Notes under the pieces: generated by a model
Told to the model about the DNA's origin: nothing
Databases searched by the model: none
What the model saw: only the letters and a program-made list of their open reading frames with translations
Assembly (NCBI GenBank): GCA_016177465.1
Contig: JACOVF010000072.1
Coordinates: 3,083-67,082 of the forward strand
DNA: 64,000 nucleotides
DNA from: Gemmatimonadota bacterium
GTDB taxonomy: Bacteria > Gemmatimonadota > Gemmatimonadetes > Gemmatimonadales > GWC2-71-9
Direction: 5' to 3'
Shown: positions 1 to 64,000 of the stretch, piece by piece
How positions within the stretch are numbered: the first letter of the stretch is position 1
How the letters are laid out: the number at the start of each line of letters is the position of its first letter
Position numbers and translations under genes: made by a program

Positions 1-107
1 GGAACGAGCGGGAGCACGCCGCCGAGCTCTGGCGCAAGGCGCTCGAGCTCAACCCGAAGCACGAGCTGGTGCGAGCCAATCTGGAGACGCTAAGCGCACT
101 GCCGTGA
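1..107 (+). CDS. 3' end of an upstream TPR-like protein (partial, begins before window)
   Basis: Frame open from window edge, reads ...ELWRKALELNPKHELVRANLETLSALP; TGA 105-107 overlaps the cheR GTG at 104 (GTGA coupling). Confidence 0.4.
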   Translation, partial: NEREHAAELWRKALELNPKHELVRANLETLSALP

Positions 108-922
108 CCGCGGAGCAGGACGACCTGGCGTTCAAGGCGCTCACCCAGAAGATCTCGCGGGCGCGCGGGGTCAGCTGCGATGCATACAAGGACAAGTGCA
201 TGCGGCGGCGCATCGCGGTCCGGATGCGCGCCCGCGGCGTCCACACCTACGAGGACTACAGTCGTCTGCTCGACCAGGACGCGCACGAGTACGAGCTCCT
301 GCTCGACGCGCTCACGATCAACGTCACCAAGTTCTACCGTAACCCGGAAACCTGGAACGCGCTGGCGAAACCCTACCTGGCCGACCTGTGGCACGCACGG
401 CGGGGGCAGGTGCGCGTGTGGTCGGCGGGATGCGCCTCGGGGGAGGAGCCCTACACCCTCGCCGTACTGCTCTGCGAGACCGCCCGCAGCGCCGGGGACG
501 ACGCCGCGACGCGCGCCCGCGTGGACGCGACCGACGTGGACCGGCTGAGCCTCGAGCGGACCCGTGCCGCGCAGTATCCGGAGACGGCGTTCACCGAAAT
601 GCCCGCCGCCCTGGTGCGGCGCTACTTCACGGCCGCGCCACCGCGCCGTCCGCTGCCCGCTGTGCAGCGCCTGGTGCACATCCTGAAGCACGACCTGACC
701 CGCGAGCCGCCGCCAGACCCGCCCTATGACCTGATCGTCTGCCGCAACGTGGTCATCTACTTCGACCGGCCGACCCAGGAACGGCTCTTCGCCACCTTCG
801 CCGACGCGCTGACCCCCAACGGCATCCTCCTGCTCGGCAAGGTCGAGACCCTCTTCGGCCCCGCGCGCGACCGCCTGGTGCTCCAGGAACCGCGCGAGCG
901 CATCTACCAGAAGCCCGTGTGA
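104..922 (+). CDS. cheR: chemotaxis protein methyltransferase CheR
   Basis: 272 aa; CheR-type N-terminal helical region (AFKALTQKISRARGV...CMRRRIAVRM) and SAM-binding VWSAGCASGEEPYTLA motif. Confidence 0.9.
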   Translation: MTAEQDDLAFKALTQKISRARGVSCDAYKDKCMRRRIAVRMRARGVHTYEDYSRLLDQDAHEYELLLDALTINVTKFYRNPETWNALAKPYLADLWHARRGQVRVWSAGCASGEEPYTLAVLLCETARSAGDDAATRARVDATDVDRLSLERTRAAQYPETAFTEMPAALVRRYFTAAPPRRPLPAVQRLVHILKHDLTREPPPDPPYDLIVCRNVVIYFDRPTQERLFATFADALTPNGILLLGKVETLFGPARDRLVLQEPRERIYQKPV

Positions 923-1416
923 TCCGCCTGCCCACGAGACCCGAAACGATCGTCAAGGTCGCCGACTGGGCGGTCGAGCGCGGCAGCGTGCTCACCACCC
1001 TCGGGCTCGGGTCATGCGTCGCGATCATGCTGCACGATGCGGAGACTCAGGCGGGCGGGATGGCGCACGTGCTGCTCCCCTCGAAGAGCCTGGCTCGCGA
1101 CCAGAATAATCCTGCCAAGTTTCCTGAGACCGCCGTGCCGCTGCTCGTGGAGCGGCTCAAGGCGCTAGGCGCCGACCCGCGCCGCCTCGTCGCGAAGCTC
1201 GCGGGCGGGGCCAGTATGTTCGCCCAGCTGATGACGCCGGGCACCGTACAAATGGGCGAGCGTAACATCGTGGCGTCGCGCAACGCGCTGCGGGCTGCGG
1301 GGATCCCCGTCCTGCGAGAAGCCGTTGGCGGCGATGTCGGGCGGACGGTGCGCTTCAATCTCACGGACGGCCAAGTGGAGATCCGTTCGGTCGGCGCCGA
1401 GAGCTATGTCATCTGA
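919..1416 (+). CDS. cheD: chemoreceptor glutamine deamidase CheD
   Basis: 165 aa; GLGSCVAI ... GMAHVLLP signature of CheD; GTGA overlap with cheR stop. Confidence 0.85.
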
Positions 1417-2491
1417 CCGGCGGCCGACCGTCCTCGTGGTGGACGACAGCGCCCTGATGCGCCGGGTGCTGAGCGACGTGCTGGGGGGGAAGGTGGGGCA
1501 GGAAGAGTTCCGAGTGGTGGCCACCGCGCGCGACGGGTTCGACGCCGTGCGCAAGGTGCACCAGTACGGCCCCGACGTGGTGACGATGGACCTCGAGATG
1601 CCGGAGCTCGATGGTCTCGGTGCCATCGGGTACATCATGTCGGAGGCGCCGCGCCCCATCGTGGTGGTGAGCGCACACGCCGGGCCGGGGACCGCCGCGG
1701 CCATCCGCGCCCTCGAGCTCGGCGCGGTCGAAATCGTCGCGAAGCCGGACGATGCGACCCGCGAGTCGCTCGCGGCGATGGCACCGCGGCTCATCGCAGC
1801 GGTGAAGCAAGCCCTCGCCGCCGACCTGTCGCACGTGACGGTGATGGTGCGGCCTCCCGTGGCCGCTCGCCCGGCCCCTGAGTTCGCGTTGCGCAAGCGG
1901 GCGCAGCTCGCGGTGGCAGTGGCGGCCTCGACCGGCGGCCCCCGGGCGCTGGCCGAGTTCCTGCCCCAACTGCCTACCGGCCGGGACGCCGCTGTGCTCG
2001 TCGTGCAGCATATGCCGCCCAAATTCACGCGCAGCTTGGCTGAGCGGCTCGATTCGATGAGCCTCCTGCAGGTTGTGGAGGCGGACCACGGCACTCCGGT
2101 CGTTGCCGACACGGCGTACGTAGCGCCGGGCGATTATCATATGCGGGTGACGGCAGGGGAGGACGGGCCTGTGATCATTCTCGACCAGGCGCCGCCGGTC
2201 TGGGGGGTGCGGCCCGCCGCCGATCCGCTGTTTCGCTCGGTGGCGCAAGTGTTCGGGCCCCGCGGCCTTGGCGTCGTGCTCACCGGCATGGGCCGTGACG
2301 GTGCCGAGGGCCTGCGCGCGATTCACAACGCCGGCGGTGGCGGGTTCGCCCAGGACCGGGAATCGGCCGTGATCGCGGGCATGCCGATGGCGGCGGTGCA
2401 GGCGGGGGGAGTGGACGCCATCCTGCCCCTCACCCAGATTGCCGACCGCGTCTGGGCCGAGTTAGCGCGGCGGCACCCGGGGCGGCCGTGA
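1406..2491 (+). CDS. cheB: chemotaxis response regulator protein-glutamate methylesterase CheB
   Basis: Track ORF 1325..2491; ATG 1406 chosen ([20 protein letters not shown] receiver-domain start, overlaps cheD stop); C-terminal esterase motifs AASTGGP and GMGRDGA. Confidence 0.9.
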
Positions 2492-2895
2492 GCCGGGGCT
2501 ATCTCCTGGTGCGGGTGGCGGGCGCGCCGTTCGGGCTGCCGGTGAACCGGGTGCTCGAAGTGGGGGACATCGGTGAGGTGCTTGACGTGCCGCGAGCCCT
2601 GCCGGCCGTGCGCGGCCTCACGCCGCTGCGGGGGCGGCTCGTCCCGCTGATCCATCTCGGGGCGCTGCTCGGCGGGCGCTCGGCGCCCCCCGAGCGCGGC
2701 CGCTCCGCTGTGCTCGTGGAGTTGGGGGCCCGCCAAGTGGCGTTCGAAGTGGATGACGTGGACGAGGTCGTGCGGGAAGACCCGCTCCAGGTGCCGCGGG
2801 GGGAAGACCTCCCGTGGGCTGCGGGCGTGGCGCAGCAGGAGGGTGCGCTGGTGCCGATCCTGGATCTTGACGCGCTGGAGGACCGCATCGGATGA
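2488..2895 (+). CDS. cheW: chemotaxis coupling protein CheW
   Basis: 135 aa single CheW-like domain ([12 protein letters not shown] ... [10 protein letters not shown]); GTGA overlap with cheB stop. Confidence 0.8.
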
Positions 2896-3374
2896 GCGGC
2901 GGCGACGACGTACAACTGGTGACCTTCCGGATCGCGGGCCAGGACTTCGCCTTCAACATCTTTCAGGTGGAGCGGATCCTGCGCTACGAGTCCCCGGCGC
3001 CCCTTCCCAAGGCGCCGGAATACCTGGAGGGCGTGTTGCAGTACCAGGGGGCCGCGGTCCCGCTGATCGACCTGCGCAAGCGCCTCGGCGCCGCCGCGCC
3101 GCTGCGCGACGACACGCGGACGATCATCCTCGAGTGGGACGGCGGGAAGGTCGGGGTGGTGGTGGACGCGGTGACGGAAGTGCTGCAGCTGGCGGCCACG
3201 GAAGTCACGCCGCCGCCCAGCATCGTGAAAGGCCTGGCCGCCGAATACATCACGGGGCTCGTCGTGAAGGACAAGCGGACGATCATCGTCTTCAACACGA
3301 CGAAGCTGCTCACCTCCAAGGAGAAACTCGCGCTCGAGGCGGCCGTGCAGTCGCGCGAGCAGGTGAAGGTGTAA
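2892..3374 (+). CDS. cheW: chemotaxis coupling protein CheW (second copy)
   Basis: 160 aa CheW domain (LVTFRIAGQDFAFNIFQVERIL ... VPLIDLRKRLG); ATGA overlap with previous cheW. Confidence 0.85.
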   Translation: MSGGDDVQLVTFRIAGQDFAFNIFQVERILRYESPAPLPKAPEYLEGVLQYQGAAVPLIDLRKRLGAAAPLRDDTRTIILEWDGGKVGVVVDAVTEVLQLAATEVTPPPSIVKGLAAEYITGLVVKDKRTIIVFNTTKLLTSKEKLALEAAVQSREQVKV

Positions 3375-4237
3375 TGGCCGATGCCCACGTGGCCGCCCTG
3401 CGGGCGGAATACAACGCCATCGCCAAGCGCCTCGAAACCGTGACCGGCACGGCCGAGCGCGAAGCCGTCAAGCGGGAGATCGTCGGTTTCTTCAAGCTGG
3501 TCGACGGCCAGCTCGCCGAGCTGACCCAGCTGAAGGAGGACATTCGCCAGCTCGTCGACAAGTACAAGCAGCTCGCCTCCGAGGCCAAGGAGGCGTCGGC
3601 CCCCGAGTTCACCGGCACCCGCCCCCTCGTGCACGCCGACCACATCGGCGCGTCCACGTTCATCGAGAAGGGGTGGAGCCTGATCTCACTCGGCGACCAC
3701 GCCGGCGCGATCCAGTCGCTGCAAAAGGCGCTGCAACTCTCGCCCGGCGAGACGCAGGCGGAGTCGCTGCTCGGCTGGGCGCAGATGCTGCACGAGGACT
3801 ACGACGACGCGCTCCAGACCTTCTCCAAGGTCCTGATGAAGGAGCCCGCCAACTCGCTGGCGCGCATCAACGTCGGATACATCTGCCTGAAGAAGCGGAT
3901 CTTCGGCGAAGCGATCGAGCACCTGTCCAAGGCCATCCGCCTCGACAACGACAAGAAGGCGACCCTGTACGCGCACTTTTACCTCGGGCTGGTCTACCTC
4001 CAGCGCGAGATGTACGAGGACGCGCAGACGTTCTTCCAGAAGACACTCCAGCTCGGGCCCAATTTGATCGAGGCGTATTACGAGCTGGCTCGCGCCTACT
4101 GGTTCGCCGGCGACCAGGAGCAGGCAAAGCAGACCTGGGAGCAAGGCTTCAAGGCGAACAAGTTCAATCCCTGGGGCAAAAAGTGTCAGGAGACGTTGGA
4201 GCTCGTAGCCCAGGGCCAGGAGCCGCCGCGCACCTAG
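3374..4237 (+). CDS. coiled-coil + TPR repeat protein, last gene of the che block
   Basis: In-frame part of track ORF 2753..4237; ATG 3374 overlaps cheW stop (TAATG); N-terminal coiled coil then TPR-like helices (AIQSLQKALQLSPGE..., AIEHLSKAIRLDNDK..., AQTFFQKTLQLGPN...). Confidence 0.8.
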   Translation: MADAHVAALRAEYNAIAKRLETVTGTAEREAVKREIVGFFKLVDGQLAELTQLKEDIRQLVDKYKQLASEAKEASAPEFTGTRPLVHADHIGASTFIEKGWSLISLGDHAGAIQSLQKALQLSPGETQAESLLGWAQMLHEDYDDALQTFSKVLMKEPANSLARINVGYICLKKRIFGEAIEHLSKAIRLDNDKKATLYAHFYLGLVYLQREMYEDAQTFFQKTLQLGPNLIEAYYELARAYWFAGDQEQAKQTWEQGFKANKFNPWGKKCQETLELVAQGQEPPRT

Positions 4238-5106
4238 CGCTCCTCGCCCTGCTGGTGCAGGGTCCCCCGGCGGCCCCCCAGGCGACGACGATCGGCCGCG
4301 TGGCGGTCATCGCCTGGCCCGAACAGGCAGCGCTCGCCGCCGGGCTCGCGGAGGCCATCGATCATGCGCCGGCGTTCCCGGGGGTCGGCCTGCTCCCCGA
4401 CCGGCCGATCCGCCTCGTCCTCGCGCCCACCCGCACGATCTTCGATTCGCTCACCCGCCGCCGCATGCCGGCCTGGAGCGAAGGCGCCGCCTTCCCCGAC
4501 CTGGGCACTGTCGTGCTGCTGTCCGACCGTCCGGCCGTTCGACTGTCCGGTGCTCTTAGACATGAGCTTGCCCACGTCGCCCTGCGTTGGCGCGTCGGGC
4601 GGCGCCTGCCGCTATGGTTCGAGGAGGGCTACGCGGCGTACGCCGCAGCGGAGTGGGGCCGGCTGGACGCCCTGCGATTGAACTGGCAGATCGCCCGCGG
4701 CGTGCGGATGGATCTTGACCAGGTGGACCGCGCCTTGCGCGGCGACGCCGCCGACGCGGGGACCGCCTACGCGCTCGCGACCACGGCGGTGCTGCTGCTC
4801 GACCGTTGGGGACGGGAGCGCGGACTCACGCCGCTGATCCAAACCCTGGCCCGTGAGCCTGGGTTCGACGCGGCGCTGCGCGCAACCTATCACGTGACGG
4901 CGGGAGACTTCGAGGCGCGCTGGCAACGAGAGGTGGCGTCCCGGTACGGCTGGCTGGCCTGGGCCGGGGCGGTGGGGCTGTTCTGGGCGGCGGCCGGGAC
5001 CCTGATGGTGATTCTGGTCACCTTGCGGCGGCGGCGCGACCGGGTCCGCAAGGCCGGGCTGGACGAGGGGTGGACGGCACCATCCGACGATACGCCAACT
5101 GCTTGA
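4180..5106 (+). CDS. membrane-anchored HExxH zinc-metallopeptidase-like protein
   Basis: 3' part of track ORF 3673..5106; HELAH followed shortly by WFEEGYA (HExxH...E zinc-site-like arrangement), hydrophobic N-terminus (LALLALLV), C-terminal TM helix (WLAWAGAVGLFWAAAGTLMVILV). Start uncertain (GTG 4180 or GTG 4255). Confidence 0.6.
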   Translation, partial: KVSGDVGARSPGPGAAAHLALLALLVQGPPAAPQATTIGRVAVIAWPEQAALAAGLAEAIDHAPAFPGVGLLPDRPIRLVLAPTRTIFDSLTRRRMPAWSEGAAFPDLGTVVLLSDRPAVRLSGALRHELAHVALRWRVGRRLPLWFEEGYAAYAAAEWGRLDALRLNWQIARGVRMDLDQVDRALRGDAADAGTAYALATTAVLLLDRWGRERGLTPLIQTLAREPGFDAALRATYHVTAGDFEARWQREVASRYGWLAWAGAVGLFWAAAGTLMVILVTLRRRRDRVRKAGLDEGWTAPSDDTPTA

Positions 5107-5131
5107 CGAGCTAGGGGTTGCAGGGTAAACT
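5103..5131 (+). promoter_or_regulatory. sigma70-like promoter (TTGACG-17 nt-TAAACT) for the DUF3098-like gene and probably tRNA-Val
   Basis: TTGACG 5103-5108, 17-nt spacer, TAAACT 5126-5131; the predicted start site would lie only a few nt before ATG 5141 and no SD is visible. Confidence 0.4.
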
Positions 5132-5140
5132 CCGTCGCCT

Positions 5141-5326
5141 ATGCCCGACCAGACCGTTGTCCACGCGCGCTTGCGGTTCGGCCCGAGGAACTACGTGTTC
5201 CTCGCGGCGGCGGTCGTGTCCCTCGCGGCGGGCTACTGGCTGCTCTCGAAAGGTTCCACTACCGCCGCGCCGATCCTGCTCGTCCTTGGCTACTGCGTTT
5301 TCTTTCCGGTAGGCTTGGCCCTCTAA
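5141..5326 (+). CDS. small two-TM membrane protein, DUF3098-like
   Basis: 61 aa; FGPRNYVFLAAAVVSLAAGYWLL ... APILLVLGYCVFFPVGL, two hydrophobic helices resembling the small DUF3098 proteins I recall from Bacteroidota. Confidence 0.55.
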   Translation: MPDQTVVHARLRFGPRNYVFLAAAVVSLAAGYWLLSKGSTTAAPILLVLGYCVFFPVGLAL

Positions 5327-5344
5327 CGCGATCCGGTGTGGGAC

Positions 5345-5419
5345 GGGCGAATAGCTCAGCTGGTTCAGAGCGCCTGCCTTACACGCAGGAAGTCGGGGGT
5401 TCGAATCCCTCTTCGCCCA
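5345..5419 (+). tRNA. tRNA-Val (anticodon TAC)
   Basis: Hand-folded cloverleaf: acceptor GGGCGAA/TTCGCCC, D arm GCTC/GAGC, anticodon stem CCTGC/GCAGG with loop CTTACAC, T arm GGGGG-TTCGAAT-CCCTC; 75 nt, CCA not encoded. Confidence 0.9.
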
Positions 5420-5453
5420 CTGGGGTACCAGACTGCAACGGAGGACTGACCGC

Positions 5454-7247
5454 GTGAGAATGCTCCGATTGGCAGGGGGGCTGATGCTCGTGGCGACTGC
5501 TGCGCGGGCACAGCTCGCCGTCACCCAGCCCACGGAACGGCTGCTCCTGCTGCCGCTTGGGGTCACGACGCCCGCGGACTCGGCAGCCAGCGTCCAGGTG
5601 ATGGACGCGGTTCGCGAGAGGCTGGCGACGCTGGCCCGCTACAAGGCCCTGATCATCTCCAAGGCGAAGCTGTGCGAGGCGCTGCAGGCTTCCGGGTTCC
5701 CGTGTGACGGGCTGCTCGACGAGCAGCAGGCGCAGCAGCTTGCTCGCTTCCTCACGGCGCACGCGTACACGACGGGTGCCCTCGCGAAGTCAGGCACTAC
5801 CTGGACCGCCCGCATGCGGGTAGTGGACATCAGCAGCTCGGGCTTCGCCTCCTCGTTCACCGTGAGCAACGGCAACCCGGGCTCGACCGCTTCGCTGTCC
5901 GAGGCCATCGCCCAGCGGATCTTCACCGTGATCAAGGCCGGCGAACACGCGCGGCAGTGCAACACCGAGCGGCAGCGAGGCGGGTTCGTGAGGGCCGCGC
6001 AGGCGGCGCAGAAAGCGTTCGCGCTCGACTCGAACGCCATCGCGGCGCACCTGTGCATGCTGAACACCTACGAGGCGCAGCGCATGCCGCCCGACAGCCT
6101 CATCGCCGCGGCGTCGCGCGCCATCAAGGGCGACTCCCTCTATGCCACCGCGTGGGAGCGCCTCGCCAGCGCCTACCAGCAGAAGGGCGACACCGCTCGC
6201 TCGGTCGAGGCGTTCATGGGCCTGCTACGGGCCAACCCCAGGCACATCGGACGCCGCCTCGGCCTCGCCCAGCTGCTCTTCCAGCAGAAGCACTACCGGG
6301 AAGCCGCCGATCTGCTCACCGAGGGGTTGGTGACGAGCCCCGGGGACCAGGCGATGCTCGAGTTGCAGCGGCGGGTCTGCATCGAAGGCTCGCTATGGCG
6401 CTGCGCGCTCGAAAGCCTCAAGCAGCAACGGGAGCAGGACACGACGGTACTGGGCGACTCGACCTGGCTGAAGACCGTGCTCGGCGCCGCGCAGCAGGTC
6501 TCCGACACGGCCGCGCTGCTCGACTTCAGCACGGCGGCCACGAACCACTTCCCGAGCTCCGCCAGCTTCTGGAAGGCGCGCGGCTCGGCCTACGAGCTCG
6601 CGGGCAAGCCCGATTCGGCCATCTGGGCGTACCGCAAGTCACTGGACATCGATCCGAGTGACTTGCCGAGCGCGCTGCTCGTGGCCAAGGCGATGGTGGA
6701 GGGGGCCGTCTGGGATACCGCGGGGGCACGTCGGGCCGCCGCTGATAGCGTCCGCATCAACGCGATGCGCGCCGCGTTCGCCGACCGGCTCGACACGGCG
6801 AAGGTGTATCTCAACCGCGGTCTGGCGTCGCCCGACTCGGGGCTCCGGCTGAGCGCCACGGTGATTATGCTGACTGCCGGTTCCAAGCTGGCCCAGATTC
6901 AAACGTACGCCCGCGCCTATCCCTGGCTCGAGCAGACGCTCCAGCAGGTGGCGCCCCGTTCGCCCGGGGATACGCTGGGACCCCGCAAGCAGATCCGGGT
7001 CAACGCCGGCTTCTGGTTCGGACTGTCGTCCGTGCAGACGCTCGTGCCGGCCTATCAGGCGATGATCACCTCGAAGGATTGCAGCGAGGCCAGGGCCATC
7101 AACGACCGCATCGCCCAGACCAAAGAGGCCCTCATCACCGGCGCCCGGGTCCATCCGCCCACGGCGAACTCGCTGCTCCAGAACCTGTCGCGCTTTGAGG
7201 ATCTCATGCCGCGGGTGAAACAGCAGTTCAAGTGCACGAATTTCTGA
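5454..7247 (+). CDS. secreted TPR-repeat protein
   Basis: 597 aa; signal peptide MRMLRLAGGLMLVATAARAQ, GGAGGA 7 nt upstream of GTG 5454; multiple TPR-like helices (AWERLASAYQQKGDTARSVEAF..., FWKARGSAYELAGKPDSAIWAYRKSLDIDP). Confidence 0.75.
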   Translation: MRMLRLAGGLMLVATAARAQLAVTQPTERLLLLPLGVTTPADSAASVQVMDAVRERLATLARYKALIISKAKLCEALQASGFPCDGLLDEQQAQQLARFLTAHAYTTGALAKSGTTWTARMRVVDISSSGFASSFTVSNGNPGSTASLSEAIAQRIFTVIKAGEHARQCNTERQRGGFVRAAQAAQKAFALDSNAIAAHLCMLNTYEAQRMPPDSLIAAASRAIKGDSLYATAWERLASAYQQKGDTARSVEAFMGLLRANPRHIGRRLGLAQLLFQQKHYREAADLLTEGLVTSPGDQAMLELQRRVCIEGSLWRCALESLKQQREQDTTVLGDSTWLKTVLGAAQQVSDTAALLDFSTAATNHFPSSASFWKARGSAYELAGKPDSAIWAYRKSLDIDPSDLPSALLVAKAMVEGAVWDTAGARRAAADSVRINAMRAAFADRLDTAKVYLNRGLASPDSGLRLSATVIMLTAGSKLAQIQTYARAYPWLEQTLQQVAPRSPGDTLGPRKQIRVNAGFWFGLSSVQTLVPAYQAMITSKDCSEARAINDRIAQTKEALITGARVHPPTANSLLQNLSRFEDLMPRVKQQFKCTNF

Positions 7248-7251
7248 GCCA

Positions 7252-7280
7252 TTGAATTGGCTCCAGCGCGGGCCTATATT
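7252..7280 (+). promoter_or_regulatory. sigma70-like promoter (TTGAAT-17 nt-TATATT) in front of tRNA-Asp
   Basis: TTGAAT 7252-7257, exactly 17-nt spacer, TATATT 7275-7280; tRNA starts at 7298. Confidence 0.5.
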
Positions 7281-7297
7281 GCGGCGCTCCGTCGCAG

Positions 7298-7371
7298 GGG
7301 GCTGTAGCTCAGCTGGTTAGAGTGCCGGTCTGTCACACCGGAGGTCGCGGGTTCGAGCCCCGTCAGCCCCG
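7298..7371 (+). tRNA. tRNA-Asp (anticodon GTC)
   Basis: Hand-folded cloverleaf: acceptor GGGGCTG/CAGCCCC, anticodon stem CCGGT/ACCGG with loop CTGTCAC, T arm GCGGG-TTCGAGC-CCCGT; 74 nt. Confidence 0.9.
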
Positions 7372-7400
7372 CCTGAACCCGCCCCGCGGGACGATTGTCA

Positions 7401-7430
7401 CGGCTCCGCCTGCTTCGGCAGGCGGGGCCG
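7401..7430 (+). terminator. 13-bp GC-rich hairpin with UUCG tetraloop between tRNA-Asp and rsmH
   Basis: CGGCTCCGCCTGC-TTCG-GCAGGCGGGGCCG pairs 13/13 (one G-U); only a weak T run (CCTTTC) 8 nt downstream, so terminator, processing or attenuator role is unresolved. Confidence 0.35.
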
Positions 7431-7450
7431 TCGTCCTTTCGGGACAAGCT

Positions 7451-8377
7451 ATGGGAGAAGCGCCCACGACCACCTACCACGTGCCGGTGCTGGCCGACGC
7501 GGTGCGCGCCTGGGCGACCGGGAGTCGGCGCGCCGTGGATGCCACGGTGGGTGGCGGCGGTCACGCCGCCCTCTTGCGGGCCGCGGGCGCGGAGCTGCTG
7601 GTGATCGACCGCGACCCGGTGGCGATCGCTGTGGCGCGTGCGCGCCTTGGGGACGAGGGCGTCCGCTATGTGACGGCGCCGTTCGCCGCTGCGGCGGCCC
7701 TGGCCGCCGCGCGCGCCTTCCGGCCGGATCGGATCCTCCTCGACCTCGGCGTCTCCTCCCACCAGCTCGATGACGCCGAGCGCGGGTTTACCTTTCGGGA
7801 GGGCGCGCCGCTCGACATGCGGATGACCCCGGGGCAGGGGCCGAGCGCGGCCGACGTGCTGAACTCGTGGCCGGAGGAGCGGCTGGCTGCGGCGTTCCGG
7901 GACTGGGCGGACGAGCCGCGGGGGCGTGCGCTGGCGCGTACGGTGCTCCGGCGGCGGTTGCGCGAGCCGTTCCTCGTGAGCGACGACTTCGTGAACGCGA
8001 TCCGGGAGACGCTGGGGCCCCGCTCGGGCCCGTCCGACTTCGCGCGCCTCTTCCAGGCGCTGCGCATCGCCGTGAACGCGGAGCTCGACCAGCTCGCCGC
8101 GGCGCTTCCTGCGCTGCGCGACGCCCTGGTTCCCGGCGGCCGCATCGGCGTGATCACCTATCACTCGGGGGAGGACCGGGTCGTAAAGCACACCTTCCGC
8201 GAGTGGGGCCAGACGTGCATCTGCCCGCCGCGCCAGCCGGTGTGCACCTGCCGCGGTCGCGCGCTGGGGCGCGTGCTCACGAAGAAAGCGATCCGGCCCG
8301 ATCCAGCGGAGACCGCGGCCAACTCGCGGGCGCGCTCGGCGCAGTTCCGGATCTTCGAGGTGGCGCATGGCGCTTAA
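7451..8377 (+). CDS. rsmH: 16S rRNA (cytosine1402-N4)-methyltransferase RsmH (MraW)
   Basis: Track ORF 7322..8377 overlaps the tRNA, so ATG 7451 chosen (MGEAPTTTYHVPVL...); motifs HVPVL, DATVGGGGHA, DLGVSSHQLD, SGEDRVVK. Confidence 0.9.
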   Translation: MGEAPTTTYHVPVLADAVRAWATGSRRAVDATVGGGGHAALLRAAGAELLVIDRDPVAIAVARARLGDEGVRYVTAPFAAAAALAAARAFRPDRILLDLGVSSHQLDDAERGFTFREGAPLDMRMTPGQGPSAADVLNSWPEERLAAAFRDWADEPRGRALARTVLRRRLREPFLVSDDFVNAIRETLGPRSGPSDFARLFQALRIAVNAELDQLAAALPALRDALVPGGRIGVITYHSGEDRVVKHTFREWGQTCICPPRQPVCTCRGRALGRVLTKKAIRPDPAETAANSRARSAQFRIFEVAHGA

Positions 8378-8654
8378 GGGGCGGCACTGGATTGCCACGT
8401 GGCTGCTGCTCGTGCTCACCGCCCTGTGGGCGGTGGTTGCCCGGCAGACCTCCGCGCTCAGTGCGGCGCGGGAACTGACCGAATTCCGCGCCGGTCGCGC
8501 CACGCTCGAAGGCCGCCGCGCCGACCTCGAGCGACGGATCCGCGTCGCCACGAGCCGCGCCGTACTGGTGCCGCGCGCGCAGCGGCTCGGACTCCGGGCG
8601 CCGGCCGATTCGGAAATCGTCCTCCTCCCCGTGCCCGGCACGCCGGCGCACTGA
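8367..8654 (+). CDS. ftsL: cell division protein FtsL-like
   Basis: 95 aa, one TM (WIATWLLLVLTALWAVV) then a coiled coil, in the canonical position between rsmH and ftsI. Confidence 0.7.
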   Translation: MALKGRHWIATWLLLVLTALWAVVARQTSALSAARELTEFRAGRATLEGRRADLERRIRVATSRAVLVPRAQRLGLRAPADSEIVLLPVPGTPAH

Positions 8655-8655
8655 T

Positions 8656-10584
8656 ATGGCGAAGCCCGTCGTCCGCTTGCAGGTGGTCCAGGCATTGATG
8701 TTCGCAGGGCTTGCCGCGCTCGTGGGCCGGGCGGCGCAGGTCCAGCTCGTGCGGGGGGCGCGTTATGCCGCGGAGGCACAGGCCCAGCGCACCCAGCGGG
8801 TCGTCTTGGAGGCGCGGCGGGGGACGCTGTACGATCGTCACGGCACGCCGATCGCGCTCACCCAGGAGACGTATCACGTCGGGGTCGCGCCGAACGAGCT
8901 GCGCGACCCGGTGCGCGACGGCCGGCTCATCATGCGCCAGCTGCGCCTCACCCTCCGGCGGTGGGAGCACGGCCTGCGCAAGCGGTATGCGTACTTCCAG
9001 GGCCCGTACAGCGCGCTCGAGATCCACCCGCTCCGCGCGGTACAAGGCGTGCACCTCGAGCCTGTGCTCAACCGGTTCTACCCGTCGCCCGACTTCGCCC
9101 GCGCGGTCATCGGCCGGGTGGGCGCGGACGGGCGCGGCGCCTCGGGGCTCGAGCGCACCCTCGACAGCCTGCTAGCCGGAACGCCGGGAGCGGCGGTCGT
9201 GCTGCGCGACCGTGCGGGCCTGGAATACGAGTCGCCCGCGCGGCTTATCGCCGGGCCGGTCGCGGGGCACGACGTCGTGCTCACCCTCGACGCCGAGTTG
9301 CAGGAGATCGCGCAGCGCGCGCTCGATGAGGCGTTACGCCGCATGGACGCGGAGGGCGGGGACGTACTGATGCTCGACCCGGTCTCCGGGGAGGTGCTCG
9401 CCGTCGCCGCGCGGCATGACGACGGCGGCGCCCGCCCCAGCGCCTTCAGCGACGTGTTCGAGCCCGGCTCCACCGCCAAGATCTTCGCCGCGGCGGCGTT
9501 GCTCACGGGGAACCTGGTACGCCCCGACGAGCGGGTCTCGGGCGAGGGAGGCAAGTACCGGCTGGCCAGCCGTACCATCGAGGACGAACACCCGCTGCCG
9601 ACGCTCACCCTCGCGGACGCGATCCGCGTCTCCAGCAACATCGCGTTGGTCAAGTTCGCCGCCCGCCTCGCTCCGGAGGAGCAGTACAGGATCTTACGCG
9701 ACTTCGGCTTCGGCGCGCCCACGGGGATCGAGTTCCCGGCCGAGTCGCCGGGGCGGCTGCGCTTTCCGAAGGACTGGACCCGCCCCAGCGCGGCGAGCCT
9801 CGCGATGGGCTACGAGCTGTCGGTGACGCCGCTGCAACTCGCCGTCGCGTACGCCGCGCTCGGGAACGAGGGTGTCTTGCTCCAGCCGTCCCTGCTGCGC
9901 GAGATCCGCACCCCGGATGGGAAGGTGATCTACCGGCATCGTCCCGAGCCGGTCCGGCGCGTCGTGCCGCCCGAGGTGGCGGCGCAGCTGCGCGACCTCC
10001 TGCTCGGTGTGGTCGAAGGTGGCACCGGCGCCGAGGCGGCCCTCACCACCTTCCCGCTCGCAGCCAAGACCGGCACCGCGCGCCGCGTGGTCGATGGCCG
10101 CTACGCCCCGGGACAGTACACCGCGTCGTTCGCGGCGCTGTTCCCGGCCGACCAGCCCCAGCTCGTCGTGGTCGTGAAGATCGACAGCCCGCGGAGGGGC
10201 AGCTTTTTCGCCGCCCAGACGGCGGCGCCGGTGACCCGCTCGATGCTCGAGCAGGCGCTCGCGGCGCGCACCGTGGCGCTCGACCGCGCCCGGCTCTCGA
10301 CCAGCGTCCCGGCGCCCGAGTCCGCGCCGCTGAAAGGCGACGGCGGCGTGGTACCCTACGTCGTGGGCTGGCCCTACCGGCCCGACAGCGCCGCCACGGG
10401 CCCCGAGCGCGCCGTGCCGGACGTCGGCGGCCGCCCGATCCGCGAGGCGGTACATGCACTGCACCGGCGCGGCTTCCGCGTGGTGCTGAAGGGCTGGGGC
10501 GCGGTCGATCACACTTGGCCCGCGGCGGGGGAACGCGCCCGCGCAGGCTCGACGGTGACGCTGTTCGCGACGGATCGTCCATGA
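8656..10584 (+). CDS. ftsI: penicillin-binding protein / peptidoglycan transpeptidase FtsI with C-terminal PASTA-like domain
   Basis: 642 aa; SxxK (PGSTAKIF), SxN (VSSNIA), KTG (AKTGTA) motifs; C-terminal VPDVGGRPIREAVHALHRRGFRVVL resembles PASTA. Confidence 0.9.
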   Translation: MAKPVVRLQVVQALMFAGLAALVGRAAQVQLVRGARYAAEAQAQRTQRVVLEARRGTLYDRHGTPIALTQETYHVGVAPNELRDPVRDGRLIMRQLRLTLRRWEHGLRKRYAYFQGPYSALEIHPLRAVQGVHLEPVLNRFYPSPDFARAVIGRVGADGRGASGLERTLDSLLAGTPGAAVVLRDRAGLEYESPARLIAGPVAGHDVVLTLDAELQEIAQRALDEALRRMDAEGGDVLMLDPVSGEVLAVAARHDDGGARPSAFSDVFEPGSTAKIFAAAALLTGNLVRPDERVSGEGGKYRLASRTIEDEHPLPTLTLADAIRVSSNIALVKFAARLAPEEQYRILRDFGFGAPTGIEFPAESPGRLRFPKDWTRPSAASLAMGYELSVTPLQLAVAYAALGNEGVLLQPSLLREIRTPDGKVIYRHRPEPVRRVVPPEVAAQLRDLLLGVVEGGTGAEAALTTFPLAAKTGTARRVVDGRYAPGQYTASFAALFPADQPQLVVVVKIDSPRRGSFFAAQTAAPVTRSMLEQALAARTVALDRARLSTSVPAPESAPLKGDGGVVPYVVGWPYRPDSAATGPERAVPDVGGRPIREAVHALHRRGFRVVLKGWGAVDHTWPAAGERARAGSTVTLFATDRP

Positions 10585-12029
10585 ACCAGCTCGAGGGAAT
10601 CGTCGCGGCGTTGCGGCAGGCGCAGCAGCTCGTGGAGGCTCCTGCGGGGCTTCCCGAGATCACGGGCCTCACCGCGGACACGCGGAAGCTCCAGCGCGGG
10701 ATGCTCTACTGCGCGGTCCGCGGCGCGGTGCAGGACGGGCATCAGTTCGTGGGTGCCGCGGCGGCGAGCGGCGCGGCGGCCGCGCTGGTCGAGATGCAGC
10801 AGCAAGCGGCGCTGCCGCAGATTGTGATCCGGGACGGGCGCCGCGCCGCCACCGTCGCCGCCGAGGCGTGGTTCGGCCGGCCGGCGGCCCGCCTCAACCT
10901 GGTCGGCGTCACCGGCACCAACGGCAAGACGACCACCGTCACGCTCTCACGCCATGTCCTCAACGCGCTAGAGCCGACGGGCTCGATCGGCACCCTGGGC
11001 GCGTTCGACCCCCAGGGCGAGCCGGTGCCGAGCGAGGCGGGGACCCTCACGACTCCCGGCCCGATCGACCTCCAGGCGACCCTCGCCGCGCTAGTCGCCC
11101 GCGGCGCGCGCAGCGCCACGATGGAAGTTTCGTCGCATAGCCTCGACCAGGGGCGGGTGGACGGCCTCGTGTTCCGCGCCGCCATTTACACCAACCTGAC
11201 GCGCGACCACCTCGACTATCACAAGACGCTCGAGGACTACTTCAAGGCCAAGGCGAGGCTCTCGACCTACGTCGCCAGCAACGGGCTCGAGGTCGTGAAC
11301 GCCGACGACCCGGCGTGGCAGCGGCTGCGGCACGAGCGCCGCCGCGTCACCTTTGGCGAGCGAGGCGGGGAAGTCACGGCGAGGAAGATCACCGCCGATG
11401 CGCTCGGGTCGCGCTTCACCCTCGTCATGCCCGCCGGCAGCGCCGACGTGCGCCTGCCCCTGCTCGGCCGCTTCAACGTGGTGAACTCCCTCGGCGTCGC
11501 GGCGTGCGCCTGGGGGCTCGGACTCGCGGTCGAGGAGATCGCCGAACGGCTGACCGGAGCGCCGCAGGTGCCGGGGCGGATGGAGCGGATCGCGACCATG
11601 CCGTGCACCATCTTGCGCGACTACGCCCACACCCCCGACGCGCTCGAGCGGGCGCTCGAGACCGTGCGGCCGCTCACACCGGGACGGGTGATCGTCGTGT
11701 CGGGCGCCGGGGGCGACCGGGACCGCGGCAAGCGTGCCCCCATGGGCGAGAGCATGGTCCGCCTCGCCGACGTGGCGATCCTCGCATCCGACAACCCGCG
11801 CACCGAGGACCCGAACCGCATCCTCGACGAGGTCGCCGCGGGCATGGGCGGCCGGCCGCACGAGCGCTTCGTGGACCGCCGCGAGGCGATCGCGCGCGCG
11901 CTCGCGATCGCCCGGGCGGGCGATACGATCCTCCTCTGCGGCAAGGGGCACGAGACCTACCAGGTGATCGGCACCGAGAAGCTGCCGTTCGACGAACGCG
12001 CCATCGTGCGCGAGCTGGGGGCGCAATGA
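10581..12029 (+). CDS. murE: UDP-N-acetylmuramoyl-L-alanyl-D-glutamate--2,6-diaminopimelate ligase MurE
   Basis: Track ORF 10515..12029; ATG 10581 overlaps ftsI stop (ATGA); VTGTNGKTTT P-loop, DNPRTEDP motif. Confidence 0.9.
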   Translation: MNQLEGIVAALRQAQQLVEAPAGLPEITGLTADTRKLQRGMLYCAVRGAVQDGHQFVGAAAASGAAAALVEMQQQAALPQIVIRDGRRAATVAAEAWFGRPAARLNLVGVTGTNGKTTTVTLSRHVLNALEPTGSIGTLGAFDPQGEPVPSEAGTLTTPGPIDLQATLAALVARGARSATMEVSSHSLDQGRVDGLVFRAAIYTNLTRDHLDYHKTLEDYFKAKARLSTYVASNGLEVVNADDPAWQRLRHERRRVTFGERGGEVTARKITADALGSRFTLVMPAGSADVRLPLLGRFNVVNSLGVAACAWGLGLAVEEIAERLTGAPQVPGRMERIATMPCTILRDYAHTPDALERALETVRPLTPGRVIVVSGAGGDRDRGKRAPMGESMVRLADVAILASDNPRTEDPNRILDEVAAGMGGRPHERFVDRREAIARALAIARAGDTILLCGKGHETYQVIGTEKLPFDERAIVRELGAQ

Positions 12030-12133
12030 ATCCAGAATGCAGAATGCAAAAGGCGGAATTGAAAGGGGAGCTCGTGCCGCCGCGGGAACGCCGATCGATC
12101 CATTCTGCATTCTGCGTTTTGCATTCTGAATTC
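12028..12133. repeat. heptamer-periodic inverted repeat element E1 (GAATGCA units) filling the murE-murF gap
   Basis: Left arm GAATCCA GAATGCA GAATGCA AAAGGCG GAATTGA (12028-12062); right arm TCCATTC TGCATTC TGCGTTT TGCATTC TGAATTC (12099-12133) is its reverse-complement heptamer; shares the 9-mer CGGAATTGA (12054-12062) with E2. Confidence 0.8.
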
Positions 12134-12147
12134 GGGGAGGGGTGGTG

Positions 12148-13485
12148 ATGGTGTGGGACTCGGAAGCCATCTGCCACGCCCTCGGCGTGCCGGGGCACCC
12201 CGGCCTGCGCTTCACCGGGGTGTCCACCGACACGCGGCAACTCAAGGGCGGCGAGCTGTTCGTCGCGTTAACAGGCGACCGGTTCGACGCGCACGATTTC
12301 CTCGCGCAGGCAAGGGCCGCGGGCGCCGCGGGCGCCGTCGTGCGGCGTGGCACCACGCGCGTGGACGGGCTGGCGTTCTTCGAGGTCTCGGATACCCTGG
12401 TGGCCCTGGGACAGCTCGCGCACGCGCGGCGACGGCTCCTGCCGCCGGGGAGCCCCGTGGTCGCCGTCACGGGGTCGAGCGGGAAGACCAGCACCAAGGA
12501 GATGATCCGGGCCGCCCTGGCCTCGAAGTACCGCACCCACGCCACCACCGGCAACCTCAACAACCTGGTCGGGGTGCCGCTCACGATCCTTGCCGCCCCG
12601 GACGACGCGGCAGCGTTCGTCATCGAGGCCGGCGGCAGCCTCCCCGGGGAGATCCCGCGGCTGCGTGCCATCATCGAGCCGACGGTCGCGGTGATCACGA
12701 ACGTCGGCTACGCCCATGTGGAGGGCTTCGGGTCGTTCGAGGGGGTGTTGCGGGAAAAGGTCGCGCTCGCGGACGGTGTGGCCGTGGCGGTCGTGGGCAC
12801 CGATCCACCCGCGCTCGCCGCGGAGGTCCGGCGGCGCGCGCGCACCGTGGTGGCCGGGCGTCACCGGCCGGCAGACGTGCGGCCGGGCACCGCGGAGCTG
12901 GACGACGCGGGACGCCCCCGGATCCGCTGGAGGGAGCAGGAGGTCACGATCCCGGTCGCGGGCTTCCACCAGATCGACAACGCGATGCTCGCCCTGGCGG
13001 TGGCCGAGCAGGCGGGGATCGAGCCGTCCCGGGCAGTCCCGGCGTTGGCCGGCGTCCACCTGCCGGGCGGGCGGGGGGGCGTGACCGAACTCGGTCGGCT
13101 GACGGTTATCGACGACACCTACAACGCCAACCCGGCGTCGCTCCGGGCCGCGGTGGAGTTCGCTCGCTGGCTCGCCGCGCGGCGCGGCCGGCCGCTCGCC
13201 GTCGTGGTCGGCTCGATGTTGGAGCTGGGGCCGGAGAGTGACAAATTGCACGCGGCGGCGGCGCGCGAAATCGCGGCGCTGGACCCCGCGCTCGTGGCGG
13301 CCGTCGGCGCGTTCGCGCCGGCCTTCGAACCCGAACGCCGCGTGCTGGGCGGCCGGCTCATCACCGCGCCCGACGCCGAAGCGCTGGGGCCGAAGCTCCA
13401 GCAGGCGCTGCAGGGGAACGAAGTCGTCCTGCTCAAAGCGTCGCGCGGTGTCGCCCTCGAGCGGGTACTGGGCTACCTCCACTAG
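12148..13485 (+). CDS. murF: UDP-N-acetylmuramoyl-tripeptide--D-alanyl-D-alanine ligase MurF
   Basis: VTGSSGKTSTKEM P-loop; GGAGG 12136-12140 precedes ATG 12148 (GTG 12142/12145 also possible). Confidence 0.9.
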   Translation: MVWDSEAICHALGVPGHPGLRFTGVSTDTRQLKGGELFVALTGDRFDAHDFLAQARAAGAAGAVVRRGTTRVDGLAFFEVSDTLVALGQLAHARRRLLPPGSPVVAVTGSSGKTSTKEMIRAALASKYRTHATTGNLNNLVGVPLTILAAPDDAAAFVIEAGGSLPGEIPRLRAIIEPTVAVITNVGYAHVEGFGSFEGVLREKVALADGVAVAVVGTDPPALAAEVRRRARTVVAGRHRPADVRPGTAELDDAGRPRIRWREQEVTIPVAGFHQIDNAMLALAVAEQAGIEPSRAVPALAGVHLPGGRGGVTELGRLTVIDDTYNANPASLRAAVEFARWLAARRGRPLAVVVGSMLELGPESDKLHAAAAREIAALDPALVAAVGAFAPAFEPERRVLGGRLITAPDAEALGPKLQQALQGNEVVLLKASRGVALERVLGYLH

Positions 13486-13503
13486 CGGCGGGGATCACCA
13501 GAC

Positions 13504-14625
13504 GTGCTCTATCATCTGCTCGCACCGCTCGCCCGGCAGCACATCCTGTTCAATCTCTTCAATTACATCACCTTCCGGGCCGCCGGCGCGACCGTCACGG
13601 CGCTGTTGTGCGCGTTCGTGCTGGGACCGTGGATCATCCGGGCGCTGCGGGAGCGGAAGGTGGGGCAGGTGGTGCGGGCGGAGGGCCCGAGCAGCCACCA
13701 AGGCAAGCGCGGCACGCCCACGATGGGGGGCCTGATCATCCTCCTCGCGACCGTCGTGCCCACGTTGCTGTGGGCGCGGCTCGATACCCGCTACGTGCTC
13801 GTCGCGGTGGGGGCCACGCTCTGGATGGGGGCCATCGGCTTTATTGACGACTACCTGAAGATCGTGCGCGGCAAGTCGCAGGGGCTCGTCGCGCGGTGGA
13901 AACTCACGGGGCAGGTGTCGTTCGGCCTCGCGCTGGGGCTGGTCCTGATCCTCGCACCGCTCGCTGTGCGAGTCCCGCCGACCGGTACCCAGCTGCCGCT
14001 CCTCAAGTACATCCTGCTCGTGCTGCCGTGGCCGCTCTACTTGGGCTTCGTAACGTTCGTCGTCACGGCGAGCTCCAACGCCGTGAACCTCACCGACGGC
14101 CTCGACGGCCTCGCCACCGGGCTTACGGCGATCGTGGGGGGGACCTTCGCGGTGTTCGCGTACCTGTTCGGCCGCGTGGACGCCGCGCGCTACCTCGGCG
14201 TCCTCTACTTGTCTGGGGCGGGGGAGCTGGCTGTCTTCTGCGGCGCGCTGATGGGGGCGGCGCTCGGCTTCCTCTGGTTCAACGCGCACCCCGCCCAGGT
14301 CTTCATGGGGGACACCGGATCGCTCGCCATCGGTGGCGCGCTCGGCGCGGTGGCGATCATGCTCAAGGCCGAATTCCTGCTGCTGATCGCCGGCGGCGTC
14401 TTCGTGGCGGAGACGGTATCGGTGTTGCTCCAGGTCTACGTCTACCGCTGGAACAGGAAGCGCCGCGGCAAGGAATACGCCGACTCGCACAAGGTGTTCC
14501 GCATGGCTCCGCTGCACCATCACTTCGAGAAACTCGGCTGGGCGGAGCCGCAGGTGGTGATGCGGTTCTACATCCTCGGCGTGCTGTGCTCCCTGATCGC
14601 CCTCGCGACGCTCAAGATCCGATGA
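13504..14625 (+). CDS. mraY: phospho-N-acetylmuramoyl-pentapeptide transferase MraY
   Basis: 373 aa polytopic membrane protein, MLYHLL start, KRGTPTMGG and NAVNLTDGLDGLA motifs. Confidence 0.92.
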   Translation: MLYHLLAPLARQHILFNLFNYITFRAAGATVTALLCAFVLGPWIIRALRERKVGQVVRAEGPSSHQGKRGTPTMGGLIILLATVVPTLLWARLDTRYVLVAVGATLWMGAIGFIDDYLKIVRGKSQGLVARWKLTGQVSFGLALGLVLILAPLAVRVPPTGTQLPLLKYILLVLPWPLYLGFVTFVVTASSNAVNLTDGLDGLATGLTAIVGGTFAVFAYLFGRVDAARYLGVLYLSGAGELAVFCGALMGAALGFLWFNAHPAQVFMGDTGSLAIGGALGAVAIMLKAEFLLLIAGGVFVAETVSVLLQVYVYRWNRKRRGKEYADSHKVFRMAPLHHHFEKLGWAEPQVVMRFYILGVLCSLIALATLKIR

Positions 14626-15980
14626 TCGTTCCCGAGGCGTGGCGTCGTGGCGTCGTGGCCGTCATCGGGTTGGGCAAGAGCGGGGTGGCCGCGACGCAAC
14701 TGCTCGCGCGCGAGGGCGTGCGGGTCTACGCCAGCGACGCCTCGGACCATCCGTACGGCGGCGACGCGATCGCCGCGCTGCGCGCGCTGCCGGGCGTCGA
14801 GGTGGACGTGGGCCGCCACGACCTCGCCAAGATCCGTGCCGCGGCGGGGGTGGTGGTCTCCCCGGGGGTGCCGCCTGGCGCGCCGCCGCTCGCCGCGGCG
14901 CGCGAGGCGGGGGTCCCGATCGTCTCCGAGATCGACCTCGGGTTCCTCGTCCTGGAGCCGCAGGGCGTCCGCTGCATCGCGATCACCGGAACCAACGGCA
15001 AGACCACCACCACGGCGCTCGTGGCGCACCTGCTCCGGGTCGCCGGGCTCTCGGTCGAAGCGGCGGGGAACATCGGTCGGCCGCTCGCCGACATCGCGGT
15101 GTCGCCCGACCGCTACGCGTGGCTCGCCGTCGAGGTCTCGTCGTTCCAGCTGCACGACAGCCCCCACTTCGCGCCCGCGATCGGGATCGTCACGAACCTC
15201 GCCCCCGACCATCTCGATCGCTATCGGTCGGTGGAGGCGTATTATGCCGACAAGCGACTGCTCTTCCGCAACGCCGCGGACGACCACGTCTGGGTCCTGA
15301 ACGGCGACGACGCCGCCGTGCTGGAGCTCGCGCGCAGCGCCAAGGGGCGGCACGCCCTGTTCTCGCTCGCCCGACCCGCCGACGCCTGGTTCGACCGCGG
15401 CGAGCGGCGGCTGATGCTCGGTGGGACGGGCCTCGTGCCGCGCGATGCCCTCGCGCTCATCGGCGACCACAACGTCGCCAACGCCCTCGCCGCGGCGCTG
15501 GCGGTGCACGAAGCCGGTGTGTCGCCCGTCCTTATCGGGGAGGGGCTGCGCTCGTTTCACGCCCTGCCGCACCGCCTCGAGCCCGTGCGCGAGGTGAGCG
15601 GCGTGTTGTGGATCAACGACTCCAAGGCAACGAACATCGCTTCGACTGTCGTCGCCGTGGAGGCGATGTCTCGGCCGTTCGTCCTGTTGCTGGGCGGCCG
15701 GCACAAGGGGGAGCCGTACACCCGGCTCGCGCCGCTGCTCCAGGGGAAGTGCAAGCTCGTCATCGCCTACGGCGAGGCCGGCCCGCTTGTCGAACAGGAC
15801 CTCAGGGGCGCCCTGCCGCTCGAGGGCGGGGGCAGCTTCGAAGACGTGGTCGCGCGGGCGCGGCGCGCGGCGGCGCCGGGCGACGCGGTGCTGCTGTCGC
15901 CCGCCTGCTCGAGCTACGACATGTTCAACAACTATGAGGAGCGCGGCGCCGTGTACCGCCGTCTGGTGGAGGCGATGTGA
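14622..15980 (+). CDS. murD: UDP-N-acetylmuramoylalanine--D-glutamate ligase MurD
   Basis: In-frame part of track ORF 13896..15980; ATG 14622 overlaps mraY stop (ATGA); VIGLGKSGVA and ITGTNGKTTTT motifs. Confidence 0.9.
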   Translation: MIVPEAWRRGVVAVIGLGKSGVAATQLLAREGVRVYASDASDHPYGGDAIAALRALPGVEVDVGRHDLAKIRAAAGVVVSPGVPPGAPPLAAAREAGVPIVSEIDLGFLVLEPQGVRCIAITGTNGKTTTTALVAHLLRVAGLSVEAAGNIGRPLADIAVSPDRYAWLAVEVSSFQLHDSPHFAPAIGIVTNLAPDHLDRYRSVEAYYADKRLLFRNAADDHVWVLNGDDAAVLELARSAKGRHALFSLARPADAWFDRGERRLMLGGTGLVPRDALALIGDHNVANALAAALAVHEAGVSPVLIGEGLRSFHALPHRLEPVREVSGVLWINDSKATNIASTVVAVEAMSRPFVLLLGGRHKGEPYTRLAPLLQGKCKLVIAYGEAGPLVEQDLRGALPLEGGGSFEDVVARARRAAAPGDAVLLSPACSSYDMFNNYEERGAVYRRLVEAM

Positions 15981-17089
15981 CCGAGCTGCGCTGGGAAACC
16001 CGGCTGCTGGCCGTCGTCGCCGCCGTGCTCGTCGTGTTCGGCTTGGCGGCAGTGTACGGCGCTTCGAGCCTCCTCACCACCTCGGGGCGCCAGGTCGGGG
16101 CGTCGTTCGCGCTGCGTCAGGCGTTGGGCGCCGTGATCGGTGGGCTGCTCGCCACGATCCTCGCCCGGCTGGACTACCATGTCTGGCAGCGAGCGGCGTG
16201 GCCGCTCGTGGCGATCGTGGCTGTGCTGCTGGTGATCCCGCTCTTGCCGTTGACCCACGCGATTGCCCCCACCATCAACGGCGCCCGCCGCTGGGTGGAC
16301 CTTGGCGTGATGACGCTGCAGCCCTCCGAGTTCGCCAAGTACGCCGTGGTCGTGTGGACCGCGATGCTCGCCGCCAAGAAGGGCGACCAGATCCGGACGT
16401 TGCGCCGCGGTGTGCTGCCGTTCCTCGTGATCATCGGGCCCATCGCCGGCCTCATCTTCCTCGAGCCCAACCTTTCCATGGCGCTCCTCGTGGCGATGCT
16501 GGCCGGTGTGGTGCTGTTCAGCGCCGGTGCCCGCATCGGCCACTTCCTGGCGCTCGCCGTGGCGGCGATGCCGCTCCTCTATGGGGCCGTCGCGAACGCG
16601 CAGTACCGCCTCGCACGCGTGCTCAGCTTCCTCAACCCCGGCAGCGCGCCGAGCGAGGCGACCTGGCAGGTGCACCAGTCCCTGGTGGGTATCGGGGCGG
16701 GACAGGTGTTCGGCGTCGGCTTCGGCCAGGGACAGCAGAAGCTCGGCTACCTGCCGTACGCGTACTCGGACTTCATCTTCTCGACGATTGGCGAGGAGTG
16801 GGGACTCGTCGGCGTGGTGCTCATCGCCCTGCTGTTCGGCGTGTTCGTGTGGCTCGGCTTCCGGATCGCCAAGTCCGCGCCCGATCCGTTCGGGCAACTG
16901 CTCGCGGTCGGCATCACCGCGCTCGTGGGACTCGGCGCCGTGCTGCACATCGGCGTGAGTCTCGCCGTGATCCCGGCGACCGGCATCACCCTGCCGTTCA
17001 TTTCGTACGGCCGCTCGAGCCTCATCGTCTCCCTCGCCGCCACGGGCGTGCTGGCGAGCGTCGGGCATGCGCGGCGGAGGGCGGGATGA
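15977..17089 (+). CDS. ftsW: SEDS-family peptidoglycan glycosyltransferase FtsW
   Basis: 370 aa, about 10 TM; PSEFAKY and YAYSDFIFSTIGEEWG SEDS motifs; GTGA overlap with murD. Confidence 0.9.
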   Translation: MTELRWETRLLAVVAAVLVVFGLAAVYGASSLLTTSGRQVGASFALRQALGAVIGGLLATILARLDYHVWQRAAWPLVAIVAVLLVIPLLPLTHAIAPTINGARRWVDLGVMTLQPSEFAKYAVVVWTAMLAAKKGDQIRTLRRGVLPFLVIIGPIAGLIFLEPNLSMALLVAMLAGVVLFSAGARIGHFLALAVAAMPLLYGAVANAQYRLARVLSFLNPGSAPSEATWQVHQSLVGIGAGQVFGVGFGQGQQKLGYLPYAYSDFIFSTIGEEWGLVGVVLIALLFGVFVWLGFRIAKSAPDPFGQLLAVGITALVGLGAVLHIGVSLAVIPATGITLPFISYGRSSLIVSLAATGVLASVGHARRRAG

Positions 17090-17108
17090 CTACACTCCAA
17101 TCCGTCGC

Positions 17109-18197
17109 ATGAGGGTCCTCATCGCGGGCGGCGGGACCGGCGGCCACCTGATGCCCGCCCTCGCCCTCGCCCGCGCCCTTGCCGAGGCGCGTCCCGATGT
17201 CCAGCCGGTGTTGGTCGGCGCCCAGCGGGGAATCGAATCCCAGGTGCTACCGCGCTATCCCTTCCGCTACCATCTCCTCCCGCTCGAGCCGATCCACCGT
17301 CGCGCCTGGTGGCGCAACGTACGCTGGCCGCTCGTCGCGTGGCGAGTGTGGCGCGCCGTGTCGCGCGTGCTGGACGCAGAGCGGCCGGTACTCGTAATCG
17401 GCACCGGCGGGTACGCCGCCGGCCCGGTGCTGTGGCTCGCCCAGCGCCGCGGCCTCCCCATCGTGCTGCAGGAGTCGGATGCGTTTCCGGGGATCACGAC
17501 GCGCTGGCTCGCCCGGCGCGCGCGGCAGGTGCACCTCGGCTTCCCGGAAGCGCGGGCCCGGCTCCGACTCGGCCCGGCGACCGAGGTATTGGTGCACGGC
17601 AACCCGATTCGCCCGCCGGAGCCCGGAACGGGGGACCGCGCGGCAGCGGTGCGCGAGTTCGGGCTCGATCCCGTTCGGCCCTGCGTACTCGTGTTCGGCG
17701 GGAGCCAGGGAGCGCGGGCGATCAACGAAGCGCTCGCCGGCGCGCTCGCGCGCGGGCTGCTCGATCGGGTCAATGTGTTGTGGGGAACCGGCACCACGCA
17801 CGCCGAGCGCTACACGCCGTTCGCGCGGTCGGGGCAGGTGGCCGTGCGCGGATTCTTCGATCCGATGGCCCCGGCGTATCGGGCCGCCGACCTCGTCGTG
17901 TGTCGCGCCGGCGCGCTGACGGTCGCGGAGCTGTGCGCGTGGGGCAAACCGAGCGTGCTGGTGCCGCTGCCGACGGCGGCGGCGGATCACCAGGCGCACA
18001 ACGCGCGCGCGCTCGCCGCAGCCGGCGCGGCGATCCACTTGCCGGAGAAGGAGCTGACGCCGGGGGCCCTGGCAGAGCTGGTCAACGGACTTGCCGCAGA
18101 CCGGACACGGCTCGAGGCACTCGCGGCCGGCGCCCGGGTCCGGGGACATCCGGAGTCGTCCAAGGCTATTGTGTCAAGTATTTTGACGCTACTTTGA
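17109..18197 (+). CDS. murG: UDP-N-acetylglucosamine--N-acetylmuramyl-(pentapeptide) pyrophosphoryl-undecaprenol GlcNAc transferase MurG
   Basis: MRVLIAGGGTGGHLMPALALA start at ATG 17109 (track start 17067 also possible); the last ~12 codons are unusually AT-rich. Confidence 0.9.
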   Translation: MRVLIAGGGTGGHLMPALALARALAEARPDVQPVLVGAQRGIESQVLPRYPFRYHLLPLEPIHRRAWWRNVRWPLVAWRVWRAVSRVLDAERPVLVIGTGGYAAGPVLWLAQRRGLPIVLQESDAFPGITTRWLARRARQVHLGFPEARARLRLGPATEVLVHGNPIRPPEPGTGDRAAAVREFGLDPVRPCVLVFGGSQGARAINEALAGALARGLLDRVNVLWGTGTTHAERYTPFARSGQVAVRGFFDPMAPAYRAADLVVCRAGALTVAELCAWGKPSVLVPLPTAAADHQAHNARALAAAGAAIHLPEKELTPGALAELVNGLAADRTRLEALAAGARVRGHPESSKAIVSSILTLL

Positions 18198-18211
18198 TAA
18201 CTTCAAGCACT

Positions 18212-18239
18212 TTCGCAAGTTTAGTAGAATCCCTATATT
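18212..18239 (+). promoter_or_regulatory. putative internal dcw promoter (TTCGCA-16 nt-TATATT) in an AT-rich island at the murG 3' end
   Basis: 18183-18240 is a striking AT-rich patch with several -35/-10-like hexamers (TTGACG 18183, TTGATA 18194, TAGAAT 18225, TATATT 18234); ATG of murC at 18252 lacks an SD. Confidence 0.4.
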
Positions 18240-18251
18240 AGGCCCCCACAG

Positions 18252-19628
18252 ATGACCTTGTTTGCACCTGGGGATCCCCGTCCGATCCACTTTGTGGGCA
18301 TCGCCGGCGCGGGGATGGGTGCTCTGGCGCTGATCGCCGAGCACCAGGGTGTGAAGATAACCGGTTGTGATACTGACACTTCCGGGGCGGCTGATCTGAC
18401 CGCCCTGGGAGTGGAGGTCTGGCAGGGGCACGATGCCCGGCACGTGGAAGGCGCCCGGGCGGTAGTGGTCACTGCCGCAGTGGGCCGGGAGCACCCGGAG
18501 CTGGCGCGGGCCCGCGCTTTGGGGATTCCGGTCGTGCGCCGGGCGGATGCGCTGAGCGCGGCGGTAGCCGGCGGGACCGTCGTGGGGGTCGCAGGGACCC
18601 ACGGAAAGACGACCACCACGGTGATGGTCACGGAGGCGCTGGCGGCCGCCGGGCGGGATCCCACGGGACTCGCCGGCGGCCGCGTCGCAAAGTGGCGCGG
18701 CAACGCCCGGGTCGGAGGGCGGGACCTGTTCGTGGTCGAAGCGGACGAGTTCGATCGCGCGTTCCTGGCGCTCACGCCGGCGGTGGCGGTGATCAACAAC
18801 GTCGAGGCCGACCACCTCGAGTGCTACGGCACGATGACGGCGCTCGAGCAGGCATTCGGAGAGTTCGCGGGGCGGGCGCGGCGGGTGATCGCGGGGGCCG
18901 ACGATGCGGGCGCGGCGCGCGTGGCCGCGATGCTGACGGTGCCGGTGTGGCGGGTCGGGTTGGGCGTAGGCGCCGATGTGCGCATCCGGGAGCCGGAGTT
19001 CGATCCTTCCGGGTCCCGTGCGACCATCGAGGTGCCCGGCGGCCGGTCCGTCGGGTTGCGGCTGCGGGTGCCGGGGTTGCACAACGTGCGGAATGCCGCG
19101 GCGGCGCTGGCGGTGGCGCACGAGCTGGGCGCGGACGTGGATGTGTGCGCCGGCGCCCTCGCGGAGTTCAGTGGTGTGGGCCGACGCTTCGAGCGGCTTG
19201 GGGAGGCGGGAGGCGTCGTGGTGGTGGACGATTACGCGCACCACCCGACGGAGGTGGCCGCGACGGTCGCGGCGGCCCGGCAGGTGTTTCCCGGGCGCCG
19301 GTTGGTCGCGGTGTTCCAGCCGCATCTCTACTCGCGGACGGCGCTGCACGGTACGGCGCTGGGCCAGGCGCTCGCGGCGGCAGACGTGGTCGTGGTGGCG
19401 CCGATCTACGCGGCGCGCGAGGCACCGCTGCCCGGCGTGACGGCCGAGCTGGTCGCGCGCGGCGCGATCGCGGCGGGCGCGGCGACGGTGGCGGTGCGCG
19501 AGCGGGCCGAGCTCGCGGATCGGGTCGCCGAGGCCGTGCGTCCGGGCGACGTGGTGTTCACGCTGGGCGCGGGTGACGTGACGCGAGTGGGGCCTGAGCT
19601 GCTCGAACGGCTGGGGAAGGACCGGTGA
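18252..19628 (+). CDS. murC: UDP-N-acetylmuramate--L-alanine ligase MurC
   Basis: 458 aa; HFVGIAGAGMGALA and GTHGKTTTT motifs. Confidence 0.92.
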   Translation: MTLFAPGDPRPIHFVGIAGAGMGALALIAEHQGVKITGCDTDTSGAADLTALGVEVWQGHDARHVEGARAVVVTAAVGREHPELARARALGIPVVRRADALSAAVAGGTVVGVAGTHGKTTTTVMVTEALAAAGRDPTGLAGGRVAKWRGNARVGGRDLFVVEADEFDRAFLALTPAVAVINNVEADHLECYGTMTALEQAFGEFAGRARRVIAGADDAGAARVAAMLTVPVWRVGLGVGADVRIREPEFDPSGSRATIEVPGGRSVGLRLRVPGLHNVRNAAAALAVAHELGADVDVCAGALAEFSGVGRRFERLGEAGGVVVVDDYAHHPTEVAATVAAARQVFPGRRLVAVFQPHLYSRTALHGTALGQALAAADVVVVAPIYAAREAPLPGVTAELVARGAIAAGAATVAVRERAELADRVAEAVRPGDVVFTLGAGDVTRVGPELLERLGKDR

Positions 19629-20341
19629 AACCCCGCTTCCGGTTCCCCGCGCTCTCGCACCGCGCGTGGGTTGCGATCGTCGGCGGCGTCGGCGTCGTGG
19701 GGATCTGGTTCGGCGCGCCGCGCGCGCTGCGGCACCTCGAGTTCTTTCGGGTGCGACAGATCGAGCTCGTGGGGATTCGGAACCTCTCGCCCGACGCGGT
19801 GATCGGGGTGCTGCGACTGCAGCCCAGGGCGAGCGTATTCGACGACACGCGACTCCTGACTGCGCGCGTGCGCGGGCTGCGCGGCGTCGCCGACGCGAGG
19901 GTGGTGCGGCGGCTCCCGGCGGCGCTGAAGGTGATCGTGCGGGAAGTGGACGCGGTGGCGCTCGTGCCCGGCCCCCGGGGAATGGTGGTGGTCGACGCCG
20001 CCGGGCGCGCGTTGCCGTTCGATCCGGCGCGCTCGGGGCTCGATCTCCCGGTGGCGGCCGCGGCGGACTCCGCGGTGATCGGTGTCGTGGCGCTGGTCCA
20101 GGCGGTGGACCCGGCGCTGTTTCAAGACATCACCGCCGCGCGCCGCTGGCGAGGCAGCCGCGGCGACGTGCTCCTGGAACTGGATGCCCGCCGCGTCCTG
20201 CTGCGACCGGACGCCGGGCCGGAGGTCATTCGAGCCGTGGTGCAGGTCGCGCAGGATCTGGCCGCGAAAGCGCGCCCGTATGTGGAGCTCGACGCGCGCT
20301 ACGCCGGCCAGGTGGTCGTGCGGCGGAAGGCGAGCGCCTGA
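19625..20341 (+). CDS. ftsQ: cell division protein FtsQ
   Basis: 238 aa; N-terminal TM then POTRA-like FFRVRQIELVGIRNLSPDAV; GTGA overlap with murC. Confidence 0.8.
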   Translation: MKPRFRFPALSHRAWVAIVGGVGVVGIWFGAPRALRHLEFFRVRQIELVGIRNLSPDAVIGVLRLQPRASVFDDTRLLTARVRGLRGVADARVVRRLPAALKVIVREVDAVALVPGPRGMVVVDAAGRALPFDPARSGLDLPVAAAADSAVIGVVALVQAVDPALFQDITAARRWRGSRGDVLLELDARRVLLRPDAGPEVIRAVVQVAQDLAAKARPYVELDARYAGQVVVRRKASA

Positions 20342-21594
20342 TGGCGGAGCGCCAGCTGGTGGCGGGGCTCGACATCGGCAGCACCAAGACCTGCGCCGTG
20401 ATCGCGGAGGTCGTGGGCGACCTGCCGCGAACGCCGCTCGCCAAGGTGCTCGGCGTCGGGCTCGCCAAGAATGCGGGCGTGCGGCGCGGCGTGGTGCGTG
20501 ACATCGAGGAGACCACGCGCTCGGTCACGGCCGCGTTGCGGGACGCCGAGCGGATGGCGGGCGTGAAGGCGGCCGCCGTCACCTGCGGCATCGCGGGCGA
20601 GATGATCGCGACGCGGACTGAGGCGGGCGTCGTCGCGGTGACGGATGAGGAAATCGTGCCGGATGACGTGAAACGCGTTCACGATGTCGCCCGGGCGATC
20701 TCGATGGCGCGCGACACCGAGCTCCTGCACGAGATCCCGCAGGAGTACACGGTCGATCGACAGGGCAAGGTCAGTGACCCGGTCGGGATGACCGGGATGC
20801 GGCTCGAGGTGGAGATGTACCTGGTGACCGTGCAGTCCACGGCTGCCCAGAATCTCCGCAAGAGCGTGCAGCGCGCCGGCTACCGCGTCGCGGGCTTGGT
20901 GCTCGAGCCGCTCGCGGCGTCGTACGCGGTGCTGACCGACGACGAGAAAGAGCTGGGCGTCGCCTTGGTGGAGGTGGGCGGCAGCTCGACCGGCGTGGCG
21001 ATCTTCCACGAAGGAAAGATCCGCCACCTCGCGTCGCTCAAGTTCGCCGGAGCGCACGTCACGAACGACCTGGTGCAGGGGCTCGGCGTGACACACGTGG
21101 ACGCGGAGCGGCTCAAAGAACGCTACGGCGTCGCGTACGAGCCGCTCGTGGACGCGTCGGAGATGGTCAACCTCCCGTCCACCCCGGGCCAGGGCGCGCG
21201 TCAGGCGTCGCGGCAGCTCCTGGCGCACATCATCCACCAGCGTGTGGACGAGGTCTTCCAGCTGGTGGGGCGCGAGTTCGAGCGAGCGGGGTATGCGGGC
21301 GGACGGCTGCCGGCCGGCGTAGTGCTGACAGGCGGCACGGCGCACCTGCCGGGGATGGTGGAGCTCGCGCGCGAGGCGTTCGCCGTGCCGGTGCGCACCG
21401 GCACGCCCGAGCTCGGCATCTCGGGGCTCGTGGACAGTGTGCAGGCACCGCGCTACGCGGTGCCGGTGGGGCTGGTGCTGTACGCGGCGCGGAAAGTGGC
21501 GCAGGGCGCCGCCCCCGGCGGGCTGTTGGTCGGGGGGGCGGGAGTGGACAGATGGATCGGACCGCTCAAGCGGTGGCTGCAGGACTTCTTCTGA
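20341..21594 (+). CDS. ftsA: cell division protein FtsA
   Basis: In-frame part of track ORF 19666..21594; ATG 20341 overlaps ftsQ stop; actin-fold VAGLDIGSTKTCAVIAEV. Confidence 0.9.
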   Translation: MAERQLVAGLDIGSTKTCAVIAEVVGDLPRTPLAKVLGVGLAKNAGVRRGVVRDIEETTRSVTAALRDAERMAGVKAAAVTCGIAGEMIATRTEAGVVAVTDEEIVPDDVKRVHDVARAISMARDTELLHEIPQEYTVDRQGKVSDPVGMTGMRLEVEMYLVTVQSTAAQNLRKSVQRAGYRVAGLVLEPLAASYAVLTDDEKELGVALVEVGGSSTGVAIFHEGKIRHLASLKFAGAHVTNDLVQGLGVTHVDAERLKERYGVAYEPLVDASEMVNLPSTPGQGARQASRQLLAHIIHQRVDEVFQLVGREFERAGYAGGRLPAGVVLTGGTAHLPGMVELAREAFAVPVRTGTPELGISGLVDSVQAPRYAVPVGLVLYAARKVAQGAAPGGLLVGGAGVDRWIGPLKRWLQDFF

Positions 21595-21613
21595 TCGGGG
21601 ACCCGAGGGAACC

Positions 21614-22792
21614 ATGATCTTCGAGCTCGAAGAGACCGTATCGCAGAACGCGCGGATGAAGGTCGTCGGCGTCGGGGGCGGCGGCGGCAACGCCCTGAAC
21701 CGCATGGTCGATGAAGGCGTCACCGGCGTCGAGTTCATCTCGGTCAACACCGACGCCCAGGCCCTCCTCAACAACAGGGCCGACGTCAAAGTCCAGATCG
21801 GCAAGAAGCTGACGCGCGGCCTGGGCGCCGGCGCGCGGCCGGAAATCGGCCGCCAGGCGATCGAGGAGAATCGCGACGAGGTGCTGCACGCCCTCCAAGG
21901 CGCGGACCTGGTGTTCGTCACCTGCGGCATGGGTGGCGGCACCGGCACGGGCGCGGCCCCCATCATCTCCCAGATCGCCAGGGACCTGGGGACGCTCGCG
22001 ATCGGCATCGTCACCAAGCCGTTCCTGTTCGAGGGCCGCAAGCGGATGCGCCAGGCGGAAATGGGCATCGCCGAGATGCGCAAGCACGTGGACACGATGA
22101 TCGTGGTGCCGAACGAGCGGCTGCTCGCGGTGGTCGGCAAGGGGATCCCGTTCCAGGACGCCCTCAAGAAGGCGGACGAAGTGCTGCTCCACGCCACACA
22201 GGGGATCTCCTCGCTCATCTGCGTGACGGGGCTTGTGAACGTGGACTTCGCCGACGTGCGCACCGTGATGCAGAACGGCGGCTCGGCTCTGATGGGCACG
22301 GGCACCGGCCGCGGCGAGAACCGCGCGATGGAGGCTGCGCAGCAGGCGATCTCGAGCCCGCTGCTCGACAACGTCTCGATCGCGGGCGCCACGGGAGTGC
22401 TCATCAACATCACCGGTGGAGAAGACCTCACCCTGGGCGAAGTGACCCAGATCAGCGAGGCGATCCATGACGCCGCGGGCGATGAGGCGGAGATCATCTT
22501 CGGCGCCGTGAACGACCCCGCCATGCACGGCGAGGTGCGGATCACCGTCATCGCGACCGGCTTCGACCGGCAGACGGCTATGGCGGCAGAATCCGTCATC
22601 GGGAGCCGCGTCACGCCGGGCGTGCTGCCGTTCCAGCATCGGGTCTCCCGGCCCACGCCGGTGCCGCCGCCGGGATATGTGAAGCCAGCCGAGGCCCCGG
22701 TGCGCCGGTCCTCGGGCGGGAGCGCGTCCTCTGCCCCGCCTGAGGTGAATGAGATGGAGATCCCGACCTTCATCCGCCGTCAGATGGACTAA
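21614..22792 (+). CDS. ftsZ: cell division GTPase FtsZ
   Basis: ATG 21614 within track ORF 21437..22792; GVGGGGGNALNRM and tubulin signature GMGGGTGTGAAP; C-terminal IPTFIRRQ peptide. Confidence 0.95.
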   Translation: MIFELEETVSQNARMKVVGVGGGGGNALNRMVDEGVTGVEFISVNTDAQALLNNRADVKVQIGKKLTRGLGAGARPEIGRQAIEENRDEVLHALQGADLVFVTCGMGGGTGTGAAPIISQIARDLGTLAIGIVTKPFLFEGRKRMRQAEMGIAEMRKHVDTMIVVPNERLLAVVGKGIPFQDALKKADEVLLHATQGISSLICVTGLVNVDFADVRTVMQNGGSALMGTGTGRGENRAMEAAQQAISSPLLDNVSIAGATGVLINITGGEDLTLGEVTQISEAIHDAAGDEAEIIFGAVNDPAMHGEVRITVIATGFDRQTAMAAESVIGSRVTPGVLPFQHRVSRPTPVPPPGYVKPAEAPVRRSSGGSASSAPPEVNEMEIPTFIRRQMD

Positions 22793-24060
22793 TGGCCTGG
22801 CGCGTGAGCCACTACGTCGCCGCGAGCGCCGTGGTGGCGGGTGGGATGTACTGGGCGGCGAGCGCCGTTTGGGCGGCGCGCCGCCTTCCGGTGGCGCGCG
22901 CGATCGTCGTCACCGACGCCTACGAGCATTTCGGCGACTCGCTGGGCCGCCGCGAGATTCTGGCTGACGTGCTGGCGCGCGCCGGGATCGCCGGGCGGGA
23001 CTACGGCAACCTCCTCGTCGCCGCCACCGCGCTGGAGCCGCGCCGGCTCCGCCAGGGACAGCGCTTCGAGTTCCGCCGCGTGAAGCACGCGCGGGTCGCC
23101 GACCGCGTGATGATCCGCCCCTCGCCCGAGCGGCGCATCTGGCTCACCCGCCGCGGTGGCGACACCGGCTGGGTGCAGACGGAGGAGGTCATTCCCTGGG
23201 TCGCGACCCGCTCTCGCATCGAGGGCGGCATCGAAACGTCGCTGTACGACGCGCTCGACCAGGCGGTGGCCGAGACGCTGCTCCCCGCGAATGAGCGCCG
23301 CGAGCTCGCCTGGGCGATCGCCGACGTGTACGACTGGGAAGTGGACTTCACCCGCGACATCCGACCGGGGGACCGTTTCACGGTGCTGTTCGAGCGGCTC
23401 GAGTCGCCGGAGGGGGAGCGCCGCTTCGGCCGCATTCTCGCCGCGCGCGTCGACGTGGCGAAGACCCCCAGCTTCGCGTTCTACTTCGAGGGCGATTCCG
23501 CGCGCGGGGCATTCTACGATGAGCGGGGGCGGTCACTCCGGCGCGCGTTCCTGCGGAACCCGCTGGAGTTCCGCCGCATTTCGAGCCGGTTCGGGGGGCG
23601 TTTCCATCCCGTTCTGAAGACGTGGCGCAATCACCAGGGGATCGATTATTCGGCATCGGCCGGCACGCCCGTGCGCGCGACGGCCGACGGGGTCGTGACC
23701 CAGGCCGGCCGCGAGGGTGGGTATGGCAACCTGGTCGAGCTGCGCCATGCCAACGGGATCCGTACGCGCTACGGCCACCTGTCCCGCTTCGGCGCGAGGC
23801 TCCGCGTGGGGGCGCGGGTCAAGCAGCAGCAGACGATCGGATACGTCGGCTCCACCGGACTCTCCACGGGCCCGCACCTCCACTACGAGTTCCTGGTGAA
23901 CGGCCGCGCCACCAACCCGCAGCGCAAGAGCGTGGGGGAGGGCACTCCGGTGCCGGCGAGGTACAAGACCCGCTACGAGCAGGTGCGCGCGGCGCTGCTG
24001 GCCGAGCTCCTGCCCCCCGCGCCGCCGGGATCGCCGTCCGTCTCCGCGCGCGACGATTAA
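22792..24060 (+). CDS. M23-family peptidoglycan endopeptidase
   Basis: 422 aa; N-terminal TM; HQGIDYSASAGTPVRATADG ... GLSTGPHLHYEF metal-ligand motifs; start overlaps ftsZ stop (TAATG). Confidence 0.85.
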   Translation: MAWRVSHYVAASAVVAGGMYWAASAVWAARRLPVARAIVVTDAYEHFGDSLGRREILADVLARAGIAGRDYGNLLVAATALEPRRLRQGQRFEFRRVKHARVADRVMIRPSPERRIWLTRRGGDTGWVQTEEVIPWVATRSRIEGGIETSLYDALDQAVAETLLPANERRELAWAIADVYDWEVDFTRDIRPGDRFTVLFERLESPEGERRFGRILAARVDVAKTPSFAFYFEGDSARGAFYDERGRSLRRAFLRNPLEFRRISSRFGGRFHPVLKTWRNHQGIDYSASAGTPVRATADGVVTQAGREGGYGNLVELRHANGIRTRYGHLSRFGARLRVGARVKQQQTIGYVGSTGLSTGPHLHYEFLVNGRATNPQRKSVGEGTPVPARYKTRYEQVRAALLAELLPPAPPGSPSVSARDD

Positions 24061-24074
24061 GTTTCCCCACAATC

Positions 24075-24773
24075 GTGGACCTGTATCCCGCCGTCGACGT
24101 GCAGGGCGGGCGCATGGCGCGCGTGCCGCCGGGGCATCCTGACGACCCGCTCGCTGTGGCGCGCGCCTTCGCCGCGGCCGGGGCACGCTGGGTGCACTTC
24201 GTGGACCTGGACCGCGCGTACGGCCGGGGGGACAACCGCGCGCTGGCGCGCCGCTTCCTTGCGGATGCCGACCTCCGCGTGCAGGTGGGCGGCGGCCTCG
24301 CCACGGAGGAGGCGATCACGGAAATGCTCGACTGGGGCGCGGCGCGCGTCGTGGTCGGCGCCGCGGCGGCCGCCGACGCCGCGCGGCTCACCCGTCTCCT
24401 CTCCCGGCACGGGGCGGAGCGGGTGGCCGTCGCGATCGACGCGAAGGGCGGCCGCCTGGTGCCGCGCGGCGCGGCGGGTACCGGCGCGCTCGACCTCACC
24501 GTCGCGGAGTTGGCGCGACGCGTGCGCGCCCAGGGAATCCACACCGTGGTGTACACCGATGTGACACGCGACGGCGCGCTGGCCGGGCCGGACGTGGACG
24601 GCGCGCGCGCGATCGCAGCCCTGGGGCTCGACGTCGTCGCGAGCGGCGGCGTGGCGTCGCTCGAGGACCTGGCGCGCGTGCGGGCGGCGGGGCTCGCCGG
24701 CGCCGTCGTCGGGCGCGCGCTGTACGAAGGCCGCTTCACCCTCGCGCAGGCGCTCGCGTGTCTCACCGCCTGA
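24075..24773 (+). CDS. hisA: HisA/PriA-type phosphoribosyl isomerase
   Basis: In-frame part of track ORF 23622..24773; GTG 24075 gives (M)DLYPAVDVQGGR; VQVGGGL and ASGGVASLEDL phosphate-binding motifs; no other his genes nearby. Confidence 0.8.
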   Translation: MDLYPAVDVQGGRMARVPPGHPDDPLAVARAFAAAGARWVHFVDLDRAYGRGDNRALARRFLADADLRVQVGGGLATEEAITEMLDWGAARVVVGAAAAADAARLTRLLSRHGAERVAVAIDAKGGRLVPRGAAGTGALDLTVAELARRVRAQGIHTVVYTDVTRDGALAGPDVDGARAIAALGLDVVASGGVASLEDLARVRAAGLAGAVVGRALYEGRFTLAQALACLTA

Positions 24774-26536
24774 CCCCCGGGCTGGTCCTGCTGCGGGCCG
24801 CCGCCGTGCTCGCGTTGATGCTGCTGCTCTGGAACCCGGCACGCTCGCGCGCGCTTCCCGAAGACGCCCAACCGCTCGTCCTGCTGGACGCCTCGCTCAG
24901 CATGGCCGGCCAGGGTGGAGCGTGGCGCGCGGCGCTCGACACGGCGCGGGTACTCGCGGCCAAGGGCAGTGAAGGGGGCGGCGTGATCTGGCGGTTCGGG
25001 GGGGGCGTCGCGGGGTTCGATTCAGCGCCCCCCGGCGACGGGGCGAGCCGCCTGGGCCCGGCACTCGAGGCGGCTGCGGCCCGCGGCGGTGCCATCACGG
25101 TCGTGACCGACGGCGCCGTCGAGGATGTCGCCGACTTGCCGCCGGACCTGCGGCGGCGGCCGCGAGTCGTGCTCCTGCCCCGGGACGACTTCCCTGACGC
25201 GTTCGTCGCGGGCGTCGCAGGACCGCGGCGCGTCAGCGCCCAGGACACGGTTCGGCTCAGCATCGCCTATGGAACGGCCGGGAAGCGGGAACGGGGAAGC
25301 GGGAAGCGTGCAACGCTCGTCGTCAGCGCCGGTAGGCGGCTCGCGTCGCGCGATGTCACGTTGCCCGACAGCGGTACGGTATCCGCGGAACTGACGCTTC
25401 CCGCTTCCCGCTTCCCCTTTCCCGGTTGGCACGCCCTTGAGGTGCGGCTGGTAGGGACGAACGATCCCGAGCCCCGGGACGACGCCCGCCTGTTCCTGAT
25501 CGAGGTGAGCCCTCTGCCCGCCGCGGTGATCCTCGCCGCGCCGCCTGACTGGGAGACGCGCTTCCTGGCGCGCGCGCTGGGCGAGGTGGCACGCGTCCCG
25601 GTGAAGACCTTCGTCGAAGCCGAGCCGGCCCGTGGCTGGCGCGATGGAGCGACGCTCGCGGCGGTGGCGGTGAGTGACGTGCAGCGCGCCGTGGACGCCG
25701 CGCGGCTCGTCGTGCTCGCCGGGGACCCGGCGCGTCACGGGCGCATCCGTCTCGCCCCGCGCGCGGCGGTGCTGGCGTGGCCCACGACGCGCGGACGGGA
25801 GGGCGACTGGTACGTCCAGCCGCCGCCGCCCTCGCCGCTCGCCGGGCTGCTCGCGGGGCTGCCGTGGGATTCGCTGCCCCCCGCGAGCTCGGCGGTGGAC
25901 CTGCTCCCCGACAGCAGCGCGATCGTCGTGCTGACGGCGCGTCTCGCGCGCCGCGGCACTCCGCAGCCGATCGTGCTGCTCACCCGCCGCGACGGGGGGG
26001 GCGCGCGTCAGGCGACAGTCGCGGCCAGCGGGCTGTGGCGGTGGAGCTTCCGGGGCGGCGCAGCGGGGCTCGCCTATCGGTCGTTCATCGCCTCGCTGGC
26101 GGACTGGTTACTCGGTGGGGGAGAGGGGAGAGGGGAGAGGTTCGTGCCGGTGGCCCTGGAAACTCCCAATGGCTTGCCTTTGGTCTGGCGCTGGACGGGG
26201 ATGGGGTCGCCGCAGGACGTGAGGATCAGCCTTCAGGCCGGCCCCGCCGAGCGGGTCGACACCGTGCGCTTCGATGCCGACGGCCGCGCCGAGCTGCGGC
26301 TCCCGCCGGGGGTGTACCGCTACGCGGCGGACGACGGCGGCGAGCGCGGCCTGGTTGCGGTGGAAACCTACTCCGCTGAGTGGCGGCCGGCCGCGGCGGT
26401 GCTCACGGCGCAGGCGGGACTCCCGGCCGAGCGGCGGGAGAGCGTGGGGTTGCGGGACCGCTGGTGGCTGTTCGTAATCGCCGTCGCCGCGTTCGCGGCG
26501 GAATGGGCGTGGCGGCGGCGGATGGGGCTGCCCTGA
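24758..26536 (+). CDS. membrane protein with degenerate vWA/MIDAS-like N-terminal region (BatA-like), repeat-laden
   Basis: 592 aa; N-terminal TM (LVLLRAAAVLALMLLLWNP), LVLLDASLSM (DxSxS), C-terminal TM (WWLFVIAVAAFAAEWAW); contains E3, a (GGGGAGA)x3 run and two G8 runs. Confidence 0.65.
   Translation: MSHRLTPGLVLLRAAAVLALMLLLWNPARSRALPEDAQPLVLLDASLSMAGQGGAWRAALDTARVLAAKGSEGGGVIWRFGGGVAGFDSAPPGDGASRLGPALEAAAARGGAITVVTDGAVEDVADLPPDLRRRPRVVLLPRDDFPDAFVAGVAGPRRVSAQDTVRLSIAYGTAGKRERGSGKRATLVVSAGRRLASRDVTLPDSGTVSAELTLPASRFPFPGWHALEVRLVGTNDPEPRDDARLFLIEVSPLPAAVILAAPPDWETRFLARALGEVARVPVKTFVEAEPARGWRDGATLAAVAVSDVQRAVDAARLVVLAGDPARHGRIRLAPRAAVLAWPTTRGREGDWYVQPPPPSPLAGLLAGLPWDSLPPASSAVDLLPDSSAIVVLTARLARRGTPQPIVLLTRRDGGGARQATVAASGLWRWSFRGGAAGLAYRSFIASLADWLLGGGEGRGERFVPVALETPNGLPLVWRWTGMGSPQDVRISLQAGPAERVDTVRFDADGRAELRLPPGVYRYAADDGGERGLVAVETYSAEWRPAAAVLTAQAGLPAERRESVGLRDRWWLFVIAVAAFAAEWAWRRRMGLP
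25278..25425. repeat. heptamer-periodic inverted repeat E3 (GGGAAGC units): 32-nt arms around an 84-nt core, inside a CDS
   Basis: Left arm 25278-25309 CCGGGAAGCGGGAACGGGGAAGCGGGAAGCGT; reverse complement of right arm 25394-25425 is CCGGGAAAGGGGAAGCGGGAAGCGGGAAGCGT (28/32 identical by my count). Confidence 0.85.
26118..26138 (+). repeat. tandem heptamer run (GGGGAGA)x3, one-armed
   Basis: Three perfect GGGGAGA units inside the vWA-like ORF (encodes GGGEGRGER); no inverted partner seen nearby. Confidence 0.8.
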
Positions 26537-26751
26537 TGGGGCTGTGGGCGACGTTGGCCAGCGTGTTCACGCGTCGCGATCCGGCAGCGCGCGACGAGGC
26601 CGAGCGGGTGTTGCTCGAGGCCGACTTCGGCGTCGCCGCGACCACGGCGATCATGGACCGGCTCGCCCACGTGCCGGATGCGGAGCTCGAGCCCGCGCTG
26701 GAGCGCATCGTGTCGAAGCTGGTCGCGGCGGCGGGGGATCCCGCGGGCTGA
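26536..26751 (+). CDS. 71-aa ORF resembling only the N-terminal helical part of FtsY/SRP54 N domain
   Basis: In-frame part of track ORF 26380..26751; ATG 26536 overlaps upstream stop (TGATG), its stop overlaps the recG ATG (CTGATG); LWATLASVFTRRD...AERVLLEADFGVAATTAIMDRL resembles the FtsY segment ...SLFRGKKIDDDLFEELEEQLLIADVGVETTRKII... Confidence 0.45.
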   Translation: MGLWATLASVFTRRDPAARDEAERVLLEADFGVAATTAIMDRLAHVPDAELEPALERIVSKLVAAAGDPAG

Positions 26752-28814
26752 TGCCACTCGACCTCGCGACGTCCGTCAAATACCTCAAAGGGGTCGGTCC
26801 CAGGCGCGCCGAAGCGCTCGGCCGCCTCGGCGTGCGGACGGTCGGCGACCTCCTCTATCACGCGCCCCACCGTTACCTCGACGCCACCACCATCACTCCG
26901 CTGGCGCGGGCCCAGATGGGCACAGAAGTGAGTTGCGTCGGGCGGGTCGTCACGACGGGGATCCTCCCCACGCGTCGCGGACTGCGCGTGTTCCGCGCGG
27001 TGCTCAAGGACGACAGCGGGCTGCTCGAGTGCGCCTGGCCCGGCCAGCCGTTCCTCGAGCGGACCATCAAGAAGGGGCAGCTGCTGCTCGTAACCGGCCC
27101 GGTGCGCTATTACCACGGCCGCCAGGTGGTGCCGCGGGAGTTCATCGTCCTGGCGGAAGAGGGCGAAACGGGCCCCGATCGTGGCTTGATCCTCCCGGTG
27201 TATCCCGCCACCGCGGGCCTCTCCCACAAGCAGATCCGCGCCCTGATCAACCAGCACCTCGAGGCGTTGCTCGCCCTCGCCCGGGACCCCCACCCGAAGC
27301 CGCTGCGCGAGCGCGTCGGGATCTCCGAGCTTCGCACCGCCCTCGCCGCCGTCCATCGCCCCGAGACGTTGCCCCAGGCCGAGGCCGGGCGCCGGCGGCT
27401 CGCGTTCGACGAGTTCTTCGATCAGCAGCTGGTGCAGGCGCGGGCGCGGTTCCTGGCGAAGCGAGCCCGGGCCGGGATCCGGTTCGAGCTGAAACGCGAG
27501 CTGACGACCAGGCTCAAGGAGCACCTCCCCTTCGAGCTGACCGCGGACCAGCGCCAGGCGATCCGGGAGATCGCCGACGACATGACGGCGCCGCTGCGGA
27601 TGCACCGCCTGTTGATGGGCGACGTCGGCACGGGGAAGACCGTGGTCGCGTTGTTCGCGATGCTGCTCGCGGTGGAGAACGACTACCAGGCTGCGATCAT
27701 GGCGCCCACCGAGCTCCTGGCCGAGCAGCACTTTGCCACGCTTACCCAGCTGCTCGAGCCGCTCGCCATCCGGCCCGAGCTCCTGATCGGCCGCTTCACG
27801 GCGGCGGAGAAGGCGGCGGCGCGGGAGCGGATGGCCCGCGGAGCCTCGCGCGTGATCGTCGGCACGCACGCGCTCATTCAGGAATCGGTGACGTTCCAAC
27901 GCCTGGGGCTCGCGGTGATCGACGAGCAGCACCGCTTCGGGGTGGAGCAGCGAGCGGCGCTGGTCGAAAAGGGCGATGCCCCCGACGTCCTGCTCCTCAC
28001 GGCCACGCCGATCCCACGCTCCCTTGCGCTGACACTCTACGGCGATCTCGATGTCACGCAGCTGCGCGAGCGCCCGCCAGGGCGGGGGGCGGTGAAGGCC
28101 GCGCTCCGCACCGACGAAGCGCGGGCGCGAATCTACGAGTTCATCCGCAGCGAGTGCGCCGCCGGGCGGCAGGCGTACGTCATCTATCCCGTGATCGACG
28201 AGTCGGAGAAGGCCGACCTCAAGGCCGCCACCACGATGGCGGACAAGCTTACGAAGGTCTTCCGGGAGTTCACGGTGGGGCTGGTACACGGCCGCCTGAG
28301 GGCGGAGGAGCGGGACGACACGATGCGCGCCTTCCGCGACAACCAGGTGCACGTCCTGGTTGCGACGAGTGTCATCGAAGTCGGGATCGACGTCGCCAAC
28401 GCGACGGTGATGCTGATCGAGCACGCGGAGCGCTTCGGGCTCGCGCAGCTGCACCAACTGCGCGGCCGGGTGGGCCGCGGCAGCGCGCCGAGCCACTGCA
28501 TTCTGCTGAGCGACGTCCCGGAAGCGGCCACCCGGCTCGAGGCGTTCACGAAGACCACCGACGGTTTCCGAATCGCGGAGCTGGACCTGCAGGAGCGTGG
28601 CATGGGCGAGCTGGCCGGCGCGCGACAGTCGGGCGGGATGGCGCTTCGTTACGCCGACTTCGGCAGGGATCTTGACTTGCTGGAAGCCTCGCGGCGCGCC
28701 GCGGCGGGGATCATCGAGCGGGATCCGGCGCTGACCCGGCCGGAGCACGCGGTCTACCGGGAGCGGATCCTGCAGCGATATGAACGCGGGTTTGAGCTGT
28801 TCAGGGTCGGGTGA
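26751..28814 (+). CDS. recG: ATP-dependent DNA helicase RecG
   Basis: In-frame part of track ORF 26544..28814, start MPLDLATSVKYLKGVGPRRAEAL; helicase motifs GDVGTGKT, DEQHRFG, TATPIPR, QLRGRVGRG. Confidence 0.92.
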   Translation: MPLDLATSVKYLKGVGPRRAEALGRLGVRTVGDLLYHAPHRYLDATTITPLARAQMGTEVSCVGRVVTTGILPTRRGLRVFRAVLKDDSGLLECAWPGQPFLERTIKKGQLLLVTGPVRYYHGRQVVPREFIVLAEEGETGPDRGLILPVYPATAGLSHKQIRALINQHLEALLALARDPHPKPLRERVGISELRTALAAVHRPETLPQAEAGRRRLAFDEFFDQQLVQARARFLAKRARAGIRFELKRELTTRLKEHLPFELTADQRQAIREIADDMTAPLRMHRLLMGDVGTGKTVVALFAMLLAVENDYQAAIMAPTELLAEQHFATLTQLLEPLAIRPELLIGRFTAAEKAAARERMARGASRVIVGTHALIQESVTFQRLGLAVIDEQHRFGVEQRAALVEKGDAPDVLLLTATPIPRSLALTLYGDLDVTQLRERPPGRGAVKAALRTDEARARIYEFIRSECAAGRQAYVIYPVIDESEKADLKAATTMADKLTKVFREFTVGLVHGRLRAEERDDTMRAFRDNQVHVLVATSVIEVGIDVANATVMLIEHAERFGLAQLHQLRGRVGRGSAPSHCILLSDVPEAATRLEAFTKTTDGFRIAELDLQERGMGELAGARQSGGMALRYADFGRDLDLLEASRRAAAGIIERDPALTRPEHAVYRERILQRYERGFELFRVG

Positions 28815-28824
28815 AATGATAATG

Positions 28825-28919
28825 GGAATGTGGAGTGCGGAATGCGGAATTGATGTGTCAGGTCGCTCGGTATTCGACCGTCCATTGACATTCCGCAATC
28901 GCATTCCGCACTCCGCATT
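28825..28919. repeat. heptamer-periodic inverted repeat element E2 (GGAATGC units) in the convergent gap after recG
   Basis: AATGTGGAGTGCGGAATGCGG (28827-28847) pairs with (T)CGCATTCCGCACTCCGCATT (28899-28919): 19 Watson-Crick pairs, one G-U and one T-G mismatch over 21 positions; the right arm overlaps the stop codon of the minus-strand gene; shares CGGAATTGA (28845-28853) with E1. Confidence 0.85.
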
Positions 28920-29421
28920 AGAAGGTGAACCGAAGCCCCACGCGCGCTCCGTCCCCTGCCGGGCTTGCCGTCACCTCCAAGGGTGCAAATGGAATGTTCT
29001 CCGGCCCGTTCTTCTCGTGGCGCAGGTCGGCGATGAACATCGCGGCGGTGGCGAGCAGGGAAAGCTGGCCGCCCAGGAGGCGGCGGTTGGCGCGGCGGTC
29101 GTAATACAGCGCGAGCTGGTAGTGATACTCCGCGGTCGCGTTGACGTAGCGACCGTCGGAGCCGGTCATGCAATCGGCGCTGTTGGCCTGGCAGATGGCG
29201 AGTAGCCGGTCCCACGCGCGGGCGGAGCGGCGGTGCTCGTTCGCGCCGAGCACGGTCAGGCCGACAGTGGCCCCGGCCGTCACCCATTTCCCGTAGTGAA
29301 TCACGCCACGCGTCCACGACGCGCGGTCGCGGGGGACGCCCGGCCCTTGGGCCGAGGCCATCGTGGCTCCACCCGTTAGAGTGGGGCCAATGGCGAGCAA
29401 AACCCACCACGGGCGTTTCAT
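28918..29421 (-). CDS. secreted hypothetical protein (ends ...VGLRFTF)
   Basis: 3' part of track ORF 28918..29760; start MKRPWWVLLAIGPTLTGGATMASAQ (signal peptide); aromatic C-terminus as in outer-membrane proteins; ATGA-type overlap with the upstream gene. Confidence 0.6.
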   Translation of the reverse strand: MKRPWWVLLAIGPTLTGGATMASAQGPGVPRDRASWTRGVIHYGKWVTAGATVGLTVLGANEHRRSARAWDRLLAICQANSADCMTGSDGRYVNATAEYHYQLALYYDRRANRRLLGGQLSLLATAAMFIADLRHEKNGPENIPFAPLEVTASPAGDGARVGLRFTF

Positions 29422-30554
29422 CGATAGGTATGAATATCGCCGCGGCCCGCGATCACGAACAGCTGTCGGTCGCGTACCAGTGGCGGCTGCTCGATCGGGC
29501 CGTCGAGGTGGGCGCGCCACACAACGGCGCCGCTCGCGTGGTCCACGAGCAGCACCTGGCCGTTCACCCCCGCCGCCAGGACCCCCGTCGCGATCGGGGT
29601 CGGCCCCGCCGTCGTCACGAGGTCGAGCGGGAGCGACCGGGCCGCGTCGGGGTCGGCGGTCGGGATGATCCACAGGGTGCCGTTGCGCGCCAGGGCGTAC
29701 AGCGTGTCGCCCGCGAGGGCGGGGGAGCCGTACACGGCGTCGCCAGCCGCGCGGTCCCAACGCACGGCGAGGGACGGCAGCTCTACCTCGAGCAGGCGCC
29801 CGGCGGTGGTGCCGAAGAAGAGGCGTCGGCCATCGAGGGCTGGACCGCCGAGAACCGCCCCCGGGGTGGGCAGCCGCCCGCGGATCTGGCCGGTGGCCTT
29901 GTCGAGCAGGTACAGTGTGTCGTTCGTGGTGGCGACCGCGATCCCTTCCGACGTGACCACCGGGGCGGCGCGCACCGCGCCCGAGACCTGACGCCGCCAG
30001 GCCACCGTGCCCCGTTCGGCCTCAAGCCGCAGCACGAGTCCCTCCTCGGTCCCGACGAACAGCGCGTCGCCGTCGAATCCGAGCGGCGCCTCGACGCTAC
30101 CGGTCGTCGTCTTCCAAAGGATGCGGCCGTCCTTGAGCCGCAGGGCATAGACCCGGCCCTCGGGGTTCGTCTCCGTGCCGAAGTACAGCCGGTCGCCGTC
30201 GAGTAGGGGGCCGCTGTGGATCGTGCCGTGGACGCGGGAGCGCCAGATCACCTCGCCCGTGTTCCGGTCGAGCAGCACGATGTACCGCTCGGCGATGCCC
30301 ACGGCGACCACCGTCTCGCCGAGCGCGGGGCTACCGCGGATGGCGCGGCCCACATCGGTATGCCACAAGGGCCGCGGGTCGGGGTTGAGCGTCTCGGCGG
30401 CGGAGACGTCGTGGCGCGGCGTGCCGAGGTAGGCAGGCCACGCCAGCTCCTGGCGCGCTGGCCCGAATCGCAGCGGGACGGTGCCGGTGCAGGCGATCGC
30501 GTTGACAGCCCACAGGGCCGCCACTATGATGCCGCGCCTATGCCGGATTCTCAT
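29418..30554 (-). CDS. PQQ-like beta-propeller lipoprotein (BamB-like)
   Basis: 3' part of track ORF 29418..31862; start MRIRHRRGIIVAALWAVNAIAC (lipobox-like); repeated blades (GEVIWR, GRILWK, GTVAWRR, GAVVWRA). Confidence 0.75.
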   Translation of the reverse strand: MRIRHRRGIIVAALWAVNAIACTGTVPLRFGPARQELAWPAYLGTPRHDVSAAETLNPDPRPLWHTDVGRAIRGSPALGETVVAVGIAERYIVLLDRNTGEVIWRSRVHGTIHSGPLLDGDRLYFGTETNPEGRVYALRLKDGRILWKTTTGSVEAPLGFDGDALFVGTEEGLVLRLEAERGTVAWRRQVSGAVRAAPVVTSEGIAVATTNDTLYLLDKATGQIRGRLPTPGAVLGGPALDGRRLFFGTTAGRLLEVELPSLAVRWDRAAGDAVYGSPALAGDTLYALARNGTLWIIPTADPDAARSLPLDLVTTAGPTPIATGVLAAGVNGQVLLVDHASGAVVWRAHLDGPIEQPPLVRDRQLFVIAGRGDIHTYR

Positions 30555-31838
30555 CGTATCGAAGCGCTGCCGAAGCTCGTGGGCCAGACCGTGGCCGTCC
30601 GCGGCTGGGTGATGACCACCCGGTCGAGCGGGAAGATCGCGTTCGTGGTCCTGCGGGACGGAACAGGTTACTTGCAAGCGGTCGTCTCCAAGAAGGACGT
30701 TCCGGACGCGGCCTGGGAGGCGTTTGGGAGGCTCACCCAGGAGACCTCGATCGAAGTCCGTGGCGCGCTCCGCGCCGACGCGCGCGCGCCGGGTGGCGTG
30801 GAACTGCAGGCCAGCGACCTCGGGATCCTTGGGGCCTCGGCGGATTTCCCCATCACGCCCAAGGAGCACGGCACCGCGTTTCTCTTCGAACACCGCCACC
30901 TCTGGCTCCGCAGCCGCCGCCAGGTGGCGATCGCCCGCGTGCGCCACGAGGTGATCCAGGCGATTCGCGACTTCTTCCACGAGCGCGGCTTCGTGCTCGT
31001 CGACACTCCGATCCTCACCGGCTCGATCGGCGAGCACGCGGGCACGCTCTTCGCCACCGACTACTTCGACCTCGGCAAGGCGTATCTCGCCCAGACCGGA
31101 CAGCTGTACGTCGAGGCGGCCGCGGCGGCGCTCGGCAAGGTCTATTGCTTCGGGCCCACGTTCCGCGCCGAGAAGTCGAAGACCCGGCGGCACCTCACCG
31201 AATTCTGGATGGTGGAGCCCGAGGTCGCCTGGAACGACTCCAACGACAATATGAAGCTCCAGGAAGATTTCGTCTCCTACATCATCGCCCGCTGCCTGGA
31301 GCGCCGGAAGACCGAGCTGGCGGAGCTGGAGCGGGACACCGCGCCCCTCGAGCGTGTCGCTCCGCCGTTCCCCAGAGTGTCGTACACCGAGGCGGTGGAA
31401 AAGCTCAAGGCGTTGGGTAGTGAGATGGAATGGGGGCGGGACCTGGGGGGGGACGAGGAGACGCTGCTCGCCAAGCAGTTCGACCGCCCGGTGATGGTCT
31501 ACGACTACCCCCGGGCCGTCAAAGCCTTCTATATGAAGGCCAACCCGGCCGACCCCCGCACGGTGCTGAACAACGACTGCCTGGCGCCGGAAGGGTACGG
31601 GGAGATCATCGGGGGGAGCCAGCGCGAGGACGACTACGACAAGCTGCTGGCGCGGATCCGCGCCGAAGGGCTCCCCGAAGAGGCCTACGGCTGGTACCTG
31701 GACCTGCGCAAGTACGGCACGTTCGTGCACTCGGGCTTCGGCCTCGGAGTCGAGCGGACAGTCGCCTGGATCTGCGGCATCCCCCATATCCGCGAGGCGA
31801 TCGCATTTCCGCGGACCTTGTATAAGCTGTGGCCATGA
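30540..31838 (+). CDS. asnS: asparagine--tRNA ligase
   Basis: In-frame part of track ORF 30216..31838, start MPDSHRIEALPKLVGQTVAVRGWV; class II motifs FRAEKSKTRRHLTEFWMVE and GFGLGVERT. Confidence 0.9.
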   Translation: MPDSHRIEALPKLVGQTVAVRGWVMTTRSSGKIAFVVLRDGTGYLQAVVSKKDVPDAAWEAFGRLTQETSIEVRGALRADARAPGGVELQASDLGILGASADFPITPKEHGTAFLFEHRHLWLRSRRQVAIARVRHEVIQAIRDFFHERGFVLVDTPILTGSIGEHAGTLFATDYFDLGKAYLAQTGQLYVEAAAAALGKVYCFGPTFRAEKSKTRRHLTEFWMVEPEVAWNDSNDNMKLQEDFVSYIIARCLERRKTELAELERDTAPLERVAPPFPRVSYTEAVEKLKALGSEMEWGRDLGGDEETLLAKQFDRPVMVYDYPRAVKAFYMKANPADPRTVLNNDCLAPEGYGEIIGGSQREDDYDKLLARIRAEGLPEEAYGWYLDLRKYGTFVHSGFGLGVERTVAWICGIPHIREAIAFPRTLYKLWP

Positions 31839-31874
31839 GCGTCGGACAGTCGGACGACCCAACGGACTGTTTCT

Positions 31875-32651
31875 TCAGGGTGAGTTCCGTCCGACCGTCC
31901 GCCCGACCCGTTTCACCTCATCCCACAGCTTGTCCAGCTCCTCCAACGTCGCCCGCCCCAGCTCCAGCCCCCGCTCGGCCGCGACCCGCTCTACCTCTCC
32001 GAACCGCCGCACGAACTTGTCGTTCGCCTGCTCCAGTGCCTGACTTGGCTCCACGCCGAGCTTCCGCGCGAGGTTCACCACGGCGAACAACAGGTCCCCG
32101 ACTTCCTCCGCAACCTTTTCGGCATTCCCCTTTCCCCATTCCCCTTCGAGCTCCGCCGTCTCCTCTTTTACTTTGTCGAGCGGCCCCTTCGCATCCGGCC
32201 AGTCGAACCCCACCCCCGCCGCCCGCTCCTGCAACCGATACGCCATCAGCAGCGCCGGCAGGGTGGGGGGTAATCCGGACAGCGTCTTACCCATCCTCCT
32301 TCCCGTTTCCCCCTTCCCGAGCTCCCAGGACTCCGGCCGGTCTCCGAGACCGAAGAGGTGTGGGTGCCTTCGCCACATCTTTTCCTCGAGTGCGCGCGTC
32401 ACCGCCTCGGCGTCGAATTGGTTGCGCTCTTCGCCGATCACGATCTGGAACGCGACGTTGAGGAGCAGGTCACCCAGCTCGTCGCGGATCTTGATCGGGT
32501 CATCGTGGCGGATCGCCTGGTCGAGCTCGTGGGCTTCCTCGACGAGGTAGGGGCGGAGTGTCTGGGGGGTCTGCCCGCGGTCCCAGGGACAGCGGTGCCG
32601 CAGGTCGCGGACGAGCCCGAGGGCGCGTCCAAGCGCTGAATCGCCTTGCAT
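31875..32651 (-). CDS. mazG: nucleoside triphosphate pyrophosphohydrolase MazG
   Basis: 258 aa; LVEEAHELDQAI and AEEVGDLLFAVVNLAR MazG motifs; carries two G-rich heptamer runs on its coding strand. Confidence 0.88.
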   Translation of the reverse strand: MQGDSALGRALGLVRDLRHRCPWDRGQTPQTLRPYLVEEAHELDQAIRHDDPIKIRDELGDLLLNVAFQIVIGEERNQFDAEAVTRALEEKMWRRHPHLFGLGDRPESWELGKGETGRRMGKTLSGLPPTLPALLMAYRLQERAAGVGFDWPDAKGPLDKVKEETAELEGEWGKGNAEKVAEEVGDLLFAVVNLARKLGVEPSQALEQANDKFVRRFGEVERVAAERGLELGRATLEELDKLWDEVKRVGRTVGRNSP

Positions 32652-32696
32652 TTAGCCTCCGGGCGGGGTATCATACCCGCGCCTGTGAACCTGTCA

Positions 32697-33761
32697 ATGA
32701 GCGGGCGCGACAGCCGCGCTTGGGTCGAGGTGGACCTCGCCGCCGTCATCGAAAACGCCCGCACCGTGGCACAGGCTGCGGGTACCCGGCTCCTGCCTGT
32801 CGTCAAGGCGAATGCCTACGGGGTGGGAGCCGTCGCCGTGTCCAGGGCCCTCGAGACGGTCGATCCGTGGGGCTACGGCGTCGCGACTGTCGATGAAGGC
32901 GCCGAGCTGCGCGCGGCGGGGATCACCCGGCCGGTGCTGGTGCTCACGCCGGGCCGGCCCGAGTGGTTCGACGGCTATCGCGCCCACCGGCTGACCCCGT
33001 CGTTCGAGGACGCTGCGGTCATCCGCGCCTGGAGGGCGAGCGGCGGCGGATTCTTCCACGTCGAGATCGACACGGGAATGTCGCGCTCCGGCGTGCGCTG
33101 GGATGCGGTTGAGAGCCTGCGCGATGTGCTCGACACGCCCGACTTCGAAGCGGCGTTCACTCAGTTCCACTCCGCCGACCGCGCCGACGACTCCGCGGAG
33201 CGGCAGCGCGAGCGGTTCCTCGAGAGCGTCGGGCGCCTACCGCGGCGGCCGGCGCTGCTCCACGCGGCGAACAGCGCCGCTTCGCTGCGGGATCGGCAGT
33301 TCGCCTTCGACATGGTGCGGCCGGGGATCTACCTGTATTGCGGCTCGACCGTCGGCCAGCCGCAGGGGCGGCAGGTCGTGAGCCTGCGGTCCCGGGTCGT
33401 GAGCGTGCGGCCGCTGCGTCGCGGCGAAACGGTGAGCTACGGCGCGAGCTGGATGGCGCCACAGGACACGACCGTTGCGACGCTCGGCATCGGGTATGCG
33501 GACGGAGTGCGCCGCTGCCTCGGCGGCCGGGCCCACGTTCTCTTGCGCGGGCGCGTCTGCCCGATCGTCGGCGTCGTGACGATGGACCTCACTATGGTGG
33601 ACGCGGGCGATCGTCCGGTGGCGGTGGGCGACGTGGCCACGCTCATCGGGGAAGACGGCGGGCGACGGATCACGGTCCAAGATGTCGCCGGTTGGGCGAA
33701 GACGATCACCTACGAGGTGTTGACGGGGCTCGGCCCTCGGCTGCCGCGGATCTACGGATGA
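32697..33761 (+). CDS. alr: alanine racemase
   Basis: ATG 32697 within track ORF 32646..33761 (TTG); AWVEVDL start and PLP-lysine motif VVKANAYGVGA. Confidence 0.88.
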   Translation: MSGRDSRAWVEVDLAAVIENARTVAQAAGTRLLPVVKANAYGVGAVAVSRALETVDPWGYGVATVDEGAELRAAGITRPVLVLTPGRPEWFDGYRAHRLTPSFEDAAVIRAWRASGGGFFHVEIDTGMSRSGVRWDAVESLRDVLDTPDFEAAFTQFHSADRADDSAERQRERFLESVGRLPRRPALLHAANSAASLRDRQFAFDMVRPGIYLYCGSTVGQPQGRQVVSLRSRVVSVRPLRRGETVSYGASWMAPQDTTVATLGIGYADGVRRCLGGRAHVLLRGRVCPIVGVVTMDLTMVDAGDRPVAVGDVATLIGEDGGRRITVQDVAGWAKTITYEVLTGLGPRLPRIYG

Positions 33762-34921
33762 AGCGCGCAGCGATCATCGTGCTGGATGGGCTGGGGATCG
33801 GCGAAGCGCCGGACACGGCGGCCTACGGCGATGCGGGGAGCGACACGCTGGGCAACGCGCTCCGGGCCGCGGGTGGGCTGCCGCTGCCGCAGCTCGAGCG
33901 GCTCGGGCTCGGCTGCTGCCGCCCCCTGACCGGCATCGCCTGCCCGGCGAAACCGGTCGCTGCGCATGGCGTCGCGTTACCCGCGTCGCAGGGGAAGGAC
34001 AGCACCACCGGCCACTGGGAGATCTGCGGCATCCTGCTCGAGCGGCCGTTCCGCACGTATCCGGACGGCTTCCCCGAGGACCTGCTCGCGGAATTCTCCC
34101 GGCGGACCGGCCACGGCATCCTCGGCAACAAGGCCGCTTCGGGGACGGCGATCATCGCCGAGCTGGGGAAGGTGCACCAGGGCACGGGGCAGTGGATCGT
34201 GTACACCTCGGCGGACTCCGTCTTCCAGGTGGCGGCGCACGAGGACACAATTGCGCTGGACGAGCTGTACGCGGCGTGCCGGATCGCCCGGGAGATGCTC
34301 GTGCGGGAGCACGCGGTGAGCCGGGTGATCGCGCGGCCGTTCACCGGCCGGCCGGGGGACTATCGCCGAACGCCGAATCGGAAGGATTTCTCGATCGCGC
34401 CGGTGGGAACGACGCTGCTCGACTGCTTGGCCACGGCGGGCGTTCCCCGCGTCGGCATCGGGAAGGTGGACGACCTGTTCGCCGGCCGGAACATCGCCAG
34501 CGAGCACACCCCGACCAACAGGGACGCATACCGGCTGATCGAGCGGGCGCTGGACGAGGTGGCGACGGGCTTCATCTTCGTCAACGTGATCGAGTTCGAC
34601 CAGACGTGGGGGCACCGGAACGATGTGGTGGGGTTTCAAGAGGGGTTGCAAGAGCTCGATGCTTGGCTGCCCCGGCTGCTCGGTCGGCTGCGGGCGAACG
34701 ACCTCGTGATCCTGACGGCGGACCACGGCAACGACCCAACCACGCCGTCCACGGACCATTCGCGCGAGGCGGTGCCGGTGCTCGTGGTCGGTCCGCGCGT
34801 CGCGGCGCAGCCGCTCGGGGTGCGCCGCACGTTCGCCGACATGGGGGCGACGGTGGCCGAGTACTTCGGCGTGCCGCCGCTTGCAGCGGGCACGTCCTTC
34901 TTGCGGGAGATCTGGGTGTGA
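33758..34921 (+). CDS. deoB: phosphopentomutase
   Basis: In-frame part of track ORF 33338..34921; MKRAAIIVLDGLGIGEAPD start, ADHGNDPT motif; ATGA overlap with alr. Confidence 0.88.
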   Translation: MKRAAIIVLDGLGIGEAPDTAAYGDAGSDTLGNALRAAGGLPLPQLERLGLGCCRPLTGIACPAKPVAAHGVALPASQGKDSTTGHWEICGILLERPFRTYPDGFPEDLLAEFSRRTGHGILGNKAASGTAIIAELGKVHQGTGQWIVYTSADSVFQVAAHEDTIALDELYAACRIAREMLVREHAVSRVIARPFTGRPGDYRRTPNRKDFSIAPVGTTLLDCLATAGVPRVGIGKVDDLFAGRNIASEHTPTNRDAYRLIERALDEVATGFIFVNVIEFDQTWGHRNDVVGFQEGLQELDAWLPRLLGRLRANDLVILTADHGNDPTTPSTDHSREAVPVLVVGPRVAAQPLGVRRTFADMGATVAEYFGVPPLAAGTSFLREIWV

Positions 34922-35307
34922 GCGCGGAGTTGATCCAGCGGGCGCGTGAGGCGATGGCGAACGCCTACGCCCCCTACAGCAAGTTCCACGTCGGCGCGGC
35001 TATCGAGGCCGAGGACGGGCGGATTTTCGTGGGGTGCAATGTGGAGAATGCGTCGTACGGTCTCACGATCTGCGCCGAGCGGATGGCCGTGGGCGCGGCG
35101 GTGGTCGCGGGGGCGCGCAAGTTCCGGCGCCTCGCGGTGACGACGGCGGTCGAGCCGCCGGCGTCGCCGTGCGGGGCATGCCGCCAGCTCCTGATGGAGT
35201 TCGGGCCCGACATGGAGATCCTCGGGGTCGGCCCCCGGAGCGAGCGGCGCTGGACGCTGCGCCAGCTCCTCCCCGACGCGTTCAACCGGGAGTCGCTCAA
35301 ACAGTGA
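34918..35307 (+). CDS. cdd: cytidine deaminase
   Basis: GTG 34918 (GTGA overlap with deoB); YSKFHVGAA, CAERMAV and PCGACRQ zinc-ligand motifs. Confidence 0.85.
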   Translation: MSAELIQRAREAMANAYAPYSKFHVGAAIEAEDGRIFVGCNVENASYGLTICAERMAVGAAVVAGARKFRRLAVTTAVEPPASPCGACRQLLMEFGPDMEILGVGPRSERRWTLRQLLPDAFNRESLKQ

Positions 35308-36557
35308 ACCGCTCCCGACTGCTCCTCGGTGCGCTCGTGTTCGCCGGATCCTGCACTGAGAACGTCACGGCGCCGGGGCAGTACCCCGAGTGCTGCCCGG
35401 GCGGGCAGATCACGGTCATCGACACGGTGCTCCAGACGGTGATCGGCCGCGACTCCGCGTACCGCGGGTTCGTGCTGCCACGAGAAGCCGCGGCGATGCT
35501 CGCCGCCGACCTTCCCGGCATCGTCGACAGCCGGCCGATCTTCCGCACCGTGGCCCTGCCGACCCGGGTCCGCGTGGGCGGGGGTGCCGACACCACGACC
35601 GGCGCCATCCTGAGCCACGATTCCGCCCAGCTCAGGATCCTCATCACCCGTCGGGACACGGCGGCGCACAACCTGACCCTGCGGCTCTACCGGCTGCCGC
35701 TGGCGATCGACTCGAGCACCACGTTCGCGGCGCTCGCCACGCCGTTCACGGATTCGCTGCTGCGCACGGTAAACATCGACAGCTTGATCGCGAAGAAGCA
35801 GGACCCGGTCACCGGGGACAGCGCCCGGGTGGACAGCGCTGCGGGCCGCCTCGAGGTCGTGATTCGCCTCGACACCGCCCAGGCCCGGTTCGTCACGGCC
35901 GACTCGGGCAAGGTCGCCTACGGTCTGCGCGTCTCCGCCGACAGCCTGGCCAGCATCGCCATCGGCGCCAACGAAGGCGGGGGCGACCCGTTGCTCACCT
36001 GGTTCGTCACTGTCGACTCCGCCGGGGTGAAATCGACACCGGACACGATCGTGCGCGGCGTGACCTTCGACAGCTTCGTCTTCGATCCGCCGCCCGCGGC
36101 GCTCGATTCGACCCTCGCCGTAGGCGGCGTCCCCTCGGCCCGTAGCCTGCTCCGGATGACCATCCCGGACGGCATCCGCGATTCCACGCAGATCGTCCGC
36201 GCCACGCTCGTGCTGGTGCCCGCCTCGCCGGCTCAAGGCGTGCCGGCCGACTCGTTCTTCGTCGTGGCGCACGGCGTGGACGCGGATTTTGGCGGCAAGT
36301 CGCCGCTCGCCGCCGACTCGACGCGCCGCGGCAGTGTCCAAGTGAAGATCGGCCAGACTGACACGGTGCGCATCGACCTGACCCGCCTCCTGCGCGTCTG
36401 GTCGGTCGATACGACTGCCATTACAGCCGTGATGCTCCGCATGGTGCCCGAGGGGAGTACCCTCGCCGAGATCCGATTCCAGCCGTCGGACAACGCCGCC
36501 TACCGGCCGGCGCTGCACCTGACGTACGTCCCCCGCTTCCCGTTCGGGATCCCATGA
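35304..36557 (+). CDS. hypothetical lipoprotein
   Basis: GTG 35304 (GTGA overlap with cdd) within track ORF 35034..36557; LLLGALVFAGSC lipobox; no recognisable domain. Confidence 0.6.
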   Translation: MNRSRLLLGALVFAGSCTENVTAPGQYPECCPGGQITVIDTVLQTVIGRDSAYRGFVLPREAAAMLAADLPGIVDSRPIFRTVALPTRVRVGGGADTTTGAILSHDSAQLRILITRRDTAAHNLTLRLYRLPLAIDSSTTFAALATPFTDSLLRTVNIDSLIAKKQDPVTGDSARVDSAAGRLEVVIRLDTAQARFVTADSGKVAYGLRVSADSLASIAIGANEGGGDPLLTWFVTVDSAGVKSTPDTIVRGVTFDSFVFDPPPAALDSTLAVGGVPSARSLLRMTIPDGIRDSTQIVRATLVLVPASPAQGVPADSFFVVAHGVDADFGGKSPLAADSTRRGSVQVKIGQTDTVRIDLTRLLRVWSVDTTAITAVMLRMVPEGSTLAEIRFQPSDNAAYRPALHLTYVPRFPFGIP

Positions 36558-37675
36558 CCGCCTGGCGCCGCGTCCCTTCGGTTGCACTAGGCGTGCTCGC
36601 TGCGCTCAGCGCCGCCCGCGCGCTGGCCGCGCAGGATTCGCAGTTCGGCGTCCGCGGCCTCGGCACCCCCGGCCGCTGGGAGAGCGTGCGGGCGCGCGCC
36701 ACCGGGGGCGCTTTCGGCGCCTTCGACGTCCTGTCCCCGCTGACGGAGGTCGGGCTACTCGACCTGCGCCGCCTCACCGCCTCGGCGGCGGAGGCGACCT
36801 CGTACCGCACCGCCGAGCTCCTGGGGCAGAGCGTCTCGCTGCGCACGTCGCGCTTCCCGGTGATGTCGATTTCCGGCCCGCTGGGCGGGCGGCTGGTCTT
36901 GAGCGGCGGGTTCACGACGTATCTTGACCGCAGCTTCCACACGACTATCCGGGACTCCGTCGTCCTCCCTCTTCGAGGGACCACCGAGCGCTACACCGAC
37001 GAGATAGCGGCCGACGGCGCGGTGAGCGACATGCGACTCGCCGCGGCGCTGCGCCTCACACGGCGCGTCGCCGTCGGCGCGGCGGTCCACCTGCTGGAGG
37101 GCTCGACGCGCTCCACGGCCACCCGTCGCTTCGACGACTCGACGACCTACCAGAACACCTTCGAGCGCCAGGAAGTCCGCTACGACGGGTTCGGCGTGTC
37201 AGCGAGCGCCGCGGCCGACATTGCCCCCGAGCTCAGGCTCGCCGGCTGGATGCGCAGCGATACCCGGCTCCGTACCTCGGTCAACGAGATCGAGACGAGC
37301 CGCAACGACTTGCCCACCGGGGTCGGGGGGGCGGTGCGCTGGATGCCGTCGCCCAACGCGCGGTTCGCGGGCGCGGTCGCGTGGCGCTCCTGGTCGGACG
37401 CCGGCCCGAACGCCCACGACGCCTTCGGGTGGTCGCTGGGCGCCGAGCTGGGGTCGCAGGACTTCCCGCTGCGCGTCGGCGCACGCGGTGGGCAGATGGC
37501 GTTCGGGCCCGGCAGCCGCGCGCCCACCGAGGTAGGGTTCGCCGTCGGCACCGCGCGCAGCTTCTCGGATGGCCGGGCCCGCATCGACGTCGCGGTCGAG
37601 CGCCTCAACCGCACAGGCGGGGGGTTGCAGGAGAGGGTGTGGACCATCCTCGTGGGACTGACCGTGCAGCCGTAG
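36554..37675 (+). CDS. hypothetical outer-membrane beta-barrel-like protein
   Basis: 373 aa; signal peptide ...LSAARALAAQ; alternating beta-strand-like pattern throughout; ATGA overlap with the lipoprotein gene. Confidence 0.55.
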   Translation: MTAWRRVPSVALGVLAALSAARALAAQDSQFGVRGLGTPGRWESVRARATGGAFGAFDVLSPLTEVGLLDLRRLTASAAEATSYRTAELLGQSVSLRTSRFPVMSISGPLGGRLVLSGGFTTYLDRSFHTTIRDSVVLPLRGTTERYTDEIAADGAVSDMRLAAALRLTRRVAVGAAVHLLEGSTRSTATRRFDDSTTYQNTFERQEVRYDGFGVSASAAADIAPELRLAGWMRSDTRLRTSVNEIETSRNDLPTGVGGAVRWMPSPNARFAGAVAWRSWSDAGPNAHDAFGWSLGAELGSQDFPLRVGARGGQMAFGPGSRAPTEVGFAVGTARSFSDGRARIDVAVERLNRTGGGLQERVWTILVGLTVQP

Positions 37676-37676
37676 C

Positions 37677-38918
37677 ATGAACGTCTACTTCCACACCTTC
37701 GGCTGCAAGGCGAACCAGTACGACACCGAGGTCGTGCGCCAGGCGTTCGCCGACCGGGGGGCCGTCGTGGTCGACGATCCTGCCCGAGCCGACCTCGCCG
37801 TCGTCAACTCCTGCACCGTCACTCACACGAGCGAAGCGAAGCTGCGCACCTTCGTGCGGCGCCTCGCGCGCGGCGGCCAGGGACTCGAGACGGTGGTAAT
37901 GGGCTGCGCCGCCGCCCTCGACGACGGCACCATCGTCGCGCTGCCGTCGGTACGCGCCGTGGTTGGCGGAGCCGATCCCGGGGCGGTGCTGCGCGCCGCA
38001 GGCCTCCCCGCCGAGGCCTCACTCCCGTTCCCCCTCTCCGCGACGCGGAGCGGGGGTCAGGGGGTGAGGTCCCGCGGCTGGCTCAAGATTCAGGACGGCT
38101 GCGACGAGCACTGTACGTTCTGCGCGACGACCATCGCCCGCGGGGCGAACCGGTCGCGGCCGGTTGCCGAGATCGTCGCCGAGGCGAGGCTCCTCGCGGC
38201 ACACCACGCGGAGCTGGTGCTGACCGGCGTCCACATCGGCACCTACGGGCGGGATCGCACGTCGCACGACACACGACGCACGACCCTGGGCGAACTCCTG
38301 GAGGCGCTGGTGCGAGCGGTGCCAGCGGTTCGGTTCCGCCTCTCCTCCATCGAGGCCACCGAAGTGGACGACCCGATCGCGCGTCTCCTGATCGAGGCGC
38401 CGCGCCATCTCGCCGCACACCTGCACGCGCCGCTGCAGTCGGGCTCCGACCGCGTGCTCCATCGGATGGGGCGGCACTGGTACACGGCCGCTACCTACCG
38501 GAAGAGGATTGAATGGCTGGCGGAGCGGCTCCCGATCCTCGGCCTCGGCGCCGATCTCATCACCGGGTTCCCGGCGGAGACCGAGGCGGACCACCGGGCG
38601 ACCGTCGAGCTGGTCCGGGCCCTCCCGTTTACTTACCTCCATGTCTTCCCCTTCAGCGTGCGGCCGGACGCCCCCGCGGCACGGCTACGCGACCAGCTGC
38701 CGCCGGCGCCGATCCGGGATCGGGCGGCGGAGCTGCGGGAACTGGGGGAGGCCAAGGCCACCGCCTATCGCGCCGCCCGCAGGGGCGCCCGGGCCGACGG
38801 GGTAGTGAGCGGGCGGCAGGGCGGGAAGGTCGAAGTGCTGACAGAAGACTACCTGTCGGTCTATCTTCCTACCGCTGGGTGGGACCTGCGCCCCCGCTTC
38901 GAGGTGACTGTCGACTGA
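37677..38918 (+). CDS. radical-SAM methylthiotransferase, MtaB-like (MiaB/RimO family)
   Basis: 413 aa; FHTFGCKANQYDTE N-terminal domain, radical-SAM cluster DGCDEHCTFCAT, TRAM-like C-terminus; contains hairpin E6. Confidence 0.85.
   Translation: MNVYFHTFGCKANQYDTEVVRQAFADRGAVVVDDPARADLAVVNSCTVTHTSEAKLRTFVRRLARGGQGLETVVMGCAAALDDGTIVALPSVRAVVGGADPGAVLRAAGLPAEASLPFPLSATRSGGQGVRSRGWLKIQDGCDEHCTFCATTIARGANRSRPVAEIVAEARLLAAHHAELVLTGVHIGTYGRDRTSHDTRRTTLGELLEALVRAVPAVRFRLSSIEATEVDDPIARLLIEAPRHLAAHLHAPLQSGSDRVLHRMGRHWYTAATYRKRIEWLAERLPILGLGADLITGFPAETEADHRATVELVRALPFTYLHVFPFSVRPDAPAARLRDQLPPAPIRDRAAELRELGEAKATAYRAARRGARADGVVSGRQGGKVEVLTEDYLSVYLPTAGWDLRPRFEVTVD
38017..38069. repeat. 25-position imperfect hairpin E6 (C-rich / G-rich heptamer-like arms) inside the mtaB-like ORF
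   Basis: CCTCACTCCCGTTCCCCCTCTCCGC (38017-38041) - GAC - GCGGAGCGGGGGTCAGGGGGTGAGG (38045-38069); by hand 20 Watson-Crick pairs plus 1 G-U out of 25. Confidence 0.75.
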
Positions 38919-38919
38919 T

Positions 38920-40239
38920 ATGCCGCGCATCTACATCGAAACGTACGGCTGCCAGATGAACGTCTCGGACTCCGAGCTGATGGTTGGGGTCCTGGGGCGG
39001 GAGGGGTACGTCCGCACCGACGACCCCGCCGAGGCGGACGTGCTGCTCGTGAACACCTGTGCGGTGCGGGCCCACGCCGAACAGCGGGTGCTGGGGCGGA
39101 TGGGGGAGCTGAAGCGTTACAAGCGCCCCGGCGACGTGCTGGGCGTGGTGGGATGCATGGCCCAGCGCCTCGGCCCCAAGCTGCTCGAGCGGGTGCCGCA
39201 GGTGGACCTGGTGATCGGACCGGACGGCTACCGCGGTCTGCCCGAGCTGATCGCTCGGGCCCGCCAGGGCCAGCGCGCCGCCGACGTCGCGTTCAAGAGC
39301 TGGGAGCACTACGAGGATGTCCCTCCCGTGCGCGGGGGCGCCGTGTCGGCGTTCGTGACTGTGCAGCGCGGCTGCGATTATCGGTGCACCTTCTGCATAG
39401 TTCCGATGACGCGCGGACCGGAGCGGAGCCGCAAGTTGACCGACGTGGTGCGTGAGGTGACGGACCTCGCCGCGAACGGCACCACGGAGGTCACGCTCCT
39501 TGGCCAGACGGTCAACAGCTACCACGACGGCGAGCACGATTTCGCCGATCTGCTGCGCGCGGTCGGGGGGGGGGCGGTGCCGGGCATCCGCCGCGTCCGC
39601 TTCACCTCCCCCTATCCCACAGACTTCACCGACCGCGTGCTCGCCGCGATGGCCGAGACGCCCGCGGTGTGCGAGCACGTCCACCTGCCGGCGCAGAGCG
39701 GCAGCAACCGCACCCTCAAGCGGATGCTGCGGCGCTACACGCGCGAGCGGTTCCTCGAGGTGGTGGCCGCGCTCCGCACCGCCGTGCCGGGGATCGCGCT
39801 CACGACCGACCTCATCGTTGGGTTCCCGGACGAGACGGAGGAGGACTTCCTCGACACGATCTCGCTCGTGGAGCAGGTGGGCTTCGACGACGCCTATACC
39901 TTCAAGTACTCCCCGCGCGAGGGGACGCCCGCCGTGCGGCTCAAGGACCATGTGCCGGACACGGTGGCGGGGGAGCGCCTCGAGCGGCTCATCGGCGTCG
40001 TCCGCGGCGTGGCGCGGCGGCGCAACATGGCGTTGGTCGGCACGACGCACGAAGTGCTCGTCGAGGGGCGGGCCAAGCGCGGCGGCCTGCTGCAGGCCCG
40101 CACGCGTACCAACAAGATCGCCCTGGTCGAGGGGCCCGAAGGGTGGATCGGGTCCTACCGGCGCGTCCGCTTCACCGGCACGACCGGGTCGACCTTCACC
40201 GGGTGGCCGGTGGAACAGGAGCTGGCAACCGTGGGGTAA
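38920..40239 (+). CDS. miaB: tRNA-2-methylthio-N6-dimethylallyladenosine synthase MiaB
   Basis: 439 aa; IETYGCQMNVSDSE, radical-SAM GCDYRCTFCIVP, TRAM C-terminus. Confidence 0.9.
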   Translation: MPRIYIETYGCQMNVSDSELMVGVLGREGYVRTDDPAEADVLLVNTCAVRAHAEQRVLGRMGELKRYKRPGDVLGVVGCMAQRLGPKLLERVPQVDLVIGPDGYRGLPELIARARQGQRAADVAFKSWEHYEDVPPVRGGAVSAFVTVQRGCDYRCTFCIVPMTRGPERSRKLTDVVREVTDLAANGTTEVTLLGQTVNSYHDGEHDFADLLRAVGGGAVPGIRRVRFTSPYPTDFTDRVLAAMAETPAVCEHVHLPAQSGSNRTLKRMLRRYTRERFLEVVAALRTAVPGIALTTDLIVGFPDETEEDFLDTISLVEQVGFDDAYTFKYSPREGTPAVRLKDHVPDTVAGERLERLIGVVRGVARRRNMALVGTTHEVLVEGRAKRGGLLQARTRTNKIALVEGPEGWIGSYRRVRFTGTTGSTFTGWPVEQELATVG

Positions 40240-40250
40240 CGAACGTCACC

Positions 40251-40517
40251 ATGGAAGTCGTGCAGCGCGAGTACGAGGCGCTGCGCCCGCAGTTCAGCGC
40301 CTTCTGCGGCTGCGACACCTGCCGGGGGGACGTGTTGGTGTTCGCCCTGAACCGGCTGTCGCCGCACTACGTCTCCACCCGCCAGGGGGAGATCCTCACC
40401 GAGCTGTCGCTCGCCTCCGACCAGGAGAAGGCGAAGCTCAGCGTGATCCTGCTCGAGGGGTTCCGCAAGGTCGGCATGGCGCCGCGTTGCGGCGCGAAAC
40501 CGGCGCACATCGTGTAG
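40251..40517 (+). CDS. ComFB-like small protein
   Basis: 88 aa, in-frame part of track ORF 39669..40517; CGCDTCRGDVLVFALNRLSPHYV matches my recollection of the ComFB (late competence development) Cys-rich signature. Confidence 0.6.
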   Translation: MEVVQREYEALRPQFSAFCGCDTCRGDVLVFALNRLSPHYVSTRQGEILTELSLASDQEKAKLSVILLEGFRKVGMAPRCGAKPAHIV

Positions 40518-40712
40518 CACATCCCGCTTCCCGCTGCTTTGCAAACGCGAATGAACTCGCGGCTCGGCACCTGCCCGTAAACGGGCTCGCCCCCGCTACA
40601 GCGGGAGCTACCGGGTCGCGGCGTTCAGCCGTGTTTGAAAGGGAACCGGCCGCCGCCCTTGAACAGGGCCTCGTTCGGACCCCTCTCGTCACACTTACCC
40701 GCTGAGGCGGCC

Positions 40713-42938
40713 GTGCGGCCGCCGATTCTGTGGATCGCCGCAGGTTTCGGGGTCGGCCTCTGGGTCGGCCTCGTCCTGTTTGGGGAGTGGGGAGTGGGGA
40801 TGTGGGGTGTGGGTCTGCCGGTGCTGGTTGGCGGGGCGGTCCTCTGGCGGCGGGCGCCGGTCGGGACGGCGGTGGGAATCGCGGCGGTGGCGGGGCTGGT
40901 CTGGGCGGCGGCCGCCATGCGCGTGCGCGAAGCGACGTGTGCGGGACAATGGGGAGGGGGGGAGGGAGAAGGGGGAAGTGTCGCCGCGATCATCCGGCTG
41001 GCGGATCCTGCGCCCGCCGCCGGTGGCGTGGTCGACGGCCGGGTGCTCGGCGGCTCCTGCGGCGGGACCCTGCGGCTGCGGTGGCCGGAGGGGACGGCGG
41101 CTCGCGGCGGCACGACGTGGGTCGTCGCGGGGCGATGGCTCGGGACGAAGGACCGCGGCGTCCTCGTCGCGCGGCGCACCCGCCTCCTCGACACCGAGCG
41201 GCGCGGCCGCGGCGCGCTGCGGGACCGGATCGCGGAGCGCAGCGCGGCGCTGTTCGGGGCGCGGGCGCCACTCGTGGATGCACTGGTGATCGCGCGCCGC
41301 GCGGAGCTCGAGCCCGAGATCCGGGAGCGCTACACTCGCTCCGGCCTCGCCCATCTGCTGTCAATTTCCGGTCTGCACGTCGGGTTCATCGCGGGATGGC
41401 TAGGAGTCCTCCTAAGGCGCTGTAGGCTGTCGGCTGTCGGTGGCTTCGGAGCCGGTGCGGCACTGGTGTTCGGGTACGTGTGGATGCTGGGGTTGCCGCC
41501 TCCCGCGCTGCGCGCGGCCGTGATGCTCGTGCTGCTCGATTTCGCCCGGCTGCACCAGCGCGTGGTGGCGCCGCGCGGCACCATCGGGCTCGCCGCGCTC
41601 GCGGTGATGCTCGTGGACCCCTGGGCCGTGCGCTCGGTGGGGGCGTGGCTCTCGGTCGCCGCGGTGGCGGCCGTAATCTGGGCGGGGCGCGCCACGGCTG
41701 GAAAGCCGGTCGTGGTCCGCCTCCTCGCGCCGGCGCTCGCCGCGACGTTGTTCACCGCGCCGATCACGGCCCTCGCGTTCGGGATCGTCGCGCCGATCGG
41801 CGTGGTTGCGAACCTTGTCGCCATCCCGCTTGGCGCCATCGCCGTACCTGGGCTCCTCATCGCGCTGATCCTGTCGTGGATCGTGCCGACCGCCGCTGCG
41901 CTGATCGCCGCCGGCGCGGGGCTCGGCCTCGCCTTGCTCGACGCTGTGGCGGGGATCGCGGCCGCCGTCCCGGGCGGGCACGTCGTCGCGACGCCCGGCT
42001 GGGCTACCGCGTTGGCATGGACGGGGGTGACCGCCGTGGCCTGGTGGCTGTGGCATTCACCGCGCCGGCCGTGGCTGATCGCGGCCCGCCTGGCGTTCGT
42101 CGCCACGCTGTCGTCGTGGACACTTGCCATCCGCGATTTTTCCCTCGACGGGGGCAAGGGCTTAACAGTACATTTCCTCGAGGTGGGGCAGGGGGACGCG
42201 GCGGTCCTGCGGACGCCGGGGGGACGCTGGATCGTGATCGATGGCGGGCCCCGCACCCCGGACCGGGACGCTGGGCGGCGCGTCGTGGTCCCCTTCTTGC
42301 GAAAGCGCGGGGTAGCGCGGTTGGCACTGCTCGTGGCGACCCACGGCGACGCCGACCACTTGGGCGGGCTTCCGGCCGTGATCGACGCATTCCCGCCAGG
42401 ACTCGTACTCGAGCCGGGGGAACCACTCGGCCGGCCGCTGTACCTCGAGTTCCTGGCGGCCGTAGAGGGCTCGGGGGCGGCGTGGCATCCGGCGCGCACG
42501 GGCGACCGCATCGAGCTGGACGGCGTCCTGCTCGAGGTGCTCAGCCCGGACAGCGCCTGGCTCGCTCAGCCGCTCGATGCCAACGAGCACTCGGTCGTGC
42601 TGCGGGTGACTTATGGCGGGGTGCGGCTGCTGCTCACGGGCGACGCCGGCGTGCCGGTCGAGGCGCGGTTGGCGGGACGCGTCGGCGCCGTGGACCTGCT
42701 CAAGGTGGGGCACCACGGCTCCCGCAGCGCCTCGTCGGAGGAGTGGCTGGCTGAGCTGCGCCCGGCGTGGGCGGTGATCAGCGTGGGACGGCGCAACCGC
42801 TACGGGCATCCGGCGCCCGAGGTCCTGGAGCGGCTCGCGGCGCAGGGCGTGACGATCTTCCGGACCGACCAGTCCGGCACCATCACCTTCGGCTTCGACG
42901 GGCAGCGTGCACACACAAACATCCGTCATCACGATTGA
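40713..42938 (+). CDS. comEC: DNA internalization-related competence protein ComEC/Rec2
   Basis: Polytopic competence domain plus C-terminal metallo-beta-lactamase domain ([29 protein letters not shown]); start uncertain (GTG 40713 preferred over TTG 40635). Confidence 0.85.
40782..40813 (+). repeat. tandem heptamer run GGGGAGT GGGGAGT GGGGATG TGGGGTG TGGG in the comEC 5' region
   Basis: Five G tracts of 3-4 nt separated by 3-nt loops (canonical G-quadruplex pattern); encodes [12 protein letters not shown]. Confidence 0.8.
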
Positions 42939-43943
42939 GCGGTTCATCATGGAGCAGGAACGGCTCCACCCCGAGGCGACCGGGGAGCTCTCGAACCTGC
43001 TCTACGACATCTGTCTCGCCGCCAAGATCATCTCGCGCCAAGTACGACGGGCGGGGCTCACGGACATCCTGGGCGCCGCCGGTACGGTCAACGTCCAGGG
43101 CGAGGTTCAGCAAAACCTGGACGTCTTCGCGAACGAGACCGTGCGGAACGCCGTGCAGCACACCGGTCGCGTTTGCGTAATGGCGTCGGAGGAGGACGAG
43201 GACCCCATCCCCGTCCCCGTGCCGGACGACCGGCGGGCCGGCAAGTACGTCCTGTTGTTCGACCCGCTCGACGGCTCGACGAACATCGACGTCAACGTGT
43301 CGATCGGCACGATCTTCTCGATTCACAAGCGGGTCACGGTTGGGGGGCAGCCCGGCATGCTCGAGGATTGCCTGCAAGTGGGCCGCCGACAGGTAGCCGC
43401 GGGCTACATCCTGTACGGATCGAGCACGATGCTGGTCTACACGACCGGCCGCGGCGTCCACGGCTTCACGCTCGACCCCACGATCGGGGAGTTTCTGCTG
43501 TCCCATCCACAGATCACCACTCCTGAAGTCGGCAAGTACTACAGCGTCAACGAGAGCAACTGGAACCGCTGGACGCCGCCGGTGCAGCGCGTGGTAATGG
43601 CGTTCAAGAACGGCGACGGCAAGGTGCAGTCGAAAAACGCGCGCTACATCGGGTCGCTGGTCGCCGACTTCCACCGTAACTTGATCTCAGGCGGCATCTT
43701 CCTGTATCCCGCGGACACGAGATCGCCGCAGGGGAAGCTCCGCCTGTTGTACGAGGCCGCCCCGCTCGCCTTTGTGGTGGAGCAAGCGGGGGGCGCAGCG
43801 ACTGATGGCCGCCGACCGATCCTCGACACCGTCCCCGAGAGCCTGCACCAACGCGCGCCGCTCGTCATTGGCAGCAAGGCGGACGTCGACTTCGCCACGA
43901 GTATCCTGCGGGCGGAGCCGGCCCCCGCCGTCCCCGCATCCAG

Positions 43944-43947
<4 letters not shown>
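42907..43947 (+). CDS. fbp: fructose-1,6-bisphosphatase class I
   Basis: 346 aa; [21 protein letters not shown] and [21 protein letters not shown] motifs; GTG 42907 overlaps the comEC 3' end. Confidence 0.88.
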
Positions 43948-45494
<1,547 letters not shown>

Positions 45495-45635
45495 TGAATC
45501 CCGGGGATGCGACTGCACAGGGAACGAGACTGCGCGCGTCGCGGTCTCCGCAGTCATCTACCCGCACGTATTTGTGCCGAGGCGGGTTCGGGGTCCGGAG
45601 TCCTGCCGACAGCCTGTAGGGGGCGCGAGCGTAAC

Positions 45636-45660
45636 TAGACAGCGCCCGGCTCGCTGTCTA
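45636..45660. other. perfect 9-bp hairpin TAGACAGCG-N7-CGCTGTCTA at the left edge of the island
   Basis: Seen directly; flanked by GCGTAAC (45629) and followed 86 nt later by GTTAGCC (45746-45752), a GTTRRRY-like box just before the first cassette. Confidence 0.4.
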
Positions 45661-45769
45661 AACCACAGGCGGCGGGGTGGAGAACGCGGATTAGATGGCA
45701 GGAACGGCTCGCAGTCTGTGCTTTCGACTGGTCAATCCAATTCACGTTAGCCGAACGACCCGGGCATCG

Positions 45770-45778
45770 TGTTATATT
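45770..45778 (+). promoter_or_regulatory. extended -10 promoter TGTTATATT for the TA cassette (leaderless-type)
   Basis: TGT-TATATT at 45770-45778; ATG 45789 lies about 10 nt downstream with no SD. Confidence 0.4.
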
Positions 45779-45788
45779 GACGGCAGCT

Positions 45789-45989
45789 ATGAGCAAGATC
45801 GAGTCGCTTGAACGCGAGATTCGCAAACTCTCTTCCGAGGAACTGTCTCAGTTCCGCCGGTGGTTTGCGGCATTCGACGCCGCCGTCTGGGATCGGCAGC
45901 TGGAAGCGGATGCCGCAGCGGGGAAGCTTGACGCCCTGGCGGACGCCGCGCTCGCGGATCATCAGGCAGGCCGTTCGCGCAAGCTTTGA
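45789..45989 (+). CDS. type II antitoxin-like protein
   Basis: 66 aa from ATG 45789 (track start TTG 45777); MSKIESLEREIRKLSSEELSQFRRWFAAFDAAVWDRQLEADAAAGKLDAL, a pattern I associate with antitoxins paired with RelE/ParE-superfamily toxins; stop overlaps the toxin start (TTTGA). Confidence 0.65.
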   Translation: MSKIESLEREIRKLSSEELSQFRRWFAAFDAAVWDRQLEADAAAGKLDALADAALADHQAGRSRKL

Positions 45990-46239
45990 ACCACTATGCG
46001 GCGCCGAGCTTCTGGAAATGCTATGAGGCTCTGCCAGAAGCCATTCGGACTCTCGCCGACAAGCAGTTTGAGCTTATCAAGACCAATCCCCGCCATCCAT
46101 CACTCCACTTCAAACGGATTGGTCGCTTTCACTCAGCCGGTGTTGGGCACACTACCGGGCGCTCGCCGTAGACGCCCAGGACGGGGTACTGTGGTTCTGG
46201 ATAGGCACACATGCGGAGTACGATCGCGTCGTCGGCTAA
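45986..46239 (+). pseudogene. RelE/ParE-superfamily-like toxin, frameshifted
   Basis: Frame 1 reads ...LPEAIRTLADKQFELIKTNPRHPSLHFKRIGRFHSAGVGH then stops at 46171; shifting the frame around 46150-46156 continues YRALAVDAQDGVLWFWIGTHAEYDRVVG to TAA 46237-46239. Confidence 0.6.
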
Positions 46240-46371
46240 CCAGCGGCTGAAGCTGGCGCCGCCCGGCCTTGGCAGAATTCCGTTTGTGCCCCAACGTAGA
46301 GCTGTGCTCACTCCATCCTTGCGGCTCGCCCGCCCTATGAGGCGGCGCAGCTTAGCCGCGATCCGTTAGGC
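46234..46371 (+). repeat. attC-like site 1 (138 nt)
   Basis: R'' GGCTAAC 46234-46240, R' GTTAGGC 46365-46371; hand pairing GCGGCT/AGCCGC, AAGCTG/CAGCTT, CGCCGCC/GGCGGCG with unpaired G at 46249 and 46256. Confidence 0.65.
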
Positions 46372-46422
46372 GTCGCTGATTAACGCGAGTCTTGAGGTTG
46401 AGGAGCTAAGGGAGGCGCGATC

Positions 46423-47250
46423 ATGTCAAACACAATGCAGAGCCAGCTTGGTTCGGTGGTTGGCCTGTGGCGCTATCCTGTCAAGTCAATGATGGGAGAG
46501 GAGCTAAACGCCGCCCACGTTACGGAACGCGGGCTGCTCGGGGATCGCGCGTACGCGCTTGTCGACCCGTCCAATGGGAAAGTTGCCAGCGCCAAGAACC
46601 CGCGGAAATGGGCGAAGCTCTTCGATTGCCGGGCCGCCTTTGCCGGGTCCCCGCGCCTTGGCGAGAAGATACCTCCAGCCCGGATCACCCTTCCGGACGG
46701 AACCATCGTCACCAGTGAGCAGAGTGACGTCACGCAAATCCTGTCGAAGGTGTTTGGTCGGGAGGTGACCCTTGAGACCACGGCGCCCCAGACGCCCAGC
46801 CTCGAGGAGTACTGGCCGGACATGGAGGGCCTGGCCCACAGGGAAACGACCACCGATGAGACTATGCCGGCCGGCACATTCTTCGATCTGGCCGTCATCC
46901 ATGTGTTGACGACTGCCACGATCGACCGGCTTCGGGAGCTCTATCCGCAAGGGCGCGTCGAGGTGCGGCGGTTTCGTCCTAACATAGTGGTAGAGGTTGC
47001 CTCCGGCGAGAAAGATTTCGTTGAAAACGCTTGGGTTGGCCACACGCTGGCCATCGGGAACGAGCTTCGCCTGAATATCAGTGGCCCCTGCCCCCGCTGC
47101 GTGATGACGACCCTGCCGCAGGGGGACCTCCCAAAGGACCCGGGGATCTTGCGTACGGCGGCCCACCATAACCAAGTCAACGTCGGTGTTTATGCCGCTG
47201 TGGTCCGGGGCGGCGCGATCCGCCGCGGTGATCCGGTCAGGATCGATTAG
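46423..47250 (+). CDS. MOSC domain-containing protein (YcbX-like)
   Basis: 275 aa; LWRYPVKSMMGEEL N-terminal beta-barrel and C-terminal ...GPCPRCVMTT MOSC cysteine motif; GGGAGG 8 nt upstream. Confidence 0.8.
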   Translation: MSNTMQSQLGSVVGLWRYPVKSMMGEELNAAHVTERGLLGDRAYALVDPSNGKVASAKNPRKWAKLFDCRAAFAGSPRLGEKIPPARITLPDGTIVTSEQSDVTQILSKVFGREVTLETTAPQTPSLEEYWPDMEGLAHRETTTDETMPAGTFFDLAVIHVLTTATIDRLRELYPQGRVEVRRFRPNIVVEVASGEKDFVENAWVGHTLAIGNELRLNISGPCPRCVMTTLPQGDLPKDPGILRTAAHHNQVNVGVYAAVVRGGAIRRGDPVRID

Positions 47251-47279
47251 CCTGACCAAGTCGACGTTGACGACGCGAC

Positions 47280-47512
47280 GCCTAACCAGCGCAGAGGCTG
47301 TGTGAAAACGCCACCTTGGCAGAAGTGGCAGCGCGCAAAATCAACGACTTAAGGGTGCTCAGAACCAGGTTTTCGCACAGGCTCCGCATGGAGCTGGCGG
47401 CGCCGTGTTCTGATGGAAGCGTTATGTTGTTCGCCAACGACCCTGCGGTGATGGCTGGGCGCACGGTGCGCCAGCGAGCTCGGCGTCGCAGCTCATGCGC
47501 GATTCGTTAGGC
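47280..47512 (+). repeat. attC-like site 2 (233 nt, atypically long)
   Basis: R'' GCCTAAC 47280-47286 and R' GTTAGGC 47506-47512 (7/7 complementary); GCGCA/TGCGC and GAG-CTG/CAGCTC inner stems; same CA vs GATTC spacer asymmetry as site 1. Confidence 0.55.
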
Positions 47513-47550
47513 AGCGCAGGCGAGTCTTAGGCCTAAACGAGGAAGGCCAC

Positions 47551-47799
47551 ATGGACCCTGCTGTGTTCCTTGTCGCACTCGTAACAGTCGTGGGGACCGC
47601 TGCTTTCACGATTGTCAAGGTTGCTCGTCTGTGGACCACTCGTCCAGAATCACCATCGGTCGACGTCACTGCGCGGGTCGAGGAGCTTGAGCGTAGTGTC
47701 CTGGGCCTCCAACAGGAGTTAGCGGAAACACAGGAGCGGCTCGATTTCGCAGAGCGTTTACTCAGCACCGCACGGGAAGAGCGGCGGATTGGCAGCTAG
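47551..47799 (+). CDS. TM + coiled-coil miniprotein, ERLDFAER family (paralog 1)
   Basis: 82 aa; N-terminal TM (VFLVALVTVVGTAAFTIV), coiled coil, C-terminal ETQERLDFAERLL motif shared with 50237..50584; GAGGAAGG upstream. Confidence 0.7.
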   Translation: MDPAVFLVALVTVVGTAAFTIVKVARLWTTRPESPSVDVTARVEELERSVLGLQQELAETQERLDFAERLLSTAREERRIGS

Positions 47800-47865
47800 A
47801 GACAACTCCGCCGACTTGAGCAACCGGGAACATAGCTGACAGAATGTCCGGGGACATGGTTAACA
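47800..47865 (+). repeat. possible short attC-like site 3
   Basis: AGACAAC 47800 / GAGCAAC 47818 ... GTTAACA 47859-47865; CCGCCGAC vs GTCCGGGG partial pairing; weak. Confidence 0.3.
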
Positions 47866-47982
47866 CTTGTCCTTGAGGGAGAGGGCCCCGGTGATGGTGT
47901 GGGTGTGTTCGTTGAAGCGACCGAGGAGCGTGTCGTAGTAGAGGAGGTTCCAGAGGCCGTCCTTGAAGCGGTCCCGGTTTTC
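47860..47982 (-). pseudogene. orphan C-terminal gene fragment (40 codons) abutting the IS end
   Basis: Reads ENRDRFKDGLWNLLYYDTLLGRFNEHTHTITGALSLKDKC-stop on the minus strand, in frame right up to the IS terminus; the plus-strand reading is antisense-like (EATEERVVVEEVPEAV). Confidence 0.35.
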
Positions 47983-48002
47983 TGGACAGGGGGGCGGCTT
48001 AA

Positions 48003-49279
48003 TCACGCCGCCCGCCGCGTGAGGCTCAAGCGGACGTCGGCCGGGGTCCGGTAGCCGTGCCGCTCGAGCAGCCACGCCTGATTGTAGCGCTCGATGAACT
48101 CTCCGATCACCTGCCGCGCCGCGTCGAGCGTCGCGAAGTCGTGCAGGTACAGACATTCCTCTTTCAGCGTCCGGATCCAGCGCTCCATGATTCCGGTGCA
48201 CTCGGGCTCGCCCACGTAGCTGGGACTCGGCCGGATGCCCAGCCAGCGGAGCTCGCCCAGGAACTGATGCGCCGTGTACTGCGGGCCCCAGTCCATCCGG
48301 AGCCCCAAGCCGAGGGCGATCTTCGGCGCATACTGCCCGTGTGTCCGCTGCACGCCCTGGCGGATCGGCTCGAGCGCCGCCCACCGATCCCCGACCTTGG
48401 CCACGTGCCAGCCCACGATGTCCTCGACACCGTGGTCGATCGCGCCGAAGAACCAGCACCACCCCTCCCGCCGGGTGTAGAACCGCGTCGCGTCCGTCCC
48501 CCACAGCTCATCGGGGCGCGGCGTCGTGATCGTGCCCGCGTGCGCCCGATCCCCGCGCCGATGGCGCCGGCGGGTCGGGGCCAAGAGATTCGCCTGCCGC
48601 ATCAGCCGCAGCACTCGCGCCTTGCCGACCCGGATCCCGCGCGGCCGCAGGCGCGCCCGCACTTTCCGATGCCCCTCGGTGCAGAACCCACTGGCCTTGA
48701 GCACCGCCCGGATCTCGACGAGCAGCGTCGCGTCGTCCAGCGGCGTCCGCGGCCCCCGTTTCGCGGGGGTACCCCGATCCCTCCCCCCGTGGCGATCGTC
48801 GCTCTGCGAGGCGCGCAGTGCGTCGCGGTTGAGACCAGTCTCAGCCAGCCGCCGCGCGTACACCGTCGAGCGCGCCACCCGCCACATCGTGCAGATCATC
48901 GTCACGGGATACCGCTGTCCCGTCGCTGGGCTCACCAGCCGCGCGCCTTCTTCAACCTCGCCAGCTCCTCCCCGTACCCCCTTTTTTCGAGGAGCAGCTC
49001 GACGAGTTCCAACTGCATCGCGAGCTCCCCCACTTTCGCCTGCGCCTGCTTCAGCAACCGGGCTTCGCCCTCCCCATGCCGCTTCTTCAACCCTTCGCCC
49101 CCGGCCTCGAGAAACGTCCGCCGCCAGGCCCCAAGTTCGTGCGCCGGCACCTGGACCTCGCGACTCACGACGTCCACGGCCTCGCCGCGCAACAACCGGA
49201 GCACGATCTCGGTCTTCGCCTTCGCAATCCACCGCTCAGGCAAGTCCGCCGCCTGCTCCCGCTCGCTCACCACCGTCAT
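48003..49279 (-). CDS. IS3 transposase OrfAB (programmed -1 frameshift fusion; OrfB has the DDE/rve core)
   Basis: -1 slip at A AAA AAG joins ...LVELLLEK to KGVRGG...; OrfB has WGTDATRF, LRMDWGPQYTA, GIMERWIRTLKEE (D, D, E regions) and YNQAWLLERHGYRTP tail. Confidence 0.8.
48932..49279 (-). CDS. IS3 transposase OrfA (HTH + leucine zipper)
   Basis: 115 aa; WIAKAKTEIVLRLLRGE...VSREVQVPAHELGAWRRTF HTH, then heptad Leu region; contains AAAAAAG (minus strand of 48981-48987). Confidence 0.85.
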   Translation of the reverse strand: MTVVSEREQAADLPERWIAKAKTEIVLRLLRGEAVDVVSREVQVPAHELGAWRRTFLEAGGEGLKKRHGEGEARLLKQAQAKVGELAMQLELVELLLEKRGYGEELARLKKARGW

Positions 49280-49327
49280 GGCCCTCGCTCCTCGGACCCC
49301 TCAGAGATAGTCCAAATGCCTGTCCAA

Positions 49328-49813
49328 GGAAATCGGGGGCTCTATACCACGGGCTACGCCGACCGCGCCGATTCGACGGTGAGGCGCGACCTTGCATCGG
49401 TCGGGATCCAGGTTCGCGACGCCCCGGGGTACGTCCGGCTCGTCCGGAACTCGCCACACTACGGGGGTAGCGGCGTCTTCAGCACGGTGGAGGATCTGGC
49501 GAAGTGGGACGCCACTTTCGAGACGCACGTGCTCGGCGGACCAGCCTTGGCCGCCCAGATGCTCCAAACGCACCGCTTCGCACACGACAAAGACAACGAC
49601 GCGTTCGGTCTCGTCTTTGAGCGCTTCATGGGTCGTGAGATGATCTGGTTCTCAGGCGGCGACTTGGACGCCTCCACCTTCATGGCCCGCCTGCCCGCGG
49701 AGCGGCTGACCATCATCTGCCTCTCGAACATGCCGAAGGGCGATGCCGAGGGAAGGGCCCAGGCGGTGCTCCGGCTGGTCCTCGAGTCACGGACGACAGA
49801 CCAGGGGCCGTGA
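49328..49813 (+). pseudogene. C-terminal third of a beta-lactamase-family serine hydrolase, 5'-truncated at the IS
   Basis: In-frame part of track ORF 49076..49813 after the IS end: ...NSPHYGGSGVFSTVEDLAKWDATF...ERLTIICLSNM; the N-terminal SxxK-bearing two thirds are absent on both sides of the IS. Confidence 0.6.
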
Positions 49814-49828
49814 TCGGATCGATGGCGC

Positions 49829-49921
49829 GCGCAACGGCGCCTGAAGCTGGCGGCGCCTGCCTTCAAAGGAACCCGTATGTTTGTGCGCCTGGAGAGTGGG
49901 CGCCGCAGCTTTCTGTGAGGC
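49829..49921 (+). repeat. attC-like site 4 (93 nt, degenerate R boxes)
   Basis: GCGCAAC 49829 ... GTGAGGC 49915-49921; AAGCTG-(G)-CGGCGCC pairs with GGCGCCG-CAGCTT(T), homologous to the inner stems of site 1 including the bulged G. Confidence 0.5.
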
Positions 49922-50236
49922 GGCGCACCCTGTCAAGCCCGGCCCCCCGGTCGGGTTTGTCTTTCCTCTGTTGTCGGGCCGCGTGCGGCCCGTTTCAGCT
50001 GGTGCCCTCGAGGTGCCGCTCAGCCTTCTGTACGCGCTCTCGGTGACGAGGCATCCTCGTCGGCGCAAATGGGAATCCGAAAGAGCGGCGGCGCCAACTA
50101 AGCGACGACCTCAGCGGCGGTCATCAGCTGCAACGCGCTCACAGCGAGGAGCCGCGGAGTCCTCGTCTAACCAAGATCGGGAAGGCTTGACAGATTAGAC
50201 CTCATAGAAGGCGGTTGGCGACACTAGGAGGAATAC

Positions 50237-50584
50237 GTGTGGTTCAAGCACCGAGCTTGGATACCTGTCGCGTGGCTCCTCTGTTTCGGGAACCTTATCG
50301 CCGTCTGGTTCGCCGCTCGGCCGGCTGAGCCTTGGCATGCGACAGTCCACGCGCTACTGGCGGTGCTGTTTGGTCTCGGGGCACAACGCCTTGCGCTGGG
50401 GAAAAAACCCACCGCTGACGCAGACGTGGTGGGAAGGTTGGGGGAACTCGAAGCACGGCTTGCCGACCTAGACAAGTTGCAGGACGTGGAAGGCCGACTT
50501 ACCGAGCTAGAGGAGCGCCTCGACTTTACTGAGCGAGCATTGGTGAACGTCCGGACTCGCGCTCAACTTCCGCCCAAAGAGTGA
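50237..50584 (+). CDS. TM + coiled-coil miniprotein, ERLDFTER family (paralog 2)
   Basis: 115 aa; GTG start with AGGAGG 50226-50231; two N-terminal TM helices, coiled coil, LEERLDFTERAL motif. Confidence 0.7.
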   Translation: MWFKHRAWIPVAWLLCFGNLIAVWFAARPAEPWHATVHALLAVLFGLGAQRLALGKKPTADADVVGRLGELEARLADLDKLQDVEGRLTELEERLDFTERALVNVRTRAQLPPKE

Positions 50585-50624
50585 ACGGTGCATTGCGGTG
50601 GGGTGAGCAACCGGGGCGCGGTGG

Positions 50625-50768
50625 GGCGGTGTACCGCCCGCTGGGTGTCTGGCCGTCGAGGGCGGCGTGCGGCCGCTCGTCATTGTACAGCGCCCGAAAG
50701 CGATTGAAGGCGCGCTGCCAGGCGGCGAGGGTGGCTCCCAATGCCCACACGATTTCCTGAAGCGCCAT
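50625..50768 (-). pseudogene. C-terminal scar of an rve-type (IS3/IS481-like) transposase
   Basis: ...AWQRAFNRFRALYNDERPHAALDGQTPSGRY, the conserved YN..RPH..L.G.TP tail of DDE integrase-core transposases; no upstream catalytic part (stops within 30 nt). Confidence 0.5.
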
Positions 50769-50799
50769 ATTCTCTACTCAGCGCGCGACAAGGCTACAG

Positions 50800-51309
50800 G
50801 TGAATAGGCGCTCCCTCGATTCTCAGGCCTTGCTCCAGCGACCCCGCCAAGCCCCGCCAGTGGGGCGCGCACTCCGCATCCTGCTCGGCCTCGCCCTGAC
50901 TGTTCACGTGGTGCCCATTTACCTCCGAGTGGACCTGCCACTTGCCGTCGGGGCCTTGCTGCTGATGCTTGGGTTGATTGGCGTCTACAGCCTGATCCAT
51001 GTCATTGCATCGCGACGCATCGTTGGCTTTGGCCCCGGCCTCGGGGCGGTCGTGGCGCTGGGGTTGCTCGTCGCGCTGTATGTTGCCGGCGCCCCCGGGT
51101 CACCGATCCTTGGTCGCGGAGAGGGTGAGCTGGCGGCAGTCACCTTCCTGAGTATCTCGTTGGTGGTTGCTGGCGTGCGCGCCGATCCCGGTTGCGAGGT
51201 GATGGCAATCCCGGGGGCCCTTTGGGGAACGCACAGCGAACTGGCGTGTCTCGTCTTCTCCCCCCTCGACCGACTTGAGCGCAAGTTGCGGAGCAAGCGC
51301 GCCGCCTGA
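50800..51309 (+). CDS. hypothetical 4-TM membrane protein
   Basis: 169 aa; four hydrophobic helices, C-terminal ADPGCEVMAIPG...ELACLVFSPLD; weak SD, GTG start. Confidence 0.5.
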   Translation: MNRRSLDSQALLQRPRQAPPVGRALRILLGLALTVHVVPIYLRVDLPLAVGALLLMLGLIGVYSLIHVIASRRIVGFGPGLGAVVALGLLVALYVAGAPGSPILGRGEGELAAVTFLSISLVVAGVRADPGCEVMAIPGALWGTHSELACLVFSPLDRLERKLRSKRAA

Positions 51310-51448
51310 TATCAACTTTGAACGCAACACCGAGTCTCAACGGGCATAGCATCCTTGCCGGCGCGAGGCCTGCTGCTCACTCGCCTTGTGCCGGACTTCA
51401 CGGAGTCATAGCTTGGCCATCGCCCACCACATACGCCGGAGACATTCC

Positions 51449-51934
51449 ATGCGCACGTTCACTGCTCCCGCAGCCTTGGTGCTCGGGATCGCCGCGGCGG
51501 CCTGTGGCCGCCAGCCGCCACCAGTTGATCTCGAGGCAGCGCGTGCCTCGCTGCGCACCGCGGACAGCGGATACTCGCAAACGGCATCTGGTAAGAACCT
51601 CGAGGCGTTCGTGGCGCTCTATGAGCCCAGCGCGACCATGTACCCACCCGCAGAGGCGCTTGCTCAAGGCACCGAGGCCATCCGCGCCTTCGCGGGCGCG
51701 TTCCTGAAGGATCCGGCTTTCGCGGTCAGGTTTACCCCGGTAGCCGTGGAAGTTGCGGCCAATGGCGACATGGGCTACACGCTGAATACCGTGGACATCA
51801 CCGTAACCGGTCCTGACGGGAAGCCAGCGACCGAGCGAATTCGCGATTTCCACCTTTGGCGGAAGCAGGCCGACGGCCGCTGGAAGGTTGTGGTCGATAT
51901 CTGGAACGCCGAACCGCCACCGCCTACCAAGTGA
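51449..51934 (+). CDS. NTF2/SnoaL-like (DUF4440-like) lipoprotein
   Basis: ATG 51449 within track ORF 51386..51934; signal + lipobox (LGIAAAAC); ...FVALYEPSATMYPP...DFHLWRKQADGRWKVVVDIWN, typical NTF2-like fold signature. Confidence 0.65.
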   Translation: MRTFTAPAALVLGIAAAACGRQPPPVDLEAARASLRTADSGYSQTASGKNLEAFVALYEPSATMYPPAEALAQGTEAIRAFAGAFLKDPAFAVRFTPVAVEVAANGDMGYTLNTVDITVTGPDGKPATERIRDFHLWRKQADGRWKVVVDIWNAEPPPPTK

Positions 51935-51983
51935 CGTGTGACGCCACTAGCACACCAACCACCCCTCGCTGTGAGGCCCCTCG

Positions 51984-52220
51984 ATGGTCGACACGCTCAC
52001 CCCACCGTACCTACCGCCGATTCCACCTCACCTGCCCGAGGTTCGGGTCCAGCCCCTGCTTGTCTACGTCCAGCCCGTCTGGGAGTACAAACATGTCGTC
52101 GCCCAGATGGCTCCCGACGAGGTTGCACTCAACGCCCTCGGGGCTGAAGGCTGGGAACTCGTCGGCGTGGTCCCTGCGCCTGATGCCATGCACTTCTACT
52201 TGAAACGCTTGGTGCGCTGA
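51984..52220 (+). CDS. DUF4177-like small protein
   Basis: 78 aa; ...LNALGAEGWELVGVVP...FYLKR resembles the GWELV core of DUF4177. Confidence 0.5.
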   Translation: MVDTLTPPYLPPIPPHLPEVRVQPLLVYVQPVWEYKHVVAQMAPDEVALNALGAEGWELVGVVPAPDAMHFYLKRLVR

Positions 52221-52262
52221 GACCGCGAGTCCCGTTGACGAAGCAGCCGCAGGAGGTTGACC

Positions 52263-53588
52263 ATGACACGACGGATCCCCGCGCACGCCGTCTGCCTCGC
52301 CTCGCTCGTGACAGCGGCGCTCGCCGCCCCCGCCACGGCCCAGGACGAGCGGCCGGCCCCCGAGAACCTCGCGGCGCGCACTTGGTTCCAGGACGCGAAG
52401 TTCGGGATGTTCATCCACTGGGGCATCTCCAGCTTGCTGATGGACGGCGAGTGGGTGATGGAGGACCGCCGCATCCGTGCGGCGGACTACGAGCGCATCG
52501 CGTCCTCGTTCACCCCGACGCGGTTCGACGCCACCGCATGGGTCGCCCTCGCGAAGGCGGCCGGGATGCGGTACGTGACCCTGATCACCAAGCATCACGA
52601 CGGCTTCGCGCTCTTCGATTCGCGCGTCACCGACTGGGATGTGATGGACCGCACGCCGTTCCGGCGCGACATCGTGCGGGAGATGGCTGAGGCGTGCCGG
52701 CGCGAAGGGCTTCGCCTGTTCGTCTACTACTCGCAGCTCGACTGGCATCACCCCGACTACTGGCCGCGGGGGCGGACCGGTCGTTACACCGGACGAGCCG
52801 ACCGCGGCGACTTCGGGCGCTACCTGGACTTCATGGACGCACAGCTCACCGAGCTATTCAGCAACTACGGACCGCTCGGCGGGGTGTGGTTCGACGGGAT
52901 GTGGGACCGGCCGGACGCGGAGTGGCGGCTCGAGCGCACCTACCGGATGATCCACGGGCTGCAACCCGGTGCGCTCATCGTTCCGAACCATCACCAGACG
53001 CCGCTCCCCGGCGAGGACGTGCAGACTTTCGAGAAGGACCTTCCGGGTGCCAACACCGCGGGCTGGAACACCACCGCGATCGGCGCGTTGCCGCTCGAGA
53101 CCTCCCAGACCATTAACGACAGCTGGGGCTTCCGCCTGCACGACCGCAACCACAAGAGCGTGAGCCAGCTCGTGCGCGAGCTGGTCGGCGCGGCGGGGCG
53201 AAACGCGAACTACCTGCTGAACATCGGCCCCATGCCGGACGGCTCCATCCAACCCGAGTTCGTGGAGCGCTTGCAGGCAGTGGGGAACTGGATGGCCCGC
53301 TTCGGCGCGAGCATCTACCGCACGCGTGGCGGGCCCGTGCCGCCGCGCCCCTGGGGTGTCACGACCCAGCGAGGCGACACCGTCTACGTCCACGTGCTCG
53401 AATTGACCGACCGGCAGCTCGCCCTGCCGGCCCTGCCGGGGCGCGTGCGGTCGGCGCGGGTGCTGATCGGCGGAAGGACCGTGTGGTTCGCGGACACCCC
53501 CGATGGCGTCACGCTGACGCTCCCGCCGCGCGCCACGGACGAGATCGACCAGGTGATCGCGCTCGTCATCGAGCGGGGAACGCGCTGA
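52263..53588 (+). CDS. alpha-L-fucosidase, GH29
   Basis: AGGAGG 52251-52256 then ATG 52263; signal peptide; WFQDAKFGMFIHWG, ITKHHDGFALFDS motifs. Confidence 0.88.
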   Translation: MTRRIPAHAVCLASLVTAALAAPATAQDERPAPENLAARTWFQDAKFGMFIHWGISSLLMDGEWVMEDRRIRAADYERIASSFTPTRFDATAWVALAKAAGMRYVTLITKHHDGFALFDSRVTDWDVMDRTPFRRDIVREMAEACRREGLRLFVYYSQLDWHHPDYWPRGRTGRYTGRADRGDFGRYLDFMDAQLTELFSNYGPLGGVWFDGMWDRPDAEWRLERTYRMIHGLQPGALIVPNHHQTPLPGEDVQTFEKDLPGANTAGWNTTAIGALPLETSQTINDSWGFRLHDRNHKSVSQLVRELVGAAGRNANYLLNIGPMPDGSIQPEFVERLQAVGNWMARFGASIYRTRGGPVPPRPWGVTTQRGDTVYVHVLELTDRQLALPALPGRVRSARVLIGGRTVWFADTPDGVTLTLPPRATDEIDQVIALVIERGTR

Positions 53589-53621
53589 CGCTGCCGCCGG
53601 CCGGCCAAGGAGGGTGGAATT

Positions 53622-55076
53622 ATGAAGCGACGTGACTTCCTCGCCGCCGGCTCGGCCCTCGCGCTCAAGCTCGGAGTGCGCCGGCGGAACCGGAGCTTCG
53701 ATGCCGGGCCGCAGGGTGCGTACACCCGACCCATCCCCACCCGGCAACAGTTCGCGTGGCAGCGCGACGAGCTGGCGATGTTCATTCACTTCGGCGTGAA
53801 CACGTTCATGAACCGTGAGTGGGGGGATGGCAAAGAAGACCCCCGGGTGTTCGACCCCACTCGCTTCGATGCGCGACAGTGGGCGCGGATCGCCAAGGCC
53901 GCCGGCTTCCGGGCAATGATCCTCACGGCGAAGCATCACGACGGGTTCTGTCTCTGGCCAACCGCATCCACCAACCATTCCGTGCGCTCGAGCCCCTGGC
54001 GCACGGGGGCAGGGGACGTCGTCCGTGAGTTCGTAGACGCCTGTCGGGCCGAGGGACTGGGCGCCGGCCTGTATCTGTCTCCGTGGGATCGGCACGAGCC
54101 GTCCTATGGCGACTCGCCGCGGTACAACGATTTCTACATCGACCAGCTCACGGAACTGCTCACCCAGTACGGGCCCATCACCGAGGTGTGGTTCGACGGT
54201 GCGAATGGGGAAGGACCGAACGGGAAGCGCCAGCTGTACGACTGGCCGCGGATCCACCGCACGGTCCATTCGCTGCAACCCGGAGCCGTCATGTTCTCCG
54301 ACGCCGGGCCCGATGTCCGTTGGATCGGCAACGAGCGCGGAATCGCCGGTGAGACATCCTGGTCGATGATGGACCCCGAACGGGTGCCGTACGCCGGGTT
54401 CGATGGCCCCGGTGTCCGGGATGCCCTCCTACGTGGTGACGCAAGAGGCACCGTCTGGCGCCCCGGGGAGGCCGACGTATCGATCCGCCCGGGATGGTTC
54501 TGGCACCCGGAGGAGGACGACAACGTCCGTTCGGTGGAGAATCTGCTGGACCTCTACTTCGCGTCGGTGGGACGAAACAGCAAGCTGCTGCTCAATGTCC
54601 CTCCGACGAACGCGGGGCTCCTTCCCGACACGGATGCGAGGCACCTCACCGCATTCGGCGAGCGACTCAGAACCATCTTCGCCACGAACTACGCCAGCGG
54701 CGCGCGCGTGCGGGCCAGCGGGTCGGGGGGCACTCGCCTCGCTCCAGCACAGGTGGTGGACGGCGACCCTGAAACGTTCTGGAGCGCACCGACAGGCGCG
54801 CAGTCGGGGTGGGTCGAGCTCGAGCTCGCCGCGCCGGCCACCTTCGACATCGTGTGCCTTCAGGAAGCGATCGCGCACGGGCAACACATCGCCAACTACC
54901 GCGTGGAAGGGTGGATGGGCGCGCGGTGGACCACGCTGTCGTGGGGAACGACGATCGGGTACAAGAAGCTCGACCGGATCCCGCAAGCGACCACACCACG
55001 CGTTCGCGTCACCGTTGAGTTCGCGTACGACACGCCGCGGCTCGCGACTGTGGCCCTGTACCGCAGTAACACGTGA
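53622..55076 (+). CDS. alpha-L-fucosidase, GH29, with C-terminal F5/8 type C (discoidin/CBM32-like) domain
   Basis: 484 aa; Tat-like MKRRDFLAAGSALA; MFIHFGVNTF, TAKHHDGFCLWPT; C-terminal VVDGDPETFWSAP...YRVEGW. Confidence 0.88.
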   Translation: MKRRDFLAAGSALALKLGVRRRNRSFDAGPQGAYTRPIPTRQQFAWQRDELAMFIHFGVNTFMNREWGDGKEDPRVFDPTRFDARQWARIAKAAGFRAMILTAKHHDGFCLWPTASTNHSVRSSPWRTGAGDVVREFVDACRAEGLGAGLYLSPWDRHEPSYGDSPRYNDFYIDQLTELLTQYGPITEVWFDGANGEGPNGKRQLYDWPRIHRTVHSLQPGAVMFSDAGPDVRWIGNERGIAGETSWSMMDPERVPYAGFDGPGVRDALLRGDARGTVWRPGEADVSIRPGWFWHPEEDDNVRSVENLLDLYFASVGRNSKLLLNVPPTNAGLLPDTDARHLTAFGERLRTIFATNYASGARVRASGSGGTRLAPAQVVDGDPETFWSAPTGAQSGWVELELAAPATFDIVCLQEAIAHGQHIANYRVEGWMGARWTTLSWGTTIGYKKLDRIPQATTPRVRVTVEFAYDTPRLATVALYRSNT

Positions 55077-55204
55077 CGTCGGCGGCGGGCGTCACGGCAC
55101 CCCACCGCCAGCGACTACTCTCGCTTCTTCGAACTCATCGACTGTCTTGACAGCGCTCGAGGCGGGGCGCACACTAACCGTTCCTCACGTTCGGAGCCTG
55201 CTCC

Positions 55205-55621
55205 ATGAAGCAGACAGGCATTCTGGCCGTCGCGCTCGCCGCTCTCATGGCGACGCCTGCGGCGGCCCAAGTAAAGTTTGCGGCGACGCCCATCCTACAG
55301 AGTGGCGCCACGGTTGGGGGCGCGCCCATCGCCTACCCAACGACCGACAGCGCCGAAGTCACCGCACTGCTGCTGGACATCGGCCCAGGGGGCGAAACAG
55401 GCCGCCACATGCATCCGTACCCGACGTTCGTCTACGTGCTCGAGGGAGCGATCGACGTTGAGATGGATGGCGGCATGATTCACAGCTACAAAGCTGGGGA
55501 TTCGTTCCTCGAGGTGGTCAACACCTGGCACAACGGCAAGAACAAGGGGACGGCGCCTGCAAAGGTGCTGGTGGTCTTTGCTGGAGTGCATGGGAAGCCG
55601 AACCTCATGCGGCCCCAGTAG
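55205..55621 (+). CDS. secreted cupin-domain protein
   Basis: 138 aa; signal peptide; GRHMHPYPTFVYVLEGAIDVEMDGG...GDSFLEVVNTWHNGKN cupin motifs. Confidence 0.8.
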   Translation: MKQTGILAVALAALMATPAAAQVKFAATPILQSGATVGGAPIAYPTTDSAEVTALLLDIGPGGETGRHMHPYPTFVYVLEGAIDVEMDGGMIHSYKAGDSFLEVVNTWHNGKNKGTAPAKVLVVFAGVHGKPNLMRPQ

Positions 55622-55756
55622 AGACTGCGAGCGTCGCACGATCTGGCAACCTGCCCGAAGTCGTGGGTGGCTGGTGCCGGGGGTAGGAGGTGGGGGGCCC
55701 CCGGGCCTTGACCATGCACCGGTCGGGGGCAGGCGATCGACTTGCCCCCGCCCACC

Positions 55757-58700
55757 TCAGCGAACGCCCGCTCTCACCTCCCGCGGCGCTCGGTCGCGCC
55801 ACGGCAACGCCGGCATCGGTTGCTGCCTTGGCCAGACCTCGTTCAGCGTTTCCGCTTCGTAGAGCCGTCCGTTCTTCATCACGTAACGGAGGCTCGTCGT
55901 GTGCCGCAGGCTGTCGAGCGGGTTCCGATCGAGCACCAGGAGGTCCGCGAGCTTCCCGGGCTCGAGCGACCCCAGATCACTGCCTAGGCCGATCGCCTCC
56001 GCGCCGACGATCGTCGCCGCCCGGAGCGCGTCATGGTTCGAGAGCCCGCCCGATGCCATCGCCCATAGCTCCCAGTGATAGCCGAGGCCCTGGAGCTGGC
56101 CGTGGCTCCCCACGGCGGCCCGCGCCCCGCCCTCGAGCAGTCGCCGCACGAACTGGGCGTGCCGGGGGAACACGTATTCCTCGTCGAGGAACCACCCGGC
56201 CTGGCCCGGGCTGCCGCCCGCTCCCGGCCCGCGGCGCCGGCTGCGAGCGTCGAGGTTGTCCTCCGGCACGAAGCGCCGCAGCTTGGCGTCGTCGTGCACC
56301 TCCTCCCGGGCGTAGAAGTAGTTCTCGCCGAAGGGGCCGCCGTAAGACACGAGCAGCGTCGGGGTGTTGGTCGTCTGTGACGCCTTGAACAGCTCGACGA
56401 CGTCGTCGAAAATCGGCGCGATCGGGAGCGCGTGCTCGATCCCGGAATAGCCGTCCAGCGCGTGGGTCAGCTCGAGCTTGAAGTCGAGCCCGCCCTCGGT
56501 CGTCGGCATCAGCTGCAGCTCCTTCGCCGCCTGGATGATCCACTGCCGCTGCTGCCGGTTCCCCGTCATATACATCTTGAGCGTGTTGGTGTGGAAATAC
56601 TGGCTGTAGCGCTTGAGGACGCTCTTCGCGTGCTCGAGGTTCCGGATGTTTTCCCTGATGAACACCCCCGGCCCCGTCGAGTAGACGCGTGGGCCCACCA
56701 TCCCCCCGGTCTCCACGCGGTCCTGGTAGCTCAGGACGTCGGTGCTCCCGGTCTGGGGATCCCGGGTGGTCGTCACCCCATAGGCCAGGGTCGTGAGGTA
56801 CTGCCAGGTCAGGCCGGGATGGATTTCCGGAATCAGCCACATGGTGTGGTAGTGGGTGTCCACGAATCCGGGGAGCAGTGTCTTGCCGGAGACGTCCACC
56901 ACGTGGGCCCCGGCCGGGATCTCCACCTGTCCGCGCGCGCCGATCGCCACGATCCGATTGTCGCGAACGACGACGTCGGCGTCCTCGATGATCTCCGTGC
57001 CCTTCATCGTGACGGCCCGACCGCCGCGGAGCACCACCACGCCGCGCGGGACGTCGCGCGGGAGCGTGACCTCGATCCGCCGCTCGTTGGGCTTGTACCC
57101 CTTCGTCGTGTCGGCCTTCGCCTTGGCCGTGTCCAGCCCGGCCCGAATGGAATCCGCCTTGGCCTTGAGGGAGTCGGCCCGGGCCTTCAACGAGTCCGCA
57201 CGCGCCAGCAGTGAATCCGCCCGGAGCCTGACGGAGTCCGCCCGGAGCGCGTTCAGCCTCGCCCTGAGTGAGTCGGGCACGGTCGCCTTCGCCCGGGTCA
57301 GGCTGTCGACCATGGACCGCACGCGCTTCAGACTGTCGACCACCGCTTTGGCCCTGGCGGCGCTGTCGGCCCGGGCGCGCGTCGCGGCTTTCGTGCTGTC
57401 GTCCAGGAACTTGGCGCGGTCGAGATCGTAACTCACGAAGGCGTTGCCGATCGCCCAGTACACCGTGCGCCCGTCCGCGCTCCACGAGGGGAACTCCCCG
57501 CCGACATCAGTGAGCTTCCGCACCGGCACGGGGGCGGTTTCCGGGCTCGCGACTGAGACGGAGGGCGGCGGCCCGCCGACCCTCGGAATGGTCACCGAAT
57601 AGAGCTGCATCCCGACCTGAGCCACGGCCTGGTCTCCTTTGGGCGCGACGAGGATCAGGCCCGCCGGTGGCGGCTGACCCGGCGGCTCGGCCGCGCCGAC
57701 CCGCGAAGCATCGGCGGCCACCGGGAAGACCCGTCGCGGGAGCACCTCCGCCTCCTCCGGGTGCGGATCGCCGACGGTCGGCGGCGGCGGGCCGGTCACC
57801 TGGAGATGGCGCCGGATGTCGGTGCCGTCCCAGCGGAACGACACCAGGCCCTCGACCGGGCTGTAAGCGTAGATCCGGTCCGGCTCGTCGGTCCGGAACT
57901 GGGCCACGTCGCGCGAGCCCGTCGGCGAGATGAGGGTCACCTCCCTGCCCGCCGCCGGCACCCACACGAACTCCGCGCCGAGCGGACCGAAGAAGATGCC
58001 CGCCGCCTCCTTGAGGTCGCGCGCCGCGCCCCGCGTCGCAACGATCCGATTGCCGTCGGGGGACCAGGCGAGGTTGTAGTAGAGGGCCGCCGTGCGCGTG
58101 AGCTGCACGGCGTGGCCGCGCCCGCCCACCGGAGCCTTCCAGATGTGGCCCCCGGCGCGGTCGTCCCACGCCACGAACGCCACCCACTGCCCGTCGGGCG
58201 ACCAGGCGGGGTGGAACTCGCCTACCTCGGCTGTGGTGACCCGGCGCGCCGGCCCGTCGGGCAACTCCTTCACCCACAACCGGTCGAATGCGGTGAAGAC
58301 GACACGCTTGCCGTCGGGGGAGACGGCGGGGTTCCGGATTTGGCGCGCAGTCACCAGCGCCGCCGTATCCACGTGGTAGGCGAACCTGACCTCGGGCCCG
58401 ATGTCGAGCTTCACTTCGGCTTGGAAGGGGATCTTCGTCGCGGCGCTCCGGTCGAGCGGCACGCGCCAGATCTCGCCGCCATAGGAGACGACGACCGCCC
58501 GGCTGTCGGGCGTGAACGCGTAGCCCGGCAGCACGTCGAGCGGCGCGCGCGACTCCATCTCGTCCCGCTGGACCGGGTGCGCGAGCCAGTCCTCCTCGCC
58601 GTTCTCGAGGTTGCGGAGCCGGAGGCCGGTCTCGCTGTGGTGCCGGGTGCCGTACACGAGCCATTTCCCGTCGGGGGACACGGCGGGCCGGAATCCCGAC

Positions 58701-59437
58701 CCGTAGCGGGTGGTCATCAGGATCGACGTGCCGCGCTCGCGGTCGTAGACGAACAGCTGGTACTGCGGGAAGAGCGCGTTGTACGACCAGTCACCGTTGC
58801 GCCCGGCGAACCAGATGTACCGGCCGTCCGGAGAGAACGCCGCGCCCAGGGTCTTGAACGGCTGCGGCCCGCGGATCACGGGCAGCGGCCCTTTCCCGTC
58901 GGCGTGATACATCGTGAGCTTGGCCGCGCCTCCCAGGCCGCCGCTGCGGCTCACCACGATGTAGCTCCCGTCCGGGGTCCATTCGGGTGAGACGTAGAGA
59001 CTGGTATTGCCCTGGGTGATCTGCGTCGTGTCCTTGAGATCGAGCGACATCGTCCAGACGTTGTCTCCGCCGCTCCGGTCAGATACGAAGACGATCTTCT
59101 TCCCATCGGGGCTGAGGCGCGGCTGGGCGTCGTAGGCCAGGCCGCTGGTGAGCCGGGTGGCCGTCCCGCCCGCGATCGGGACGGTGTAGAGATCGCCCAG
59201 CAGATCGAAGACGATGGTCTTCCCGTCGGGGCTCACGTCGAGCGAGAGCCAGGTGCCCCGGGTGGCGGTGAACTCGGCGTTGCGGCTCGGCTCGAGCGGC
59301 AGCGGCTTCTGTTGCTGGCCACCCGGACCGCCGGGACCGCCCGGCCCCTGCGCCGGGAGTGCCGGCGTGGTGGTGAGACCGAAAAGCGCCACCGCCACCG
59401 CGGCGCGGCGAATCGAGCAAATGGATGGAGTGGTCAT
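55757..59437 (-). CDS. TolB-like beta-propeller + amidohydrolase fusion protein (paralog A, 1226 aa)
   Basis: 3' part of track ORF 55757..59752, start MTTPSICSIRRAAVAVALFGL (signal); repeated SPDGK... propeller blades; C-terminal LPGFVDTHYH metal-binding amidohydrolase domain. Confidence 0.85.
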   Translation of the reverse strand: MTTPSICSIRRAAVAVALFGLTTTPALPAQGPGGPGGPGGQQQKPLPLEPSRNAEFTATRGTWLSLDVSPDGKTIVFDLLGDLYTVPIAGGTATRLTSGLAYDAQPRLSPDGKKIVFVSDRSGGDNVWTMSLDLKDTTQITQGNTSLYVSPEWTPDGSYIVVSRSGGLGGAAKLTMYHADGKGPLPVIRGPQPFKTLGAAFSPDGRYIWFAGRNGDWSYNALFPQYQLFVYDRERGTSILMTTRYGSGFRPAVSPDGKWLVYGTRHHSETGLRLRNLENGEEDWLAHPVQRDEMESRAPLDVLPGYAFTPDSRAVVVSYGGEIWRVPLDRSAATKIPFQAEVKLDIGPEVRFAYHVDTAALVTARQIRNPAVSPDGKRVVFTAFDRLWVKELPDGPARRVTTAEVGEFHPAWSPDGQWVAFVAWDDRAGGHIWKAPVGGRGHAVQLTRTAALYYNLAWSPDGNRIVATRGAARDLKEAAGIFFGPLGAEFVWVPAAGREVTLISPTGSRDVAQFRTDEPDRIYAYSPVEGLVSFRWDGTDIRRHLQVTGPPPPTVGDPHPEEAEVLPRRVFPVAADASRVGAAEPPGQPPPAGLILVAPKGDQAVAQVGMQLYSVTIPRVGGPPPSVSVASPETAPVPVRKLTDVGGEFPSWSADGRTVYWAIGNAFVSYDLDRAKFLDDSTKAATRARADSAARAKAVVDSLKRVRSMVDSLTRAKATVPDSLRARLNALRADSVRLRADSLLARADSLKARADSLKAKADSIRAGLDTAKAKADTTKGYKPNERRIEVTLPRDVPRGVVVLRGGRAVTMKGTEIIEDADVVVRDNRIVAIGARGQVEIPAGAHVVDVSGKTLLPGFVDTHYHTMWLIPEIHPGLTWQYLTTLAYGVTTTRDPQTGSTDVLSYQDRVETGGMVGPRVYSTGPGVFIRENIRNLEHAKSVLKRYSQYFHTNTLKMYMTGNRQQRQWIIQAAKELQLMPTTEGGLDFKLELTHALDGYSGIEHALPIAPIFDDVVELFKASQTTNTPTLLVSYGGPFGENYFYAREEVHDDAKLRRFVPEDNLDARSRRRGPGAGGSPGQAGWFLDEEYVFPRHAQFVRRLLEGGARAAVGSHGQLQGLGYHWELWAMASGGLSNHDALRAATIVGAEAIGLGSDLGSLEPGKLADLLVLDRNPLDSLRHTTSLRYVMKNGRLYEAETLNEVWPRQQPMPALPWRDRAPREVRAGVR
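57150..57404 (-). repeat. in-frame tandem repeat (four 21-nt units, then 30-36-nt units) encoding ADSLKAR-type heptads in paralog A
   Basis: Plus strand units GAATCCGCCTTGGCCTTGAGG / GAGTCGGCCCGGGCCTTCAAC / GAGTCCGCACGCGCCAGCAGT / GAATCCGCCCGGAGCCTGACG (57150-57233), then longer CTGTCG...-initiated units. Confidence 0.8.
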
Positions 59438-59445
59438 GGCGTGCC

Positions 59446-62400
59446 TCACCGGATGCCGTTCTGAACGTTGGGCGCGGTGTGGCGCCACGGTTCGTCGGGG
59501 GCCGGGCGCTCGCGGGGCCAGATCTCGTTCAGGGTGTCGCCCGCGTAGAGCCGGCCGTTCTTCATCACGTACCGGATCGTGTTGGTGTTGCGGATGTTGT
59601 CGAGCGGGTTCGCGTCGAGCACGATCAGGTCGGCGAGCTTCCCGGGCTCGATCGACCCCAGGTCTTTGCCGAGCCCGATCGCTTCCGCTCCGGAGATGGT
59701 GGCGACCCGCAACGCGTCGTGCGGAGTCATGCCGCCGCTCTGGATCGCCCACAGCTCCCAGTGATAGCCCAACCCCTGCAGCTGCCCGTGGCTCCCGACG
59801 CCCGCCCGGCCGCCTCCCTCCACCAGCGCCCGCAGCCAGCCGGCGTGCTTCGGGAAGGCGTATTCATCCTCGCGGAACCAGCCACCGGGTCCGGGGCCCG
59901 GATTCCGGCGCCGCGCCTTCGGATCAAGCTCGCCCTCGGGAGTGAAGTGGTTGAGCTTCGCGTCCCCCACCACGTTCTCGTGGGTGTAGTACCAGTTCTC
60001 GGCCCACGGCCCGCCGTAGGAGACGAGCAGGGTCGGAGTGTTCGTGGTCTGCGACGTCTTGAAGAGCTCGATCACGTCGTTGTAGGCCGGGATGATCGGC
60101 ATCGTGTGCTCGATGCCGGGGTAGCCGTCCATGGCATGGGTCATGTTGAGCCGGTAGTCGAGGGCGCCCTCGGTCGTGGGCATGAGCTTGAGCTCGCGGG
60201 CCGCCATGATCAGCCACTGTCGCTGCCGGCGGTTGCCCGCCACGTACATCTTGAACGTCTTGGTGTCGTAGTAGTCGCTGTAGCGGCGGAGCACGTTCCG
60301 CGCGTGGTCCAGGTCGCGGATCCCCTCGAACCAGAACACGCCGGGGCCGGTGGAGTAGACCCGTGGACCCGGGATCGCCCCGGCCTCGACGCGGTCGGCG
60401 TAAGCGAGCACGTCGGTGGTGGCGGTCTGGGGATCGCGCGTCGTCGTGACGCCGTAGGCCAGGTTGGCGAGATAAATCCAGGGGCGGGTCCAGTGCAACC
60501 CCCACAGGTTCCACATGTGGGAATGGGTGTCCACGAAGCCCGGGATGATGGTCTTGCCGCTCACGTCGATCACCCGCGCCCCGGCCGGCGCCGACCCGTG
60601 CGGGCCCACGCTCGTGATCCGGTTGTTCTGTACCACGACGTCCGCGTTCTCGACGATCTCGCGGTCCCGCATGGTGATGACCCGTGCGCCGCGCAGTACC
60701 ACCGCCCCCTGCGGGACGTCCCGCGAAGCGCTCACCTGGATGCGCCGCTCCTCCGGCCGGTAGGCGAGCCGCGCGCGGGTGGCCGAGTCGGCCCGCGCGG
60801 CCCGGAGGCTGTCATCCACGGCCTCGGCGCGGTCGAGCCGGTAGGTGACGAACGCGTTGCCGATGGACCAATGGACCGTGCGGCCGTCCGCGCCCCAGGC
60901 CGGGAACTCACCGCCGATGTCGGTGAGCTTCCGGACAGGGACGGGCGCGCTGTCGGGCTTGGTGACCATCACCGTCGGCGGCGTCGCGCCGGTCTTGGGC
61001 ACGGTGACCACGTAGAAGTCGTTGTTCACCTGCGCCAGCGCGAGGTCCCCCTTCGGGGCCATGATCACGACGTCGGCCGGGATCTGCGGGATGGCGGGCT
61101 CGCGGTCGAAGTCTCGCGGCATGGGGAGGTCCGAGGTCCGGGAGAACTCGAAGCCGCCGGGGTTCAAGGGAAGCCGCCAGGTGACTCGCAGGTGCTGCTT
61201 CAAGTCGGTGCCGTCGAGGCGCGTGGAGACCAGCGCAAAGGTCGGGATCCCGAACGGCGCCCCCGGCGGGGGCGGCGTCTCGCTGGGCACGAAGCCGTAG
61301 CTGTAGAGCCGCTCCGGGTCGCTGGTGAAGTGAGGTGCGAAGCGACCTCCGGTGGGGCCGATCACCGTGACATCTCCGCCCTCGGCCGGGACCCAGACGA
61401 ACTCCGCGCCGAGCCCGTTGAAGACGAACGGATCCACCGCCTCCTTGAGGTCGCGCGCGGCCGCGCGCATGGCGACGATCCGCCTCCCGTCGGGCGACCA
61501 CACGGTGCGTTGGTAGTACGCGGCGACGCGGGTGAGCCGGGTGGGCGCCCCGCCCGTGGCCCGTAGCTTCATGATGTGTCCCCCCTGGTCGTCCCAGGTG
61601 ACGTACGCGATCGCCTGGCCGTCGGGCGACCAGGCGGGGTGGTACTCGCCCATGTCCTGGTCGGTGAGCCGCCGCGGCGCGCCGTTCGGGAGATCCATCA
61701 CGTACAGGCGGTCCAGCGCGGTGAACGCGATCCGCCGGCCGTCGGGCGAGGGCACCGCGTCCCGGATCTGTTTCAGGGTGAAGGTGGGTGTGTCCTCGAT
61801 CGGGTAGTCGAACCGGACCTCCGGGCCGACCGCGACCTCCGCGTCCACGGTGAACGGAATCTTCGTCGCGGGCGTGCCGTCCACCGGCACGCGCCAGATC
61901 TCGCCGCCGTAGGAGATGACGACCGCGCGGGTGTCGGGCGTCCAGGAGTAGCCGGGCAGGACGTCCATGTTGGCGATGGACTCCTGCTCGTCGCGCTGGA
62001 TCGGGTAGGCGAGCCAGCGCTCTTCCCCCGTGGCCAGTTCGCGGAGCCGGAGGCCAGTCTCGGCGTCGTGACGCGAGCCGTAGGCGAGCCACTTGCCGTC
62101 GGGCGAGACCGCAGGCCGGATGGCCGATCCATAGCGCGCGGTCATCGTCGTCCGCGTGCCCGTCTCGCGGTCGTACACGCCAAGCTGGTACTGGGGGAAC
62201 ACGGCGTTGTACTGCCAGGCGCCGTTCCGCTGCGCGTACCAGAGGTACCGCGGGTCGGGACCGAAAGCGGGGCCCATCATGCGCAGTGCGGGGAACCCTT
62301 CGACCAGCGGTAGTCCGCGGCCGCCCTTCACATGGTAGAGCCACAGCTTCTCGTTCGAGAAGGGAATGCCCTTGGCGACAACGATGTACTGCCCGTCGGA

Positions 62401-62850
62401 CGACCAGTCGGGGGAGAGATAGGTCGCGTCCACGCCGGTGGTCAGCTGCAGCGTATCGCGGCCGTCTACCGAGATGATCCACAGGTTATCGTCTCCGCTT
62501 CGATCGGAGACGAACACGATCTTCCTGCCGTCCGGACTGAAGCGCGGCTGCATGTCATGGGAGATTCCGTGGGTCAGTCGGGTCGCCTTGCCGCCCGTGA
62601 TGGGCAGCGTGTAGAGATCACCGAGCAGGTCGAAGACGAGCGTCTGCCCGTCGGGACTCACGTCCAGGGAGATCCAGGTCCCCTTGCTAGTCGTGAACCG
62701 AGCCCACCGCGACGCGTCAAGCGGGAGGCCTTTTTGGGTCGTGTCCGCGAGAACGTCTGTGGATCCGGCCGCCCGCGCGGACGGAGGGGGGGACGTGACC
62801 AGCAGGGCGAGCGCGGCGCAGAGCGCGGTGCCGAACGACGGCTGTCGCAT
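59446..62850 (-). CDS. TolB-like beta-propeller + amidohydrolase fusion protein (paralog B, 1134 aa)
   Basis: 3' part of track ORF 59446..62997, start MRQPSFGTALCAALALLV (signal); same architecture as A (IPGFVDTHSH); only 8 nt separate its stop from the start of A. Confidence 0.85.
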   Translation of the reverse strand: MRQPSFGTALCAALALLVTSPPPSARAAGSTDVLADTTQKGLPLDASRWARFTTSKGTWISLDVSPDGQTLVFDLLGDLYTLPITGGKATRLTHGISHDMQPRFSPDGRKIVFVSDRSGDDNLWIISVDGRDTLQLTTGVDATYLSPDWSSDGQYIVVAKGIPFSNEKLWLYHVKGGRGLPLVEGFPALRMMGPAFGPDPRYLWYAQRNGAWQYNAVFPQYQLGVYDRETGTRTTMTARYGSAIRPAVSPDGKWLAYGSRHDAETGLRLRELATGEERWLAYPIQRDEQESIANMDVLPGYSWTPDTRAVVISYGGEIWRVPVDGTPATKIPFTVDAEVAVGPEVRFDYPIEDTPTFTLKQIRDAVPSPDGRRIAFTALDRLYVMDLPNGAPRRLTDQDMGEYHPAWSPDGQAIAYVTWDDQGGHIMKLRATGGAPTRLTRVAAYYQRTVWSPDGRRIVAMRAAARDLKEAVDPFVFNGLGAEFVWVPAEGGDVTVIGPTGGRFAPHFTSDPERLYSYGFVPSETPPPPGAPFGIPTFALVSTRLDGTDLKQHLRVTWRLPLNPGGFEFSRTSDLPMPRDFDREPAIPQIPADVVIMAPKGDLALAQVNNDFYVVTVPKTGATPPTVMVTKPDSAPVPVRKLTDIGGEFPAWGADGRTVHWSIGNAFVTYRLDRAEAVDDSLRAARADSATRARLAYRPEERRIQVSASRDVPQGAVVLRGARVITMRDREIVENADVVVQNNRITSVGPHGSAPAGARVIDVSGKTIIPGFVDTHSHMWNLWGLHWTRPWIYLANLAYGVTTTRDPQTATTDVLAYADRVEAGAIPGPRVYSTGPGVFWFEGIRDLDHARNVLRRYSDYYDTKTFKMYVAGNRRQRQWLIMAARELKLMPTTEGALDYRLNMTHAMDGYPGIEHTMPIIPAYNDVIELFKTSQTTNTPTLLVSYGGPWAENWYYTHENVVGDAKLNHFTPEGELDPKARRRNPGPGPGGWFREDEYAFPKHAGWLRALVEGGGRAGVGSHGQLQGLGYHWELWAIQSGGMTPHDALRVATISGAEAIGLGKDLGSIEPGKLADLIVLDANPLDNIRNTNTIRYVMKNGRLYAGDTLNEIWPRERPAPDEPWRHTAPNVQNGIR

Positions 62851-63210
62851 GTGGTGACTCCGTGTTCCGATTCGCAGTGGGGCGGGCCCCAAGGGACGGT
62901 GGTGCCGGGTAGTGCCGTGTCGAGACTCAAGCACGGTAGTAAACGGGCAACGCGACCTATTATATCCCGGCGCGAGTGACGTCGCCACTACGGCCAAGGT
63001 GGTGGTGGGTGTTTCGGTCTAACGAGCGCCAGGTGCCCGCAGCGCGCGTAGATTATGGTATGGCTTTTTCACCGGCGGGCAGCAGGCACCCGGGGCAGCA
63101 TGCCCTCGCGTGCGCCGAATCGCCGGCCCGAGCAGGCCGTTCCGCACGGGAGGGCTGCTCGTTTCGGCGTATCCTCTGGCTCGTGGTCGCGGCTGGCGCG
63201 CCGAGCGGAC

Positions 63211-64000
63211 TCAGAGCCGACCCCGCGGCGATAGCGTCGCTGGAAGGGTGAGGCGGCGGATGTCGGCGGCTACCCCGGGGAACGCTTGCAGCAGCGGTGC
63301 CGCGCGCTCCTCCCCCAGGACCGTCAGCGCCGTCGCGAGCCCGTCGGCGGTGATTCCGTCGGGGGCCACGACCGCCGACTGAAGGCGGTTCGTGAGCCCG
63401 AGCCCGGTGCGCGGGTCCACGATGTGGGAGTACCGCACGCCGTCGATCACGACGAACTGCTCGGTATCGCCTGAGGTCGCAACTGCCGCGTTGGCGAGCG
63501 CCGCCGCCCGCGCCGCGAGGGCGGGGCCCGCCCCGGGGACGGCGATCCGCCAGCCAGGCTCGCCGGGTGGGGCATCGCCCACCAGGATGTCGCCGCCGGC
63601 CTCGAGGAGCGCGCGGGTCACCCCGTGCCGTCGCAGCTCGGCGAGCGCCTGGTCGAGGATGTACCCCTTCGCGATGCCGCCCAGGTCGAGTCGCATGCCG
63701 GGCGCTTCCAGGCACACGGCGCGAGTCGCGGGATTCAGCCGCACCTTGCGCCAGCCGACGCGGGCGGCCGCCGAATCGAGGGCGTCCCGCGAAGGCAGCC
63801 GCCCCGTCCGGCGAGCATCGCGCCACAGGGCGACGTACGGTCCCACGGTGGGGTCGAACGCGCCATCCGTCCGCGCCGCGAGGTCGAGGGCGCGCGCGAG
63901 TACCGTGTACAGCTCCGCGCTTGCGGCGAGCGGCGCCGCTCCGCACGACGGCAGCCGCCGCACCTCGCTCTCAGGGCGATAGTCGCTCATCTTATCCTCG
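63211..64000 (-). CDS. apbE: FAD:protein FMN transferase ApbE (partial, continues past window end)
   Basis: ...DPTVGPYVALW..., LDLGGIAKGY, ATSGDTEQF motifs; the first listed Met (63990) aligns to an internal ApbE position, so the 5' end is outside the window. Confidence 0.8.
   Translation of the reverse strand, partial: EDKMSDYRPESEVRRLPSCGAAPLAASAELYTVLARALDLAARTDGAFDPTVGPYVALWRDARRTGRLPSRDALDSAAARVGWRKVRLNPATRAVCLEAPGMRLDLGGIAKGYILDQALAELRRHGVTRALLEAGGDILVGDAPPGEPGWRIAVPGAGPALAARAAALANAAVATSGDTEQFVVIDGVRYSHIVDPRTGLGLTNRLQSAVVAPDGITADGLATALTVLGEERAAPLLQAFPGVAADIRRLTLPATLSPRGRL

Follow-up and report, generated by a model that had tools for sequence, protein, structure and literature searches.

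The window, meaning the whole 64,000-nt stretch of DNA that was analysed, comes from a soil Gemmatimonadales bacterium with a genome of 70% GC and includes murE and murF, the ftsW–murG junction and, well downstream, recG. (Its FtsZ ORF is at 21530–22789 and an M23-peptidase ORF at 22792–24057.) No near-identical strain was found in the collections searched, the best matches being 78% identical for MurC and 89% for FtsZ. Of concern here are two intergenic palindromes, E1 and E2, a third object of the same build within coding sequence, E3, and several solo arrays. The relevant features are as follows.

12027–12029, plus strand: TGA, the stop codon of murE, within which E1 begins (ORF 10515–12029, with Pfam Mur ligase domains)
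12028–12133, no strand: E1, palindrome between murE and murF (left arm 12028–12062, core 12063–12098, right arm 12099–12133)
12134–12147, plus strand: GGGGAGGGGTG, G-rich and Shine–Dalgarno-like, with the murF GTG (12145), immediately 3′ of the E1 right arm
17090–17108, plus strand: possible fossil of a deleted copy, in the ftsW–murG gap
24758–26536, plus strand: conserved hypothetical ORF of 592 aa, holding E3 and the solo array at 26118–26140, with the frame kept across both
25279–25424, no strand: E3, same build in coding sequence (arms 25279–25308 and 25395–25424)
26118–26140, plus strand: solo array, (GGGGAGA)x3.3, inside the 592-aa ORF, encoding GGGEGRGER
28812–28814, plus strand: recG stop codon, 10 nt 5′ of E2 (the product has RecG wedge and helicase domains)
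28825–28919, no strand: E2, palindrome in the convergent gap past recG (left arm 28825–28850, GGAATGC/GGAGTGC; right arm 28889–28919)
28918–28920, minus strand: stop codon (TAA) of a hypothetical gene of ~160 aa, partly built from the end of the E2 right arm
32125–32318, minus strand: pair of solo arrays in the MazG ORF 31875–32651, the minus strand being the G-rich one (GGGGAAT/GGGGAAA at 32125–32146; CGGGAAG-type at 32290–32318)
40781–40813, plus strand: solo array, (TGGGGAG)x4.6, within the ComEC-like ORF 40635–42938
48006–49232, minus strand: IS3-family DDE transposase, the only transposase of the window

E1 and E2 had been picked out in a first-pass annotation, whose reading of the letters at 12028–12133 and 28825–28919 is exact. 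The inverted arms of E1 (12028–12062 and 12099–12133) are 35 nt long and 80% complementary, the left one consisting of about five units of (C)AGAATG type, and Tandem Repeats Finder (TRF) reports a period-7 array in each (12028–12059, GAATGCA x4.6; 12101–12133, CATTCTG x4.7). Those of E2 (28827–28846 and 28900–28919) pair over 20 nt at 95%, in keeping with the stem of about 20 bp attributed to it, with period-7 arrays at 28821–28850 (AATGCGG x4.4) and 28892–28917; its core has a small hairpin of its own, GGTCGCTCGGTATTCGACC, at 28861–28879. Across E1, E2 and E3, TRF assigns period 7 and 4.3–4.7 copies to each of the six arms. Fold energies are −52.2 kcal/mol for E1 (z = −3.6) and −53.0 kcal/mol for E2 (z = −6.0). 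The 9-mer said to be common to E1 and E2, CGGAATTGA, is present at 12054–12062 and 28845–28853, and GAATGCNGAATGC, with up to two mismatches, has 15 matches, 13 of them within E1 or E2, as against 4.16 ± 1.92 in shuffles, none of 100 of which reached 15. Both elements are real and far beyond chance.

E1 does begin within the murE stop codon, as had been remarked. The murE–murF gap was given as 118 nt, which is correct if murF starts at ATG 12148, but is 115 nt with GTG 12145, the start assigned by homology with two relatives (L001 and L003). The accompanying claim that E1 occupies the only long gap of the operon does not survive inspection of ORF coordinates, by which the remaining junctions are anything between 4-nt overlaps and gaps of 13–54 nt, so that the E1 gap is the longest and not the only one. 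E2 lies, as described, in a convergent gap between the recG stop codon and that of the minus-strand gene, with which it overlaps (TTA on the forward strand). That gene has no Pfam or NCBIfam match and is a real one by GC3 phase plot.

A family at three gene junctions

The window and 160 related loci, 2.2 Mb together, served as the census sample. In it there are 306 period-7 arrays, compared with 6–55 for each other period from 4 to 12, and 106 period-7 inverted pairs (within 250 nt), compared with at most five for other periods. Array length has its mode at four units (200 arrays, as against 164 at three units and 64 at five), with arrays of 13–21 units in three loci (L017, L050 and L067). More than 40 unit types were counted, the commonest fitting GGRAWNC.

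Comparing the cores of the elements with all loci by BLAST brought out no shared core, but a motif search and a fuller alignment with more relatives revealed one. Twenty-nine distinct copies (E1, E2 and 27 from relatives), drawn from three gene junctions, align end to end, and a core of ~50 nt, GGAATGGCAG.G.GAG.GTCGCTCGCCGA.TCGACC.TCC, is shared by the murE–murF, ftsW–murG and recG-3′ sites, that of E2 matching relatives' copies at the first two. Since E1, E2 and the ftsW–murG copies have a homologous core, this is a true multi-copy family, and the earlier assignment of E1 and E2 to one family is supported. The family, in a soil Gemmatimonadales lineage, is one of non-coding palindromic repeats of ~95–135 nt, with arms of about four heptamers (GCGGAAT type) and a core of ~40–60 nt; E1 and E2 themselves are 95–106 nt long, with arms of 26–35 nt and no ORF inside. 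Under the R1 covariance model, which was built from the aligned copies, E1 scores 75.5 bits and E2 75.1 bits, each being in the training set. Searching the window with the covariance model for more copies, degenerate ones included, gave none except E1, E2 and E3, i.e. two family members and E3 in 64 kb, and two relatives (L090 and L116) each carry murE–murF, ftsW–murG, recG-3′ and E3 copies, up to four in 18 kb. Assembly artefact was considered and rejected, as the same elements are present in dozens of independent assemblies.

Where the ftsW–murG junction exists, an element is present in about 30 of 45 relatives, with 27 inverted pairs detected there. The E1 site is filled in six lineages, with differing units (orthologues are in L001, L090, L110, L116 and L125). 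Comparison of the murE–murF junction among relatives, a check proposed in the first-pass annotation, finds the element in some, clean empty sites in others and one remnant, in L003; E1 carriers are spread across one subclade, its basal branch included, with the clean empty sites nested in between. The tree is consistent with one gain and several losses. Each of the 105 covariance-model matches, from 80 related loci, is at one of the same four sites, which shows inheritance and not ongoing transposition. Sister lineages are without the element at all three intergenic sites, sometimes having instead overlapping stop or start/stop codons and no hairpin. The annotation had supposed a dispersed repeat family, to be given up if there were no further copies and the sequences were conserved at orthologous junctions; the outcome is mixed, as more copies do exist, at a third site among others, in accord with a dispersed family, yet inheritance has been vertical, at orthologous junctions, over long periods.

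Some signs of how copies are lost are available. A direct repeat of ~10–12 nt, GGGGCG..GTGA, flanks E1 copies on both sides, is present once in empty sites, and could serve precise loss of E1. The right flank of E1, GGGTGGGGCG-GTG, is common also to ftsW–murG copies, and a flank GGGTGGGG(C/T)G-GTG follows relatives' copies at both the murE–murF and ftsW–murG sites; E2 is without flanking duplication. In the ftsW–murG gap of the window, the sequence CTACACTCCAATCCGTCGC at 17090–17108 is comparable to the border of core and right arm in L090 and L115, TACACTCCGCATTCC, and is possibly the remnant of a deleted family copy. The elements, then, are inherited at their sites, lost by deletion and occasionally copied.

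A conserved inverted pair inside a gene

The most surprising feature is the intragenic pair. The left arm of E3 is CGGGAAG x4.3, encoding GKRERGSGKR, and its right arm CGCTTCC x4.3, encoding LPASRFPFPG; the score of E3, which is outside the training set of the R1 model, is 30.5 bits. The 592-aa ORF that contains it has no Pfam or NCBIfam family. Between the arms, the core is native coding sequence, present also in outgroups without arrays, and the E3 arms arose in situ around it. Both arms are kept in 41 loci, which give 40 distinct aligned sequences, at protein identity of 55–70% and with varying units, and the loop pairs differ between lineages (GKRERGSGKR with LPASRFPFPGW, GMRDARSGMRD with LPASRIPHPGW, GTRDGGRGTGK with LPASRVPRPGW). 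Within the unit a GGG tract is almost invariant and the other positions vary. One locus (L154) has 11 units in the left arm and about three in the right. Downstream in the same ORF, orthologues of the 26118–26140 array use other units, GGGGGAC in L002 and GGGAGCC in L005.

Complementarity of the arms and its possible causes

Arm types covary between lineages, GGAAT being partnered by ATTCC, GGATT by AATCC and GGAAC by GTTCC. In the alignment of the intergenic family, 91.2% of the cells of the helix are paired, compared with 30–50% when one partner is slid, and double changes occur at 16 of 31 pairs, in 52 cells as against 15.9 ± 3.2 in shuffles. The E3 helix behaves likewise (83.9% paired, 36–58% when slid; 111 double-change cells compared with 43.7 ± 5.2 in shuffles). 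The mismatches are informative about the level at which pairing is kept. G:T mismatches number 38 and A:C mismatches 32 in the family, with 32 and 56, respectively, in E3, and at none of the four sites is there a difference between the fold energies of the sense and antisense strands. Given neither a wobble bias of the RNA type nor a strand bias in folding, maintenance in DNA is favoured, and the observations point to arm pairing being upheld at that level and not via a sense-strand RNA fold. An RNA structure on one strand was accordingly not favoured as a candidate. The same covariation and symmetry would however also result if pairing were selected in DNA, or in the RNA of both strands.

The account that we would give about an even chance of being right combines slippage-built heptamer arrays with hairpin-templated matching of the arms, long residence, deletion and rare copying. 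Arrays would be made, resized and homogenised by replication slippage in 7-nt steps, for which the variation in unit number (11 as against about three in L154, 13–21 elsewhere) counts as support, as does the independent growth, in other lineages, of direct arrays with differing units in the MurF N-terminus. Complementarity of the arms would be sustained in DNA by intrastrand, hairpin-templated copying, or by gene conversion between arms, as in quasipalindrome mutagenesis. A copy would then stay long at its site while the sequence of its units drifts in both arms jointly, and would in time be lost by deletion, sometimes precisely, between short flanking direct repeats, and sometimes imprecisely, leaving fossils; occasional copying to a new gene junction presumably accounts for spread. 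Survival would be expected where a long hairpin is tolerated, i.e. directly past stop codons, in loop-coding parts of an ORF, or between cistrons that formerly overlapped, where the stem would bring the stop codon back to the next start codon. Transcripts would bear a stem of 25–35 bp, a probable barrier to 3′ exonucleases or substrate for RNase III, but such RNA effects are here treated as a consequence of the elements and not the reason for their existence. This account offers no explanation for the 7-nt step, the preference for four units or the GGRAWNC units. The spacing of the arms, 36–90 nt, exceeds that of experimentally shown quasipalindrome templated mutation, which counts against templating, and the retention of both E3 arms across 41 loci looks like constraint, which would also tell against slippage with templating.

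Function as RNA is the alternative that survives best, though we consider it rather unlikely to be the explanation. The hairpins would be selected as transcript 3′-end elements (factor-independent terminators, pause sites, or 3′ exonuclease barriers of the kind that REP/BIME forms in malE-malF), or else as sites at which RNase III cuts the dcw operon mRNA into parts of differing stability. In almost every copy the left arm begins 0–10 nt from the upstream stop codon, the stems are long, with stable folds of −44 to −94 kcal/mol, and the compensatory covariation is strong. The recG 3′ site is especially suggestive. Hairpins are present there in some 20 lineages, the heptamer units being completely different from one to another, L118 and L128 have a plain GC hairpin in the same slot, and in several the lysS promoter, TTGACA-N17-TAAGAT, comes directly after the hairpin; that most relatives, including those with plain GC hairpins, keep one in this slot hints at its use there. 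Against selection for RNA is the lack of any excess of G:U over A:C mismatches and the equal folding of both strands, which would be unusual for RNA selected on one strand. Nor do the elements resemble terminators. The tails past the right arms (GGGGAGG for E1, AGAAGG for E2) have no U-tract, and a terminator scan of 11000–30500 gave no site at E1 or E2 and four sites in total compared with 5.8 expected, not above chance. Sister lineages dispense with the hairpin at each of the three intergenic sites, the 64-kb window has many transcription-unit ends but an element at just one of them, and E3 is in mid-ORF, where termination would be senseless. A scan for canonical promoters gave nothing at the elements. 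Searched with Rfam 15 at gathering thresholds, the window and three loci gave tRNAs only (two in the window), and a permissive search of E1 and E2 gave only matches below threshold, to generic miRNA-precursor hairpins of eukaryotes and to one CRISPR direct-repeat model. The role in mRNA stabilisation or termination implied by the first-pass annotation is thus plausible but unsupported.

Another possibility, a distinctly unlikely one, is that these are non-autonomous mobile elements, REPIN- or MITE-like, moved by a transposase encoded elsewhere, e.g. a RAYT or IS200/IS605-type enzyme that would act on single-stranded hairpins and recognise the heptamer arms. Inverted arms, a spacer and a hairpin are the definition of a REPIN (PMC3116915), the homologous core recurs at three loci, single genomes have several copies, lineages differ in whether an orthologous site is filled or empty, the duplication around E1 could be read as a trace of insertion, and the elements are AT-rich (50–53% GC) for their genome of 70% GC. 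The distribution, with every model match on the same four sites and a tree of one gain and several losses, is nevertheless that of old residents, and the arms of E3 originated around native coding sequence. Arm sequence varies by copy and by lineage, a poor fit to a sequence-specific transposase. Direct reading shows neither GTAG nor CTAC within or next to E1 (12000–12170) or E2 (28800–28940), and among the ~45 ORFs of the window that were scanned none matches a Y1 transposase or RAYT. As for the IS3-family enzyme, the only transposase in the window, no heptamer-type terminal inverted repeats were found around it there.

That the arrays act as G-quadruplexes, with four G-tracts per array and a C-rich partner arm forming a G4/hairpin switch, is very improbable. 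Such structures have been proposed for the GGGNATC repeats of Xanthomonas and Nostoc, with formation in vitro demonstrated for repeats of this kind (PMC4692102). The modal array of four units, the near-invariant GGG of E3, the GGGGAGA, TGGGGAG and GGGGAAT of the solo arrays and the prevalence of GGRAWNC units are all compatible with the proposal; the CAGAATG unit of E1 lacks a G-tract, however, the GCGGAAT unit of E2 has GG only, many recG 3′ units (GACGTCA, GGCTATC, CAGGTGT, GTGCGCG) are unable to form G4, and covariation of the non-G positions with the other arm would be left unexplained. Finally, the omega protein of plasmid pSM19035 binds heptad arrays and cold-shock proteins bind one heptamer each. 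Arrays of sites for such a protein, a ribbon-helix-helix or cold-shock protein reading 7-bp or 7-nt steps, would suit the strict period and the short, discrete arrays, and have precedents in heptad parS/omega sites (PMC9499535) and in CspB binding to heptamers (PMC4679880), but can hardly be credited with units of more than 40 types that differ between sites of one genome and between orthologues, inverted arms 36–90 nt apart and no linked candidate gene. CRISPR, iteron or protein-binding arrays were rejected as a class on the ground that unit sequence varies between copies.

Relation to known heptamer repeats

The first-pass annotation knew of no such family in high-GC genomes outside cyanobacteria. 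There is one: inverted GGGAATC pairs have been published for X. campestris and X. axonopodis, with GGGGA(C/T)T repeats in Nostoc (Rehm et al. 2015, PLoS One; PMC4692102). Xanthomonas, of ~65% GC, has 183–186 GGGAATC arrays, of which 70–75 cases are convergent inverted pairs; four units are preferred, the nearest upstream ORF is at a mean distance of 28 nt, positions are conserved between species and 7–11% are intragenic (PMC4692102). This is the closest known analogue, and the elements described here are the same kind of object. Both have about four tandem 7-nt units in convergent opposite-strand arrays able to form a stem-loop, both are mostly intergenic and near an upstream stop codon in a high-GC host, with conserved position and variable length and sequence, and the units are alike (GGGAATC there; GGAATGC, GGGAAAC, GGGATGC and CGGAATC here). 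E1 and E2 are in the Xanthomonas-type position, no more than ~50 nt from a stop codon, E3 being the exception. The Xanthomonas pairs, too, are without an assigned function. The differences are of several types. The phylum is Gemmatimonadota, and look-alikes occur in Thermoanaerobaculia and Longimicrobiales. The unit is not fixed here, being different from site to site and drifting jointly in both arms; and in contrast to GGGNATC, the units of E1 and E2 are without the GGG tract that confers G4 potential, though that of E3, CGGGAAG, has one. A homologous core across loci and a conserved intragenic pair are features here for which no counterpart was found in the sections of the Xanthomonas paper that were used (PMC4692102).

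The comparisons made at the outset, to the STRR heptamers of cyanobacteria and REP/BIME hairpins, are apt as analogies. Heptanucleotides are the commonest long simple-sequence-repeat class in most prokaryotic genomes surveyed, polymerase slippage being the proposed cause of the excess (Mrazek, Guo and Shah 2007, PNAS, from the summary in PMC4679880). Like those repeats, among them STRR in Calothrix and other cyanobacteria, where period 7 is over-represented among 5–11-nt repeats and mostly non-coding, the present elements may owe their arrays to slippage; unlike those plain direct arrays, as the summary portrays them, they have a complementary second arm and a shared core (PMC4679880). Another precedent is the TAACTGA repeat of marine Beggiatoaceae, in intergenic arrays of 2–6 heptamers at coding-sequence boundaries with patchy distribution, but with one fixed unit, in direct orientation just upstream of start codons and with one inverted case only (MacGregor 2015, PMC4679880).

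REPs of E. coli stabilise upstream mRNA. They resemble the present elements, as do BIMEs and REPINs, in having inverted arms and a spacer that give a hairpin of ~100 nt in single-stranded DNA or mRNA, and in being extragenic, often just past genes, and multi-copy, with arms more conserved than the spacer (Bertels and Rainey 2011, PMC3116915). Their arms are not tandem heptamers, however, and they carry GTAG and are associated with a RAYT gene, neither of which was found here, where copy number appears low and copies are old residents and not recent insertions.

Inverted pairs have been known in Xanthomonas since 2015, and the origin and function of heptamer repeats are poorly understood. This lineage adds some 70 distinct copies, orthologous and paralogous, whose two arms change unit together, complementarity that is Watson–Crick and strand-symmetric, pointing to DNA over sense-strand RNA, and a conserved pair in an ORF where the repeat overrides protein sequence. 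What was a descriptive oddity can thereby be framed as testable alternatives, conversion or drive on the one hand and hairpin function on the other. From the practical perspective of annotation, odd long gaps in tightly packed operons are explained by elements of this kind, as are odd low-complexity protein loops in Gemmatimonadota and Acidobacteriota. We suggest tentatively, and at less than an even chance, that palindromes of heptamers of ~30 bp are kept up across a whole Gemmatimonadales clade by a process acting on nucleic acid, either a homogenising drive of 7-nt slippage with templating between arms or a reader of hairpins, one able to persist even within a gene and to dictate two co-changing loops in all three frames. 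If so, the puzzle of 7-nt over-representation would gain a tractable system with an evolutionary read-out built in.

Build and distribution of the elements

At murE-murF (E1) and 3′ of recG (E2), the first-pass annotation had described palindromic elements whose arms are tandem 7-nt units separated by a core, and the sequences at both places match that reading. Tandem Repeats Finder returns period-7 arrays of 3.9–4.7 copies for all four arms, and the arms are indeed reverse complements, over 35 nt at 80% in E1 and 20 nt at 95% in E2. With up to two mismatches, GAATGCNGAATGC has 15 matches in the window (4.2 ± 1.9 in shuffles), 13 of them within E1 or E2, and each element folds as a single long hairpin (E1, −52.2 kcal/mol, z = −3.6; E2, −53.0 kcal/mol, z = −6.0). 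E1 starts, as claimed, within the murE stop codon (TGA, 12027–12029), and one base past its end come a ribosome-binding stretch rich in G and the start of murF; E2, placed earlier in a convergent gap, does fill the interval between the recG stop codon and that of a minus-strand gene confirmed as real. The window has a third element built in the same way, E3 (25279–25424; −93 kcal/mol, z = −4.4), which is unlike E1 and E2 in being intragenic, the reading frame and codon-position GC pattern of its conserved 592-aa ORF (24758–26536) being uninterrupted across it. Solo arrays, which have no inverted partner arm, also occur within ORFs, with the coding strand the G-rich one in every case.

Heptamer-armed elements and solo arrays in the window
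12028–12133: E1, between murE and murF
25279–25308: E3 left arm, (CGGGAAG)x4.3, encoding GKRERGSGKR (Tandem Repeats Finder)
25395–25424: E3 right arm, (CGCTTCC)x4.3, encoding LPASRFPFPG (Tandem Repeats Finder)
26118–26140: solo G-rich heptamer array, in the 592-aa hypothetical ORF
28825–28919: E2, directly 3′ of recG
32125–32146 and 32290–32318: solo G-rich heptamer arrays, in the MazG ORF
40781–40813 and 40951–40975: solo G-rich heptamer or G/A-rich arrays, in the ComEC-like ORF

The window has a GC content of 70%, and its dcw cluster is nearest to those of soil Gemmatimonadales MAGs (MurC identity at most 78%). It was compared with 80 murC-region loci drawn from species-representative genomes (L001–L080) and 80 ftsZ-region loci drawn from metagenomes (L081–L160; FtsZ 82–89% identical), neither collection yielding a near-identical strain (best MurC 78%, best FtsZ 89%). 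Over the window and these 160 loci (2.2 Mb; periods 4–12; inverted pairs within 250 nt), period-7 arrays number 306 against 6–55 for each other period, and period-7 inverted pairs 106 against 5 or fewer. Four units is the commonest arm length and the top units, GGAATGC, GGGAAAC, GGATTGC, GGGATGC and GGAACGC, are roughly GGRAWNC. Unrelated units in the same build are also present in L050 (Longimicrobiales) and in three loci of acidobacteriotal Thermoanaerobaculia (L048, L066, L067). Almost all Gemmatimonadales inverted pairs are at four orthologous places.

Inverted pairs at the four places
Within the 592-aa ORF (E3 site): 41
ftsW-murG: 27
Directly 3′ of recG (E2 site): 21
murE-murF (E1 site): 8

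That E1 and E2 belong to one family, as had been proposed, is borne out by the end-to-end alignment of 29 distinct copies (murE-murF, ftsW-murG and the window recG site), with four units, a core GGAATGGCAG.G.GAG.GTCGCTCGCCGA.TCGACC.TCC... and four inverted units. BLAST of element cores in a smaller relative set gave no core homology, which appeared once more relatives were added. Several copies per genome are found in L001, L090, L110, L116 and L125. A covariance model built from the 29-copy alignment finds in the 64-kb window only E1 (75.5 bits), E2 (75.1 bits) and E3 (30.5 bits), the last not in the training set; in the 80 metagenome loci its matches are confined to the four hot spots.

Some other features of the window may be recorded here. 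Cumulative GC skew on the plus strand rises steadily to +1.45 over 1–64000, which suggests that this is the leading strand throughout; the dcw genes run in this direction too, and it is the one in which E1, E2 and E3 have their G-rich arm first. Two tRNA genes lie 5′ of the dcw cluster (5345–5419 and 7298–7371), the second directly before rsmH (mraW).

Covariation and strand symmetry of the arms

Pairing between the arms is far above that obtained when one partner is displaced, and changes on both sides of a pair exceed those in shuffled alignments.

Arm pairing in the two helices
Family helix, 31 bp: 91.2% of cells paired (30–50% with the partner slid 1–3 columns); 52 double-change cells (15.9 ± 3.2 in shuffles; 0 of 500 reach 52)
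E3 helix, 30 bp, 40 distinct orthologues: 83.9% of cells paired (36–58% with the partner slid 1–3 columns); 111 double-change cells (43.7 ± 5.2 in shuffles; 0 of 500 reach 111)

In the family helix both-side changes affect 16 of 31 pairs, and complete units are replaced in the two arms together (GGAAT/ATTCC, GGATT/AATCC, GGAAC/GTTCC, with AGAAT/ATTCT in the window E1). E3 is kept at 41 related loci, which give 40 distinct aligned sequences, and its units likewise covary between arms, CGGGAAG, CGGGATG, CGGGAAA, GGGGACG and GGGATTC each standing opposite its own complement ~100 nt downstream, and the two protein loops that the arms encode change together with them. In more distant orthologues (< ~56% identity) this protein segment is present and the arrays are absent, so the E3 core is native coding sequence and the arms arose in place.

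A serious rival to any DNA-level account is that the hairpin functions in RNA, as a 3′-end barrier, as an RNase III site, or by bringing stop and start codons together for translational coupling; in its favour are the location beside stop codons and the slot for a hairpin 3′ of recG. A selected sense-strand RNA fold is expected to have more G:U than A:C mismatches and to fold better in sense than in antisense. There is no G:T excess over A:C in the arms of the family (38 versus 32) or of E3 (32 versus 56), and sense and antisense fold energies are alike at all four sites. Complementarity of the arms is Watson-Crick and strand-symmetric, as would be predicted if a process or a structure at the level of DNA lay behind it. 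The stems have no U-tract 3′ of them, canonical terminator-like sites occur no more often than by chance across the E1–E2 region, and the elements have no Rfam family match.

The recG slot itself holds a heptamer-armed hairpin in nearly every relative, with entirely different units (GGAATGC, GCGGATT, GACGTCA, GCGGAAC, GTGCGCG, CAGGTGT, GGCTATC), the exceptions being a plain GC hairpin in two relatives and none in some. In many relatives (L090, L094, L107, L110, L116, L124 and others) lysS lies codirectionally 3′ of recG, with a clear sigma-70-type promoter, TTGACA-N17-TAAGAT, directly after the hairpin. Two minus-strand genes, for a roughly 160-aa hypothetical protein and a PQQ beta-propeller, separate recG from lysS in the window, so that gene order there differs among close relatives.

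Filled, empty and expanded states at orthologous junctions, with a probable history of gain and loss

A comparison of the murE-murF junction among relatives, suggested by the first-pass annotation, yields filled, empty and remnant states. Empty sites have a GTGA start/stop overlap (L111, L124), TGATG (L154) or a 7-nt gap (L011). Filled sites have GGGGCG..GTGA on both sides, and L003 has kept this duplication and a AAGAATTCG remnant, with the interior lost. On the MurF tree E1 carriers occur throughout one subclade, in which the window occupies the basal branch, and clean empty sites are nested among the carriers. The simplest reading is a single gain, after which the element was lost precisely three or more times and imprecisely once. 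Since the murE-murF and ftsW-murG copies have a common right flank, GGGTGGGG(C/T)G-GTG, the copying event probably took along the ribosome-binding stretch and start codon. At ftsW-murG an element is present in about 30 of 45 relatives. The window has none there, and its 19-nt gap (17090–17108, CTACACTCCAATCCGTCGC), which resembles the core/right-arm border of relatives' copies, may be a deletion fossil.

Other Gemmatimonadales lineages have instead, at murE-murF, direct heptamer arrays forming an in-frame MurF N-terminal extension, with units GTCGGAC, GGGGCTC or GGACGGT (L083, L084, L087, L104, L119, L143, L005, L106, L123), and longer by 24–48 nt than the 17-nt form. Expansion of a single arm is also seen, with 11 units versus about 3 in E3 of L154; elsewhere arrays reach 13–21 units. 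Separately, attention is drawn to a conserved and apparently structured ~120-nt segment upstream of murF in the murE-murF gap of three Acidobacteriota (Thermoanaerobaculia) MAGs. It may represent a leader or small RNA not yet described; the L067 copy has no Rfam match at gathering score.

Conserved Thermoanaerobaculia segment, GTGTTCTGTTCCGGCTCCG ... GGCAG ... GGGGAAGGG ... CGGAGCCGGAAGAGAACAC
L064: 3745–3865
L066: 3320–3445
L067: 3255–3375

Known systems and a proposed origin

The nearest published case is the GGGAATC repeats of Xanthomonas (PMC4692102), with 183–186 arrays per genome, convergent inverted pairs in 70–75 cases, a preference for four units, 89–93% intergenic location at a mean distance of 28 nt from the ORF upstream, and position conserved at 83% between two species with length varying. 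Common to these and the present elements are inverted pairs, the four-unit preference, location on the stop-codon side and a conserved position with varying length. STRR heptamers of cyanobacteria, Beggiatoa TAACTGA repeats (PMC4679880) and REPINs (PMC3116915) are more distant analogues. In the published accounts consulted there is no mention of heptamer pairs in Gemmatimonadota or Acidobacteriota, a drifting unit covarying between arms, a homologous core, strand-symmetric complementarity or a conserved pair inside an ORF.

A G-quadruplex element would fit E3 and the solo arrays, and does not fit E1 or E2. Arms serving as sites for a sequence-specific binding protein are unlikely given the variety of units, and active transposition of REPIN or MITE type is improbable, there being no linked transposase among the ORFs scanned in the window (IS3-family only), no GTAG motif and no sign of recent insertions. 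The IS3-family ORF (48006–49232, minus strand; HTH_21 and rve integrase core) has no heptamer-type terminal repeats around it; it is adjoined by a truncated beta-lactamase-like ORF (49076–49813) in a region of lower GC (46–52 kb, 61–67%).

Hairpin-templated correction is established for quasipalindromes. Slippage has been proposed for a general heptamer excess (Mrazek 2007, via PMC4679880; PMC4692102). The two together are inferred as the mechanism acting on the arms: slippage in 7-nt steps would resize arms and keep units uniform, and information transfer between arms would maintain their complementarity. The elements fit a description as resident palindromic repeats with heptameric simple-sequence-repeat arms, which would be tolerated between cistrons, 3′ of stop codons and where a protein loop is encoded, would be lost by deletion, and would only rarely be copied to a new site.

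Follow-up and report, generated by a model that had tools for sequence, protein, structure and literature searches.

The window analyzed here is a 64-kb stretch of DNA, and the feature under study is an inverted repeat that begins 520 nt into one of its open reading frames. The features are the following:

24758..26536, + strand: host gene, an ORF of 592 aa for a membrane-anchored multidomain protein (from the ORF and its translation)
25278..25309, + strand: left, G-rich arm, CCGGGAAGCGGGAACGGGGAAGCGGGAAGCGT, with four tandem heptamers, GGGAAGC/GGGAACG/GGGAAGC/GGGAAGC, at 25280-25307
25310..25393, + strand: spacer of 84 nt, coding for three beta-strands
25394..25425, + strand: right, C-rich arm, ACGCTTCCCGCTTCCCGCTTCCCCTTTCCCGG, with four inverted heptamers, GCTTCCC three times and CTTTCCC
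26118..26138, + strand: second heptamer array of the same gene, (GGGGAGA)x3, equivalent to (GGGAGAG)x3, encoding GGGEGRGE

The host protein has helices at its N and C termini and Ig-like beta-sandwiches. It is specific to the Gemmatimonadales; its homologs exceed 1000, a part of them annotated as hypothetical protein from "Gemmatimonadales bacterium", and no family in Pfam or NCBIfam covers it. The AlphaFold model has a pLDDT of 68.6, and a PDB fold search turned up nothing more specific than Ig-like sandwich domains, at low TM scores. Residues ~174-184 (AGKRERGSGKR), which the left arm encodes, form a loop that joins strands 164-173 and 184-190 and falls below pLDDT 50 at 178-181. The right arm codes for (T)LPASRFPFPG, where a strand ends and a loop at ~216-222 follows. 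In the model both arms lie in tolerant surface loops (174-183 and ~216-222), the kind of in-frame site that Rickettsia palindromic elements (RPEs) occupy.

A preliminary description of this DNA reported 32-nt arms, complementary at 28 of 32 positions (88%) and separated by 84 nt, that are built of heptamers and read through in the ORF as GKRERGSGKR and ASRFPFPG. A recount agrees on every point, the right-arm peptide being (L)PASRFPFPG, with four units in each arm, where an array is taken as at least three head-to-tail 7-nt copies. The general form is 5'-(GGGAxyz)4 ... (z'y'x'TCCC)4-3', with the arms in two loops. Among inverted repeats with arms no more than 300 nt apart, the one at 25278-25425 has the top score in the whole window. 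With up to two mismatches allowed, the window contains 11 occurrences of GGGAAGCGGGAAGC, where 1.27 would be expected; the two arms account for 6 of them. The assertion that such a stem could not be chance is upheld by its rank in the window and by its conservation at the same site among orthologs.

Concerted change of the arms among orthologs

The orthologous loci compared, 80 in number, come throughout from MAG or metagenome assemblies, and their tree is a simple NJ tree. The preliminary description reasoned that orthologs lacking inverted symmetry would mark the segment as ordinary coding sequence; in 49 of the 80 loci, the hairpin site is instead the gene's best inverted repeat, scoring 14-30.5 versus about 9-15.5 for the strongest inverted repeat that these genes contain outside the site. 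Of the 72 main-clade orthologs, 23 have a decayed hairpin or none, as does an entire distant clade.

Across about 50 species, the complementarity of the arms has been maintained by joint change. The xyz portion of the unit differs between species (AGC, AAC, TGC, CGR, GGC, AGR, TTC), and both arms are alike within a species. The shared unit produces paired amino-acid changes (K/F, M/I, R/L, T/V), and the heptamer fully predicts the arm peptides: for the right arm, AGC gives ASRFPLP, TGC gives ASRIPHP, AAC gives VSRFPFP, and CGA gives SSLVPRP. Codon usage in the arms is skewed (AAA 54% versus 22%, CTT 39% versus 5%, TTT 45% versus 13%), with rare codons enriched. On both counts the arms depart from ordinary coding sequence, as had been proposed.

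Pairing scores are higher with an ortholog's own right arm than with a foreign right arm (20.4 versus 13.1), and none of 5000 permutations scored as high. Among 37 aligned orthologs, left and right arms pair in 85.5% of cells versus at most 59.5% in slid registers, and 96 cells show two-sided compensation versus 11-31 when slid. The covariation score is 0.209 versus 0.05-0.12 in slid registers, with none of 500 shuffles as high. In the same alignment the GGGA core is invariant and covariation is confined to xyz. All eight units are equally similar in any pairing register: similarity is 0.70 for paired units, 0.73 off register, 0.74 within the left arm, and 0.69 within the right, compared with 0.44 between species.

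Compensatory selection on an mRNA hairpin could keep the arms paired, with the stem serving as an internal pause site, a partial terminator, an RNase barrier, or a processing site and its relatives elsewhere being terminator-like 3'-end hairpins. The fold of 25268-25435 is indeed very stable (-93.4 kcal/mol versus -74.2 +/- 4.1 in dinucleotide shuffles, z = -4.64, with 0 of 200 shuffles equally good), and conservation with compensated pairs runs long. However, the base-pair covariation, present beyond controls, is no specific evidence of RNA because the pairing is not tied to one register. The sense strand also lacks an excess of G·U, with 31 G:T mismatches versus 38 of A:C plus C:A among 1410 cells. 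Register independence and the lack of G·U excess together point to homogenization at the DNA level rather than a selected mRNA stem. The hairpin's absence or decay in part of the main clade and throughout the distant clade likewise counts against a selected mRNA stem, as do the position deep inside an ORF and the lack of a match to Rfam or to a U-tract terminator or promoter consensus. An Rfam 15 scan of 24700-29100 gave nothing at E <= 1, and scans of 24600-26800 for sigma-70 promoters and U-tract terminators gave nothing. We regard the selected mRNA hairpin as unlikely, while noting below the features of the wider class that suit it.

Several narrower roles were also considered. An intrinsic terminator was rejected: the loop is 84 nt, no T-run follows the right arm, and 24600-26800 contains nothing terminator-like. 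Since GGGAAAC is a classic slippery heptamer, programmed -1 frameshifting on G GGA AAC was weighed too; it was rejected as a general account, the units of most lineages, such as GGGATGC and GGGACGR, being nonslippery. CsrA-type GGA sites and SD-like pausing were considered as well, and their motifs are buried in the duplex and are not universal.

The spacer, insertion, and hypervariable blocks

The preliminary description likened the 148 nt from arm to arm to a MITE or RPE-type insertion accommodated by the reading frame. The ortholog alignment shows no indel there, and the orthologs, which are the same length, all contain the segment, so the idea of a 148-nt inserted unit fails. The spacer encodes strands at residues 184-190, 194-201, and 206-215, including a near-invariant LPDSG, and these strands are integral to the beta-sandwich of the AlphaFold model. 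It is present in all orthologs; distant homologs (40-44% identity) keep it but lack the arms, the two arm positions differing by only 3-4 and 1-2 residues. The spacer is therefore ancestral coding sequence and no part of any inserted element. What stands of the comparison is a nucleotide repeat accommodated by the frame, with dispersed in-frame relatives. The feature is a positionally conserved DNA-level element in the gene, neither ordinary coding sequence nor a simple transposon insertion.

Arm length itself has changed in whole units. Expansions of +21 nt and +42 nt occur in L009, L025, L032, and P0112, the change in copy number that slippage produces. In one case, orthologs L031 and L032, the spacers are 99% identical and the left arms differ by two 21-nt units (42 nt).

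The hairpin block is a sharply bounded, fast-evolving, hypervariable mosaic segment. L031 and L032 share only 76% identity in the rest of the gene, and the reverse is found with L036 and L048, which match at 54% in the spacer and at 96% over the remainder of the gene. Such mosaicism could arise if an exposed, recombining domain were under diversifying selection at the protein level, the complementarity being incidental, or if the segment between the repeats were invertible. Both forms of this account are extremely improbable. Selection on amino acids cannot yield Watson-Crick covariation, eight matching heptamers, and a rare-codon bias, and the same peptides recur in a cytoplasmic DnaG linker; diversifying selection as the sole explanation is largely refuted. 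Shufflon-like inversion of the spacer was rejected: it is inverted in 0 of 80 orthologs, all of which are collinear and share one spacer orientation.

A wider class of heptamer-array hairpins

Hairpins of the same heptamer architecture are found after stop codons, many starting directly there, and in-frame in linkers or loops. The in-frame hairpins include those in linkers of DnaG, a PHP domain, and 2-oxoglutarate dehydrogenase, and single arrays are in-frame in SRP54, AlaRS, and MazG. A GC3-based ORF classifier over-called "intragenic" positions in high-GC contigs; its counts were discarded, and the genic cases used are only those verified with Pfam (2-oxoglutarate dehydrogenase, PHP, SRP54, AlaRS, and MazG). 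DnaG is an independent second case of a conserved intragenic site, with (GGGATGC)4, (GGGAAAC)4, (GGGAGRC)4, and (GGGACGR)4 hairpins between invariant flanks. Intergenic heptamer hairpins are found in the window and after recG at orthologous loci. Related intergenic hairpins are built on GG-only heptamers, such as GGAATGC and GGAACGC, and only the two intergenic copies in the window share GGAATGC units and a GGAATTGA end. Among metagenomic GGGAWRC arrays, 118 of 120 are outside the host gene. The commonest array length is exactly four units, seen in 52 of 121 arrays. Post-stop G-arrays of the in-gene type were seen at 5 of 65 loci (p about 0.04), a number too small to support a conclusion.

A strong polarity characterizes the class: the G-rich arm is 5' in 38 of 39 independent hairpins, identically on both strands. 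Intrinsic terminator stems likewise favor G in the 5' arm. This polarity fits a transcription-linked constraint and, with the many class members that start directly after stop codons, is what the selected mRNA hairpin has in its favor from the wider class.

The dispersal of the class, with in-frame copies inside unrelated genes, revives the idea of a mobile MITE- or RPE-type palindrome inserted into the host gene and accommodated in frame, or of two single arrays inserted independently into two loops and later coupled. Short-loop hairpins resemble true insertions (the PHP domain spans 166 residues versus 117 profile positions), and lone single arrays are known in SRP54, AlaRS, PurL, and MazG. 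Geobacter metallireducens provides a precedent in its "four tandem heptanucleotide" elements, GGGACCG x4, with 49 copies within and between genes (PMC2700814). However, the host-gene site has no indel and its spacer is ancestral and structurally integral. The copies are alike in architecture rather than consensus: no full-length consensus shared among them was found, their loops bear no relation to one another, and each locus has a heptamer type of its own. Neither a transposase nor target duplications are known to accompany them. Independent insertions without extra selection would also not yield 38 of 39 hairpins with the G-rich arm first. Insertion in either form is accordingly improbable.

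The preliminary description also pointed to a quadruplex pattern, and the four G3-4 tracts are present in the window's G-rich arm. The pattern holds only in part among the 49 hairpin-bearing orthologs, where the canonical motif (four G3+ tracts, loops of 1-7 nt) is found in 26 left arms on the sense strand and 28 right arms on the antisense strand. A G-quadruplex element in DNA or RNA, possibly a G4/hairpin switch, would rest on four G3 tracts with 4-nt loops in each of these two positions. It would fit the fixed GGG(A) core with variable loop positions, the modal array length of four, the four units of the Geobacter elements (PMC2700814), and the far lower frequency of the motif in orthologs without the hairpin (left sense 6 of 31, right antisense 2 of 31). 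Yet only about 55% of hairpin-bearing orthologs keep the motif in a given arm, a G4 alone needs no matching loops on the complementary arm, and related intergenic hairpins have GG-only heptamers. A quadruplex element is thus a doubtful candidate with a slim chance of being correct.

Literature searches found no prior description of such hairpins in Gemmatimonadota. Comparison with known systems shows partial likenesses. RPEs are also palindromic, in-frame in genes at surface or linker sites, and add or overwrite a peptide while the protein stays intact. Unlike the Gemmatimonadales element, they are dispersed copies of a family consensus, visible as indels against orthologs; the host gene shows no indel, its "loop" is ancestral three-strand coding sequence, only the heptamer architecture is common, and the arms are concerted locus by locus. 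In REPINs, tens of nucleotides of spacer separate two inverted repeats, and like members of the present class, REP/REPIN and terminator hairpins are found directly after genes. The host-gene hairpin differs from these in its heptamer-array arms, its intragenic location, and its lack of a U-tract.

Arrays of 7-nt units are themselves widespread. Cyanobacterial STRR1, (CCCCAGT)n, is (GGGACTG)n on the opposite strand. Like the arrays here, heptanucleotide SSR/STRR arrays consist of tandem 7-nt units; they are mostly intergenic and direct, whereas the arrays here form inverted pairs of fixed polarity at conserved intragenic sites, with amino-acid covariation. Among long SSRs, those with 7-nt units are reported to be the most abundant in many prokaryotes, and they have been ascribed to polymerase slippage (summarized in PMC4679880). 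The G. metallireducens elements share the unit of GGGA plus 3 nt, the typical four copies, and positions inside and between genes; they are a one-consensus multicopy family in one genome of a different phylum, and an inverted partner, orthologous conservation, and concerted arms are unreported for them (PMC2700814).

It is possible, and we suggest it tentatively, that the Gemmatimonadales, and probably other soil bacteria, carry an undescribed class of polar, self-homogenizing heptamer-array hairpins. They would occupy long-lived fixed sites at gene ends and inside essential genes like dnaG, write the amino acids of loops and linkers, and make distant peptides covary through complementary DNA; a further role in marking or promoting hypervariable, recombining blocks is possible. 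If true, the class would amount to a nucleotide-level element that has its own upkeep mechanism and possibly a transcription-linked function. The polarity, invariant GGGA core, preferred four copies, and essential-gene sites of the class suggest a mechanism or function yet to be described.

Upkeep of the repeat

The best explanation, to which we give somewhat better than even standing, is that inverted heptamer arrays in two loops are kept alike by cis-acting homogenization at the DNA level and that the protein merely tolerates them. Replication slippage would gain and lose 7-nt units, with in-frame survival only for 21-nt steps. Template switching within a molecule, or gene conversion, would then act between complementary arms in any 7-nt register, and such arm-to-arm exchange could carry a variant unit into both arms. 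Whole hairpin-bearing blocks may be moved between lineages by segmental recombination. The loop peptides would be by-products of the nucleotide repeat, pruned by purifying selection.

Template switching creates and maintains hairpins and homogenizes the arms of inverted repeats, coding DNA included (PMC8794818, PMC8604942). As here, the known cases show simultaneous multibase "compensatory" changes that keep arms complementary (PMC8794818; PMC8604942). Because such changes are multibase and simultaneous, template switching would account for the lack of G·U intermediates. The published events are sporadic and concern rRNA or yeast genes, whereas in the host gene the process would be sustained, in any register, through an order-level radiation (PMC8794818; PMC8604942). 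Template switching as the homogenizing step is inferred from the pattern of change, as any selected role of the hairpin would be.

Control of the unit appears to be local. The heptamer type is the same in 5 of 63 same-contig array pairs versus about 13% at random; a genome-wide setting in trans was rejected on this ground, and the locus-specific type argues for control in cis. Type switches between close relatives may be imported whole blocks acquired by recombination rather than in situ conversion. The hairpin has stayed at one site in lineages whose proteins are only about 55-65% identical, which suggests either very efficient homogenization or selection. A purely neutral, strand-symmetric process explains neither the fixed GGGA core with variable xyz nor the 38/39 G-first polarity, which together call for an added constraint or a polar mechanism. 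The strong polarity suggests a link to transcription or strand synthesis.

The host gene is a clear case of protein sequence subordinate to a DNA repeat. Residues about 40 apart covary because their codons are reverse complements and not through residue contact, and care is called for when contacts are predicted from coevolution or "conserved motifs" are read in loops. It is also a natural system for studying how inverted-repeat complementarity is kept, by template switching or by selection, over deep time and with every step filtered by the reading frame.

The second array of the gene, the (GGGGAGA)x3 run, lies exactly at 26118-26138, as first described, and the accompanying remark that the gene is a local hotspot for such repeats is sound. 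No inverted partner of this array was found. It sits in a second hypervariable block of the gene and is positionally conserved with varying units, orthologs carrying arrays of GCG, GCA, GAA, or GAG at the same position.

The inverted repeat and its host protein

Inverted repeat, second array and divergent blocks of the target gene (window coordinates)
24758-26536, + strand: target gene, ORF with a 592-aa product
25278-25309, + strand: left arm, 32 nt, four tandem GGGAAGC-like heptamers
25394-25425, + strand: right arm, 32 nt, four tandem GCTTCCC-like heptamers
26118-26138, + strand: second array, (GGGGAGA)x3, in the same gene
about 25160-25490 (gene nt ~400-730): divergent block 1, containing a heptamer array
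about 26030-26240 (gene nt ~1275-1480): divergent block 2, containing a heptamer array

Direct comparison of the two arms, 84 nt apart in a window of ~70% G+C, gives reverse complementarity at 28 of 32 positions, as the preliminary description had counted; the peptides it read from them (GKRERGSGKR and ASRFPFPG) are correct, and the (GGGGAGA)x3 run is exact. Its judgment that chance is not responsible also holds: the pair is the top inverted repeat of the 64-kb window among arms no more than 300 nt apart, the RNA fold of the region beats dinucleotide shuffles by 4.6 sd, and the same site is kept among orthologs. The heptamer motif is enriched in the window (11 matches versus 1.27 expected). 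The intragenic heptamer pair is a real, non-random and orthologously conserved nucleotide element. At the hairpin region, no Rfam family and no terminator or promoter consensus was found. A canonical G4 motif, proposed from the G-rich arm, is present in the window, but only ~55% of hairpin-bearing orthologs have one.

The host protein has more than 1000 homologs, apparently all in Gemmatimonadales, and no family in Pfam or NCBIfam. The segment had been likened to a MITE or a Rickettsia palindromic element (RPE)-type insertion accommodated by the reading frame. The notion of a nucleotide element inside a gene survives in spirit, but insertion as a unit is ruled out at this locus. All 28 homologs examined at ~65% identity possess the arm–spacer segment, with no indel at 25278-25425. 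Among the 79 species-level loci fetched, L071-L079 form a distant clade at 40-44% identity; they align without interruption across the spacer, lack heptamer-type arm peptides, and are shorter by 3-4 residues at the left arm site and 1-2 at the right. In an AlphaFold model (pLDDT 68.6), residues 148-251 form a beta-sandwich in which the left arm encodes loop 174-183 (pLDDT below 50 at 178-181), the right arm a loop around 216-222, and the 84-nt spacer three integral strands (184-190, 194-201 and 206-215). Because the spacer strands are integral and the distant homologs are collinear without arms, the 148 nt cannot be a single RPE/MITE-like insertion. No inverted spacer orientation occurs among the orthologs compared. 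Rickettsia palindromic elements are alike in their effect on proteins, but their insertion hallmarks, an indel and a shared consensus, are not seen here.

Concerted change and its likely mechanism

The comparative data come throughout from MAG or metagenome assemblies, with a simple NJ tree serving as phylogeny. The arm site is the gene's best inverted repeat in 49 of 80 loci, with scores of 14-30.5 versus about 9-15.5 elsewhere. The unit is always GGGAxyz, where xyz is AGC, AAC, TGC, CGA/CGG, GGC/GAC, AGA/AGG or TTC depending on the species; though variable in this way, the type agrees between the left and right arms. A left arm's own right arm scores 20.4 and a foreign one 13.1, and none of 5000 permutations reaches the own score. 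In a 37-sequence alignment, 85.5% of stem cells are paired (at most 59.5% in slid registers), 96 cells show two-sided compensation (11-31 when slid), and the covariation score is 0.209 (0.05-0.12 when slid); the covarying pairs number 12 and coincide with the xyz positions, GGGA being invariant.

Heptamers do not fit the triplet reading frame, so the unit dictates a peptide period of seven residues. In the right arm the pattern is [z'y'x']-S-[Cz'y']-[x'TC]-P-[y'x'T]-P, and predicted and observed peptides coincide for AGC (ASRFPLP), TGC (ASRIPHP), AAC (VSRFPFP), CGA (SSLVPRP), CGG (PSPVPRP) and AGA (SSLFPLP). Since xyz sets the arm peptides, amino-acid pairs K/F, M/I, R/L and T/V result, which between them cover the four Watson-Crick combinations at a single position of the stem. 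Codon usage in the arms is abnormal (AAA 54% vs 22%, GAA 54% vs 25%, TTT 45% vs 13%, CTT 39% vs 5%, CCC 65% vs 32%). Judged from these sequence comparisons, the object of maintenance is the nucleotide repeat, not the protein.

Identity of xyz between units
Paired register: 0.70
Off-register: 0.73
Within left arm: 0.74
Within right arm: 0.69
Between species: 0.44

The eight units within a species are equally alike regardless of arm or register, which indicates that the heptamer is homogenised over every copy, whatever its orientation, and that specific base pairs are not what is preserved. A transcription/RNA or G4 role for the hairpin is possible, given the invariance of GGGA, the mode of four units per array and the preference for a G-rich 5' arm, features that homogenisation leaves unexplained. 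An RNA stem is disfavored by the independence of unit similarity from pairing register and by the mismatches: 88% of 1410 stem cells are Watson-Crick, and sense-strand G:T (31) is no commoner than A:C (38), a pattern unlike that of stems under RNA-level selection.

Unit type is unclustered on the phylogeny of the remaining protein (same-type pairs 0.638 identical, different-type 0.631). Species pairs can match at 96-100% DNA identity for much of their length, in long stretches, yet fall to ~50-60% in a sharply bounded block of ~250-300 nt, the sandwich domain including both arms. A second variable block surrounds the 26118-26138 array, in keeping with the earlier remark that the gene is a local hotspot. 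The reverse is also found: for ortholog loci L031 and L032, identity is 76% in the remaining gene against 99% in the spacer; for L009 and L036 the values are 66% and 81%. Discordance in both directions implies that lineages exchange the hairpin block or that it changes much more rapidly than the sequence on either side. The host gene is thus a mosaic of nearly identical and strongly divergent blocks, which suggests segmental recombination or local hyper-evolution of the two beta-sandwich regions, and recombinational import may lie behind part of the apparent type switching.

Slippage is seen directly between L031 and L032, where left arms differ by two 21-nt units; similar in-frame expansions occur in L009, L025 and the homolog P0112. 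Heptamer type is locus-specific, shared in 5 of 63 same-contig pairs versus about 13% at random, which contradicts a genome-wide type and argues for a mechanism in cis. From published work, template switching from one arm of an inverted repeat to the other can alter both at once in a "compensatory" way and homogenise them, in coding DNA as well (PMC8794818, PMC8604942). The homogenising process would combine arm-to-arm template switching, suggested by the pattern, with 7-nt slippage. The most likely mechanism is cis homogenisation, at the DNA level, of arrays that two tolerant loops accommodate; block recombination would be superimposed on it.

Copies in other genes and between genes

Heptamer arrays and hairpins occur outside the target gene both intergenically and in other genes; for the entries marked Pfam, in-frame status was verified by domains flanking both sides.

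Heptamer arrays and hairpins outside the target gene
2-oxoglutarate dehydrogenase: in-frame array/hairpin, linker (Pfam)
PHP domain: in-frame array/hairpin (Pfam)
SRP54 GTPase: in-frame array/hairpin (Pfam)
AlaRS: in-frame array/hairpin, linker (Pfam)
PurL: in-frame array/hairpin (Pfam)
DnaG, L185 8765-8837, also L200, L201 and L202: hairpin, linker preceding the C-terminal domain
Window 32123-32318, - strand: two single GGGA-heptamer arrays, in-frame in MazG-like ORF 31875-32651 (-), Pfam MazG x2
Window 12027-12136: intergenic heptamer hairpin, starting just after a stop codon
Window 28827-28919: intergenic heptamer hairpin, starting 13 nt after recG

DnaG primase of Gemmatimonadales is the best second case, with a conserved intragenic hairpin. 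Its linker, flanked by VLERE and LPASAEKA, both invariant, alternates among the same arm-peptide pairs across proteins that are 85-96% identical. The DNA of four orthologs holds (GGGATGC)4, (GGGAAAC)4, (GGGAGRC)4 and (GGGACGR)4 hairpins whose loops span 9-18 nt, and unit type differs even at ~95% overall protein identity (e.g., P0125 vs L185). The MazG-like ORF has one array in an inter-domain linker (ELGKGETGRRMGK) and the other in a loop (EGEWGKGNA), neither with an inverted partner.

The two intergenic hairpins of the window are related in architecture to the intragenic one. Their arms are tandem GGAATGC/AGAATGC/GGAGTGC, the left arm ends in GGAATTGA in both, and the pair has the look of a small family scattered in the source genome. 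Heptamer hairpins also occur beyond the target gene, ~2050-2950 nt downstream and mostly after recG, in L001, L004, L005, L008, L016, L019, L027, L029, L032, L036, L058, L062 and L070; their species-variable units (GGGTRYC, GGAATGC, GGAACGC, GCGCGGT, GGATTGC, GCGTGGT) are unrelated to the same genome's intragenic unit. In L016, L031, L048, L055 and L058, a G-rich array directly 3' of the target stop (within ~60 nt) lies shortly ahead of the next gene's GTG start and may double as a ribosome-binding region. Post-stop units resemble the genome's in-gene arm type in 5 of 65 loci (permutation p ~0.04).

A metagenome scan for GGGAWRC x3 returned at least 120 stretches. Among the matches listed, only 2 are in target-gene orthologs, at least 31 outside the target gene have an inverted partner, and many arrays begin right behind stop codons. 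Array length has its mode at four units (52/121). The G-rich arm is 5' in 38 of 39 independent metagenomic hairpins (p about 1.5e-10) and in all copies within the target gene and DnaG. Being identical on either strand, this trait points to a polar constraint, tied to transcription or to second-arm synthesis. A neutral model by itself does not account for it. The sole C-arm-first hairpin of the 39 (L100, PHP-domain ORF 205-960, - strand) forms an insertion of ~49 residues within a DnaE-type PHP domain.

No earlier description of such hairpins in Gemmatimonadota was found in the literature. Geobacter metallireducens carries unexplained "four tandem heptanucleotide" elements, GGGACCG, in 49 copies within and between genes (PMC2700814), with the same unit pattern and copy number as the target arrays. 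Heptanucleotide repeats are reported to be the most frequent class of long SSR among prokaryotes (as cited in PMC4679880).

Downstream of the target gene, a 71-codon ORF (window 26536-26751, + strand) overlaps its stop (TGATG) and encodes an FtsY N-terminal-like product, MGLWATL...ERVLLEADFGVAATTAIMDRL. Several orthologous loci have full ftsY 3' of the target gene, where the window has recG, and the short ORF may be a remnant of rearrangement. The start of recG is listed at 26544; the true start is probably the ATG at 26751.

Follow-up and report, generated by a model that had tools for sequence, protein, structure and literature searches.

An integrase-less cassette array beside the methylmalonyl-CoA mutase gene of a Gemmatimonadales bacterium

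Described integrons and the locus beside the mutase gene

Clusters of attC sites lacking an integrase (CALINs), described in 2016, are groups of two or more same-strand attC sites, spaced by under 4 kb, that lack an intact intI in the vicinity; the function of most of their cassettes is unknown, and they are accompanied by IS elements (PMC4889954). Origin through integrase loss was proposed in the same study, in which an intI pseudogene was detectable in only 15 of 279 CALINs. The locus described here, part of a 64-kb window (the whole stretch of DNA analysed), has the same properties, and at it this origin is directly visible; it differs in retaining an attI-like site and an integrase remnant (~28 codons) too short for the 50% profile coverage criterion of that study. 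Xanthomonas integrons downstream of ilvD (PMC12444791) resemble the window's group in having one housekeeping-gene anchor across related species and in the lineage-specific inactivation of intI, with stable, eroding arrays. The phylum and the anchor differ, the latter being here the gene for the methylmalonyl-CoA mutase large subunit; moreover, intI is co-oriented with the cassettes in the Gemmatimonadales group, for which an unsupported neighbour-joining tree does not demonstrate vertical inheritance.

Integron-bearing phyla include Gemmatimonadota (PMC8618304). Gemmatirosa kalamazoonensis KBS708, which belongs to the same order as the window lineage, has a complete integron on its plasmid 1 (NZ_CP007129.1); integrons are therefore not new to this lineage, contrary to the original prediction. 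The Gemmatirosa IntI is 61.9% identical to a Gemmatimonadales MAG IntI, and its gene, as in the Gemmatimonadales relatives, lies on the same strand as the attC sites, of which there are at least 20. Its attI ends in GTTAGCC, as does that of the window, and its first L'' bulge is a top-strand G. In contrast to the window, the Gemmatirosa integron has an intact intI, resides on a 1.1-Mb plasmid and has attC sites of ~96 nt with a 3' spacer of canonical length, which score only 27-49 bits with the covariance model (R1) described below. Transcription of intI in the cassette direction also likens the relatives, by orientation alone, to the 'inverted integrase group' (named in PMC3575428), whereas intI is divergent in class 1 integrons; Gemmatimonadales IntI is 53.6% identical to IntI1.

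With high probability, a soil Gemmatimonadales lineage here carries the proximal end of a chromosomal integron in decay, from position 45535 to ~50600. The locus is a ΔintI/attI/cassette array; with intI deleted and attI and cassettes left, it is therefore formally a CALIN. The core of the original prediction, a cassette array without an integrase, is thus supported by independent evidence from related genomes, but of the extent assigned to it (45495-52262) only 45535 to ~50600 is supported, the genes at 50800-52220 having no attC and lying beyond an IS remnant. The predicted fall in GC content after the mutase gene is real (0.61 at 46-48 kb versus ~0.70 for the window); the mutase stop codon (45492-45494), the quoted motifs and three start codons all lie where they were placed, and the SD boxes before the three ORFs are visible in the sequence. 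The features, from left to right, are:

45535-45619, + strand: ΔintI, the last ~28 codons (~85 nt) of intI with one extra base causing a frameshift; TAG stop at 45617-45619
45735-45752, + strand: attI-like simple site (L box ATCCAAT, spacer TCAC, R box GTTAGCC)
45747-46365, + strand: cassette 1, 619 bp, with an antitoxin-like ORF and a ParE-like toxin gene
46234-46371, + strand: attC site 1, 138 nt, intact; matched by R1, folds
46366-47506, + strand: cassette 2, 1141 bp including an insert; bounded by the R' boxes of sites 1 and 2
47280-47512, + strand: attC site 2, interrupted by an insert (R''-CA-GCGCA at 47280-47293, the rest at 47389-47512)
47294-47384, no strand assigned: MITE-like insert, 91 nt, with 16-nt TIRs (14/16 matching)
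47507-47816, + strand: cassette 3, truncated, attC missing; delimited by homologous cassettes and DNA alignment
47817-47983, - strand: putative IS481-like IS remnant, a 52-nt end with two ACCGGGNACAT repeats and ~40 C-terminal transposase codons
47984-49326, - strand: IS3-family insertion sequence (orfA 48932-49279, orfB from 48003; Pfam rve, rve_3, HTH_21, HTH_Tnp_1)
49327-49921, + strand: 3' part of cassette 4, with a serine hydrolase fragment and decayed attC site 4
49922-50603, + strand: probable cassette 5, with a 115-aa protein gene (50237-50584), its own attC apparently replaced by an IS remnant
50604-50770, - strand: second IS remnant, starting with the same 12-mer TGAGCAACCGGG, then a C-terminal rve_3 transposase fragment
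50800-52220, + strand: a compact run of three genes (169-aa membrane protein, DUF4440/SnoaL, DUF4177; Pfam)

attC sites, cassettes and their decay

Covariance model R1, trained only on 13 attC sites that follow bona fide intI genes in related Gemmatimonadales genomes, gave exactly three matches in the 64-kb window, all on the + strand and all within the array locus: 46234-46371 (71.3 bits, E 8.8e-18, versus 8.1 bits on the - strand), 47375-47512 (66 bits, E 2.4e-16) and 49839-49921 (32.3 bits, E 4.2e-7). Behind these, the highest-scoring match reached 13 bits (E 0.08), and R1 found no attC-like site between 49922 and 52262. In a generic scan for R boxes with arm duplexes, site 1 scored -27.2 kcal/mol; shuffled windows gave ~6 weak matches each, counted only at much weaker energy cut-offs. 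The attC signal is far above chance, and the predicted motifs are real integron attC sites.

The 5' side of site 1 consists of R'' GGCTAAC, CAGCG, L'' GCT(G)AAGC and TG(G)CGCCGCC, followed by a 77-nt loop, and the 3' side of GGCGGCGCA, L' GCTTAGC, CGCGATCC and R' GTTAGGC (46365-46371). The original hand pairing (R box 6/7; GCGGCT/AGCCGC, AAGCTG/CAGCTT and CGCCGCC/GGCGGCG), the unpaired G at 46249 and at 46256 and the CA versus GATCC spacer asymmetry are correct. A close homologue of this site, loop included, occurs in metagenome array L161. Site 2 has R'' GCCTAAC (47280) and R' GTTAGGC (47506-47512) as predicted but is not 233 nt long: it is a 138-nt site plus a 91-nt TIR element and a 4-nt duplication, with CGCA at 47290-47293 and 47385-47388 flanking the insert. 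Its R1 score covers the uninterrupted 3' part and the inner 5' arm (47375-47512), and the restored site shows compensatory changes relative to site 1. A search of the window and of 200 loci gave no second copy of the insert. Site 4 (49829-49921) likewise has its predicted boxes in place (GCGCAAC at 49829, GTGAGGC at 49915-49921) and keeps its 5' arm, but it is degenerate, with L' missing and GTG for GTT in R'.

In cassette 1 the 66-aa antitoxin-like ORF (45789-45989) had no match to any family, and the ParE-like toxin gene (45986-46239), which terminates within the R'' box of site 1 (TAA, 46237-46239), is frameshifted near 46150. Even with the frameshift repaired, the toxin matches ParE_like PF24732 at 19.0 bits (E 0.0015, profile 3-67/67), below the 24.4-bit cut-off; of the toxin-antitoxin pair proposed earlier, the toxin is therefore tentative and the antitoxin a candidate. 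Cassette 2 encodes a MOSC-domain protein (46423-47250; Pfam MOSC 64 bits, MOSC_N 43 bits) and cassette 3 an 82-aa membrane and coiled-coil protein (47551-47799), both as intact ORFs. Homologues of cassette 3 (63-84% amino acid identity) are present in seven metagenome arrays; the DNA homology starts exactly at GTTAGGC and stops ~17 nt past the stop codon, where L123 and L116 run on into their own attC. Cassette 4 retains the C-terminal fragment of a beta-lactamase-fold serine hydrolase, extending to 49813 (Pfam Beta-lactamase profile 216-323/329). The 115-aa protein of probable cassette 5, for which R1 found no attC, is a paralogue of the 82-aa protein with the common motif ERLDF(A/T)ER, and a 42% homologue adjoins the mutase gene in L047.

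The putative IS481-like remnant is 85% identical to an IS end in L198, and its transposase match is weak (E 0.056). The ends of the IS3-family element, read from the sequence, are TGGACAGG...CCTGTCCA, with no target duplication. Membership of the genes at 50800-52220 (GC 0.63-0.65) in the array is uncertain; distant homologues lie on cassettes elsewhere (SnoaL, 36% in L148; DUF4177, 50% in L083). Cassette status is supported only to ~50600, not up to the fucosidase gene, and the right-hand boundary is undefined. Downstream, synteny is lost and remnants of IS elements occur, which shows that this side has been rearranged.

The decay bears on whether the array is still at work, a question of present activity and not of origin. 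If the genome encodes an integrase at another locus, this could still serve attI and the intact site 1 in trans, so that cassettes would still be excised and exchanged; the preserved attI-like site, the 71 bits of site 1 and the two intact ORFs are consistent with this, as is the finding that half of all CALINs are in genomes that encode IntI elsewhere (PMC4889954). We nevertheless regard a still-functional array as rather unlikely, given the lack of intI within 64 kb and the decay of three of the four cassettes and two of the three attC sites.

The integrase remnant and the loci of relatives

The ~250 nt upstream of the array, originally taken to hold neither integrase nor attI, in fact contain the last ~28 codons of intI and an attI-like simple site. 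ΔintI aligns at the nucleotide level with the intI 3' ends of seven relatives, tblastn detects GVRSPADSL* at 45572-45616, and in an unbiased blastn search of 1.25 Mb of loci the best non-self match was to the 3'-terminal 56 nt of intI in L033 (78.6% identity, E 1.2e-5). The remnant is short (85 nt), and the 64 kb contain no detectable tyrosine recombinase. The attI-like site lies 129 nt after the stop of the remnant, with its probable crossover at G|TT (45746/45747). Ten intI-bearing loci have a single GTTAGGC or GTTAGCC 112-280 nt past the intI stop, preceded by GTC(G/T)AAT and 4 nt, as in L040 and L163 (GTCGAATTCAC-GTTAGGC) and Gemmatirosa (GTCTAATCCGC-GTTAGCC). The layout of the window site agrees with that of attI, two inverted boxes 4-5 bp apart (PMC12614218).

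The window mutase shares 68-80% identity with its counterparts in Gemmatimonadales MAGs, and upstream synteny with relatives, which extends over more than 10 kb, breaks off exactly at the mutase stop. In nine relatives the mutase gene is closely followed by intI in the same orientation, which is also that of the cassettes, and arrays of GYCTAAC...GTTAGGC sites come after these integrase genes; the integrases of L008 and L007 reach 428 and 433 bits with TIGR02249, whose cut-off is 265. Decay of intI is repeated, being seen in the window, L040 and L003. Because the window mutase falls outside the clade of intI-bearing loci in a neighbour-joining tree without bootstrap, orthology of the insertion through simple vertical descent is not established.

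The original prediction had left open that the array is the distal part of one whose intI lies elsewhere; since an intI remnant and an attI-like site lie at its left end, that option is rejected. It is very improbable, too, that the locus is a translocated piece of a larger array or a set of cassettes at a secondary site: the broken downstream synteny and the IS remnants do point to rearrangement on the right, but on the left the remnant and the attI-like site have the order and spacing of intact relatives, at the same chromosomal position beside the mutase gene. The array is a proximal end, not a distal fragment.

Nature of the repeats and history of the array

In the attC family 97.1% of cells are paired, versus 90.5% in shuffled controls and at most 40% with slid partners, and compensatory changes occur in eight pairs, the window's sites included. 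A small model derived from class 1 sites (R2) failed to pick up the sites of the window; it also missed nearly all sites beside bona fide intI in the same phylum and is therefore without power. Like the class 1 attC of aadA7 (read from pSN254b), the window sites have 7-nt R boxes, R'' and R' fitting RYYYAAC and GTTRRRY, a 5-nt 5' spacer, an extrahelical base after the third L'' base with a second one 7 nt on (6 bp between), and a position at the 3' end of a co-oriented ORF. They differ in a 3' spacer of 8 nt rather than 6, three bases of which can pair with the 5' spacer, in top-strand bulges of G and N, where aadA7 has C and A, and in a loop of 77 nt rather than 5. The least probable reading of all, that the palindromes are non-integron intergenic repeats (REP/BIME-like, terminators or MITEs) with incidental AAC...GTT ends, can appeal to the palindrome richness of high-GC genomes, the ~6 weak scan matches per shuffled window and the silence of the class-1-derived model, but is contradicted by the linkage of the repeats to intI, the same family following intI (TIGR02249) in at least six genomes and in Gemmatirosa, on one strand only and in arrays, bounding units that recur across different arrays, with structure maintained by compensatory changes and its only three window matches at the array locus.

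The intact form, present in the relatives, comprises the mutase gene, intI on the same strand, attI and promoter-less cassettes, each ending in an attC hairpin of ~141 or ~90 nt. From known integron biology we infer that IntI would release a cassette through recombination between two attC sites folded from the bottom strand, and that it would place the cassette into attI at G|TT of GTTAGGC. In this genome a deletion has taken intI, sparing its last ~85 nt and leaving attI with at least four or five cassettes. With no local integrase the array is presumably frozen and inactive at present, and it is eroding: the toxin gene is frameshifted, the MITE-like element lies within attC site 2, cassette 3 has lost its attC and cassette 4 its 5' half through IS insertions and deletions, and site 4 is without its L' and R' boxes. 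The element is of a known kind, and the locus is a genuine but unremarkable CALIN.

attC sites of the array

The locus belongs to an already known class of element, the CALIN: by the test of Cury et al. (2016), three attC sites lie on the + strand, at 46234, 47280 and 49829, and no integron-integrase gene is found near them in the 64 kb. CALINs, and their possible origin by loss of the integrase, were described in 2016 (PMC4889954).

Features of the array and of its left end (window coordinates)
45492-45494, stop codon of the methylmalonyl-CoA mutase large subunit gene (mutase gene), left neighbour of the array
45535-45619, remnant of the integrase gene (intI)
45735-45752, attI-like site, ATCCAAT-TCAC-GTTAGCC, 129 nt past the stop of the remnant
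45747-46365, cassette 1: 66-aa ORF and toxin gene with a 4-nt overlap, the toxin frameshifted near 46150 and its TAA stop inside R''
46234-46371, + strand, attC site 1
46366-47506, cassette 2: MOSC protein
47280-47512, + strand, attC site 2
47294-47384, 91-nt MITE-like element interrupting the L'' stem of attC site 2; its terminal inverted repeats are 16 nt long (14/16 matching), and CGCA stands at both flanks
from 47507, cassette 3: 82-aa membrane and coiled-coil protein (47551-47799)
beside the IS3-family element, IS481-like remnant: 52-nt end common to the IS481-like element of metagenome contig L198, weak match to a transposase C-terminus
47984-49326, IS3-family element with ends TGGACAGG...CCTGTCCA, lacking a target-site duplication (flanks TTC and AGG)
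beyond the IS, cassette 4: hydrolase fragment of beta-lactamase fold (its C-terminal third), with decayed site 4 behind it
49829-49921, + strand, attC site 4
50237-50584, probable cassette 5: 115-aa paralogue of the 82-aa protein, cut about 19 nt past its stop by an IS remnant

A position check confirmed all motif coordinates of the original prediction; its hand pairing of site 1 (GGCTAAC-CA-GCGGCT-G-AAGCTG-G-CGCCGCC ... GGCGGCG-CAGCTT-AGCCGC-GATCC-GTTAGGC) is also correct, and the drop in GC that it reported is real, with a fraction of 0.61 at 46-48 kb against about 0.70 for the window. Sites 1 and 2 are bounded by the inverted R'' and R' boxes of attC sites: GGCTAAC and GTTAGGC in site 1, pairing at 6/7 positions with G at position 2 where RYYYAAC has Y, and GCCTAAC and GTTAGGC in site 2, pairing at 7/7. 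The L boxes of site 1, GCT(G)AAGC (L'') and GCTTAGC (L'), carry the extrahelical base of an attC site, with the second bulge 7 nt beyond the first; both bulges are conserved across an alignment of 34 family members, and the identity of the bases is unlike that in class 1 sites. The central spacers of site 1 are 5 nt (CAGCG) and 8 nt (CGCGATCC) long, and pairing of GCG with CGC is possible, leaving CA versus GATCC unpaired. Loops of 77, 76 and 41 nt give the window's sites a variable terminal structure. Upstream of the sites lie the toxin, MOSC and hydrolase-fragment ORFs, each co-oriented and promoter-less, with its site at the 3' end; cassette homology begins at G|TTAGGC. A consensus scan of 45400-47600 found no sigma-70-like promoter and no terminator, and Rfam gave no family match over 45300-52500.

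Site 2 was originally read as a single attC of 233 nt; its R box stands, but the true site is 138 nt long and is interrupted, directly after GCCTAACCAGCGCA, by the 91-nt element. Without this element and one CGCA, the site is exactly as long as site 1 and shows the same pair of bulged G. The element forms a hairpin of its own, and a search of the window and of 200 related loci revealed no other copy. Site 4 is a decayed attC: the 5' arm is kept, as had been noted, but the L' box is absent, and its boxes, GCGCAAC (R'') and GTGAGGC (R'), depart from RYYYAAC/GTTRRRY.

A covariance model trained only on 13 sites from relatives (R1), with the window's sites excluded, was searched through all 64 kb with filters off, and had three + strand matches: 46234-46371 (71.3 bits, E 9e-18), 47375-47512 (66.0 bits, E 2e-16) and 49839-49921 (32.3 bits, E 4e-7). 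The best match after these had 13 bits (E 0.08), and site 1 read on its minus strand scored 8 bits. In the 34-member alignment, which includes the window's two good sites, 97.1% of cells in the R-L-stem structure are paired, against 90.5 +/- 0.6% in shuffles and at most 40% with slid partners. Compensatory changes occur in eight stem pairs, several of them supplied by the window's sites (GCGGCT/AGCCGC and GCGCAT/ATGCGC versus the consensus GCGCTT/AAGCGC). GTCTAAC...ATTAGAC at 50164-50199, considered as a collapsed attC, was rejected at only 5-6 bits with R1. A second covariance model (R2), for which 11 class 1 sites were used after trimming of the long ones, had no significant match in the window; because it likewise failed to find nearly all of the attC sites next to bona fide intI genes in the same phylum, used as positive controls, its result is uninformative either way. 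A generic scan for R boxes and duplexes served as a lead only, since it returned about six weak matches per shuffled window.

Integrase remnant and mutase locus

The approximately 250 nt upstream, in which the original prediction recognised no tyrosine recombinase, attI or Pc, contain an intI remnant and an attI-like site. Nucleotide alignment with relatives identifies 45535-45619 as the 3'-terminal ~85 nt of intI, carrying a single additional base, and blastn of 45495-45760 against all comparison loci (L-numbers: related Gemmatimonadales genomes and metagenome contigs, of which L001-L080 are mutase-bearing relatives) gave as its best non-self match the last 56 nt of the L033 intI (78.6% identity, E 1.2e-5). 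That no intact integrase is present was upheld by tblastn: across the 64 kb, two IntI queries returned only a 15-residue match, GVRSPADSL*, at 45572-45616; of the intact intI with IntI-specific domain that defines a complete integron, only 45535-45619 is left. Ten intI-bearing loci, including Gemmatirosa, have a single GTTAGGC or GTTAGCC 112-280 nt past the intI stop, immediately ahead of the first cassette ORF and preceded by GTC(G/T)AAT plus four bases. The attI-like site of the window agrees with the published attI layout, in which 4-5 bp separate two inverted boxes bound by the integrase (PMC12614218). The order of intI remnant, attI and cassettes therefore marks the proximal end of the array, and the alternative that this is a distal part of one is not tenable.

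Proteins of Gemmatimonadales MAGs share 68-80% identity with the mutase. Across the 80 loci compared, gene order is conserved for FBPase-mutase and for over 10 kb of genes upstream, and this synteny stops exactly at the mutase stop (45494/45495). A zinc-ribbon gene, argS and pfkB come after the mutase gene in about 27 more distant genomes, and all three are absent from the whole window; the genes on the fucosidase side lie within 10 kb of the mutase gene in no relative examined. Since synteny ends at the mutase stop and the usual neighbours are absent, the integron site coincides with a rearrangement breakpoint.

A generic scan for hairpins bounded by AAC...GTT located, at 2-5 kb past the mutase gene in L007, L008, L011, L016 and L040, arrays of GYCTAAC...GTTAGGC sites that are 138-143 nt long, and a tyrosine recombinase gene lies on the same strand between the mutase gene and those arrays. 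The integron integrase model TIGR02249 (cut-off 265) scores 428 bits at L008:7502-8506 and 433 bits at L007:11920-12993, and tblastn places intI adjoining the mutase gene in nine loci. Elsewhere beside the mutase intI is decaying, with at least three frameshifts at L040:12099-12956 and one at L003:11597-12627. Succession of intI by this attC family is seen in L007, L008, L016, L040, L163, L115, L088 and Gemmatirosa, a linkage at the level of the family and not within the window. A sedentary chromosomal integron would keep one chromosomal position in related species or form a very large array. An integron stands beside the mutase gene in 10 of the 12 informative loci of one mutase clade; a neighbour-joining tree of the mutase (no bootstrap) places the window outside the clade with intI-bearing loci. 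In L011 an attC lies 2 kb away from the mutase gene, and no intI is detectable. The integrase at L008:7502-8506 is 53.6% identical to clinical class 1 IntI1 from a plasmid collection.

Cassettes and insertion sequences

Cassette 1 probably encodes the toxin-antitoxin pair proposed for it. Gene order and overlap fit a type II pair, but the two toxin frames joined match ParE_like PF24732 over the whole profile at 19.0 bits, below the 24.4-bit cut-off, and the 66-aa antitoxin candidate has no family match in Pfam or NCBIfam; because of this score and this unmatched upstream ORF the pair is probable, not proven. NCBIfam yielded nothing useful for the antitoxin, toxin, small membrane proteins or MOSC protein, a PDB sequence search with the toxin gave noise only, and exact-protein look-ups held no record of the MOSC protein or the mutase. 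An attC at L161:630-767 (minus strand) is closely homologous to site 1, loop included; it follows an 82-aa-protein cassette, versus the toxin cassette in the window.

The 82-aa protein of cassette 3 has homologues in seven metagenome arrays (63-84% identical) and is a common cassette in soil arrays. DNA homology of this cassette starts exactly at GTTAGGC and ends about 17 nt past the stop codon; past that point other arrays run into their attC, and the window runs into IS sequence. The 82-aa and 115-aa paralogues are both small membrane and coiled-coil proteins with the common motif ERLDF(A/T)ER.

An IS end (TGAGCAACCGGG, then ACCGGGNACATNGNTRACA repeats) is found in the window at 47817-47867 and 50604-50615, the latter being the remnant that cuts cassette 5 and opens with the same 12-mer as the first, and in L198 at 7505-7556 and 8737-8775; save for the IS end in L198, no further IS copies were found in 200 loci. 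In the window (twice) and in L198, TGAGCAACCGGG lies 4-20 nt upstream of the actual or expected start of the attC R'' box, always in the same orientation, a placement that may, in these three cases only, reflect attC-directed insertion. The IS3-family element has the IS481-like remnant on one side and the truncated hydrolase gene on the other; such neighbours suggest an IS-associated deletion. The original prediction extended the array to 52262, but R1 found no attC in 50800-52220, where the three genes may be DNA joined by IS-mediated rearrangement. Both the IS anatomy of the locus and the right-hand boundary of the array are inferred.

Relation to other integrons and significance

A 26-nt pattern taken from the 3' arm occurs in at least 120 soil metagenome contigs, with up to eight exact copies per contig among the matches listed. 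The window's own array has three attC sites only; by R1, the 13-kb metagenome contig L198 is a continuous array of about 20 sites or more, in two length classes. In Gemmatirosa kalamazoonensis plasmid 1, intI (61.9% identical) is followed by at least 20 same-strand sites of ~96 nt. Classes of ~141 nt and ~90 nt are mixed within the same arrays in L198, L146, L114, L083 and other metagenome loci.

Gemmatimonadota are already listed among the integron-bearing phyla (PMC8618304), and the view that arrays had not been described in this lineage holds only in that no detailed description of Gemmatimonadota integrons was found in the literature searched. A close parallel to the window locus is provided by Xanthomonas, in which integrons are anchored at ilvD and intI has been inactivated repeatedly (PMC12444791).

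Class 1 attC sites were read from real plasmid arrays. The aadA7 attC (GTCTAAC-AATTC-ATT(C)AAGC-CG(A)CGCCGC ... GCTTAAT-TCAAGC-GTTAGAT) has the geometry of site 1, with an R box of 7 nt, a spacer of 5 nt and two bulges, one behind the third L'' base and the other 7 nt beyond it; site 1 differs in its 8-nt 3' spacer (5 and 8 nt, versus 5 and 6 nt in class 1 sites), its bulged bases and its 77-nt loop. Stems of aadA-type attC sites (AAGCCGACGCCGC...GCGGCGCGGCTTAA) resemble those of the Gemmatimonadales attC family.

IntI recombines the folded bottom strand of attC at G|TT: recombination between two attC sites excises a cassette, and recombination of attC with attI inserts one. Here the recombinase gene is gone, and the array would be frozen if the rest of the genome encodes no further intI. 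Relaxed selection on the platform would fit the frameshift, the interruption of attC site 2, the IS-associated deletions and the decayed site 4. It is possible, though rather doubtful, that the window is an eroded copy of a soil Gemmatimonadales integron lineage uncharacterised in detail, marked by a co-oriented intI, clade-wide anchoring at the mutase, an attC architecture of its own (8-nt 3' spacer, C-type first extrahelical base on the bottom strand, two length classes) and cassettes abundant in soil metagenomes, and that attC hairpins may be preferred targets, at or within which the IS ends and the MITE of the window insert.

Knowledge of integron function is unchanged by these findings. 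Gene callers leave such arrays unannotated, and recognition of the array therefore explains a low-GC, IS-ridden island at a synteny breakpoint. The locus is a clear example of the origin of a CALIN, with intI deleted from a complete integron and attI retained. The related loci show that large integrons occur in soil Gemmatimonadales and have a recognisable attC family, which could help to assign soil cassette metagenomes to Gemmatimonadota.
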